NCBI GenBank assembly: GCA_000743035.1
Contig: CP008940.1
Coordinates: 30,001-62,000, forward strand
Length of the DNA stretch: 32,000 nucleotides
Source of the DNA: Candidatus Paracaedimonas acanthamoebae
GTDB lineage: Bacteria > Pseudomonadota > Alphaproteobacteria > Caedimonadales > Caedimonadaceae
Reading direction: 5' to 3'
The position numbers and the translations under genes were made by a program. The notes under the pieces were generated by a model. The model was not told the DNA's origin, searched no databases, and saw only the letters and a list, made by a program, of their open reading frames with translations. Of this stretch, positions 1 through 32,000 are shown one piece after another (the first letter of the stretch is position 1; every line of letters starts with the position of its first letter).

Positions 1-2645
1 CCGCGAATACGCCTTCTCAAGCGTTGATTGAGCGGGGCCCCCATTTATTCCAAGGCCTTCAATCCTCATTGCCGAAAGAGATGGCGCTGAAGCTGAATGA
101 GCCGATCCTTTTTAGCCTTCCTGAAGGGCAGTATGATCGGCAAGCCTTGCGCTCTTATTTGATTACGCCGCCTTCCTATCATGATCCTCATGTCCGTGAT
201 CACCTCGCGCAAATCATAGAGAAGGAAGCCTATCTGTTGGGGAAGAAAGGGTCTCATACGCATTTTGATCGCTCTCGCCTGATCGCCAAGAAAGGAACTC
301 TGACGACAGGGACCTTGAAGGTGACAAAGCAGGTGGATTGTGTCGAGCAAACGCCCAAGCCTTTCATAAGAGAAGGAGCCTCGACAAAGCTGATAGGGTT
401 TTTTAAGAAAAAGGAGAAAGAGGCGCCAAAGCTTCCTAAAAAGTTTCAGTATGTTTCCCAACCTGGGGGGGATTTATGGGTGGATCAGTTCGATCTTCAT
501 GCCGAGCAAGCCAACATTGATCTTGGTGAGATGAAGTCAAAAATCTTGTGGTTAGATATTGAAGACTTATTGACGACAGGAACCCTTCACACAGAGCTGC
601 TGATTGAGGATGTTGGGCATCTTGCGATTCAACGTCAGCACCACACATGGTCCGAGACGCATGAGATGAAGAAGATGTGGAAGCGGAAGAATGTTTGGGG
701 TCGTGTGAAGAGGAAGAAGGAGATCAAGAAGCAGACAGTGACCCTATCAGAAGCGCTTCCAGAGGAGGTGAGTGGCCTTTATAAATATGGCAGGGTTTTG
801 AAGGATCCCAAAGAGATCCAAGAGATCTTTGCCGGGTATGAGAAAGTCAGAGAGCTTCAGTCCTTGTTTGCTCAAGGCGTCACCCTTATCGTTGGGGAAG
901 GAGGCTGGTCGCCAGAGACTCAAAAGAAGATGCACCTTTCGCCTTTGATCACGAGGTCATTAATGGAGGATTCGACGAGTTGCCGAGGGATGCGCAAGGA
1001 AGAGATGCAGCCAAGTTATAGGGTTGTGCGGGCAAAGGTCCTCTCGGAAGGGCCGATCCATCCTTTCTCTCATCAGGATATTCATCTGGTGGGGGTTGAG
1101 ATGGAGGGGAAGAAGGGGTCTGCTCTGATTGAGGCGAAGAGAGATCTGACGGTTGAAGACGCCAGTGTGATGCAGCCGCAAAAGAGGGAGCTTTATAATA
1201 AGAAGCGAGCAATCCGCGAGCGTGGAGGCTTTAAAGAGCTTCAGGTCCCGAACACCATCACGATGCCTGGCAAGGTTGTGTTGAAGGCGCAAGGGAAGAT
1301 TCAAGGTCATCGGCCTGAGGTGCGAACTGAGTTGGTCACTGAACCGCCCCAGGTTGATCTCCCCCGTCCTCTTCCTCATCAAGAGTTGTATGATCTCTGT
1401 GTGGGTCATCGTCCGGGCGGGAATCAAGCCCTTGCGATGGTGGCGAGATTAGGGACAAGTCTTCTTCTTTTTAACCCGGCGACAAGTTGGGCAGCGGGAC
1501 TCTTTAAGGTTGCAACGGATGGGGTGGTGGCGGCGATGGGAGGAGCAGCCTTGACGAGTGTGGCGTCTCAGACGGTGGGTTCTGCGGTGATGCATCAAGG
1601 GAACCTGAAGCAAATTGGCAAGGAGTTAACGTCATCCCATTTTACAAGAACTTTAATAATAGACACCGCCAGTGCGGGTTTGATGCATGAGCTGAGTGGG
1701 ACTTTTAATCTTCCCAAGCAACCCGAAGGATGGCAGCAGCATCTGAAAGTGAATGCGGTGAGGTCGATGGTCTCATCAGGATTGAACATGACGATAGGGG
1801 GTGTAAAGCCAGAGGAAGCCTTGTTATCTGCAGCTCGGATGATTGTTGCTGGAACACTTGGCGGCTTAGGCGCAAATGAAATCGCGCAACTCTATAGTGA
1901 TGGTCAGTTTGAGTACCTTACCCATAAACTTGCGCATGCGATTTTAGGGGGAGGGATGGGGGCGATCCTTTCGGATGATATTGAGAAAGGCTTATTATCT
2001 GGAGCCATTGGAGGCTTTTTTGGTGAGATTGCAGGGGAAGAGCTTGTTAAGAGGTTAGGTGATAAGCAGTTGACGACCGTTTTAGGACAGATGGATGAGA
2101 CCGTAATGAAGGCTCAGTTGACCGCCGCTATTGCCACGATGCTTGCAGGCGAAGATATTGGTGTTGCCACCTTCACAGCAGAGAATGCGATCCGAAATAA
2201 TAGCTTTTTGGTGAAGAAAATAGGAAAGAAGCTCTTAGAAAAGGTTGCTTCTAAACAGGCTTTGAAAAAAGTTGCTAAGGATATTGATACCTCTCCTTTT
2301 TCAAAAGAGACAAAGAAGTTAATTGGTAGAAATCATGAATACAAAGCAGAGTTATTGGAGCGCGAGGGCGCGAAGAAAGGAGCATCAACGTTAAGAGCGG
2401 CTCAACAGGAAATAAAAGGACAGCAAATAGATAAGGCTTTAGAAAGAGGTGTTAAATACAATCATATAGAAAAAGCTGAAAGTGCTCAAAGAGGCCTTAC
2501 CAGGCATATTCAAAGAATAAATAATCGTTTGAGTTATCCTGAATTACCTCAAATTGAGCGTCAAGCGCTGCAGAAAGAGCTTTCCCAGTCGAGCAAATTA
2601 TTAGATTATGCAAAACAGTTTTTAAAAGATAACGTAGATAAGTAG
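1..2645 (+). CDS. C-terminal ~880 aa of a CdiA/FhaB-type (two-partner-secretion) polymorphic toxin; 5' partial, continues upstream of the window
   Basis: The frame of track ORF 24..2645 stays open back to nt 3, so the TTG at 24 is not the real start. The translation shows the Gly/Ala-rich helical pre-toxin region typical of FhaB/CdiA exoproteins (GAALTSVASQTVGSAV, THKLAHAILGGGMGAILSDD, GAIGGFFGEIAGEE; DUF637/PT-VENN-like by eye). It ends in a VENN-like motif AENAIRNN (nt 2178-2201). A 147-aa Lys/Glu-rich C-terminal domain (nt 2202-2642) of unassigned family follows. Confidence 0.7.
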   Translation, partial: ANTPSQALIERGPHLFQGLQSSLPKEMALKLNEPILFSLPEGQYDRQALRSYLITPPSYHDPHVRDHLAQIIEKEAYLLGKKGSHTHFDRSRLIAKKGTLTTGTLKVTKQVDCVEQTPKPFIREGASTKLIGFFKKKEKEAPKLPKKFQYVSQPGGDLWVDQFDLHAEQANIDLGEMKSKILWLDIEDLLTTGTLHTELLIEDVGHLAIQRQHHTWSETHEMKKMWKRKNVWGRVKRKKEIKKQTVTLSEALPEEVSGLYKYGRVLKDPKEIQEIFAGYEKVRELQSLFAQGVTLIVGEGGWSPETQKKMHLSPLITRSLMEDSTSCRGMRKEEMQPSYRVVRAKVLSEGPIHPFSHQDIHLVGVEMEGKKGSALIEAKRDLTVEDASVMQPQKRELYNKKRAIRERGGFKELQVPNTITMPGKVVLKAQGKIQGHRPEVRTELVTEPPQVDLPRPLPHQELYDLCVGHRPGGNQALAMVARLGTSLLLFNPATSWAAGLFKVATDGVVAAMGGAALTSVASQTVGSAVMHQGNLKQIGKELTSSHFTRTLIIDTASAGLMHELSGTFNLPKQPEGWQQHLKVNAVRSMVSSGLNMTIGGVKPEEALLSAARMIVAGTLGGLGANEIAQLYSDGQFEYLTHKLAHAILGGGMGAILSDDIEKGLLSGAIGGFFGEIAGEELVKRLGDKQLTTVLGQMDETVMKAQLTAAIATMLAGEDIGVATFTAENAIRNNSFLVKKIGKKLLEKVASKQALKKVAKDIDTSPFSKETKKLIGRNHEYKAELLEREGAKKGASTLRAAQQEIKGQQIDKALERGVKYNHIEKAESAQRGLTRHIQRINNRLSYPELPQIERQALQKELSQSSKLLDYAKQFLKDNVDK

Positions 2646-2654
2646 GAGCGTTGG

Positions 2655-3227
2655 ATGGCTCAAAAATGGAAAAGTGTTAAACAAATAAGAGATGAATATT
2701 TTGATACAGGAACAATCTCTCCTGTCTCTATGGCACAGCTTAAAGAATACTTAAAAGGAGAAGATGAGAATGAGTTATGTAGAGCTATCAGTTTGGTAAC
2801 TGATGCGAGTTTAATGCACCTTGTCCCATTAATGGCTCAACATCTTGACCATGAAGATTCTTATGTCAGAGAAAGCTTAATAGGGAAGCTTCTCGGTATT
2901 CTTTGCTTACCAGAATACGCTGAGAAGGGATTAGATATGATTGAGCATGATGAAGAACCTGGGGTAAGAGATTTAGCTCTTAGCAATATAGGGGCTGTTA
3001 TAAATGAAATAAAAGATAAAGAGCTTAAGAAGAAAATAGCACAAAAACTTATAGACATATTATATTCTGAGACAGAAGATCATCTAACACGTTCAGCTTC
3101 ATACGTTTCTATATTAAAGGATTTAGAAGTCCCTGCAATAAAACGGCCAGATATTGATTTAATTATTGGCAAAGATTATCCAATTGATGAAGAAAAAATA
3201 GAAAAATTTAAAAAGCGTTATTTATAG
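2655..3227 (+). CDS. putative cognate immunity protein (HEAT-like helical repeats)
   Basis: The ATG lies 9 nt after the toxin stop and is preceded by AGGAG (nt 2644-2648). The product is 190 aa, acidic, and has no signal peptide. It shows HEAT-like repeats (HEDSYVRESLIGKLLG, EEPGVRDLALSNIGAV). The position directly 3' of a polymorphic-toxin tip is the canonical immunity position. Function is inferred from context only. Confidence 0.55.
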   Translation: MAQKWKSVKQIRDEYFDTGTISPVSMAQLKEYLKGEDENELCRAISLVTDASLMHLVPLMAQHLDHEDSYVRESLIGKLLGILCLPEYAEKGLDMIEHDEEPGVRDLALSNIGAVINEIKDKELKKKIAQKLIDILYSETEDHLTRSASYVSILKDLEVPAIKRPDIDLIIGKDYPIDEEKIEKFKKRYL

Positions 3228-3304
3228 CCTTAGGAGAAAAGAAAAACCACGACCCAGCAAGAGGTTGAACAGTATATGTTATTTTTGTGAGGGGTGAGGG
3301 TGAA

Positions 3305-3528
3305 AGATCCGGGAGCGCGAAGGCTTTAAAGAGATTCAGGTCCCGAACACCATCACGATGCCTGGCAAGGTTGTGTTGAAGGCGCAAGGGAAGATTCAAG
3401 GTCATCGCCCTGAGGTGCAAACTGAGCTGATCACTAAAGCGCCCCAGGTTGATCTCCCCCGTCCTCTTCCTCGGCAAGAGCTGTATGATCTCTGTGTGGG
3501 TCATCGCCCAGGCGGGAAACAGAGCATG
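3305..3528 (+). pseudogene. orphan duplicate of an internal segment of the upstream toxin gene (matches nt ~1209-1432)
   Basis: Hand alignment gives ~220 nt with about 15 substitutions and no indels. The translation IREREGFKEIQVPNTITMPGKVVLKAQGKIQGHRPEVQTELITKAPQVDLPRPLPRQELYDLCVGHRPGG matches toxin residues AIRERGGFKELQVPN...CVGHRPGG. An in-frame TGA lies immediately 5' of the homology. The homology ends at the IS3 remnant. Confidence 0.85.
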
Positions 3529-3713
3529 TCTATTTTAAGAACTATAAAACTCTAGAAGAAGCTAAAGATATCTTTGAGTATATCTTCACATTTTATAACG
3601 CTAAAAGGAGGCATTCGATACTCAACTACCAAAGTCCAAATTAGTGGGAATACAACTATTACAAAAATCAAACCATCTCAGTTCATACTGTCTAGTTTTT
3701 TGTAGAAAGATCA
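3527..3713 (+). mobile_element. IS3-family 3' remnant (last ~38 codons of the transposase plus right end)
   Basis: The translation VYFKNYKTLEEAKDIFEYIFTFYNAKRRHSILNYQSPN* (stop 3642-3644) matches the conserved IS3-family integrase C-terminus (FYN..R.HS.L.Y.SP). The downstream sequence ends in ...GTAGAAAGATCA, a TG...CA-type terminus. No upstream part of the transposase is present. Confidence 0.6.
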
Positions 3714-3825
3714 GTCTGATGTCATGTGTTAAAAATGTTCTTATACACGAAATATTAATCATTTTTTATTTTAATAATAAAAGTAGCATAAATTTTGAAT
3801 GTAAAATTCTATCAAGGGAAATAAA

Positions 3826-4344
3826 ATGAAAGTATCCAGATTTCTTTTAAATAGCAGCGTTGTCTTTACAGCTTGTTTTTTAGTATCTCATGCTAAAGCT
3901 GACGTAATATCAGACAATATAAGTAAACTAGCAAGTTCTGCCAAGGGCGCAACAAGCAAAAGCGCAGTTCAAAAAGCTCTATGTAAAAAAGCTAGCTTTT
4001 TTAGTGGAAAAATCAGCCTTCGTTCTTTTGAAGGAAAACTGTGTGTTGGTCCATTAGGAGCATTTGCTCTTCTTGCATGTAAAGGATACTCTGATGGAGA
4101 CGGGCCTTTCACTGATTCTTCTTGCTATAAAAAAGCTATTAGTAGTGTTGGTGGGGGTGATCCAGATGTATCATCATCAACTCTTTTAATCAATTCATTA
4201 AAAGGAACGGCTTCAGCAACGTTTAAGGTTGTTAAACCTCTTGTATGTACGTTTGGTCCTATTGCCCTTGACGCTACAGGTGCTGGTGCGCCTCTTGGGG
4301 TAGCTCTTGGAGCTGGCTGTGGTGCTTCTGATGCTATAAAATAA
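3826..4344 (+). CDS. hypothetical exported Cys-containing, Gly/Ala-rich protein
   Basis: ATG start with AGGGA about 12 nt upstream. N-terminal signal-peptide-like segment MKVSRFLLNSSVVFTACFLVSHAKA. Several Cys residues and a GAGAPLGVALGAGCGA tail. No recognisable family. Confidence 0.5.
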   Translation: MKVSRFLLNSSVVFTACFLVSHAKADVISDNISKLASSAKGATSKSAVQKALCKKASFFSGKISLRSFEGKLCVGPLGAFALLACKGYSDGDGPFTDSSCYKKAISSVGGGDPDVSSSTLLINSLKGTASATFKVVKPLVCTFGPIALDATGAGAPLGVALGAGCGASDAIK

Positions 4345-5046
4345 TTTAAAATCATGTAAGGTTTAACTGTTTGGGGGATAGCATCCTCCTTAATTTTTAT
4401 CTGACGTGCCAAGATCTACATTAGCCAGTATTCCTGTAGTCGCATAGATTATCATGATTCAATGCTATTGGCTGAAAAAGAGAGGAATATACATTAGGTC
4501 TTGTAGCATAAGCGCCGATGGTTCAGTAATTGTTGGCAGCATCGAGGATGAGAGTCAACAGAATCAGACAAGAGCCTGATAGACTCCTAAAGAGGGCTTA
4601 GAACCTGTTGAAGCAATCTTTCATGATGAGGAGATTTTACCCTCTTAGTGGAGAATAACCAAGGTGAAGGTAATAAATCCTAGTAGGACGATTCTTGTAG
4701 GAGAGAGGTACGCTGATAGGAAGACTTACGCATGGCGTGATGTTGTTATCCTCACAAAAAATCAAACCCCTAATTTCTGCCCTCAACCGCAAACTACGCC
4801 TATAAGGATGGAAGTACTGGAACTCAGACACGCGCATGGCGTGCTGTTATCCCAAGAACTAATCTCTTTTAAGGGCCCGAACTAAGGTTTTAACAATCAG
4901 GAGCTTTTCATATCCTCCTGTCGACTCAAAAATAATCAAAGGAGAATCATAGTTTTTAACTGAATTTAATAATGAACCCTGCCTCACTTTTGCAAGTGAT
5001 CAGCATGCAAGGATCCTGTCAAAATACAAGCATCAAAACCATAAAG

Positions 5047-6861
5047 TTATGAGTCCTTCCATGTCAAATAAATGCCGTTTTCTGCATTCTTTAAATAATG
5101 TGTCGGTGTGAAAGAATGCTGCTGGGCGAGCTTTAAGAAAGCTTTGCTTGCTAACGTATAAAAATAAATGTCAGATTGTGCCTGTTGGTGGGTTATGATA
5201 AGGCGCTTATCATTTGTTTGATCTGCTTTTAAGATGCTTGACGTTGCCTCCTCAAGATGGACCTCAAAGGGTTGTCTTGTTAAAAGTAAGGTCGTCGGCT
5301 GCCGTAAAATTATTTTGTATCCTCCATCTTTTCCAAATGGAATATAAGTTTTAATGTATGGCTTTAGCTCTTTCTTAGCCCATTGTTTAAAAGCTTGATG
5401 TAATACGCCTATGGCTCCATTTGAATTAACATGATTGCCCCGTCCAGTGATAATAGTGCATTCTTTCTCAAAATTATTATATCTTTTCACCATAAATTCC
5501 TGAACTTTATTTAATGCTTCTAAAGAGGATGTTTTATGAAGATCTAAGATTATTTGTTTGACATTATGAAAACAAAAATAAAGGCGTTTTTCTCGGTCCT
5601 CAATGATAGTAGCAGCTGGCCCTTGTAGTTCTTCATAAAAATACTTAAAAAGGGTGCCATTATTGTAACTAAAAAGCTCATTTACAGAAAAGGAAGCATC
5701 AGGCCTTAATTCAAAGACAAAGGTAACATAAGGATGCTTTGCTCTCTCCAAAGTTAAAGCAACTTCTTCTTTTAAAGCTGCATAACATTGCTCGAGGGTG
5801 TCCTTGTTAAGAAGGGAAGGTTTTACAAGAATTTTATCTTGAAACCCATGCTTCCCTTTCTCAAAGTCTTCTTCTTTAAAACCAGCTCGGACCATTAAAT
5901 TATAAAAAGTTCCTTGGTCTAAGCGCGTAGTATCAACTGCTCCCCCATAAAAATGGTAAGCAAATGAGTTTCGAGCTTGGTTTTCTTTTTGAGTATAATT
6001 ATTGATTGTTAGTCCTTCATGATAGATATCCCAAACCCCTTCTGCTGATTTGTTACCTTCTGTCCCATAGCGATCCTCACTTATACCGATGGGATATTTA
6101 TATGATCTCATATGTGCCAGTATCCACTGCAGATGGTCATAAATATCTTGGCCATCTAATTTGTATTTAAAATGCCGTATTTCATACGTTGGATCTTCTG
6201 CAGTTTCAGCAATTAAAAAATCAAGGTAAGGCCAAAATTGTTGCCAAGAGTATTTCTGAAAATAGATATCTGTAGCTTGCGAATCAATTTTCAGATGGTT
6301 GGCAATAAGAGTAGCAAGGTGTTGAGGACGATTTTGCCGTTGTTTGATGAGAGGGGCTCTACGATTGAGGTCAAGAGCATAACATAAATCTTCTAAGGTT
6401 GGAGCGCTTGTCATCTTAAGAAACCGATCCATTTCTTGAGAAGCTGCTAAGAAATTTCCTGACTCTTCAAAAATTTCAACCTGTGCTCTTATTTTCTTTA
6501 AAGTTTTTGGAGTATTTGTTTTTTGAGTTTTTACTTTTAAAATAGAGTGGGGAGATGAGGTTGATTGCTGACTTTGCTTATTTTCCCTCTTATCTACTTT
6601 AGCCTTTTGTAAATTGGTTTTCTTTTTAGATTTTTTTTGGAGAGAAGGGCCTATAAGGCTAGACGCACAAACCCTTGAAGGAGCTGCGCCAGCCTCTCCT
6701 CCCTCATTTAGTATTTTCTGTTTACCTTTCCAACTTGAATAAACAATGCTGGAGACCTTAGGATTATCTTCTTGCTCTTGACTTGCTATACTTGGATAGG
6801 AGTTTATTAAGAAGAAAGTACTTAATAAAAAAAGTAAAGGCTTGCGCGTAAAATATTTCAT
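5047..6861 (-). CDS. exported Smr-domain protein (604 aa) with Lys-rich tract and large unknown central domain
   Basis: ATG with GGGGAG RBS. Signal peptide MKYFTRKPLLFLLSTFFLINSYPSIA|SQEQED. Lys-rich tract LQKKSKKKTNLQKAKVDKRENKQ. Smr domain at aa 438-520 (nt 5302-5550): ILDLHK...CTIITGRGNHVNSNGAIGVLHQAFKQW...GKDGGYKIILR. Confidence 0.75.
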   Translation of the reverse strand: MKYFTRKPLLFLLSTFFLINSYPSIASQEQEDNPKVSSIVYSSWKGKQKILNEGGEAGAAPSRVCASSLIGPSLQKKSKKKTNLQKAKVDKRENKQSQQSTSSPHSILKVKTQKTNTPKTLKKIRAQVEIFEESGNFLAASQEMDRFLKMTSAPTLEDLCYALDLNRRAPLIKQRQNRPQHLATLIANHLKIDSQATDIYFQKYSWQQFWPYLDFLIAETAEDPTYEIRHFKYKLDGQDIYDHLQWILAHMRSYKYPIGISEDRYGTEGNKSAEGVWDIYHEGLTINNYTQKENQARNSFAYHFYGGAVDTTRLDQGTFYNLMVRAGFKEEDFEKGKHGFQDKILVKPSLLNKDTLEQCYAALKEEVALTLERAKHPYVTFVFELRPDASFSVNELFSYNNGTLFKYFYEELQGPAATIIEDREKRLYFCFHNVKQIILDLHKTSSLEALNKVQEFMVKRYNNFEKECTIITGRGNHVNSNGAIGVLHQAFKQWAKKELKPYIKTYIPFGKDGGYKIILRQPTTLLLTRQPFEVHLEEATSSILKADQTNDKRLIITHQQAQSDIYFYTLASKAFLKLAQQHSFTPTHYLKNAENGIYLTWKDS

Positions 6862-6886
6862 ATTGATGTCTCCCCTTTAATTTATG

Positions 6887-6913
6887 ATTAAAATATATTT
6901 GGCGCTGTTGCAA
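6887..6913 (-). promoter_or_regulatory. candidate hybrid promoter for the 604-aa Smr gene: -35 TTGCAA inside the MITE inverted repeat, -10 TTTAAT
   Basis: The minus strand reads TTGCAA (6908-6913), a 15-nt spacer, then TTTAAT (6887-6892), then 25 nt to the ATG. The -10 and leader are homologous to the RNase III gene promoter. The 15-nt spacing is suboptimal. Confidence 0.3.
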
Positions 6914-7039
6914 AAACTTTCTAAAGTTGCAGCTAAGATTACAATTAAGCTAAGGATTTTAAATTTCGGACATAGTTGGGACGTAGATATTAAAAATATC
7001 CTACGAGTTAATTATCACCATCAATTTTTGCAACACGAC
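6901..7039. mobile_element. 139-bp MITE-like element with IS6/IS26-type terminal inverted repeats
   Basis: The left end is GGCGCTGTTGCAAAAA. The reverse complement of the right end is GGTCGTGTTGCAAAAA. Both resemble the IRs of the intact IS6-family element in this window (GGCCCTGTTGCAAAAA at 16462 and 17290). There is no ORF inside. The flanks (ATATATTT / TTATTTTA) are not a clean 8-bp duplication. Confidence 0.6.
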
Positions 7040-7045
7040 CTTATT

Positions 7046-7750
7046 TTACTTGAGCTCTAAGCTTATACAACCCTTTGCCGTGATTTTTGTATAAGCGCTA
7101 ACAGTGCTATTGGATGGCTGCTTTGATTGTTTAGATTTCTTTTTTCTTTTTATAATTTTTGGCTCTACCTTTTTTTCTAAAGCAGGAACTACACTTAGTT
7201 TAAAATTCTTAAAGGGAGCATTTGCTCCATATAAGCTTACCGTATGCTTCCTTCTCTTCTTCTCTTTACTCTTTTTAGTATGGTGACCATTTTTTAAGGT
7301 AACCTTCCACCCACCTTCCTTATTAATAGAACGTATTTTCTCAATATAAGGTTCAAATTTTTTACTACATAAATAATGATAGCATCTATTCCAAAGAAGC
7401 CCCATTATTCCTTGAGGATTATTAAGTCCCCTTCCTGTAATAATTTCCACGGTAGAAGCATGGTTGCGATGTGCTTTCCTAATAAATTGATCAACCCATT
7501 TAAATTTAACCTCCGTAGGTACTTTCCCATGAAGGTCGAGAAAAGTATAAGGTTGCCTCTTTTGAGCTGAAATAGTCTCTTCTTTCTTGAGGAAAACAAT
7601 GAGAGCTTGCTGGCTACAAATAGGAATTACTTCTTCAACTAAGGCGCTAAAGAAAGGCTTTTGTAAAAATTCTAAGCACTGATGGGCAACTAGACTTTGA
7701 TCCTCTTGTGAAGTGAAATCTTCGAGATCTACTAGGCTCGCATTTTGCAA
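7046..7750 (-). CDS. Smr-domain protein (234 aa) with strongly basic C-terminal tail; start codon uncertain
   Basis: Smr domain at aa 70-153 (nt 7292-7543): LDLHGK...VEIITGRGLNNPQGIMGLLW...NKEGGWKVTLK. The tail carries KKSKEKKRRKH and KIIKRKKKSKQSKQ. The only start in frame is TTG at 7750 with no visible RBS, and there is no internal Met before aa 116. The gene may be 5'-eroded. Confidence 0.6.
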   Translation of the reverse strand: MQNASLVDLEDFTSQEDQSLVAHQCLEFLQKPFFSALVEEVIPICSQQALIVFLKKEETISAQKRQPYTFLDLHGKVPTEVKFKWVDQFIRKAHRNHASTVEIITGRGLNNPQGIMGLLWNRCYHYLCSKKFEPYIEKIRSINKEGGWKVTLKNGHHTKKSKEKKRRKHTVSLYGANAPFKNFKLSVVPALEKKVEPKIIKRKKKSKQSKQPSNSTVSAYTKITAKGCISLELK

Positions 7751-7870
7751 ATTAAAAAAACGAAAATCTAAAACAGTGTATTCTCTTTTATCTTTACTTA
7801 ATTTATTGAGCTCTTCATATAAAAAAACATGAATATCTTTCAGGGTTGAAGCCTTGTCTATACAAATAGA

Positions 7871-8347
7871 TCATTTCTTTCCAACAATAAACTTTTCCTT
7901 AATAGTATAAATTCTTTCTTCATGAGTAATTCTCTTAAGTAATTCTTCCTTATCTTCAAATAAAGTGCCTTTTGCAGAGTGAGCATGATGGTAATGTATT
8001 CCAAGAAGATATGCCCCCTTAAAGCTTGCGCCATTAATATTAGCATCTGTTAGATCTGACTTTTTCAACTTTGCTTTATGGAAGTTTACTTTAGAAAGAT
8101 TAGCACGGTGAAATAATGCTCCTGCCAAATTTGAGTGAGAAAAATTAGCCCCTCTCAAATTAGCACCCGTAAAATCAGCCCCTTTTAAATTCATATCTCT
8201 AAGATCTGCACCTTGTAAGTTAAACTCTACAGCACAAACCCGCTGACCAGCATTTACTTGTACATGCAAGCTTTTCAAATCTTCCTCATCAAAGGCATGA
8301 GCAAGGTGTACAAAAAAGAATAAAAGTAGGGAAAGGCTATGTTTCAT
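7871..8347 (-). CDS. exported pentapeptide-repeat protein
   Basis: Signal peptide MKHSLSLLLFFFVHLAHA. Contiguous A(D/N)LxX pentapeptides: GADLRDMNLKGADFTGANLRGANFSHSNLAGALFHRANLSKVNFHKAKLKKSDLTDANINGASFKGAYL. Confidence 0.8.
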   Translation of the reverse strand: MKHSLSLLLFFFVHLAHAFDEEDLKSLHVQVNAGQRVCAVEFNLQGADLRDMNLKGADFTGANLRGANFSHSNLAGALFHRANLSKVNFHKAKLKKSDLTDANINGASFKGAYLLGIHYHHAHSAKGTLFEDKEELLKRITHEERIYTIKEKFIVGKK

Positions 8348-8524
8348 GTTTCAATACTGTATTAGGAAAGCAGGATAAGCAAGGGATCCTATTAAAATTC
8401 AAATAAGCGCCCAAGCTTTGAAGCCAAAAAAACCTAGCATAACTTTCCAAAAATCAATCCTTAAAAATAATCCTTGATCCTTAACACAGTATCACAACCC
8501 TTTTGAAAGATAACAGGGCCCAGC

Positions 8525-8953
8525 TTAGGCTTTTATGCAATGCAAATAGTCATCTTTGCCATAATCAATAATTTTTTGATCCCTTGTAAGAAGCGGTATG
8601 CCAAGAACTCTTGCTGTTGCAACGATAATCCTATCAGCGGGATCACCGTGAAAATTCCCAGGAAGAGAAGCACTCTCAACAGTAACTTCTGGGGTGAGAG
8701 GATATAAAGTAATGCCTGGTGCCTCAAGACTTCTTTTGATCCAAGCCAAGCAAGGCTGATTCAAGAGTATTCTTCCTTTAGCGTGGAGCATGCTTACTTC
8801 CCAAAGAGAAATAGCGCTTATAGCAATAGCACCATCAATAAGACATGCCTCTATAACATTTCTTGCTTCTGAAGAAAGTTCTTTTTCTCCACTCATGAGC
8901 CACAGAAAAGCATGAGTATCTAAAATTAGTCGTATATCAGGATAATGCTGCAT
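8525..8953 (-). CDS. vapC: PIN-domain toxin VapC
   Basis: ILDTHAFLW...SLWEV...DPADRIIVATA...LTRD carries the conserved PIN acidic residues. ATG at 8953 is preferred over the track TTG at 8968. The gene overlaps the upstream antitoxin gene. Confidence 0.8.
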   Translation of the reverse strand: MQHYPDIRLILDTHAFLWLMSGEKELSSEARNVIEACLIDGAIAISAISLWEVSMLHAKGRILLNQPCLAWIKRSLEAPGITLYPLTPEVTVESASLPGNFHGDPADRIIVATARVLGIPLLTRDQKIIDYGKDDYLHCIKA

Positions 8954-9179
8954 CCCACTTTTCCTCAATTGGGCTAATGATGTCTCCCTTTACTTTGAGA
9001 GACTGTTTCATGAAACCAAAAAGAGAAGAGGGCGTCTCTGTATAAGGCACCAGTTTAGCAACAGGAACACCGCGCTTAGTGATAATGATAGTTTCATGCT
9101 TTTGTTCAGTGAGGTCCATGAGCTTTAAACATTTGGCTTTAAATTCACCTGCGCCAATTTGGATCATAGTTATCTCCAT
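8937..9179 (-). CDS. Phd/YefM-family antitoxin
   Basis: The sequence (MEIT)MIQIGAGEFKAKCLKLMDLTEQKHETIIITKRGVPVAKLVPY is typical of the Phd/YefM N-terminus. The gene overlaps vapC. An alternative ATG at 9167 lies behind GGAGA. Confidence 0.75.
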   Translation of the reverse strand: MEITMIQIGAGEFKAKCLKLMDLTEQKHETIIITKRGVPVAKLVPYTETPSSLFGFMKQSLKVKGDIISPIEEKWDAALS

Positions 9180-9182
9180 GAT

Positions 9183-9202
9183 TATATGTCTATAGTCATA
9201 TA
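9183..9202. promoter_or_regulatory. imperfect palindrome upstream of the antitoxin gene, candidate TA operator
   Basis: TATATGTCTA|TAGTCATATA matches 8/10 per half-site. It starts 4 nt upstream of the antitoxin start. The AT-rich context lowers its significance. Confidence 0.3.
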
Positions 9203-9436
9203 GTATACAATTATATATTTAAGAAGCAATAAATTTTTTAAATTCTTAAGGCCTTAAAAAGTATAAATAATAATATGCTAAAATTAGCTAGTTTCATAAT
9301 ATGAACCAGAAAGAATTTATACAAACTTTAAGATATTGTGAAACGCTATGGTAGTATCTGCTTCCTATATCGAAGGCAGGCTTGTTAGTAAGTTACTTAA
9401 AGTGGTTTTAATGATATGGCCTGAGGATCTTTAAGC

Positions 9437-9465
9437 TTGAAAAGGCCTAAGAGACTATATTTAAT
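9437..9465 (+). promoter_or_regulatory. sigma70-like promoter of the tandem RNase III gene
   Basis: TTGAAA (9437-9442), a 17-nt spacer, then TTTAAT (9460-9465), then 25 nt containing GGGGAG, then ATG 9491. The TTG used as ORF start in the track is the -35 hexamer. Confidence 0.45.
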
Positions 9466-9490
9466 TGTAAATTATAGGGGAGACATCAGT

Positions 9491-11440
9491 ATGATATACT
9501 TTACGCATAAATATTTATCTATTTTATTCTATGTTTTTTGCTTAATCCAAGCCTTACCAATCGCAGCAAGCCAAGAACAAGAAGATCAACTTAAAATACT
9601 TAAGGCACCTTTTGTAGGTCAGAGAGGAAAACAAAAAGCTCAAAGAGAGGAAGAAGGCGAGCCCAAAACGCTGGATTTCCACCATGGTTCTGCTAGTTCG
9701 AGTTCACTTGAAAGTATAGATATTTCTAAAGACGAGACGCAACTTCTCCGAGAACTGTCTCAAGAAATAGATTATACGTTCAAAAAGCCTGAGCTTTTAC
9801 ATTTAGCTTTAAGGCACAGTACCACTGATATTGGACATTCCCATTCATCGCGAGGATATGAACGTCTAGAATTCTTAGGTGATGCTGTCTTAGAGCATGT
9901 AATACGAGAATTTTTATGGAAGGATTTTCCGAAACTTAATGCCAATCAATTATCAAAAATTTGTTCTACACTTACCTGCAATGAAACTCTTGCTCACTTA
10001 TCAAAACACTTAAGACTTGCAGCAATATCTAAAAGATTAAAGCTATCCACCTTTACAAGAGAAGAAACCTTACAATCTCATCGACAAGCTGATTTTGTCG
10101 AATCCCTCATTGGCGCCATTTATAGCGATGGGGGAATAGAAGCAAGCCATAAATTTTTTAAGAGATATTATACAAGTGAAAGAGCTCCAACCTTTATTTC
10201 TAATATTATGAATTCTATCTCTCAAGAAGCTATTGAAGAAAGCCCGCTTTCTGCTTTATTCAGTAACAATCTTTATAAGAGAGCCTTTTATGAATTTTCT
10301 CAGTTTGAAGGCTTTCAATTTGTGGGGGAGGGCATCCTTAGATTTATTCTCCGTGATATGCTTTATCATCGCTTTCCTGAAAGCACAGAAGGGGAGCTTG
10401 TTCAAAAGTATAATAGTCTGATTTCTGCAGAAAGCTTATCTGCAATAGTAACGCAATATAACTTAAATCCTCACCTTAGTAAGCATTCTTTAAAATCATT
10501 TTTAGGCTTATTGTATCTTGATAAAGGGTTAGAATCAGTCCAAAACTTTATTCTTTGGCACTGGACAGGAGAAGAAGCTCCTAAAGCAGTTGTTGGTGCC
10601 CTTGAAAAAAGGATGGACTCAGTGCCTTCCCTTGAATCATCTTATTTTGTAAGCCTTCCTGCTCGTACCCAAATACAATTTACACCAAAAAATATTCTTC
10701 AAGAAGTTTTACAGATGCTGCGTGATGAGCCTTACTATTCTCATGAGAAAACAGGCCCAGATCATAATCCTACCTTTACAGTAACTGTTCAGTCTAAGTT
10801 AGAACACTTTAAGTCACTGCAAGGGCAGGCTGGTAGATTGCTTGACGCTCAACAAGAAGCAGCTCAAAAAGCTCTTGATATTTTATCTGTTAAAGTGTTG
10901 CTTACAACTATTGGAAACAAGGAAGACGCCGTTAAAAATGTGGGCTATTGCCTTAAGCTTTTAGAAGCTAAATTACGTTCCTTAGGCATTAGAGAATTTA
11001 GCTACCATAAAATTGCTAAAAGCCCTTATTTAAAGAACAATATTTATCGCTTTGAGCTTCAAGGGAAAAACGTTTATCCAACTTTTGGGGAAGACGAAAC
11101 TATAGAAGCGGCCTTATTACAAGCGCTGGGCAAAGGGATATTCAAACTGTGTAGGGCAGAATATAAGAAAGCTGCTCACAGTGTAAAAGGGACTCATCAA
11201 GATATCCCTTTAGAAGATAACCGCCTTATATTTTTAAAAAGTATTTTGGAAGAAACACTGAAGCCTCTAGGGTATGAAAACTTTACTTATATCCCTCATT
11301 CAAAAAGTAAAGAAAAAATACAGCCATATTTAGTATATGAGATTCAAGTCGGGAGTTTAAGACCGGCTAAAGGACAAGGGCTTACACCCCTTCAGGCTCA
11401 GATTAACGCATTACAAGGATTGCTGGATTCTATGGTCTAA
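9491..11440 (+). CDS. exported protein with two RNase III domains (first intact, second catalytically degenerate) and one canonical plus two probable dsRBD modules
   Basis: Signal peptide MIYFTHKYLSILFYVFCLIQALPIAA|SQEQED. Domain 1 carries ERLEFLGDAVLEHV (nt 9860-9883) and ADFVESLIGAIY. Domain 2 carries EGFQFVGEGILRFILRDMLYHRFPESTEGELVQKYNSLISAESL (signature at nt 10307-10330), with the distal acidic pair lost (HSLKSFLGLLYLD). dsRBD at nt ~10685-10888 (GPDHNPTFTVTVQ...AQQEAAQKALDIL). Two further similar modules lie at ~10931-11152 and ~11219-11434. Confidence 0.75.
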   Translation: MIYFTHKYLSILFYVFCLIQALPIAASQEQEDQLKILKAPFVGQRGKQKAQREEEGEPKTLDFHHGSASSSSLESIDISKDETQLLRELSQEIDYTFKKPELLHLALRHSTTDIGHSHSSRGYERLEFLGDAVLEHVIREFLWKDFPKLNANQLSKICSTLTCNETLAHLSKHLRLAAISKRLKLSTFTREETLQSHRQADFVESLIGAIYSDGGIEASHKFFKRYYTSERAPTFISNIMNSISQEAIEESPLSALFSNNLYKRAFYEFSQFEGFQFVGEGILRFILRDMLYHRFPESTEGELVQKYNSLISAESLSAIVTQYNLNPHLSKHSLKSFLGLLYLDKGLESVQNFILWHWTGEEAPKAVVGALEKRMDSVPSLESSYFVSLPARTQIQFTPKNILQEVLQMLRDEPYYSHEKTGPDHNPTFTVTVQSKLEHFKSLQGQAGRLLDAQQEAAQKALDILSVKVLLTTIGNKEDAVKNVGYCLKLLEAKLRSLGIREFSYHKIAKSPYLKNNIYRFELQGKNVYPTFGEDETIEAALLQALGKGIFKLCRAEYKKAAHSVKGTHQDIPLEDNRLIFLKSILEETLKPLGYENFTYIPHSKSKEKIQPYLVYEIQVGSLRPAKGQGLTPLQAQINALQGLLDSMV

Positions 11441-11664
11441 TTTCATGACTCTACCTTTTTTGCCAATCCTGCTAGTTTGCTCCCTTATTTCAAACCTGCA
11501 ACATGTATGTTGCTGAGGAGCCTATAAGAGAGTAGCTAAGCCTTGTAGGCTGGAAGAGGTGACTTTGAAGTTGCAACAAGCTACAAAATCTGAGGTTCTA
11601 ATAAGCCCTCTTCTAATTGATCTAGAGTTGAACAGCAGTTGTGTTAATAGTCAATAAAAAACAA

Positions 11665-12615
11665 TTAATATTGCTCACAAAAAATTCGTCCATCTCTCAC
11701 TAAAGCATTCGCAAGAATTAGTAATTTCCTCATTGCAGCAGTTGCAGCGATTTTGAATGGTTTCTTGGCTTGGGTGGTTAACCTGGTAAAGAAGCTCTTA
11801 ATATAACTGTTGAATTCCTTTGCAGAGATAATGGACATATAAAGGGCTTTCCTTATTTGCACTCTTCCACCTTGAATAAAGCGCTTACCTTGCTTTTTAC
11901 CACTATCCCAGTTAATAGGGGCAAGCCCTGCAAGCTTAGCTATTTGTTTTGCTGAAAGAGTACCAAGCTCTGGTAAATAACAAATCAGAGAAATAGCAAC
12001 TATTCTACCTATACCTGGTATGCTAATTAATAACTTATACTTTTGAGCTAAACCTGGTTCCTTTTTAAGGGCGTCTATCATTCCATTTTCTAAATCTTTT
12101 ACTTGGCACTCTAATACATCAATTAGCTTATCCATTTGCTTGACTATAGCTAGGTTAGTTATTTGCTGCTTCTGGATTTTTTGAATTTTCAATATCTCTA
12201 CTAATTGCTCTCTACGACACAAGAGTTCTTTTAAAAAGTTAGCATGATTGGGACTTAAAGCAGCAGCGCGCATATCTGGGTTACTTACATAGCGAGCAAT
12301 TAAGCTTGAATCAATTTTATCTGTCTTAGCTATGATACCTAGGCTTCTAGCATAATCTCTAACCCATTTAGCCTGAATAATATACACTTGTAAGCCATTT
12401 GCCAAAAGAGCATGAGCACAAAGTTTCTCATAACCGCCTGTAGCCTCAAACCCAACTTTAGTTACGTTATGCTGCTTAAGAAAGATAATGATCTCTTCAA
12501 AACTTTGAGCTGTATTATTGAATATCTTATAATTGCCAAGGGGATGAATATAAACATCTAGCTTGGTTTTGCTAACATCAATGCCAGCAACGATACTTAA
12601 TGAGCTCATAATCAT
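11665..12615 (-). CDS. IS110-family (DEDD) transposase; element boundaries not resolved
   Basis: N-terminus IVAGIDVSKTKLDVY...GFEATGGYE. C-terminal region IPGIGRIVAISLICYLPELG...GKRFIQGGRVQIRKALYMS...AAMRKLLILANAL. These are hallmarks of the IS110 family. Confidence 0.85.
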   Translation of the reverse strand: MIMSSLSIVAGIDVSKTKLDVYIHPLGNYKIFNNTAQSFEEIIIFLKQHNVTKVGFEATGGYEKLCAHALLANGLQVYIIQAKWVRDYARSLGIIAKTDKIDSSLIARYVSNPDMRAAALSPNHANFLKELLCRREQLVEILKIQKIQKQQITNLAIVKQMDKLIDVLECQVKDLENGMIDALKKEPGLAQKYKLLISIPGIGRIVAISLICYLPELGTLSAKQIAKLAGLAPINWDSGKKQGKRFIQGGRVQIRKALYMSIISAKEFNSYIKSFFTRLTTQAKKPFKIAATAAMRKLLILANALVRDGRIFCEQY

Positions 12616-12971
12616 CCTCTCATAGTCATTGATAGGTCACTTATACTATTTTTTCCTTACTTATATTCGAGTCTTATTACTCAATCAGTTGCTCGGAACT
12701 AAAGTATTTATTAAATAAAGAAGAAAACCAAGCTGTTCACCGGTCCTTGCTTGACTTGACCTAGTATCTGACGGTTCCTCTTCTCCTAGACGCTCTTATT
12801 TTATCCGATAACAGCGTACTCCCAACATATAAGTATCTTAAGAAAGGGTTCTACCTTAAACAAAACAATCTATCGTAATCTATCAACAGTGGGGTATCTC
12901 CTTATTTTTCAAACCAAGGTTACCTCAATATCTTGAATAAGTTAATGCTTATAGCTTATCCATAGTTCGAG

Positions 12972-13250
12972 TTAATAATTAGTTATTAGATCATCTTGTT
13001 GTACATCAGTTTTGCTTATTCGCTTGCCAACCCATACAGTATTGCCACGGATTTTAACAAGTGGATCTGTAATAGCTCTATTTTCCCAATATTCGCGTGT
13101 TGCTGTCGCTCTTGACCTAAGGGGAGCTTGAGGGGTCCACACAATATCATTCGACGCAAGTTGATTTAATGCAGGAGTTTTGTTTACTGAGTTATCTGAT
13201 GCCATAAGGGGGGATCCTAAAAACAGGGATAGTAGCAAGAAATTACGCAT
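12972..13250 (-). CDS. small hypothetical exported protein
   Basis: 92 aa with signal peptide MRNFLLLSLFLGSPLMA. No recognisable domain. Confidence 0.4.
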   Translation of the reverse strand: MRNFLLLSLFLGSPLMASDNSVNKTPALNQLASNDIVWTPQAPLRSRATATREYWENRAITDPLVKIRGNTVWVGKRISKTDVQQDDLITNY

Positions 13251-13754
13251 GGTTTGTTCCTTAAATTTGTAAATATGTTCAAGTAAGTCTATTCATGTCA
13301 GGTAGACTGGTGATTTTTAAATAAAATGTCGGATAAGAAATTTAATTAATGATTAGAAGACATGACTTTTACTCCTTAAAAATAGGTGAGTCACTCCCCT
13401 ATACCAAATAGTCATAATTTAAATGTATGCAAAAGAGAATTGTCATTTTGACATATCCGTTATGCAGAAATTGTTTAGGATTTAAAATAAGAAAAGTTTC
13501 TAAAACAAAAAGCAGAAGGCCAACAAGTTTAATACTAAACAATACTTACAGATCAGAATTGAAAAATTTCCCTTAGCTCAAACTTGCAATACATCCAGGT
13601 TTTAATACCCTAGCTTTAAGGAGTTCCACAATATGGTTAATACATGGATTCTCATAAACTCTTCAGCATTGTGGGAGGCTATGGTAATATTTGTTGACCC
13701 TGCTAAAGTCAGCACAGTGGGACAAGGCCAACAGTTATCAAGGTGAGCTAAAGG

Positions 13755-14147
13755 CTAGGGTTTAAAGCTGCGCCCTTGAGACCATTGGTTGTACATTTCC
13801 TTTCCTCTGTCTCGAAGGTGGTCAATTTCCTGCATCCTTTCTTCTTGGGAGCCACTAAAGAGCTCAGGGTGCTGCTTAAGGAGATGAGCTAAATTAAGAC
13901 AAGCAAGCTTATGACCTTTCCTTGCTGCTTTCTCATAATTCATGAAGGCGCCTTGTAAGTCCCCTTTTCTCTCAAGACAAAACCCTAAGCTATTTTGGGC
14001 AGGGGCACATCCTTGTTCTGCAGGGTGGCGATAGTAGCCTTCAGCTTCTTCAACGTTTCCCTTGATGTTCTAAAAGGCCCCCTAGATGGAGCTGTGCTTC
14101 TGTATTGCCTTGGCTGGCAGCTTGGCGGTAATAAAACTCGGCTTGAT
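13755..14147 (-). pseudogene. Sel1-repeat gene remnant, frameshifted and 5'-truncated
   Basis: Minus-strand Sel1 repeats AEFYYRQAASQGNTEAQLHLGGLLEHQGK read in one frame. NVEEAEGYYRHPAEQGCAPAQNSLGFCLERKGDLQGAFMNYEKAARKGHKLACLNLAHLL read in another. The switch and stop lie near nt 14066-14072. The reading frame is cut at the palindromic element at 14148. Confidence 0.7.
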
Positions 14148-14218
14148 CCATTGATCTTGCTACAAAAATCAAACCATCTCGGTTCACAATGTCTAAATTT
14201 TTGTAGCAAGATCAATGG
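14148..14218. repeat. 71-bp palindromic element: perfect 22-bp inverted repeats around a 27-bp core, related to the IS3-remnant right end at 3650-3713
   Basis: CCATTGATCTTGCTACAAAAAT (14148-14169) pairs with ATTTTTGTAGCAAGATCAATGG (14197-14218). The core and arms are ~88% identical over ~55 nt to nt ~3657-3713. The arms start TGATCTT... and end ...AAGATCA, like IS3-family termini. Confidence 0.7.
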
Positions 14219-14440
14219 TCGCAGGAATAAAGTTGAGAATACTTTTTACAGACTAAAGACGATCTTTGGGAGAAAACTTCATTCAAGAAACTGGAATAAT
14301 CAACAAGCAGAGACACATTTGATATGTTGCCTCCTTAACAAAATGACACAAGCTGGGATGCCACAGTCAGTTAAAGCAGATTGAAAAAGAGCATATTAAG
14401 GAGAGTTCCATCTAACCAACCGAATTAAGCAACAGGGCGG
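14219..14440 (+). mobile_element. IS5-family (IS903-group-like) 3' remnant: last ~55 codons of the transposase plus right inverted repeat
   Basis: RRNKVENTFYRLKTIFGRKLHSRNWNNQQAETHLICCLLNKMTQAGMPQSVKAD* resembles, from memory, the IS903 transposase C-terminus (...AETAMYRVKQLFG...ALNKMTKAGMPESVRIA). The end ...GCAACAGGGCGG resembles IS903-type GGCTTTGTTG IRs. Confidence 0.55.
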
Positions 14441-14442
14441 AG

Positions 14443-14707
14443 CTGAATAAGATTATTGAAGCTGGCCATGGTAAACTTAAGCGACTGATTAAACCAACAT
14501 TAGGATTTAATTCTTTAAGAACAGCTTATGCGACGATCAAAGGATTCAAGGTAATGAAGATGTTTAAAAAGGGATAGATTGGTCTTTGGAAGGATGGCCA
14601 AGAGCTTAAAGGAGAAATCCCTCTAGTTAACCAACAATTTAGTCTCTGTACAGCCTGAAACCTCAAAAAACCTAAACCTGGCCAATTATACTTCTTGCAC
14701 CAGGGCC
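14443..14707 (+). pseudogene. IS6-family 3' remnant (C-terminal third of the transposase plus right IR), with an in-frame stop
   Basis: Roughly 80% nt identity by eye to nt 17023-17290 of the intact copy. The translation LNKIIEAGHGKLKRLIKPTLGFNSLRTAYATIKGFKVMKMFKKG*IGLWKDGQ carries a premature stop. It ends in TTGCACCAGGGCC (IR-like). Confidence 0.8.
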
Positions 14708-14731
14708 ATCTTAAGCGCCTTAATATGCATT

Positions 14732-15307
14732 TTACTTTAATATAGTTTTCGCTATTGAAGCTAGCTTTACAATAGCAGGATTATGAAACTGCAAAGCTGA
14801 TTTATAAATCAATTCAACGCCTTCTGGATCAAATAATACCCCTGCTTTTAGTGCAATTTGTTCTATTCTCTCTTTTGAATCAAAATATTTACAGCCGAGT
14901 TCATATTGAGCTTTTGCATTACCTTTATTTGCTAAATCTAATAATTTTTCATTAAGTTTATTATTATTAATAGAGTTAGCCGTTTCTTCGAAGTCATACT
15001 GATTTTCACGTGTCTTTTGATTTATTATCGTATAAATTTTTTCAACCGCTTCTTTTTGACTATTTTTAGGATTCAGCGCTGCTTTTTCAAACCAATCTAC
15101 GGCTTCTCTTTGGTTGTTTTTTCTTTCAAAGTTGCTTTTATAATTACCCATCCATAACTGTGCTTTACTATCACCATTTACAGCAAGTGGCCTTGCCTTT
15201 CGAGGAGTTAATTGAGAATAATCAATTTCGCTTGATGCTCTGGCATAACTAGTTGCTAATGTTAATGCCAATAAGATTAAACTTATATATTTTATTTTTA
15301 TAGTCAT
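14732..15307 (-). CDS. exported Sel1-like repeat protein
   Basis: Signal peptide MTIKIKYISLILLALTLATSYARA. Sel1-like units GDSKAQLWMGNYKSNFERKNNQREAVDWFEKAA and GNAKAQYELGCKYFDSKER. Confidence 0.65.
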   Translation of the reverse strand: MTIKIKYISLILLALTLATSYARASSEIDYSQLTPRKARPLAVNGDSKAQLWMGNYKSNFERKNNQREAVDWFEKAALNPKNSQKEAVEKIYTIINQKTRENQYDFEETANSINNNKLNEKLLDLANKGNAKAQYELGCKYFDSKERIEQIALKAGVLFDPEGVELIYKSALQFHNPAIVKLASIAKTILK

Positions 15308-15461
15308 CGTACTCCCCTTATGAATTTCTTTAAGTAAAAACTTTCTTTATGATTAATTAGTCTACTTTAACTATTATAAGAGTCAATAAGAAAAGCTTAT
15401 AAATATGGCAAAATCCAACGCCTGCTAATCTTAGGGAGTTCTGCAATATATCTCATATAGA

Positions 15462-15527
15462 GGCCATATTTCCAAAGACCCATCTGTCCCTTTCTTGATG
15501 CTTAAATCATCTCAAATGTCGCATAAA
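15462..15527 (-). pseudogene. short IS6-family transposase scrap (inverted relative to the other copies)
   Basis: The reverse complement contains CTTATGCGAC ... AAAGGGACAGATGGGTCTTTGGAAATATGGCC. This matches nt ~17102-17175 of the intact IS6 copy (KKGQMDLWKY) with an internal deletion. Confidence 0.4.
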
Positions 15528-15558
15528 TTAGTTGCAAATATTAAAAGGAATGTAGGGC

Positions 15559-15948
15559 TCATCTAATAAGTCTGATATCAATATTATCTAGCTGCAATTC
15601 TTTCCAGATCTTGTCGGCAGTATAGATAGGGAGCTGTAATTTTTGTCCAAGAGCAATGCAAGCTCTGTCTCCTAATGAGAGGCCATAAGATTTAGTTTTT
15701 TTTCTAAGATCTGCCGTCAGCAAAGCAAATTCTTCATCATAAGGCACAATTGCTGAAATAAAAGGTAAAACGGTGTCTTGACATTCTTGTAGGGTCATTT
15801 CTGAATTGAGTAATACAGTAGCGACTTCAGAAAGGTTTATGCTCGACATTATGATTTTACCAAGGAGAGATTCAACGATATCTGCGCCTGGTTCATTTTT
15901 AAGGAGGGCAAGAAGAGCTGAAGAGTCTAGAATAACATTAGTGCTCAT
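15559..15948 (-). CDS. vapC: PIN-domain toxin VapC (second, unrelated copy)
   Basis: MSTNVILDSSALLALL...NLSEV...LSLGDRACIALG...IYTADK carries the PIN acidic residues. ATG at 15948 is preferred over the track start 15984. It overlaps the antitoxin stop by 11 nt. Confidence 0.8.
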   Translation of the reverse strand: MSTNVILDSSALLALLKNEPGADIVESLLGKIIMSSINLSEVATVLLNSEMTLQECQDTVLPFISAIVPYDEEFALLTADLRKKTKSYGLSLGDRACIALGQKLQLPIYTADKIWKELQLDNIDIRLIR

Positions 15949-16198
15949 GCTTAGCTTCCTCACGACGCATTTCAAACAATACATCCACTAAACTTTCTTT
16001 AGTAGAATGGTAACGATTTACAGTTTGACGCGCGCTTTCAAGCTTATGCCTGAGAGAAGTGATCACAAGATGTTCATCTTGAATCTCAAGCATAACTTCT
16101 TCACCATCTTTGAGATTTAACTTTTTTCTAAAGAAGGCAGGGATAACAATTTTCCCACCTTTAGATATTTTTGCTCTTGGTATCATTTTACCCTCCAT
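15938..16198 (-). CDS. vapB: AbrB/SpoVT/MazE-fold antitoxin
   Basis: (MEGK)MIPRAKISKGGKIVIPAFFRKKLNLKDGEEVMLEIQDEHLVITS is a swapped-hairpin AbrB-type motif. The ATG at 16186 sits behind GGAGGG and is the likelier start. Confidence 0.75.
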   Translation of the reverse strand: MEGKMIPRAKISKGGKIVIPAFFRKKLNLKDGEEVMLEIQDEHLVITSLRHKLESARQTVNRYHSTKESLVDVLFEMRREEAKHEH

Positions 16199-16207
16199 TT
16201 AATAAAT

Positions 16208-16227
16208 ATATAATAATGTTATTATAT
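16208..16227. promoter_or_regulatory. perfect 9-bp inverted repeat upstream of the AbrB-type antitoxin, candidate operator
   Basis: ATATAATAA-TG-TTATTATAT lies 10 nt upstream of the ORF start. The pure AT composition makes a chance occurrence plausible. Confidence 0.3.
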
Positions 16228-16461
16228 CATAAAACTAATTTATGTAACTTAAATAATTTAGTCCCTAAAAATTTATTAGGTATAATTTGAAATAAAATAC
16301 CCATGAAGCATTTTTATGTCCATATAGAGTATACTCTAACCTGATGTCAGGAAGAGGGACATAACCATGTCAGGAATAAATGAGTTTAAGCATTTATTGA
16401 CAAATGCTCGACAACCTCTTAGATTCTATCCTGACAATTATGGTTCATTTATACGAAAAAG

Positions 16462-17290
16462 GGCCCTGTTGCAAAAAGTTTTGTCTTCGTTCAGAGTTTC
16501 TAAAAATTAGAGGACTATTGGATGAATGATTTTAAGTGGCGTCATTTTCAAGGGGATATTATTCTTGGATGCGTAAGGTGGTATTGTAAATACGGGATCA
16601 GCTATCGGGACCTTGAAGAAATGATGGAAGAAAGAGGCATTACGGTTGATCATACAACTCTTAATAGATGGGTAATCACTTATGCTCCAGAGATTGAGAA
16701 AAGGCTCAGGTGGTATTGGAAACCAGGGCTTGGCTATAGCTGGAGAGTTGATGAAACTTATGTAAAAGTTAAGGGTAAATGGGCTTACCTTTATCGAGCT
16801 CTTGATAAGCGAGGGCGTACTATAGACTTTTATCTTTCATCGACAAGAAATATCAGTGCTGCCAAACGGTTTCTTTCAAAGGCTTTAAGAAAGTTTAAGG
16901 AATGGGAAAAACCAAGTAAAATTAATACAGATAAGGCACCTACTTATGCTGTAGCGATCAAAGAATTAAAGAAGGAAGGACTTTGTCCTCAAGACCTTGA
17001 GCATCGACAGATTAAGTATCTCAATAACCTTATTGAAGCTGATCATGGTAAACTCAAACGACTGATTAAACCAACTCTAGGGTTTAAATCTTTGAAAACA
17101 GCTTATGCAACGATTAAAGGGTTTGAAGTGATGAGGATGTTTAAAAAGGGACAGATGGATCTTTGGAAATATCGCCAAGGACTCAAGGGAGAAATCCGTC
17201 TCGTTAACCGACAATTCAGTGTCTATACTGTTTAATTGAAAACTGCAAAAAGACCTAAATCTGCTCAAATAATATTTTTGCAACAGGGCC
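16462..17290 (+). mobile_element. intact IS6-family (IS26-like) insertion sequence, 829 bp
   Basis: Terminal IRs are GGCCCTGTTGCAAAAA (16462-) and its complement TTTTTGCAACAGGGCC (-17290). Compare the IS26 IR GGCACTGTTGCAAA (from memory). Single 237-aa transposase ORF. The flanking 8-mers CGAAAAAG and TTCCTTTT differ, so there is no target duplication. Confidence 0.85.
16522..17235 (+). CDS. IS6-family DDE transposase
   Basis: MNDFKWRHFQGDIILGCVRWYCKYGISYRDLEEMMEERGITVDHTTLNRWV...WRVDETYVKVKGKWAYLYRALD...INTDKAPTY...NNLIEADHGKLKR is the classic IS6/IS26 Tnp pattern. The 237-aa length fits the family. Confidence 0.9.
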   Translation: MNDFKWRHFQGDIILGCVRWYCKYGISYRDLEEMMEERGITVDHTTLNRWVITYAPEIEKRLRWYWKPGLGYSWRVDETYVKVKGKWAYLYRALDKRGRTIDFYLSSTRNISAAKRFLSKALRKFKEWEKPSKINTDKAPTYAVAIKELKKEGLCPQDLEHRQIKYLNNLIEADHGKLKRLIKPTLGFKSLKTAYATIKGFEVMRMFKKGQMDLWKYRQGLKGEIRLVNRQFSVYTV

Positions 17291-17296
17291 TTCCTT

Positions 17297-18511
17297 TTAA
17301 GGTGCCATGCTTACGTACCTATCAATATACTCATAAAATTCGTTTTTAAATTTATCAAACACTTTATCTAGATTAGAATTACTATTAAGTGCTTCACTAA
17401 AATTACTCCTGATATTGTCAATAATGCTACCCACTTTTCTTTTTGCTACTTCTTTAATTGGAGTTTCCTTGAGGATTGTAGAAATAATCTGATAGCCGTA
17501 TACCTTAAAGCATTTTGATGCACTATTCAGAAAAACTTGTAGAAAATTTCTTTCTTTATTTTCTGCCCAGGCTATAAGAGTTGTACCCATAATATTTTCA
17601 GCAATATTTACACCTATCATTTGGTTATCACATACTTTTTTCTTTTCCTTTATCTTTTGTTGTTTTTCATGGTAAATTGATTCCCACTCAGAAGGATAGT
17701 CTTCTGAATTTTCTTTTTTTAAATTTTTCAATTTTTGAGCTTTTAACTCTAATTTTTTTTGTTGTTTTAGGGTTTCTGATTGCAGATAAATACTTCCTAG
17801 TTGAATGATACCAAGACCACTAGTTAAAAGTGGCTCAAGTCTACCAAAAACGATTGAATCACTTCCACCATAAACTACCTTACTTACACCATTAATCATT
17901 TGGTTATATCGTAACCCATTTTCTACAAAATTTGCTTGACTATTATATCCTAAAATGTCTAAGAAGTGATAAAGACCTGTACCACTACATTGTAGCCACC
18001 AAGTAATACTCTCAACTTTTTTAGCTACGTAGCTTGCTTTACGTAACCCTTTAATTATTCCTGATTCAGGCAAATATTCAGTTAATTCATCTATTGAGTT
18101 TCTAATAAAATCCAGTTCCTGTTTTGCTTCAAGGTTTCCACTATCTTTAGACATAATAAGATACTTCATTCCCTCTTCTGCAGATTTTTCTAAGTATTTT
18201 CCCTCCAAATAGAAATGAGCCAAGATATAAGCAGCACGATGATGACCTGAGTGAGCTGCTAGCTTAAAATATTCTATTGCCTCTTGCATTTGTTCTTCAT
18301 CTTGTAGAGCGACAGCTTTTATATAATAATACTTAGGGGTTTCAACCTGAAAATTGAGTGTTTCTTCATCTAATACGGAATTTATGGTTCTATAGGCCAC
18401 AATTTCACTATTACCCTCTCTTTCAAGCTCACTTTCTAAAGGATTGCTTGCCATCCCTTGGTATACATAAATAAATTTTATAATAGTCAGCATTAAGTAT
18501 TTCAATTTCAT
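17297..18511 (-). CDS. Sel1-repeat protein with N-terminal hydrophobic segment and unknown C-terminal half
   Basis: Sel1-like unit MQEAIEYFKLAAHSGHHRAAYILAHFYLEGKYLEKSAEEGMKYLIMSKDSGN. N-terminal hydrophobic segment MKLKYLMLTIIKFIYVYQG. A Lys-rich coiled segment lies mid-protein. Confidence 0.55.
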   Translation of the reverse strand: MKLKYLMLTIIKFIYVYQGMASNPLESELEREGNSEIVAYRTINSVLDEETLNFQVETPKYYYIKAVALQDEEQMQEAIEYFKLAAHSGHHRAAYILAHFYLEGKYLEKSAEEGMKYLIMSKDSGNLEAKQELDFIRNSIDELTEYLPESGIIKGLRKASYVAKKVESITWWLQCSGTGLYHFLDILGYNSQANFVENGLRYNQMINGVSKVVYGGSDSIVFGRLEPLLTSGLGIIQLGSIYLQSETLKQQKKLELKAQKLKNLKKENSEDYPSEWESIYHEKQQKIKEKKKVCDNQMIGVNIAENIMGTTLIAWAENKERNFLQVFLNSASKCFKVYGYQIISTILKETPIKEVAKRKVGSIIDNIRSNFSEALNSNSNLDKVFDKFKNEFYEYIDRYVSMAP

Positions 18512-18682
18512 GTATTCCTCCTTAAATCTAAGATAAATAAGAGAAGCTTAATGATGCTTCTTAATCAGGCATGCGCCTTATTAGTATCAAACTACGGAAA
18601 AAATTGAAAAGAACCCATAAGTAGAATTCACTTGATTGCTCATTTTAAGTAGATTTTACTTAAGGTAACCCGAGTTAATGGG

Positions 18683-20072
18683 ATGGACCTGCCCGTTATT
18701 CTCATATGATATGAGAAACGGCATCAAGGTGCCAAAAGTTCAAGTAAGATGAACTTTAATCACTTAACAGGAGGTCCACATGGAAATAAAAGCATTAGGA
18801 ATTGATCTTGGCAAGAACTGGTTTCAGCTACATGGAGTTGATAAGAGAGGCAAAGCTGTCTTTCAAAAAAAGGTGAACAGAGAAAAGCTTCCTTTACTTA
18901 TTGCGAATCTTCCTAGATGCATGATTGGAATGGAAGCTTGTGCAGGAGCCCATTTTTGGGCTCGTAAGTTTCAAGAGATGGGACATGAAGTAAAGCTGAT
19001 TGCTCCTCAATTTGTTAAGCCTTACGTAAAAGGGAATAAGCATGATCAAGCAGATGCGGCCGCTATATGTGAAGCAATGAGCCGTCCTCATATGAGATTT
19101 GTTCCTATAAAATCTTTGGCACAACAGGAGATTTTAGCTATTCATCGCGTTCGCACCCGCCTTGTGCAAGCCAAGACCTCTCTTGTAAATGAGATTCGAG
19201 GATTACTTTTAGAGCAAGGGATTACAATCTCTCAAGGTATTATCAAGTTTGAACAATCTTTGACAGACTTATTAGATCCTGAGATTGAGGAACTTTCTCC
19301 TCATTTTAAGGAGTTTTTAGGGGAGCTCGTTAAAGAATTTAAGTTCATTAAAGAAAAGATAGAGAGATTTGAAGAACACCTCCAACAGCTTGGAAAAGAA
19401 AATACTGCTGTGAAAAGATTAATGACAATTCCTGGAATAGGTCCGATAGGGGCCTCTGCTTTAGTCGCATCAATTGGGGATATCCGACAGTTTAAGAATG
19501 GTAGAGAAGTATCAGCATGGCTTGGCCTTGTTCCAAAGCAACATTCAACAGGAGGTAAACCTCGGCTTTTAGGAATTAGCAAAAGAGGAGACATGTATTT
19601 AAGGACGCTTCTTATTCATGGTGCTAGATCTGTTATAAGCTGGGCTATGCGGCGCAGAAATCCAGTCTCTTCTCTTGAAAAATGGTGTTTAGGATTGATT
19701 GAAAGGCGAGGCTTGAATCGAGCAACAGTTGCACTTGCCAATAAAATTGGGCGAATGATTTGGGCTCTCCTTGCGAAAGAAGAAGATTATAAGATGTATG
19801 CAATTGCATAACTGAAAGAGTTTAGTTCTGAAGAGAGGTCGTAGAGAAGAAAGATTGATGGCAATAATTGGTCAAACCACCTTGAGGAAAAATCCGTTTA
19901 AACGTAAGGCTTTTAGAAGCCGTCGAGTTGATTGGGATTCTTTAAGGGCGGATTCCCATCATGGCTAAAGGTAGAAATACTTTACTAATAAGCCGTATAC
20001 ATGACTGCAACCAATTTACTCTCTTATCAATTTTATTCTTCAAGAAGGCCTTGACTCAGGCGGCAGGTCCAT
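18683..20072 (+). mobile_element. IS110-family element of the IS1111 type (sub-terminal inverted repeats)
   Basis: An 11-bp perfect inverted repeat, ATGGACCTGCC (18683-18693) and GGCAGGTCCAT (20062-20072), brackets the 343-aa transposase ORF. An 8-mer TTAAGGTA occurs just outside on both sides (18660-18667 and 20081-20088). Confidence 0.65.
18780..19811 (+). CDS. IS110-family (DEDD) transposase
   Basis: MEIKALGIDLGKNWFQLHGVD...IGMEACAGAHFWARKF...NKHDQADAAAICEA...IPGIGPIGASALVASIGD...GGKPRLLGISKRGDMYLRTLLIHGARS...VALANKIGRMIWALL are diagnostic IS110-family motifs. Confidence 0.9.
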   Translation: MEIKALGIDLGKNWFQLHGVDKRGKAVFQKKVNREKLPLLIANLPRCMIGMEACAGAHFWARKFQEMGHEVKLIAPQFVKPYVKGNKHDQADAAAICEAMSRPHMRFVPIKSLAQQEILAIHRVRTRLVQAKTSLVNEIRGLLLEQGITISQGIIKFEQSLTDLLDPEIEELSPHFKEFLGELVKEFKFIKEKIERFEEHLQQLGKENTAVKRLMTIPGIGPIGASALVASIGDIRQFKNGREVSAWLGLVPKQHSTGGKPRLLGISKRGDMYLRTLLIHGARSVISWAMRRRNPVSSLEKWCLGLIERRGLNRATVALANKIGRMIWALLAKEEDYKMYAIA

Positions 20073-20138
20073 ACATGCGTTTAAGGTATGAAATTTGTGA
20101 TACCGTGCAGAGATAGTTTATCAGGTTGTGTTGCAACT

Positions 20139-20340
20139 TAGGGTACCAGGAAGATTTGAGCGAAAATACACGGTAAGAAAAATAATTTAAAGAAATCAAT
20201 AACATAAAAATTGAATAAAACAGTAAGATTTAGTTAAAGTTTGCACCTTTTTCTTTTTTACTTTCTCAATAAATTCAATATATTAGGATTATAATTCATC
20301 GCTTATCGGATATTTACGGCCAAATCTTCCTGGTACCCTA
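20139..20340. mobile_element. 202-bp MITE-like element with 20-bp perfect terminal inverted repeats (TA at both extremities)
   Basis: TAGGGTACCAGGAAGATTTG (20139-20158) and CAAATCTTCCTGGTACCCTA (20321-20340) are exact reverse complements around a 162-bp AT-rich non-coding core. The right end interrupts the IS110 remnant reading frame. Confidence 0.6.
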
Positions 20341-20471
20341 ATAACCATAGGCTTCTTCCCTTGATTTTTGAGTCGGTCTGCAAATTCTTTAATAAGAGGG
20401 TTTGACCGAATCGCTGTCAAAGCGGGAAAGAATAAAAGCTTACGTAAACGGCTTGAACCAACCTTTGACAA
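20341..20471 (-). pseudogene. IS110-family transposase C-terminal scrap
   Basis: GSSRLRKLLFFPALTAIRSNPLIKEFADRLKNQGKKPMVI matches the conserved IS110 C-terminal region (compare GGRVQIRKALYMSIISAKEFNSYIKSFFTRLTTQAKKPFKI in the 11665-12615 copy). It is truncated at both ends. The track ORF tail (RVPGRFGRKYPISDEL) is MITE sequence. Confidence 0.65.
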
Positions 20472-20497
20472 CTACAATAATATAAGAGGAACTAATC

Positions 20498-20887
20498 TTG
20501 TCCCAAAAAGGATTGGACGTACACATTAGGCCTTATAGTAACTATCATTTAGTGGAACTTGAAGTCGCGTGTAATTATACCCCAACCTTTATTACAGCTG
20601 CAAAAAGTGCATTAAGCAAAATTTATAAACCTTATTTATCTTACAAAAAAGCTGGAGTGTGTTTATTAGAGCTTTCAGATCCAGAAAGCTTTCAGCCGTC
20701 CTTTTTTAAAGCTTCTTTACCTCGTCAAGAGCAGCTTATGCAAACACTTGATACTTTAAACAAAAGGTATGGAAAAAGAACAGTGAGTTATGGAGCTATA
20801 AAACAAGCAGCGCATACGATTACCCAAAGGCAGTTCCTGTCACCTCATTACACAACTGAATGGAAGGACTTGCCCAAAGTAAAATAA
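20498..20887 (+). pseudogene. umuC: 3' remnant of umuC (Y-family DNA polymerase V catalytic subunit), last ~129 codons only
   Basis: YKKAGVCLLELSD...QEQLMQTLDTLNKRYGKRTV...FLSPHYTTEWKDLPKVK aligns with the E. coli UmuC C-terminus (YQKAGVMLGDF...EQLMTVMDTLN...MLSPRYTTRSSDLLRVK, from memory). No polymerase core lies upstream, and the 'start' is TTG. Confidence 0.75.
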
Positions 20888-20901
20888 TTTACAAAATTAG
20901 C

Positions 20902-21876
20902 CTAGTTAAGCAATTGGGAAAGATCTTCTTCGCTTAGGCTGGTTATTTCCTTGATAGTTTGCATATCAAGCCCCTTTTGAAGCATAGAACGAGCAATCTC
21001 AAATCGGCCTTTTTCTAAGCCCTCTTGAAGCCCTTCTTGCTTACCTTGTTGTAAGCCTTGCTGCATACCTTCTTGTTTCCATTTTTCTGCAAGTGTCATA
21101 ATGTTTTCCTCGTCTATGCTGGTGAGACCTTTTCTAATGATCTCTCTAAATTCTTCTTCATCCTGTATATCAGCAGCTTCTGCAATATATTTAAGATGAA
21201 CTGTTATATATTGCTTAATATACTCTTTTTCTTCTCTGACTTCAATATTATGGAGTAATTCTACAACAATCTTAAGAGTTGGAAGAATATTCGGGTCTTT
21301 GATGTGCTTGGCAATGAGCGCTGAGGCTCCAAACCAAAAGAAACTCTTGAGCTCTTCATCTGAAGCTGTTGCAAGGTCAAACAGCTGAACAGGATTAGTC
21401 ATAATCTGTCTTGCAATCTCTTTATTCTCTTCAAAAAGGTCAAAAAGGTCTGTTGAACAAGCATAAGGTTTTTGCCCCTGGTGGAGGATTATTGGATACA
21501 CAAGAGGAAGCTTAGTTTCGCCTGTTTTCTTAAGGTGGTTATCAATAATGGACGTCATATACTTCAGCATCCGGTAAGGCAGAAACTTATCAGGACGCGA
21601 AGAATGTTCTATAAGGGTGTACAAAAATCCCTCTTGATTATTAAACTTGGCGGAGAAAAGAATGTCTGTCACTTGAAGCTTTAATTCATCAGTGACAAAG
21701 GATCCTTTTTGAGGCTCAATTGAATTAAGATCAATAATAGATTTAATGTTCTCAGGCAGAGTGGCTTCAAAGAATTCTTTAACAACTTGGGGATTTGTGA
21801 ATACTGCGCGCAAAAATCTGTCATGCAAGCTTAGCTTACTTGATTTTGGTTTTTTAATCCCTGAATTATCGCTCAT
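20902..21876 (-). CDS. Rpn-family (YhgA-like, PD-(D/E)XK) recombination-promoting nuclease/putative transposase
   Basis: HDRFLRAVFTNPQVVKEFFEATLP...VTDILFSAKFNNQEGFLYTLIEHSSRPDKFLPYRMLKYM, with the typical EGMQQGLQQGKQEGLQEGLEKG C-terminal repeat. ATG at 21876 (RBS GAGAGG) is preferred over the track TTG at 21891. Confidence 0.75.
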   Translation of the reverse strand: MSDNSGIKKPKSSKLSLHDRFLRAVFTNPQVVKEFFEATLPENIKSIIDLNSIEPQKGSFVTDELKLQVTDILFSAKFNNQEGFLYTLIEHSSRPDKFLPYRMLKYMTSIIDNHLKKTGETKLPLVYPIILHQGQKPYACSTDLFDLFEENKEIARQIMTNPVQLFDLATASDEELKSFFWFGASALIAKHIKDPNILPTLKIVVELLHNIEVREEKEYIKQYITVHLKYIAEAADIQDEEEFREIIRKGLTSIDEENIMTLAEKWKQEGMQQGLQQGKQEGLQEGLEKGRFEIARSMLQKGLDMQTIKEITSLSEEDLSQLLN

Positions 21877-21942
21877 AGTATTGCCTCTCAAGTGGTGACT
21901 TACACTATCATTATTTTAGAGGGAAGTCTGCTGTATGTGCAT

Positions 21943-22452
21943 TTAGTTTTGTGGCTTCACCTTTCTTTTTTTAGCCTCAATTGCTCTTGTTATAAGGTGG
22001 AGTCTTTCTTGAGCATAAGCTTTATGTTGAGGAGTGATTTCTTCAACCTCTTGTCCTTTAAGATCAAAGCGGTGCGTTCCTTTCATCACAGCTTTTAGGT
22101 AGTGTGTATTCTTGGTATAGTAAGTGATTGCTTGCCTTATCTTCATTTTGGTAACTTTATGATCTGATGAAAGATCTTTAAAGATGTCTTCTTCAATCTT
22201 AAGCTTTAGAGGCTTTGAATATTTTTGGTTAAAACATTCAGGATAAGTGATCAACAACCATTGAACAGCTGCTTTAATCTCTTCTGATTTCTTGAGCTTA
22301 GCTTGATGTTCCATTTTCTTTTGTTCTTTCAGTGAGGGTTTATTCTTTTCTTGAACAGTCCCTTTTTTGCTGTCTTTTACCATTTGATGGATTTGAGCTT
22401 CTTTAGCTAAGCTCAAGGGCTTTTTGAGGGTAAGTTTGGGACGTTCTGACAT
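21943..22452 (-). CDS. ProQ/FinO-family RNA-binding protein
   Basis: AVQWLLITYPECFNQKYSKPLKLKIEEDIFKDL...KIRQAITYYTKNTHYLKAVMKGTHRFDLKGQEVEEITPQHKAYAQERL fits the ProQ/FinO domain pattern (FP.cF...PLk.GI..dl...lr.al..Y..s..YL.a...g..R.dL.G). The N-terminus is basic. Confidence 0.7.
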   Translation of the reverse strand: MSERPKLTLKKPLSLAKEAQIHQMVKDSKKGTVQEKNKPSLKEQKKMEHQAKLKKSEEIKAAVQWLLITYPECFNQKYSKPLKLKIEEDIFKDLSSDHKVTKMKIRQAITYYTKNTHYLKAVMKGTHRFDLKGQEVEEITPQHKAYAQERLHLITRAIEAKKRKVKPQN

Positions 22453-22660
22453 GGTATTTAGTTCCTTAAAAAATTAACCCTAAAACTATTCACAGTTTCT
22501 GAGGATAAAGTTGTTGATTAATCTCTCTTAAGCTTGAGTTTATAAGATGTTTCCAGCATTGCCTAAGAAGTAAGCATAAAGATTTGCATAGCATTCCTCA
22601 AGAATGTTTAAAAATTATCAGGCACTTGAATAAATAAAGTAAGTTCATTATTTATGAGTT

Positions 22661-23746
22661 ATGGCTATATTTCATTTTCAAGCGGGGTATACATCTAGAA
22701 GCGGCAGTAAATCTGTCTGTGCACATGCAGCTTATATTGCAGGGCTAGTTCTAGAGGATGATCGTACAGGCCAAATATGGGATTACTCAAAAAGACAGAA
22801 AAGCTCTATATTTTCAACCATATTAGCTCCATCAGGAACACCAGAATGGGTTTATGATGCTCAGAAACTGTGGAATGCTGCTGAGTCTTTTGAAGACAAT
22901 ATTGCTCACCAAAGGTTTAAGGGACATAAAGATCCCGTGAAAAATCAAAAAAGCCTTGCTGCAAAAGAAAAATTTCTTATGACTTGCAAGACAAGCTACA
23001 CAGTCATGTTTGGGCTCCCAATTGAAATTGAAGACAGAGAGCATCAAAAAGAACTTGCTCAACGACTAGTTCAAGCGTGCTATGTTGATTATGACCTTAT
23101 AGCTCAATATGTTATTCGTGATAAGGGAGATAATCCTTGCCTTCACGCAATTATCACCACCAGACCACTGCTTGAGAATGGCACATTCTCAAAGAAGCGT
23201 TTTGTTATTGATAAACGAAAACTGTTTGAAATACGAGCAGAGGTTGCGAGAATTGCAAATATGTTTGGCCAAGAGAAGGGTTATAATTATAACCTTGATC
23301 CACGCTCGTATAAAGAGCAAGGCATCAACCTTATACCAACAAGAAAAGTTGGTATTAAAATGAAGTCCCCAAGCTATCAACGGAAGTTGCTTGAGAATGA
23401 GGATATCAAACGCCAGAATATTGAAATGATCCTCACACATCCAGAAGAAATTATTAAGGTTGTCATCTCCGGTAAGAAATCTTTTACCCAAGAAGATATA
23501 ATAGCTGAAATCTCTAAGCACTTAGGTGAAGACGCGCAATACTATGCAATCATGAAAGCAAAAATAGAAGGGCAGGACATGACCGATATTATGAATGAGA
23601 TTTACTCTTCTGGTCTTTCAGCAATAAACAAAGAAGAATCTTTAAGCATTCTTGAGAGTTTCTCTGCGCAAATATTATCTCATGAGATGCTCATTAGTAT
23701 AGGAGAGAATAGTAAGGGAGAAACTCTTTACAAGTTTAAAGGTTAA
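22661..23746 (+). CDS. MobA/MobL-type relaxase-domain-only paralogue of TraA (361 aa) with degenerate His triad
   Basis: MAIFHFQAGYTSRSGSKSVCAHAAYIAG parallels TraA MAIYYADTSYISRNGAGSVCSHSAYISA and RSF1010 MobA MAIYH (from memory). It is colinear with TraA aa 1-~360 and then stops. The metal-binding motif reads IRDKGDNPCLH versus IHDKKGNPHLH in TraA. Confidence 0.8.
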   Translation: MAIFHFQAGYTSRSGSKSVCAHAAYIAGLVLEDDRTGQIWDYSKRQKSSIFSTILAPSGTPEWVYDAQKLWNAAESFEDNIAHQRFKGHKDPVKNQKSLAAKEKFLMTCKTSYTVMFGLPIEIEDREHQKELAQRLVQACYVDYDLIAQYVIRDKGDNPCLHAIITTRPLLENGTFSKKRFVIDKRKLFEIRAEVARIANMFGQEKGYNYNLDPRSYKEQGINLIPTRKVGIKMKSPSYQRKLLENEDIKRQNIEMILTHPEEIIKVVISGKKSFTQEDIIAEISKHLGEDAQYYAIMKAKIEGQDMTDIMNEIYSSGLSAINKEESLSILESFSAQILSHEMLISIGENSKGETLYKFKG

Positions 23747-23888
23747 GAGGCAAGATTTGTTATTTGAGAAGATCAACAAAACTTGCGTCTAAATTTTCTT
23801 CTACTAATCTATAGTCGCACCCAATCCGATTCTTGGCTTTGAGCCTTTTATTTAAAAGAAATATTTTCTCTCGCGTGCTTTGTGACCA

Positions 23889-23957
23889 ATTCTTCCATAT
23901 GAAACCCAAATAACCCAATCTTTGAAAAGACTTTGGGTTATCTGAATATGGAAGAAT
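23889..23957. terminator. long imperfect hairpin between convergent genes, possible bidirectional terminator
   Basis: ATTCTTCCATAT (23889-23900) pairs with ATATGGAAGAAT (23946-23957). The inner stem ATAACCCAA (23910-23918) pairs with TTGGGTTAT (23933-23941). There is no clear U-tract. Confidence 0.3.
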
Positions 23958-24009
23958 CTATGGATCTTTAGCGAGTAATTTTCAGCTTTAAGATAAACTT
24001 AAGCATACA

Positions 24010-24237
24010 TTATGCAGTTTTCTGTAACTTTAAAGATTTAAGCTGTTTCAAAGACAATTGAGGATTATACGGATTAATGGGATAAAGTTGTTTATGGACA
24101 AAAACAACATTGCTTTGTTTAAAAGCTCCAAAAGTACGTGCAATTTCGAGCGCTTTTGTTATCGGATCACTCGATGAATCAAGAGATCTTTGAATCAACT
24201 GATTGAGTTTTTCAAACTTATTTTGAGAAGGATTCAT
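24010..24237 (-). CDS. hypothetical 75-aa protein downstream of traD
   Basis: ATG start and same strand as traC/traD, 13 nt after the traD stop. No recognisable motif. Confidence 0.35.
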   Translation of the reverse strand: MNPSQNKFEKLNQLIQRSLDSSSDPITKALEIARTFGAFKQSNVVFVHKQLYPINPYNPQLSLKQLKSLKLQKTA

Positions 24238-24250
24238 GAGTTTTCTCCCT

Positions 24251-24616
24251 TTAGTAAGGATTAGATTTAAGGGGTGAAGTGTGATCTTTTGATTTCATAA
24301 ATTGCTGGATCATTACTTTTTTTCCTCGGTATTCACACTCTTGTTTAAGAGTATTATCAGGATCATTTTGAAGGTGTTCTGTTGCATAGAGAAGCACGCC
24401 TAAAAGAATGGTTGCTTTCTCCCGTGCTATAGGGTCAAGTTGCAGATCATCACCTGGATTAATCTCTAAGAACTCAGCAAGGCCTGATTTTAAAATGAGG
24501 CCACCCAACTGTATTTTTGTTCTATTTTCGGCTTTACGATCACTCACTTCAAAACGCTTAAGTTTACGATTGTGGTGTTCTAAATCCCAAGAGTTTTTAT
24601 TAAATTGTTGCTTCAT
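24251..24616 (-). CDS. traD: Ti-type conjugal transfer protein TraD (Dtr accessory protein)
   Basis: DRKAENRTKIQLGGLILKSGL...ATILLGVLL matches the TraD_Ti family core (..DTR.KI.LGGL..KAGL....LLG.L). ATG at 24616 lies 1 nt after the traC-like stop (TAAAATG coupling). The track start at 24682 is GTG and would overlap by 65 nt. Confidence 0.65.
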   Translation of the reverse strand: MKQQFNKNSWDLEHHNRKLKRFEVSDRKAENRTKIQLGGLILKSGLAEFLEINPGDDLQLDPIAREKATILLGVLLYATEHLQNDPDNTLKQECEYRGKKVMIQQFMKSKDHTSPLKSNPY

Positions 24617-24617
24617 T

Positions 24618-24917
24618 TTATGCAGCTTTTTGTGAAGATAATTGAGGAGCTTTTGCTCTTTTTTGTGAGGAAGTTCTGCCACAAAATTTCTGAGCAGCTA
24701 GTAGCCATCTCTCCTTAAGTTCAGGTTTCTTTTGCGCTTCCTCAATCACCTGTAAAAGCCCCCCAATAAGCATCATAGGCTCAAGATTGAGAGAAGGGAT
24801 TTTATTCAAGAGGGATAAGAACTCTTCATTTTTCTTTTGCTGAAGTTCAGCGATTTCTTTCTCTAATTTTGCTTTTTGTTCTTCAAGTTTAGTGATCTTT
24901 TTTTCAATTGCTTGCAT
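24618..24917 (-). CDS. TraC-like (Ti-type) Dtr accessory protein, tentative
   Basis: 99 aa with an N-terminal coiled coil KKITKLEEQKAKLEKEIAELQQKK, then LIGGLLQVIEEAQKKPELKERW. It is the first gene divergent from traA across the oriT-like region, as traC is in Ti plasmids. Sequence similarity was judged only by layout. Confidence 0.4.
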   Translation of the reverse strand: MQAIEKKITKLEEQKAKLEKEIAELQQKKNEEFLSLLNKIPSLNLEPMMLIGGLLQVIEEAQKKPELKERWLLAAQKFCGRTSSQKRAKAPQLSSQKAA

Positions 24918-25019
24918 GATTCATTTCTTTCCAAAAGTTAATAATAATTCTTTCTTTGGAAAGCTCCCCACAGCTTCATAAGAATAAAAATATATAAGCA
25001 AAAAAGCAGCAGTCCTGCA

Positions 25020-25085
25020 AGAGTTTTGTATCAAAACTCTATAGGCGCATTTAACGACGATTAAAAATCGTCTTGTGCGGCCCTG
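25020..25085 (+). promoter_or_regulatory. predicted oriT: two hairpins followed by a MOBQ-like nick-region core
   Basis: IR1 is AGAGTTTTG-TAT-CAAAACTCT (25020-25040). IR2 is GACGATT-AAA-AATCGTC (25056-25072). TTGTGCGGCCCTG (25073-25085) follows immediately and resembles the RSF1010/Ti core ..GTGCGCCCT.. (from memory). It lies between divergent traC-like and traA genes. Confidence 0.5.
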
Positions 25086-25106
25086 CGGGCGGCTGTATAT
25101 TGTCGT

Positions 25107-28100
25107 ATGGCTATCTATTATGCAGACACAAGTTACATCTCAAGAAATGGAGCAGGTTCCGTCTGCTCACATTCTGCGTATATATCTGCTTCAATTGCTC
25201 ATGATCAACGTACAGGAATGACCTGGGATTATTCTGGAAAAGCCCAAGAACTCTTAGCCACAAATATTATTGCACCAGAGGGGTCACCTGAGTGGGTATA
25301 TGATCATGAAACTCTCTGGAATCGAGTTGAAGAGTTTGAAGATTATATTGCTGATAAAAGATACAAAGGACACAAAGATGAAGTTAAAAATGCCAAAAGC
25401 CTTGCTGCAAAAGAGAAGTTTTTAAAGACCTGTAAGACAGGGTACAAGCTTACTTTTGCTCTTCCTTTAGAGATCACAAATAAAGAACATCTCATAGAGC
25501 TTTCAGAGCGCCTTGTTAAGGAATGTTATGTCGCTCATGGCCTTGTTACTCAGTATGCCATTCATGATAAAAAGGGAAATCCTCACCTTCATATTTTGGC
25601 GACCACAAGGCCTCTTGTTGATGAAGTTTTCTCAGAAAAAAGACATGTTATTGAAAAGCCGCAGCTTAAAATATTGCGTTCCCAGCTTGCCAAAATCTCT
25701 AATCAATTTGCTCAAGAAAAAGGATATGACTACCACCTTGATCCCCGTTCTTACGAAGACCAAGGGCTTAAAGTTGTCCCCACAAAAAAGATTGGGCCTC
25801 ATGGGTTTCATAAGCTTCAAGAACGCTCTTACAAAGTTCAAGAAAATGAAGAAATCCGCCACCAAAATATTGAGATTTTTCTCAAGCATCCTGAAGAACT
25901 TATCAAGATTGTGGCCTCTCAAAAAGCTGTATTTACTCAAGTTGATTTAGCCAAAGAGATCTTTAAACGCGTTGCGGGAGACGAGAAACTTTATGCTGTT
26001 TTAAAGGCTAAAGTGGATGGAATTGATCTCCCTAAAGCTGCTATTATTGGTAAAACACTCAATGATAACCTTCTTTATGAGAGCAAGAGTCTTCAGTTTA
26101 ACACTCACGATTACAGCCGCACGATTGATCGTTTTACAGCTCAGCTTTTGTCTCAACACACGGCACTTTATTTAGGTGAAAATGTTAAAGGTCAAACCTT
26201 TTACACTTCTCAAGAAATGAAAGATCTTGAGACTACAATTGCTCAAACTGTGGATCTTTTGAAGCAAAGAAAAATGCCTCAAATTTCTGAAAAACATACA
26301 AGCAACTCCATTGAAAAGGTTCAAAAACAAGAAGGTCTCACTTTTACTCAAGAACAAAGAGAAGCCATAGATCATCTTCTTATCCCGCAAGCGATTTCTG
26401 TGCTGACAGGCAAAGCTGGGACAGGAAAGAGTACTGTCCTTAAGCCTGTGGTGGACGCTTATCAGAAAACCGGGATGACAGTCATTGGCGTTGCCTTCCA
26501 AGGAAAGGTGGCTGATCAACTGTCTTATGAATTAGGGATTGAAGGCTATACGCTTGATCAGCTGAAGAAGAGGTGGAGTAAGCAAGACAACTTAAAAAGG
26601 CTGATTGAAAACAAAGAGCTTAAAGGCCAAGCTTTGGCCAAAGCTAAAGCAGAAGTTAAGCGTCTTCAAGAATGGCGATTCTCAAAAAAGCATGTAGTCA
26701 TCCTTGATGAAGGAAGTATGGTGAGCGGCTCTTTGTGGAGCAGGTTACTTCAAGAAGTTGAGAGATCAGGCGCTCAGCTTCGCATTGTTCAAGATAATAA
26801 GCAGATTAAAGCACTTGAGGGGTTGGATGCGACAAGACTGGTTGAAGAGAAGGTAGGCGCTTATGAGATCCAAGGCGTTGTACGTCAACGCGAGAAGTGG
26901 ATGCGAGAAGCTTCAGCGCTATTGAATGAGCACAGTATTGAAGAAGGATTAAAGCCTTATGATGAAAAAGGTCACTTTGATTATAGAGAAACAGATTACG
27001 GGGCTAAGATCTCTCTTGTGGCAGATTACTTAGAAGGACTTGAGAAGAATCCTCACCAAACTCATATGGCGATAGCGCAGAAGAATAAGGATGTTATCGC
27101 ACTCAATGAGTTGATAAGAGGTGCTTTGAGCAGCCAAGGTAAACTTGGTAGCCAAGAGTTTGTTTTTGGTCAAAAAGGACAAGGCATTTTTGAAAGTCGT
27201 CAAGATGTAGGCAGCCTTCAAAGTCAGTATTCTACAAAATCAGCTCAGGGGCGGAGATTTGCTGTTGGAGATCGGGTGATGTTCCTCTCCAATGATCATA
27301 AAGGATGGCATGTTAAAACTTTAGAAAAGGGGAAGAGCGAAAAGCAAGGGGTTAAGAATGGCACATTAGGAGTCTTAGAGGCTTTTGACCTTAAGCGACA
27401 AACCGTGGAGATCCGACTTCCTGATGGAAGATTAGTGGGATTTGATACTAAAGGGTATGACGACGCCTTAACTCATGGCTATGCAGTGACCATCAATAAA
27501 TCTCAAGGTGCTACCTTTGATCATTCTTATGGGTTGTTCAGCTCTTTTAATGCCAATCAGCTTTTAATTTGGTTAACTCGTCATAAAGAAAGCTTTAAGG
27601 GGTACGTTTCTAAAGGAATTGCTTCTGATCTTAAAGGAATGGTCAGTCATGTGGCCCGTGCTGATTATAAGGGCTTAAGTACAGATTATGATCTTCCTGA
27701 CCATCAAAAACCTTACTTTAATCTTGTGCAGCAGTATTGGAAGATCTCTCAAGAGGCTGGAAATTTAAGGGTACGCATTGAAGAGATCAGCCACCAAGCA
27801 GAGAAAGCCGGAAAAGAGGTTTCTTTGGCTGATCAGTGGGAGCAGTATAAGTCTCTTATTGAAGCTCGCAATCAAGGTGCGAAAGGTATTCTTAAAGAGT
27901 GGCCTCAATGTTCTTCTTTTCTTCAACAAACAGGGGTAAGACGAGAGGTCCTTGAAGTTCAAGCAGGATTGAAGCAACGGTTATTAAGTTCTGCTGAAGA
28001 AGCATCCCTTGAGAAGGTTGAGGTTTATTTTAAGGTAGCAGACCAAGTAAGAGATTTTTGGAAAGACATCTCTCAAACGCATCCAGGGTCCTTATCTTAT

Positions 28101-31100
28101 GAGCATCCTGAATATAATGACTATGCCAAAGTAAAAGAAATAAGGAATGAGATGGCTTATGAGATGGCTAGTTTCCCTCAACTGTATAAGCCTTTCTTTA
28201 AAGTTCAAGAACAGGGGGAATCTTATGTCACTTATAGTGGCACTCTTTATGAGCAAAGGCCTCAAAGCTTTAAAGCTGTTTTGGCTCAAGCAGAGCAGTA
28301 TATAGCTTTCAAGCGTGTAGAAAGATATGAATCTACGCTAACGTTCCACGAACGTACAGCTTACAAACAGGTTCAAGATTATAGATCTTTCCATCACATG
28401 AGCGTTGCCGCCTATAAGCAGCTCCCTGAGCTTGAGAAGATTGCTGCCTCACCTGCTGTGGTTGAAGCGCATCAGCAGAAGATGAAAGAGTTTGCAGGTC
28501 ACCGAGATAAGCTGGCTTATGATCTCCTCTCCAATTATGACCAAGCCTCTCCCTTTATTGAGAAGTTAGGGCTTAAAGAAGAGATGCTCTTAAAGCATGC
28601 AGTTTTTGGAGAAGTCAGAGGTATTGTTGAAGCCTATAAGACAGCTGACACCTTAGAGGCAAGAGTACAGATGGCGGATAAGTTGGTCTCTTTTGTCTTT
28701 AAAGAAGAGGGGGGTGTTGATAAGCCGCTTTATGGCCTTCTCAAAGAGCAAGGGGTTGATCTTCAAAAGCTCAAGTTTGAGCAAGGATGTCTTAAAGCGC
28801 AACAGCAAGGTAAAGATTTATCCATCCATAATTTGGATGAGCTTGATCAGGTGTATACTGACCTTTCCACCTATCGCTCCCTTCATCAAGAGGTGGCCAA
28901 AGAATGGGAGATTATTAAAACGTCTGCGACTCAAAAGGTTACTGAAGTTCAAGAGCAGCAAATTAAAACACTTAATCTCTTGGAGACCACTAACAAGCTT
29001 GAGCGATCCCACCTTGAGGAAGAAGCTATTTCTGCCCTTAAGCTCAAAGCCTCAAATACACAAACGCTTGCTTATATTAATAACCATATCCGCCTCACTG
29101 TAAATGGGGTAGAGAACTGGTCAGATCTTAAAGAAGAGGTTCAAGGCCGTCAGCTTGAGTTGGATCAGTTTCATACTTCTCTTCAAAAAGGAAGAAGTGG
29201 CTATGTTGAGATTTATACAAGAGGGGGACAAACTAGTTCTTGGAGTTCATTAAGAACACAAAAGCTTGAAAAAGCTAAGTCCTTAATGAGGACCTATTCT
29301 AACGTTCACCATTCTTTGCCTCACCACGAATATGATCGCCTTTTTAAAGAAGCGCATGCCCAAGAAATGACAGAGCAGGTCAGACACTTTAAGCAAGCTT
29401 CTCCTCAAGAAAAGCCAAAGCTAGCTCAAGAGATTCAAGAGTGGCTTTCTTTGGAGCAAGATGAACGTCTTACTTACACTTTAACAGCCCTCAAGCAAGA
29501 AAAAGTTTCTGTTGAGACTCTTCATCTTTATGAAAAGATCTTAGCTTTACCTCTCGAAAAACAAGGCGACGTCTCTCTTCTATTAGAGGGATATAGTGAG
29601 GCCAAGCAAAGATTCTCCGATATCTGGCAAGGATATTCTGAGCAAGCAGACCTTAAATTGGCAGGTGAAAAGGTTGCCTATCAAGAACACGTCCTTGCAC
29701 TTGAAGCTCAGCTTCATGCTAAGAATGCCAAATATAATCCACACTTGTTTGTTGAGCGAACGATTCAAAGAACAACTCACGCTCTTAAAAAAGCAAAATT
29801 GACCTCTCAAGACTGGACATCCTTTGAGAAAGAAAGAGATGGTCAAAATGCCGCCAAAGAGGCTCTTGAACATAAAGTTCAGATTTGGATAGAAAAAGGA
29901 GCTCAAACCTATGGATGGAATTTAAATACCCCAGAACAAGGGAGTGTTCAAAAAGAGATTATCTCTCTTGCCCTGAAACAAAATGATTTGTTCGAGAAAA
30001 AGCTTAATGAAATTAATCAAATTATTAAGTCAGAAAATCAAGAAATTCCACGTCTTGCTATCGCCGCAGGTAAAAGGAATAAGGCTGCTTTTGATCTAAT
30101 CCAAGGGGGATTTGTCTCTCAAAATCAAGAAGTATTCGACCCCTCTTTAAGACAAGTGAAAGATCAAGCTTTACGGTATGCGTGCTCAAGTTATCGCCTT
30201 CAAAAGATTCATGAGAGAGATCCTGAGAAGTTTAAAGATCACGCTGTTGTTTTGTTCTTAAAAGACCAGTTGAGCTTGGGAGATGAAAAGGTACAAGGGC
30301 GCATTCAAAAGGCTTTAGATAAAGCTGGACTGACCTTGGATGGGCACCTCATTGAGCAGGACGAGAGAAGGCTTATCCCTGGCAAGAGTCAAGCAGAGCT
30401 TTCTTATCGAGAAGAGCGTGAGGCTGAGAGATACACAGAAAAGAAAGGGCACCCTCTCCCCAAAGCTTATAAAACACCTCTTTATGATAAAGAAGATGTC
30501 CTCTCAAGCCTTACAAAATCACACATTGAAGAGATATTTGCGCGTCATATTGACCTGTGGGTGACGAATCCTAAGCCTACTTACCGCTCTCATGAAATAA
30601 GATATGGCTCTAAAGGAGGATTTGTCATCTATCGGGATCAAAGCACCTGGAGTAACTTTAAAACGGGTGAAGGTGGGGACATCTTTAATTATGTGAGCAA
30701 ATCACTTAACATTTCTTATAAAGACGCCATTAAGCAGATAGGAGAAGAGATTAATGCCCCTCAATTGATATCCATCAATTGGGAAGAAAGAGCACAAAAG
30801 CATAATGAGCTTAAACTCCAAGCTGAGATAGAAGAAAAGGCTAAAATTGAGAAGTCACAAGCCACTACAAAAAATCTTTATGATACTTCACACCCCATTC
30901 AAGGAACGCTTGCCGAGCAGTACTTAAGAGAACACCGTAAAATTGAGACTGCCAAGCTGCCTCAAGATTTAAGGTTTATTCCTGAATTTAGAGACTATGA
31001 TTCTCAAATGAGCTATCCAGCCTTAGTAGCTTTTGCAAGAGATGCTGGAGGAAAGCTGACCTCAGCTCAAGTGACATGCTTAGACCCTGATACAGCTCAT

Positions 31101-32000
31101 AAGGCCGATATTGACGTTAAAAAGCGCTCTGTAGGGTCTATTAAAGGCACGGCTGTTGAGATTCAATCAAAGGAAGGTCCTACTTATGTTGCAGAAGGAG
31201 TAGAAACAGCACTTTCCTTGAAAGAGGCAGGAGCGAATGGTAGAATTCTTGTATCATTAGGCCTTTCCAACATGCGCAATGTAGGAAGCCATATTAAAGA
31301 CAAGGGTCAGCCTGTTATCTTATGTTGTGATGCAGATGAGGTAGGCTCTCCAGCTTGGAAATCATCCGAGCAAAATCTAAAGAAACTTCAAGAAGAGGGG
31401 TTCAAAGCCTCTATTATTAGACCACAAGGAGGAAATGGCCGTGACTTTAATGATATTCTTCAAGAAGAAGGGATTGCTGCTGTTCAAAGCGCTCTTAAGG
31501 ATGTTGCTTTATTCAAAGAGAGACTCTCCCAAAAGGAAACCCTATTTCCACAACACACTCCTCTCCACGCCTCTGAAACAGAAATTATTTCTCCTGAATT
31601 GGGCAAGTCAGCAGAGACTCAGGAAGAAATAAAATCCCCCTATGATAAACTTAATTTCTTAGAGCTTTTCCTAGAATGTAAAGACAAGCTCCAAAAATTA
31701 CCTTCCTTTATTGAAGCAAATAAGGATGAAAAACCGCTTGTTATGGAATTAAATCAACAAGAGAGATACCATGCCCATCAAATTTGGAAGAATGAAAGCT
31801 TGAAACATGAAGCATACGTCTTAGGACTTGAAGAAGAAATCAAGAAGAAAGCTCGTTTTTATCAATATGATTTAGCATGGAGTGTCAATTATCAAGAGAG
31901 CAAACAAGATCTATCTTCTCAAGAAAAAGATAATCATAACGCTTTAGAGCATTATTTGATGTGCAAAGAGAAGCTACAGCAGCTTCCCAATTTTATTGAA
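25107..32000 (+). CDS. traA: TraA: MobA/MobL relaxase, RecD/TraA-type helicase, long helical region, Toprim primase-like domain; 3' partial (at least 2298 codons, open to window end)
   Basis: This frame is not in the ORF track, which lists only ORFs closed by a stop; all listed + ORFs here are in another frame. I read the frame at several checkpoints but did not translate all of it by hand. Checkpoints: MAIYYADTSYISRNG...IHDKKGNPHLHILATTRP (relaxase); VLTGKAGTGKST (Walker A, nt 26400-26435); THGYAVTINKSQGATFDHSY (helicase C-terminal motif, ~27475); YGSKGGFVIYRDQSTWSNFKTGEGGDIFNYV (~30600); YVAEGVETALS...VILCCDADEVG...GRDFNDIL (Toprim, ~31185-31460). Confidence 0.9.
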   Translation, partial: MAIYYADTSYISRNGAGSVCSHSAYISASIAHDQRTGMTWDYSGKAQELLATNIIAPEGSPEWVYDHETLWNRVEEFEDYIADKRYKGHKDEVKNAKSLAAKEKFLKTCKTGYKLTFALPLEITNKEHLIELSERLVKECYVAHGLVTQYAIHDKKGNPHLHILATTRPLVDEVFSEKRHVIEKPQLKILRSQLAKISNQFAQEKGYDYHLDPRSYEDQGLKVVPTKKIGPHGFHKLQERSYKVQENEEIRHQNIEIFLKHPEELIKIVASQKAVFTQVDLAKEIFKRVAGDEKLYAVLKAKVDGIDLPKAAIIGKTLNDNLLYESKSLQFNTHDYSRTIDRFTAQLLSQHTALYLGENVKGQTFYTSQEMKDLETTIAQTVDLLKQRKMPQISEKHTSNSIEKVQKQEGLTFTQEQREAIDHLLIPQAISVLTGKAGTGKSTVLKPVVDAYQKTGMTVIGVAFQGKVADQLSYELGIEGYTLDQLKKRWSKQDNLKRLIENKELKGQALAKAKAEVKRLQEWRFSKKHVVILDEGSMVSGSLWSRLLQEVERSGAQLRIVQDNKQIKALEGLDATRLVEEKVGAYEIQGVVRQREKWMREASALLNEHSIEEGLKPYDEKGHFDYRETDYGAKISLVADYLEGLEKNPHQTHMAIAQKNKDVIALNELIRGALSSQGKLGSQEFVFGQKGQGIFESRQDVGSLQSQYSTKSAQGRRFAVGDRVMFLSNDHKGWHVKTLEKGKSEKQGVKNGTLGVLEAFDLKRQTVEIRLPDGRLVGFDTKGYDDALTHGYAVTINKSQGATFDHSYGLFSSFNANQLLIWLTRHKESFKGYVSKGIASDLKGMVSHVARADYKGLSTDYDLPDHQKPYFNLVQQYWKISQEAGNLRVRIEEISHQAEKAGKEVSLADQWEQYKSLIEARNQGAKGILKEWPQCSSFLQQTGVRREVLEVQAGLKQRLLSSAEEASLEKVEVYFKVADQVRDFWKDISQTHPGSLSYEHPEYNDYAKVKEIRNEMAYEMASFPQLYKPFFKVQEQGESYVTYSGTLYEQRPQSFKAVLAQAEQYIAFKRVERYESTLTFHERTAYKQVQDYRSFHHMSVAAYKQLPELEKIAASPAVVEAHQQKMKEFAGHRDKLAYDLLSNYDQASPFIEKLGLKEEMLLKHAVFGEVRGIVEAYKTADTLEARVQMADKLVSFVFKEEGGVDKPLYGLLKEQGVDLQKLKFEQGCLKAQQQGKDLSIHNLDELDQVYTDLSTYRSLHQEVAKEWEIIKTSATQKVTEVQEQQIKTLNLLETTNKLERSHLEEEAISALKLKASNTQTLAYINNHIRLTVNGVENWSDLKEEVQGRQLELDQFHTSLQKGRSGYVEIYTRGGQTSSWSSLRTQKLEKAKSLMRTYSNVHHSLPHHEYDRLFKEAHAQEMTEQVRHFKQASPQEKPKLAQEIQEWLSLEQDERLTYTLTALKQEKVSVETLHLYEKILALPLEKQGDVSLLLEGYSEAKQRFSDIWQGYSEQADLKLAGEKVAYQEHVLALEAQLHAKNAKYNPHLFVERTIQRTTHALKKAKLTSQDWTSFEKERDGQNAAKEALEHKVQIWIEKGAQTYGWNLNTPEQGSVQKEIISLALKQNDLFEKKLNEINQIIKSENQEIPRLAIAAGKRNKAAFDLIQGGFVSQNQEVFDPSLRQVKDQALRYACSSYRLQKIHERDPEKFKDHAVVLFLKDQLSLGDEKVQGRIQKALDKAGLTLDGHLIEQDERRLIPGKSQAELSYREEREAERYTEKKGHPLPKAYKTPLYDKEDVLSSLTKSHIEEIFARHIDLWVTNPKPTYRSHEIRYGSKGGFVIYRDQSTWSNFKTGEGGDIFNYVSKSLNISYKDAIKQIGEEINAPQLISINWEERAQKHNELKLQAEIEEKAKIEKSQATTKNLYDTSHPIQGTLAEQYLREHRKIETAKLPQDLRFIPEFRDYDSQMSYPALVAFARDAGGKLTSAQVTCLDPDTAHKADIDVKKRSVGSIKGTAVEIQSKEGPTYVAEGVETALSLKEAGANGRILVSLGLSNMRNVGSHIKDKGQPVILCCDADEVGSPAWKSSEQNLKKLQEEGFKASIIRPQGGNGRDFNDILQEEGIAAVQSALKDVALFKERLSQKETLFPQHTPLHASETEIISPELGKSAETQEEIKSPYDKLNFLELFLECKDKLQKLPSFIEANKDEKPLVMELNQQERYHAHQIWKNESLKHEAYVLGLEEEIKKKARFYQYDLAWSVNYQESKQDLSSQEKDNHNALEHYLMCKEKLQQLPNFIE

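Follow-up and report, generated by a model that had tools for sequence, protein, structure and literature searches.

The window, i.e. the whole 32-kb stretch of DNA that was analysed, belongs to a 65,130-bp plasmid of Candidatus Paracaedimonas acanthamoebae, a symbiont found in the cytoplasm of Acanthamoeba (PMC11909080). Two nuclease genes are of interest here, one encoding an Smr protein (AIL13922.1; minus strand, ATG at 6861) and the other a tandem RNase III (plus strand, ATG at 9491). The plasmid is mosaic, IS-rich and mobilisable, the window containing MobA, TraD, ProQ/FinO, two IS110 elements, an IS6, a YhgA-like transposase and a CdiA-like toxin; an IS110 transposase lies 3' of the RNase III gene. 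The initial annotation had called the two nuclease genes divergent. They are indeed on opposite strands, but they do not form a divergent pair, since four minus-strand genes intervene. The genes are arranged as follows.

24-2645: CdiA-like toxin locus (DUF637 and Ntox28), 2.4 kb from the 3' end of the Smr gene
5047..6690, minus strand: Smr cargo (Pfam, homologs, structure)
7046..9179, minus strand: interval separating the two leader copies (2.6 kb), with four genes
7046-7750, minus strand: second Smr ORF, without signal peptide, between the leader copies
7871-8347, minus strand: pentapeptide-repeat protein, predicted to be secreted, between the leader copies
8525-8968, minus strand: PIN toxin, between the leader copies
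8937-9179, minus strand: Phd/YefM antitoxin, between the leader copies
9656..11440, plus strand: RNase III cargo, with two RNase III domains (the first catalytic, the second degenerate), a dsRBD and a C-terminal region that is conserved
21943-22452: ProQ/FinO-family RNA-binding protein, on the same plasmid as both nuclease genes

The mature parts of the two proteins are unrelated, as previously claimed, with a best BLASTP E value of 0.36 and different domains assigned by Pfam. The Smr cargo consists of a K-rich linker, a conserved alpha/beta region (approximately residues 117-430), for which no significant structural match was obtained, and an Smr domain at residues 439-506 according to Pfam (PF01713; 39.2 bits against a gathering cut-off of 25.7). 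In Foldseek, MutS2 and YdaL were matched through their Smr domains at a probability of 1.0. The RNase III cargo, delimited by Pfam, the family alignment and PDB sequence hits, presents two Ribonuclease_3 domains and a dsrm domain. The first RNase III domain (111.8 bits) exhibits the signature YERLEFLGDAVLE together with DFVESLIGA and retains the catalytic acids, while the second is degenerate (FQFVGEG) and is devoid of the second acid pair.

A metagenomic ortholog of the RNase III gene, L010, is 95% identical to it and collinear with the window (L010 304-2338 with window 9464-11503, blastn). From -27 to +111 the ortholog is kept with one change, the flanks having diverged. The first 111 nt of the coding sequence contain 0 mismatches and the following 111 nt contain 15; no other internal part of the RNase III gene varies as much between the window and L010.

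In spite of their unrelated cargos, the 5' ends of the Smr and RNase III genes can be aligned across about 200 nt. The local alignment of the reverse complement of 6650-6960 with 9392-9702 reached a score of 70, compared with 10.9 ± 1.4 (maximum 17) for 500 mononucleotide shuffles and 11.4 ± 1.7 (maximum 18) for 500 random segments of the window, i.e. far above chance. A separate repeat search returned the same region as inverted arms (6758-6892 and 9460-9594, 135 nt, 73%). The exact motifs AGGGGAGACATCARTATG and GCAAGYCAAGARCAAGAAGAT were each found only at the two leaders within the 32 kb, with 3 mismatches permitted. The two proteins agree in 23 of their first 49 residues, and tblastn between the leaders gave 45% identity with a reciprocal E value of 1.3e-9; its 24 identities over 53 residues reproduce the earlier count of about 24 in the first ~53 codons. 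No third leader copy was detected in the window by tblastn. A window with 38% G+C and signal peptides of similar composition could in principle produce a fortuitous likeness between AT-rich 5' ends, but considering the alignment score, the two motifs unique to both sites and the tblastn value, the probability of this is negligible. The shared unit comprises the following elements.

6862..6898, minus strand: shared 5' untranslated region of the Smr gene, 29 of 33 nt identical to the RNase III copy
6887-6892, minus strand: TTTAAT, Smr copy
6869-6875, minus strand: GGGGAGA, Shine-Dalgarno-like, Smr copy, 7 nt before the ATG
6784..6861, minus strand: predicted Smr signal peptide, codons 1-26, MKYFTRKPLLFLLSTFFLINSYPSIA, followed by SQ
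6691..6783, minus strand: shared early-mature segment of Smr, codons 27-57, SQEQEDNPKV...KGKQKILNEGGE, predicted to be disordered
9449..9464, plus strand: 16-nt stretch TAAGAGACTATATTTA, missing from L010 in the three-way alignment, which takes away 5 of the 6 TTTAAT bases
9455..9490, plus strand: shared 5' untranslated region of the RNase III gene (alignment, exact motif)
9460-9465, plus strand: TTTAAT, RNase III copy
9477-9483, plus strand: GGGGAGA, RNase III copy
9491..9568, plus strand: predicted RNase III signal peptide, codons 1-26, MIYFTHKYLSILFYVFCLIQALPIAA, followed by SQ
9569..9655, plus strand: shared early-mature segment of RNase III, codons 27-55, SQEQEDQLKI...RGKQKAQREEE

The leaders were evaluated by a rule-based check of n-region charge, core hydrophobicity, residues -3 and -1 and the helix breaker. 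The Smr leader presents an n-region charge of +3, a 12-residue hydrophobic core with a mean Kyte-Doolittle value of 2.40 and the junction SIA/SQ at residues 26/27 (the slash marks the predicted cleavage). In the same way, the RNase III leader has a charge of +1, a 12-residue core with a mean value of 2.48 and IAA/SQ at residues 26/27. Both carry a Pro at -4 and small or neutral residues at -3 and -1, and both are thus predicted to be classical Sec signal peptides of the signal peptidase I type. Three other leader types were rejected. For a lipoprotein (signal peptidase II) leader, the Smr leader contains no Cys and C17 of RNase III (VFC/L) has no G, A or S at -1. For a Tat leader, TRKPLLF and THKYLSI have no RR pair. 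For the phytoplasma SVM signal (PF12113), the N-terminal 123 and 84 residues of the two proteins match no Pfam family at E <= 10. The two genes have in common, as had been proposed, a homologous 5' unit that includes a predicted export signal.

The similarity extends beyond the predicted cleavage site into a region that, in Smr, is part of a stretch of AlphaFold pLDDT below 50 (residues 1-114) and that, in RNase III, is not present in the closest family members (P0003-P0006) of the family alignment. Across the conserved islands, 6 of the 15 codons differ synonymously and 0 non-synonymously, which supports a protein-level constraint on SQEQED and GKQK. The initial annotation had suggested for this stretch a secondary targeting role. 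SQEQED...GKQK would then tag host-directed nucleases for a second step, in which they cross the outer membrane or are directed to a site within the host, and the whole cassette would be portable. The codon pattern, the contrast between the first and the next 111 nt in L010, the insertion relative to P0003-P0006 and the resemblance of both cargos to host-directed RNA nucleases of families confined to symbionts are in line with such a tag. Nevertheless, only two carriers exist in the window and nothing but the RNase III ortholog elsewhere, and at such identity a stretch of 7 matching residues is just slightly out of the ordinary (estimated P ~0.03-0.1). Acidic early-mature regions are also present in exported proteins of both families and in other secreted ORFs of the window; AQA/MERNEDE, AHA/FDEED, VSA/SHPTDEEHEE and AKA/DVISD are likewise acidic after cleavage, which fits a general Sec requirement. 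Since unrelated exported proteins here commonly have acidic residues in this position, this is a simpler reading than a secondary signal, and we regard a delivery tag as quite unlikely. Sec export by itself would not account for the conservation of GKQK, which lies 20 residues beyond the cleavage site.

Upstream of the coding sequences, the hexamer TTTAAT reported for both genes was found in both copies, and the 21 identical nucleotides out of 25 counted from the hexamer to the ATG were recovered, 4 positions being different. The similarity ends just 5' of TTTAAT, with no relationship between the two -35 regions. Additionally, the hexamer has a T where A2 is nearly invariant, the sigma-70 scan called no promoter at the Smr or the RNase III start, and the ortholog L010 has lost most of the hexamer. 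The proposal of a shared promoter finds no support in these observations. The untranslated region is nevertheless better conserved than the coding part is at synonymous positions, with 4 differences in 33 nt (12%) against synonymous differences in 9 of the 23 conserved codons (~40%; binomial P = 7e-4). This difference, the conservation of the spacers beyond the Shine-Dalgarno sequence and the presence of a ProQ/FinO-family protein on the plasmid could indicate that positions -33 to +16 form a cis-regulatory site (a promoter -10, or a place on the mRNA leader where a protein or small RNA binds) by which both nucleases would be co-induced. However, no conserved RNA structure was predicted for the shared untranslated region (consensus energy -2.35 kcal/mol), Rfam gave no match for it, and an optimised initiation region accounts for much of the conservation; together with the promoter results, this makes co-regulation unlikely. 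It is very unlikely that the initiation region and SQEQED...GKQK act as a two-step tag, co-regulating both nucleases and routing them from the periplasm to the amoeba host. In such a scheme, the two host-directed nucleases would be a tandem RNase III resembling Drosha and an endonuclease of the Smr type acquired from an Amoebophilus-like co-symbiont. If true, the tag would be an N-terminal delivery signal of a previously undescribed type.

No other carrier of the leader was found in 5.8e9 protein clusters or 1.84e9 representatives, in 72,556 plasmids or among viral contigs; none appeared among genome contigs either, in scans that also missed the window's own loci. In metagenome contigs the sole match was the ortholog of the RNase III gene itself. 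The leader can hardly be called a portable module, as was initially proposed, and with two copies in the window it does not reach the at least three paralogous genes of a multi-gene family. A constant N-terminus in front of unrelated nuclease C-termini, with a genuine CdiA-like locus 2.4 kb from the 3' end of Smr, also recalls polymorphic toxins, in which an N-terminal trafficking region is combined with interchangeable nuclease toxins and immunity genes. Here, however, the shared part is a signal peptide with about 30 disordered residues that matches no Pfam family. No candidate immunity ORF lies 3' of either gene, the RNase III gene being followed by the IS110 transposase, and the cargo homologs are stand-alone chromosomal genes with their own leaders. 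Such an architecture is thus highly implausible.

The relatives of the two cargos bear on the origin of the unit. The window Smr protein clusters with Amoebophilus-type (Bacteroidota) sequences in 100 of 100 bootstraps of a neighbour-joining tree, in which the taxonomy of several clade members was inferred from the leader type. Without the window protein, the named Amoebophilus group is monophyletic in just 7 of 100 bootstraps. The identity of the window Smr with the protein of Amoebophilus sp. 36-38 is 57.7%, that of the two named Amoebophilus proteins being 55.4%. The Amoebophilus-type relatives exhibit Cys-containing, lipoprotein-like leaders with the Cys after the hydrophobic core, and no Shine-Dalgarno sequence was found upstream of the closest Smr relative seen at the DNA level (L004, one region). 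As Smr falls in a clade with leaders of the Cys type, its gene was probably re-headed after a cross-phylum transfer. On the other side, every RNase III relative has its own Sec-like leader, non-homologous to the shared one.

Considering a homologous 5' unit on unrelated mature parts, recombination onto different cargos, as first suggested, appears to be the only reasonable origin. We favour, with a probability of roughly 0.7, an old two-copy event in which Smr was re-headed after a cross-phylum transfer, both nucleases being exported by Sec. The unit would correspond to a gene front of ~200 nt, with an initiation region of ~30 nt, a 26-residue signal peptide and ~30 disordered residues that are acidic first and then basic. 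The Smr gene would have been acquired from an Amoebophilus-type lineage, and its 5' end then swapped for an initiation region and a signal peptide of proteobacterial type, resembling those of the neighbouring RNase III. With just two paralogous copies, the front of one gene may have been copied or recombined onto the other, or a third gene could have been the donor to both. The longest exact run between the copies is 13 nt, so that they no longer recombine, and the duplication of the leader is old, as ~40% of the conserved codons differ synonymously. Selection would since have held the initiation region and GKQK, along with M-x-Y-F-T-x-K in the n-region and P-x-x-A/SQEQED around the cleavage site. 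Sec would carry both nucleases to the periplasm, where signal peptidase I would cut after SIA or IAA; any onward release into the amoeba would be a further step.

For genes coming from another phylum, the incoming expression and export signals may fail in the new host. A candidate effector gene that apparently received its ribosome-binding region and signal peptide from a local source is a clean, datable case, although it reveals neither a new mechanism nor a widespread module. Two RNA nucleases predicted to be secreted are also brought out as possible host-directed effectors in a little-studied group, the Holosporales, and SQEQED...GKQK is a short peptide suited to secretion tests.

Three known systems can be compared with this arrangement. 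The phytoplasma SVM signal heads SAP11, SAP54 and other effectors (PMC8026896) and is likewise a conserved signal-peptide motif on unrelated Sec-dependent effectors of an obligate intracellular bacterium, linked to mobile units, but it forms a large family of unrelated sequence. Moreover, Paracaedimonas is Gram-negative, so that Sec delivery reaches the periplasm only, unlike that of the SVM effectors. The 'upstream homology box' family of the Borrelia cp32 Erp/OspE-F genes (PMC7002432) also consists of plasmid genes for exported proteins with similar upstream sequences and diverged mature parts. The box has a demonstrated promoter/operator common to many lipoprotein paralogs, whereas here ~37 nt are shared upstream of two genes, the putative -10 is lost in the ortholog and the leaders are not of the lipoprotein type. 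Another parallel in arrangement is found in the type III effector chimeras generated by terminal reassortment, as cited in PMC3071791 from Stavrinides et al. 2006, where unrelated C-terminal cargos share a common upstream sequence and an N-terminal secretion signal, and recombination amid transposons and plasmids re-equips an acquired gene for expression and export. In those chimeras the signal is of type III with an hrp-box promoter, in contrast to the predicted Sec/signal peptidase I leader of the two genes described here. Judged from their sequences, both genes combine homologous upstream sequence and N-terminal signal with non-homologous C-terminal parts, as in terminal reassortment, and the leader of the two nucleases is a two-copy instance of an already known type of event.

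The 5' ends of the Smr gene (minus strand, ATG 6861) and of the RNase III gene (plus strand, ATG 9491) were compared by local alignment. The reverse complement of 6650-6960 aligned to 9392-9702 with a score of 70, compared to 10.9 ± 1.4 (maximum 17) for shuffled controls (n = 500) and 11.4 ± 1.7 (maximum 18) for random segments of the same window (n = 500). The sharing of the 5' ends is real and statistically solid, and the repeat analysis independently recovered it as inverted arms of 135 nt (6758-6892 and 9460-9594) with 73% identity. Both copies contain the same hexamer:

6887-6892, minus strand, TTTAAT of the Smr gene
9460-9465, plus strand, TTTAAT of the RNase III gene

Between this hexamer and the ATG, 21 of the 25 positions are identical. 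The two proteins share 23 of their residues 1-49, and the leaders match in tblastn with 45% identity over 53 residues (reciprocal E = 1.3e-9). Past residue ~57 no relationship between the proteins is left (best BLASTP E = 0.36): one carries an Smr domain and the other two RNase III domains and a dsRBD. The common hexamer and upstream stretch, the homologous first ~53 codons and the unrelated mature parts reported in the initial annotation are thus all borne out. The genes, described there as divergent, do lie on opposite strands but do not form a divergent pair, as four minus-strand genes intervene:

7046-7750, minus strand, second Smr ORF, starting with TTG, lacking a signal peptide and with a lysine-rich C-terminal tail
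7871-8347, minus strand, pentapeptide-repeat protein with a Sec-like leader (AHA↓FDEED), predicted to be secreted
8525-9179, minus strand, PIN/Phd-YefM toxin-antitoxin pair

The second Smr ORF is the immediate upstream neighbour of the 604-aa Smr gene on their common strand, and the relationship between the two is limited to the Smr domain (35% over 84 aa). One more Sec-like leader is present in the window:

3826-4344, 172-aa protein with a Sec-like leader (AKA↓DVISD) and no Pfam match

Neither this leader nor that of the pentapeptide-repeat protein is related to the shared one. No third copy was found by tblastn in the 32 kb, and AGGGGAGACATCARTATG and GCAAGYCAAGARCAAGAAGAT, with up to three mismatches permitted, are each confined to the two leader sites within the window.

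The shared unit is made of three parts:

~33-37 nt 5' of the ATG, part (a), upstream segment with GGGGAGA 7 nt ahead of the start codon
26 codons, part (b), signal peptide with the full Sec/SPase I anatomy
~30 codons, part (c), mature N-terminus SQEQED..K...GKQK...E.E.G, predicted to be disordered

The two leaders present a positive n-region (MKYFTRK and MIYFTHK), a hydrophobic core of 12 residues with a mean Kyte-Doolittle score of 2.4-2.5, and predicted cleavage sites SIA↓SQ and IAA↓SQ with a proline at -4; neither a lipobox nor a twin arginine is present in them. The pLDDT of the Smr model is <50 over residues 1-114 and ~90 over the folded residues 118-604. The shared unit has no Pfam family match, the shared 5' region has no Rfam family match, and conserved RNA structure in this region is negligible.

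The sole relative of the leader found in any collection heads an RNase III gene ortholog (95.4% nucleotide and 91.7% amino acid identity) on a metagenome contig, L010 (Ga0079224_100188480, 1-2978). The context of this ortholog differs from that in the window: it is preceded by a same-strand Sel1-repeat gene and followed by a serine-recombinase fragment. Only L010 304-2338 is homologous to the window, which suggests that the RNase III gene may move as a unit.

TTTAAT had been read as the -10 box of a shared promoter. The similarity of the two genes stops just 5' of the hexamer, the -35 regions are unrelated, the hexamer has a T at its nearly invariant second position, and a sigma-70 scan called no promoter at either TTTAAT site. 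In the L010 ortholog 16 nt (window 9449-9464) are deleted, five of the six hexamer bases among them, and despite this loss only one change is found from -27 to +111. The TTTAAT region is therefore probably not a promoter as described. Transcription by read-through from upstream genes is a live alternative to a promoter of their own, since the RNase III ortholog of L010 is located 97 nt downstream of the Sel1-repeat gene on the same strand, and the Smr gene of the window sits likewise downstream of same-strand genes.

Over the first 49 codons, nucleotide identity between the copies is 67, 61 and 61% at codon positions 1, 2 and 3, without any surplus of differences at position 3. Different codons are used at 9 of the 23 conserved leader residues, which points to an old duplication without recent gene conversion. 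RecA-dependent exchange usually requires roughly 20-30 nt of exact match, and the longest exact run between the leader copies, 13 nt, is below this. Against this codon background the UTR, which differs at 4 of 33 nt, shows significant conservation (binomial P = 7e-4), and the islands MxYFTxK, ASQEQED and GKQK contain six synonymous and zero non-synonymous differences. These comparisons show selection at the nucleotide level on the initiation region; at the protein level it acts on three parts, namely the n-region, the surroundings of the cleavage site and some of the early mature segment.

Further carriers of the leader were searched for among proteins, plasmids and genome, viral and metagenome contigs, the source genome being covered within the window only. 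The two-leader profile gave 2 word-sharing candidates in 5.8e9 protein clusters, none of which scored, and the exhaustive profile search of 1.84e9 representatives gave two matches, P0068 and P0069, both false, being translated tandem-repeat junk. The leader was found in none of 72,556 plasmids, in no viral contig and at no locus of a cargo homolog; PLSDB, a collection without the source plasmid, had no near-match to the 3.1-kb region. Genome contigs gave 72 pattern matches, none confirmed, in a search that did not return the window's own loci. A 21-residue hydrophobic match in one of the cargo-homolog loci, L008 (E = 0.011), was rejected because of its position, well past the point where the N-terminus of that gene is expected. 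These collections, with L010 as their only yield, thus provided no evidence for the portable module that had been proposed.

The RNase III protein family is very small, with seven relatives in 5.8e9 clusters at 35-40% identity. Those that could be located are on one alphaproteobacterial MAG and one contig of bacterial chromosomal type without an assigned taxon, adjoined by patatin, F-box, S8-protease and kinase genes. Six of the seven have a Sec-like leader of their own (the exception is P0004), none homologous to the shared leader. RNase III and Smr genes were not seen together in the relatives, where the homologs occupy unrelated chromosomal contexts. The RNase III protein itself (9491-11440) has a Drosha-like layout, with a first domain whose catalytic E127/D131/D201/E204 are intact, a degenerate second domain in which the second acid pair is missing from all members of the family, and then a dsRBD and a conserved C-terminal region. 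Its best PDB sequence matches are to human Drosha (2e-21, both domains), with bacterial RNase III behind; the higher total of Drosha may simply be due to its two matching domains.

The nearest relatives of the Smr protein (AIL13922.1, IM40_11360) come from Candidatus Amoebophilus (Bacteroidota) and metagenomic bacteria, and more distant ones from alphaproteobacterial MAGs. All of 100 NJ bootstraps join it to the Amoebophilus-type sequences, and the named Amoebophilus group without it is monophyletic in only 7 of 100. It is 57.7% identical to the protein of Amoebophilus sp. 36-38, compared to 55.4% between the two named Amoebophilus proteins. The leaders of this clade are Cys-containing and lipoprotein-like, and the upstream region of the closest relative (L004), the only one read, has no Shine-Dalgarno sequence. 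A soil-metagenome protein fragment (P0002, SRR5690606_643984) clusters at 90% identity with the middle part of the window Smr protein, so close relatives of the gene are present in environmental samples.

Ahead of the Smr domain, the model predicts a large, confidently folded alpha/beta region (residues ~117-430, 5047-6510) with many family-invariant residues (YNLMVRAGF, GKHGFQDK), for which there was no Pfam match, no PDB sequence match and no convincing PDB fold match. The top match for this fold, the Schlafen-13 N-domain (E = 2.6e-3, TM about 0.1-0.2), is probably noise. An IS110 remnant suspected downstream of the Smr gene, at 4859-4987, was unsupported by tblastn or Pfam.

The Smr gene is carried by a 65,130-bp plasmid of Candidatus Paracaedimonas acanthamoebae, a cytoplasmic symbiont of Acanthamoeba (Caedimonadaceae/Holosporales; PMC11909080). 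The window is a mosaic mobile replicon containing MobA/MobL, TraD and ProQ/FinO genes, transposases (two IS110-family, one IS6 and one YhgA-like), a CdiA-like toxin, Sel1-repeat proteins and two PIN toxin-antitoxin modules. Its other features are:

24-2645, CdiA-like toxin fragment with DUF637 and Ntox28
2655-3227, HEAT-like ORF directly after the CdiA-like toxin fragment
3660-3713 and 14161-14214, direct repeat of 54 nt, 89%
14443-14651 and 17020-17228, direct repeat of 209 nt, 82%, at the end of the IS6 transposase gene
15559-15984, second PIN gene, overlapping the small ORF 15938-16198
20138-20177 and 20302-20341, inverted repeat of 40 nt, 85%, arms 124 nt apart

The HEAT-like ORF may be the immunity protein of the CdiA-like toxin. 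A stretch of 215 nt from inside the toxin gene (1212-1426) recurs at 3307-3521 with 93% identity, resembling the orphan-module remnants of polymorphic toxin loci. The second PIN gene and its overlapping ORF may form the second toxin-antitoxin module, and the PIN modules fit a plasmid that addiction systems maintain. The 54-nt, 40-nt and 209-nt repeats may be IS ends or miniature elements.

In the simplest history, an Amoebophilus-type Smr gene would have entered the Paracaedimonas plasmid, and its 5' end would then have been swapped for a proteobacterial initiation region and Sec leader resembling those of the RNase III gene 2.6 kb away. We infer the direction of this swap, and a third donor is possible. 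Of the expression and export unit that recombination was proposed to have placed on both genes, the initiation region and the export signal are indeed shared, through recombination; the promoter and the portability are not supported. Most likely, synthesis of both nucleases would start from a strong initiation region, and the products would then pass through Sec and be cleaved behind residue 26. As the symbiont lives free in the Acanthamoeba cytoplasm (PMC11909080) and the two families occur in symbiont-like genomes only, a putative step of nuclease release into the amoeba is plausible.

The conserved ASQEQED...GKQK stretch had also been proposed as a secondary targeting signal. Acidic early-mature residues are expected of efficient Sec substrates, and unrelated exported proteins of these families and of the window have acidic starts as well (MERNEDE, MEPEKS, FDEED, SHPTDEEHEE and DVISD). 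The acidic stretch past the cleavage site has this mundane explanation, being common among exported proteins here. This explanation does not account for GKQK, twenty residues on, which leaves some room for the candidate secondary signal.

The putative re-heading of a gene across phyla and the unusual cargos add a little to the otherwise modest weight of the finding. The shared unit is reminiscent of the upstream-homology-box/leader families of Borrelia plasmids (PMC7002432) and of the SVM signal of phytoplasma effectors (PMC8026896). By sequence it belongs to neither of these nor to the type III effector systems; in the collections searched it falls short of a multi-gene family, and its signal is an ordinary Sec leader. 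The event at the Smr/RNase III leader is of the same kind as the terminal reassortment described for type III effectors (Stavrinides et al. 2006, as cited in PMC3071791).

Follow-up and report, generated by a model that had tools for sequence, protein, structure and literature searches.

The class 1 RNase III proteins of bacteria (rnc, TIGR02191) are cytoplasmic and homodimeric, with chains of about 225 aa (220-250) that each comprise one catalytic domain and one dsRBD, and with two active sites, and their genes usually reside in a lepB-rnc-era arrangement. Catalytic domains of the RNase III superfamily (PF00636) are all-α and are recognized by ExxExxGD together with a distal DxxE, from which four or five acids bind metal. 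The endonucleases of kinetoplastid RNA editing cut the mRNA strand only. In this system (KREN1-3 and KREPB), an active RNase III domain is combined with a non-catalytic partner domain, such that two RNase III proteins are needed and one of them is catalytically competent (PMC9508840). The presence of two RNase III domains in one chain is, by the usual account, a trait of the Drosha/Dicer subfamily that arose via gene duplication (PMC7827160), and in both Drosha and Dicer each RNase III domain cuts one strand (for Drosha, PMC7049713).

The window analyzed herein is a stretch of 32,000 nucleotides (contig CP008940.1, positions 30,001 to 62,000) from a 65-kb plasmid of Candidatus Paracaedimonas acanthamoebae, an obligate intracellular endosymbiont of Acanthamoeba. 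An open reading frame on its forward strand (9437..11440), when read from the ATG at 9491, encodes a protein of 649 aa with tandem RNase III domains. The features of this gene and its product are as follows.

9468..9494, plus strand: shared 5′ cassette holding a ribosome-binding site (GGGGAG, 9477-9482) and the ATG at 9491; the Smr gene begins with almost the same sequence
9491..11440, plus strand: coding sequence of the tandem RNase III (649 aa), TAA stop included
9491..9571, plus strand: signal-peptide-like N-terminus, aa 1-27 (hydrophobicity relative to a canonical rnc control)
9572..9739, plus strand: charged, Ser-rich linker, aa 28-83, predicted to be disordered (pLDDT 24-38; composition)
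9740..10186, plus strand: RNase III domain 1 (live, by its residues), aa 84-232 (133.9 bits with our own HMM of bacterial RNase III)
10187..10276, plus strand: inter-domain linker, aa 233-262, partly helical, with low model confidence at aa 251-266
10277..10606, plus strand: RNase III domain 2 (dead, by its residues), aa 263-372 (PF00636, 41.7 bits; our own HMM, 43.1 bits)
10673..10915, plus strand: canonical dsRBD (module 1), aa 395-475 (PF00035, 39.6 bits; model)
10928..11188, plus strand: divergent dsRBD-fold module 2, aa 480-566 (model; hhalign)
11204..11437, plus strand: divergent dsRBD-fold module 3, aa 572-649, including GQGLTPLQAQ (model; hhalign)

The Shine-Dalgarno sequence of the cassette is located 8 nt 5′ of the start codon. 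An Rfam scan gave no match, and a promoter/terminator scan performed no better than on shuffled sequence. The product of this reading frame is missing from the protein collection in which the products of its neighbors are found, and public records may lack an annotation for the gene or list it as a pseudogene.

With the whole protein as the query, Pfam reports PF00636 (E = 3e-32) in two stretches, with 111.8 bits for domain 1. Alignment to E. coli rnc places E124, E127, D131, D201, and E204 of domain 1 at the positions of E38, E41, D45, D114, and E117, and these five residues are invariant in all eight of the family members aligned. When domain 2 is scored alone (aa 235-395), it matches PF00636 with 41.7 bits (cut-off 27 bits, E = 2e-10), and it matches our own HMM, which was built from bacterial RNase III catalytic domains, with 43.1 bits (E = 9e-14). 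At the five catalytic positions it carries E273, Q276, E280, H332, and K335, and about 20 residues of the α4-α5 loop are missing. Among the eight members aligned to E. coli rnc, D114 is lost from domain 2, and the E117 position is Lys or Arg in every case. The signature helix and the core helices are retained, and only the catalytic residues are lost.

The earlier note had claimed that all acidic catalytic positions of domain 1 are intact and that domain 2 is derived from RNase III but has an altered signature and no distal D/E pair. Each of these claims is upheld by the alignment, the profile matches, and the structure model described below. Moreover, a check of the translation places the motifs exactly where that note had put them: ERLEFLGD (aa 124-131, nt 9860-9883) and DFVE (aa 201-204, nt 10091-10102) in domain 1, and EGFQFVGE (aa 273-280, nt 10307-10330) in domain 2, where the altered distal pair resides in HSLKS (aa 332-336). 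Judged by its residues, the protein has one live and one dead catalytic center. A lysine at the last of these positions corresponds to E117K, the substitution of the binding-competent, cleavage-dead rnc70 mutant of E. coli. PDB entries for the equivalent Aquifex E110K protein with dsRNA are among the structural matches.

The AlphaFold2 model of the two domains is all-helical (pLDDT 88, pTM 0.88). Its query-normalized TM-scores are 0.69 to Drosha (5b16_A), 0.66 to DCL3, and 0.64 to Dicer, whereas the values for bacterial RNase III chains with a single domain do not exceed 0.43. Given this difference, both domains must superpose together on the eukaryotic structures. It had been proposed from the letters of the DNA that domains 1 and 2 pack like the intramolecular dimer of Drosha and Dicer, and the model agrees (TM-scores of 0.64-0.69). 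Thus, the predicted assembly is an intramolecular pseudo-dimer of the two domains that has a single active center. The AlphaFold2 runs were in monomer mode, and domain 1 of one chain might instead pair with domain 1 of another.

Like Drosha and Dicer, the protein carries two RNase III domains per chain, a predicted intramolecular dimer, and a dsRBD thereafter, and Drosha is its best PDB match by sequence when bits are summed over the two domains. Scored per domain, however, domain 1 obtains 60.9 bits with E. coli RNase III (7r97) versus about 40 with Drosha. In contrast to the situation in Drosha and Dicer, domain 2 is dead; the PAZ, helicase, and DUF283 domains and the Drosha central domain are absent according to Pfam; and the N-terminus resembles a bacterial signal peptide. 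The nearest sequence relative of domain 1 is rnc, which shares its signature and catalytic residues as well as dsRBD1. Unlike rnc, the protein is 649 aa long, bears a leader, carries a dead domain that separates domain 1 from the dsRBD, has two extra modules, and is encoded on a plasmid. The kinetoplastid endonucleases likewise pair a live and a non-catalytic domain, but these are on separate proteins of a large mitochondrial complex in eukaryotes, with zinc fingers and without a signal peptide. Predicted structures of giant-virus RNase III proteins, from Satyrvirus (A0A3G5AGS1, TMq 0.65) and Bodo saltans virus (A0A2H4UV56, TMq 0.63), match both domains, which indicates that the tandem arrangement also occurs in viruses of protists. 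These proteins are viral, however, and their sequence identity is only 12-15%.

The expectation of one canonical dsRBD followed by two α-β-β-β-α modules is borne out by Pfam, AlphaFold2, Foldseek, and hhalign. A typical dsRBD combines this fold with a GPxH loop and a helix 2 that is basic at its N-terminus. The dsrm profile PF00035 matches aa 399-465 with 39.6 bits (cut-off 23 bits, E = 8e-10), and module 1 has GPDH in the β1-β2 loop, with the KKxAK motif weakened to GRLLDAQQ. Module 2 lacks both GPxH and KKxAK and has GEDETIEAA instead. Neither module 2 nor module 3 has a Pfam match or an RNA-binding basic motif. With hhalign, module 2 matches module 3 (97%, E = 2e-11) and module 3 matches module 1 (62%, E = 7.5e-5). 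AlphaFold2 secondary structure gives the α-β-β-β-α order at aa 399-475, 484-565, and 576-648, and Foldseek aligns the modules with TARBP2, Loqs-PB, and R2D2, all of which contain several dsRBDs, over 266-293 columns.

The N-terminal leader consists of an n-region with K7, an h-region at aa 8-22 (a hydrophobic core of 15 residues), and a c-region with P-I-A-A-S. Its 12-residue Kyte-Doolittle maximum is 2.48, whereas canonical rnc proteins do not exceed 1.39 by the same measure. Considered heuristically, K7, the h-region, and the I/A-A-A/S sequence ahead of Q28 correspond to the three elements of a Sec/SPase I signal (a positive n-region, 10-15 hydrophobic residues, and small residues at -3 and -1), and cleavage by SPase I is predicted after A26 or S27. 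A lipoprotein signal and a Tat signal were also considered and rejected, since inspection reveals no lipobox and no twin-arginine (RR) motif. Of the 17 homologues, 16 have a hydrophobic N-terminus, as does an independent tandem family (P0159), and canonical rnc lacks one. The claim of a Sec-type signal peptide thus stands, by these heuristics, as a signal-peptide-like N-terminus that is conserved across the tandem family.

The leader and the 5′ UTR are common to the RNase III gene and a neighboring gene for an Smr nuclease. The 5′ end of the Smr gene (6858-6884, minus strand) is nearly identical to the RNase III cassette, and the 27-nt pattern of the cassette occurs twice versus zero times expected by chance. 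The two N-termini are 47% identical over 49 aa, and a shared motif, SQEQED, opens the linker at aa 28-83. From these sequence features, the tandem RNase III is probably exported. A Sec leader alone takes a protein only as far as the periplasm. Neither an outer-membrane secretion signal nor dedicated secretion genes were found adjoining the gene. Three of the four Paracaedimonas plasmids carry vir T4SS operons capable of effector delivery (PMC5751055). We infer both cleavage of the signal peptide and passage of the protein beyond the periplasm.

Neighbor-joining distances place both domains nearer to bacterial than to eukaryotic RNase III domains, and a eukaryotic grouping has 0% bootstrap support in these trees of low resolution. 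In rough outline, the subtree of domain 1 mirrors that of domain 2. Transfer of a eukaryotic Drosha/Dicer gene was considered as the origin and rejected, given that it has no tree support and that domain 1 is nearer to bacterial domains. Because neighbor-joining does not support a eukaryotic origin, the Drosha/Dicer-like topology is probably convergent rather than inherited.

Relative to its 92% orthologue (L084), the gene has an overall dN/dS of 0.37, with 0.10 for domain 1 and 0.21 for domain 2. Values are near 1 for dsRBD1 and module 3, where counts are small. By these ratios for the whole gene and its two RNase III domains, the gene is functional. That it might be a pseudogene was considered and rejected, given the intact reading frames in about 18 lineages and the dN/dS of 0.37. 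The earlier note had asked whether the architecture might be a common bacterial family that is already characterized. It is neither, with about 17 representatives among 1.84 billion and no paper found; our literature search on bacterial tandem RNase III proteins or RNase III effectors returned nothing specific. A profile scan of genome contigs that started from the family alignment settled on motifs generic to RNase III and recovered canonical rnc loci only, and a tblastn search of the plasmid collection likewise yielded only ordinary rnc genes.

On its plasmid, the gene is flanked by a PIN/Phd toxin-antitoxin pair and an IS110 element. At five homologue loci, the neighbors are effector-like genes for patatin, F-box, LRR, Ank/Sel1, BRCT, and Ser/Thr-kinase proteins, and neither lepB nor era lies beside the gene at any of the five. 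When an alphaproteobacterial rnc was used as the query, Paracaedimonas did not appear among the 120 matches listed of 5,610.

We assign a probability of roughly 0.5 to the interpretation that this protein is an accessory rather than a housekeeping RNase III, one that is exported, operates as a pseudo-dimer with a single site, and targets non-self dsRNA. The protein would be exported by the Sec pathway, with its leader removed near A26/S27. In the mature protein, live domain 1 would fold onto dead domain 2 to yield an intramolecular pseudo-dimer, as in Drosha and Dicer, with a single dsRNA-binding valley and one Mg2+ site (E124, E127, D131, D201, and E204). Because there would be only one such site, A-form dsRNA is expected to be bound and then either cut in one strand or simply held, without the usual staggered double cut. 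Perhaps dsRBD1 clamps the RNA while the two divergent dsRBD-fold modules add contacts with RNA or protein. Given the obligate intracellular life of this symbiont within Acanthamoeba, the substrate would most likely be non-self RNA, such as host dsRNA, small-RNA precursors, or siRNA duplexes. Both nicking and a host RNA target are inferred here, and they are consistent with the plasmid location and the effector-like context.

Several other explanations merit consideration. The protein might instead be a periplasmic or envelope enzyme that serves the bacterium itself, either for nucleotide salvage or against incoming RNA. The periplasmic reach of a Sec leader favors this idea, as does the lack of an outer-membrane secretion signal or dedicated secretion genes next to the gene. 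However, an RNase III with a single active site should be a poor bulk degrader, we know of no dsRNA substrates in the periplasm, and the homologues consistently reside among eukaryote-like effector genes. We therefore view a purely periplasmic role as unlikely. It is also conceivable that domain 1 pairs with domain 1 of another chain to make the normal two-site cut of both strands, with domain 2 serving as an appendage. Domain 1 is, after all, closest to the bacterial enzyme (60.9 bits to 7r97), which homodimerizes, and a monomer-only model could overlook such pairing. Yet the model packs domain 1 on domain 2 in the Drosha/Dicer arrangement with a pTM of 0.88, the preservation of core helices with loss of only catalytic residues is the pattern of a dimer partner, and the subtrees of the two domains are roughly congruent, all of which make a domain 1 homodimer rather improbable.

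Cleavage would be irrelevant if the protein were a catalysis-independent binder that sequesters dsRNA or docks on a host partner for dsRNA binding. The dead center does carry a change of the E117K type, which preserves binding in E. coli, and the three dsRBD-fold modules resemble the partner proteins TRBP, Loqs, and R2D2. On the other hand, domain 1 shows no variation at its five catalytic positions among the aligned family members and is under the strongest purifying selection (dN/dS of 0.10), which would be unexpected if catalysis were dispensable. A role confined to binding therefore seems quite improbable to us. Finally, the protein could do housekeeping duty as the RNase III of this organism, or be a copy of that enzyme in decay, with an unusual extension and an incidentally hydrophobic N-terminus. 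The TIGR02191 equivalog cut-off is just reached (167.6 versus 166.25 bits), but only by summing three stretches, and no other rnc from Paracaedimonas is found among the listed matches noted above. This possibility is highly improbable given that the gene is plasmid-borne among IS elements, that the lepB-rnc-era context is found at 0 of 5 homologue loci, that the family is extremely rare, and that the leader is conserved and is common to an unrelated nuclease (Smr). Decay is further countered by the intact reading frames, by purifying selection, and by orthologues in which no frameshifts were seen.

An exported, single-site RNase III that acts on non-self dsRNA would have precedents of a kind among effectors. 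LegK1, an effector from a bacterium, acts as a suppressor of RNA silencing and promotes growth within Acanthamoeba, and amoebae have canonical Argonautes (bioRxiv 10.1101/2022.11.16.516792). It is tempting to speculate that endosymbionts of protists invented a Drosha-like single-chain RNase III independently, disabled one of its sites, and export it into the host, where it would nick dsRNA or siRNA duplexes, or capture them, and thereby blunt or redirect host silencing. Such a protein would be for bacteria, as an enzyme, what the RNase III suppressors of silencing are for viruses, and the shared cassette would mark a small set of exported nucleic-acid nickases (RNase III and Smr) encoded on one plasmid. 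We offer this larger scheme tentatively and consider it doubtful as a whole.

The tandem family represents the same two-domain solution as that of Drosha and Dicer but in bacteria, apparently by convergence, and it is a natural version of the laboratory RNase III with one dead subunit. If exported to the host, the protein would stand as the first endosymbiont effector of such a type that targets RNA enzymatically, and through it one could ask directly whether RNA silencing in amoebae is important for symbiosis with bacteria. Use as a reagent is also conceivable for a natural dsRNA nickase.

The independent tandem RNase III P0159 is a metagenomic protein of 536 aa that falls outside the tandem family in the neighbor-joining tree and is without dsRBDs. 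It has a hydrophobic N-terminus and a live domain 1 (ERLEFLGD ... DIVEA), and its second domain is degenerate (KKLNYLGT ... DAVRS) but full-length. The gene for P0159 adjoins that of a giant MobA-type relaxase.

The best-supported reading of the tandem RNase III encoded at 9491-11440, which draws partly on analogy, is a four-step one. The leader would direct Sec export and then be cleaved, as its sequence predicts, and the two nuclease domains would pair, as modeled, within one chain to form a pseudo-dimer that has only one catalytic site. The protein would then bind dsRNA and cut only one strand, and it would act outside the bacterial cytoplasm, by analogy most plausibly on host RNA.

The open reading frame previously proposed at 9437..11440 (+) is borne out, and the ATG at 9491, with GGGGAG upstream at 9477-9482, gives a product of 649 aa. 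This protein is a member of the RNase III superfamily, and a Pfam scan returned two Ribonuclease_3 matches plus dsrm at aa 399-465. The earlier note also described domain 2 as RNase III-derived, which agrees with its match to PF00636 when that region is scanned alone (41.7 bits where the cut-off is 27, E 2e-10) and to a bacterial catalytic-domain HMM that we built from 16 canonical bacterial RNase III domains (43.1 bits, E 9e-14). Neither the 649-aa nor a 667-aa product of 9491-11440 was found in a collection of 15 billion proteins, in which the products of five neighboring ORFs of this GenBank plasmid do appear; the gene may be publicly recorded as a pseudogene or be unannotated. All motif coordinates recorded earlier proved exact.

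Motifs of the two nuclease domains
nt 9860-9883, + strand: ERLEFLGD, domain 1
nt 10091-10102, + strand: DFVE, domain 1
nt 10307-10330, + strand: EGFQFVGE, domain 2
aa 332-336: HSLKS, domain 2

Both domains of eight family members were aligned with E. coli and Aquifex RNase III, whose numbering matches the published catalytic positions. As had been claimed, the catalytic acids of domain 1 are intact (E38, E41, D45, D114 and E117 in 8/8 members), and the signature and distal pair of domain 2 are degenerate, with E273, Q276, E280, H332 and K335 at these positions. The alpha4-alpha5 loop of domain 2 is shorter by about 20 residues. The E41 and D45 positions of this domain vary among the eight members, with EFLGD still found in the homologues P0001 and P0002; D114 is gone in all eight, and E117 is Lys or Arg in every one. 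The E117K change is the classical rnc70 mutation of E. coli, which abolishes cleavage and preserves dsRNA binding. Aquifex E110K-equivalent structures with bound dsRNA are among the fold matches of the full-length model. By its catalytic residues, the tandem RNase III does not have both sites active, as Drosha and Dicer do.

The AlphaFold2 full-length model (pLDDT 75, pTM 0.72) has a helical N-terminal segment, disorder over aa 22-78, two all-helical domains, and the three alpha-beta-beta-beta-alpha modules that had been anticipated (399-475, 484-565 and 576-648). Its top PDB matches are Drosha, DCL3, DCL4 and Dicer, and the multi-dsRBD partners TARBP2, Loqs-PB and R2D2 also match over 266-293 columns. 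A two-domain model (aa 80-375), computed from an 18-sequence family alignment, reached pLDDT 88.2 and pTM 0.88.

TM-scores against the two-domain model, normalized to the 296-residue query (TMq)
Drosha 5b16_A: 0.69
DCL3: 0.66
Dicer: 0.64
Single-domain bacterial RNase III chains: 0.37-0.43

Because one domain is half of the query, a TMq well above 0.5 requires that both domains superpose in one frame. The AlphaFold check suggested earlier, on whether domains 1 and 2 pack like an RNase III dimer, therefore came out in favor of such packing (0.64-0.69 for Drosha/Dicer versus 0.37-0.43).

Modules 2 and 3 had no match in the Pfam scan. By hhalign, they are homologous to each other (97%, E 2e-11), and module 3 and the canonical module 1 align in the same register (62%, E 7.5e-5). 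The GPxH loop and basic helix-2 motif are absent from both (GEDETIEAA and GQGLTPLQAQ instead), and so we regard them as dsRBD-fold units of uncertain RNA-binding capacity. Among the homologues, P0088 (828 aa) and P0090 (787 aa) carry extra canonical-looking dsRBD modules (GPDHAP, KAEAK) and Lys-rich C-terminal tails; P0082-P0084 have long helical repeat C-termini instead of extra dsRBD modules.

The N-terminal leader has a twin in a divergent gene for an Smr-domain protein (PF01713, E 8e-10).

Genes upstream of the RNase III gene
5047-6861, - strand: Smr-domain protein, 604 aa, leader-bearing
7046-7750, - strand: second Smr-domain protein, 234 aa, no obvious leader
7871-8347, - strand: pentapeptide-repeat protein, 158 aa, signal-peptide-like N-terminus

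The last two lie between the leader-bearing genes. Over 9468-9586 (+), the RNase III gene has in common with the 604-aa Smr gene the 5' UTR, ribosome-binding site, start context and first ~50 codons, including a stretch coding for SQEQED. The two N-termini are 47% identical over 49 aa, their 5' DNA also aligns, and a 27-nt 5' pattern occurs twice versus zero expected by chance. Two unrelated nuclease passengers share this leader, which supports the view that the N-terminus serves as a targeting module. Furthermore, 16 of 17 homologues have a hydrophobic N-terminus (Kyte-Doolittle 12-residue maximum 1.75-2.8, versus at most 1.39 in 16 canonical rnc controls).

Several rival explanations deserve consideration. 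The protein might be a pure dsRNA binder, as the rnc70-like state of domain 2 would permit, yet domain 1 is the most constrained part of the gene relative to a 92%-identical metagenomic orthologue (P0224, locus L084).

dN/dS relative to the metagenomic orthologue
Whole gene: 0.37
Domain 1: 0.10
Domain 2: 0.21
dsRBD1 and module 3: near 1, with few substitutions

Alternatively, intermolecular dimers might cut both strands. The predicted two-domain model has the intramolecular-dimer arrangement of Drosha/Dicer, but it was folded as a monomer and is compatible with pairing between chains. A periplasmic role would also be consistent with Sec export. A housekeeping role is a further rival, but lepB and era are absent beside the gene in all five homologue loci examined, where the neighbors encode patatin, F-box, LRR, ankyrin/Sel1, BRCT, S8 protease and giant Ser/Thr kinase proteins. 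The architecture also differs from that of class 1 rnc. For one-strand cleavage of host RNA, the reading that we prefer, there are precedents. RNase III proteins serve as silencing suppressors in some viruses. LegK1, an effector of Legionella, is a suppressor of RNA silencing that promotes growth in Acanthamoeba, and amoebae possess canonical Argonautes (bioRxiv 10.1101/2022.11.16.516792).

Two-domain RNase III enzymes have been ascribed to the Drosha and Dicer subfamilies in a review on Dicer (PMC7827160), and our search of the available literature found no description of a tandem RNase III occurring naturally in bacteria or of an endosymbiont RNase III effector. The family is small: a word-indexed search of 5.8 billion proteins gave only seven relatives, at 35-40% identity, and an HMM search run exhaustively over 1.84 billion representatives added ten. 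Eukaryotic Drosha/Dicer-like proteins (~150 bits) and ordinary rnc (~110-130 bits) scored below the family, and the bacterial catalytic-domain HMM detected both nuclease domains in all members.

Domain 1 scores higher with E. coli RNase III (60.9 bits) than with either Drosha domain (37-40 bits). In a low-resolution neighbor-joining tree of 84 catalytic domains, the family domain 1 and domain 2 sequences form clades (75% and 30% bootstrap) with roughly congruent internal branching, and no bootstrap replicate joined either to eukaryotic RIIIDa/RIIIDb. By mean distance, both are closer to bacterial than to eukaryotic domains. The simplest reading of these sequence comparisons, given that resolution, is that a bacterial-type domain was duplicated once, long ago, and the likeness to Drosha/Dicer topology would thus be convergent.

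BFVD models of giant-virus RNase III from Satyrvirus (A0A3G5AGS1, TMq 0.65) and Bodo saltans virus (A0A2H4UV56, TMq 0.63) match both nuclease domains at 12-15% identity, which suggests that tandem RNase III also exists in viruses of protists. The metagenomic protein P0159 (536 aa; L089 10001-11611, JGI 3300013121) likewise has a strongly hydrophobic N-terminus with a live first and a degenerate second RNase III domain, but unlike the tandem RNase III it lacks dsRBDs. Perhaps the leader plus live/dead design has arisen more than once. The P0159 gene adjoins one for a 2,399-aa MobA/helicase/Toprim protein. The giant protein P0092 (2,391 aa, JGI/Logan, 59.5-kb contig) combines a helicase-like N-terminal portion with two full RNase III plus dsRBD units. 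Both units keep their catalytic motifs intact, and their RNase III domains group with bacterial ones in the tree.

Exact matches to the products of neighboring ORFs place the window on a plasmid of 65,130 bp from Candidatus Paracaedimonas acanthamoebae (Holosporales, Caedimonadaceae), which we take to be Ca. Caedibacter acanthamoebae. On its genome features, this appears to be the organism of the published 'Cca' genome, which has 37.9% GC and four plasmids, three with vir-type T4SS operons able to translocate effectors (PMC5751055). A PIN/Phd toxin-antitoxin pair and an IS110 transposase flank the RNase III gene.

Other features of the window
24-3227, + strand: CdiA-like C-terminal fragment with DUF637, weak PT-VENN and Ntox28 toxin; behind it, a probable immunity gene (HEAT-like, 190 aa)
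1212-1426 and 3307-3521: 215-nt direct repeat, 93% identity
8525-9179 (-), 11665-12615 (-), 16522-17235 (+) and 18780-19811 (+): PIN/Phd pair, two IS110-type transposases and one IS6-type transposase
17297-18511, - strand: Sel1-repeat protein
22661-23746: MobA-like ORF
25065-32000, + strand: open frame of at least 2,312 aa, start near 25065, running off the 3' end

One repeat copy falls within the CdiA-like ORF and the other lies immediately past the immunity gene, and the pair thus brackets the toxin tip and immunity gene. GC content is 49-52% in the first 2 kb versus ~36% elsewhere. A different plasmid of this organism (71 kb) encodes a close copy of the Sel1-repeat protein (AIL13764.1, same 90%-identity cluster), and the N-terminus of the long open frame resembles the shorter MobA-like ORF.
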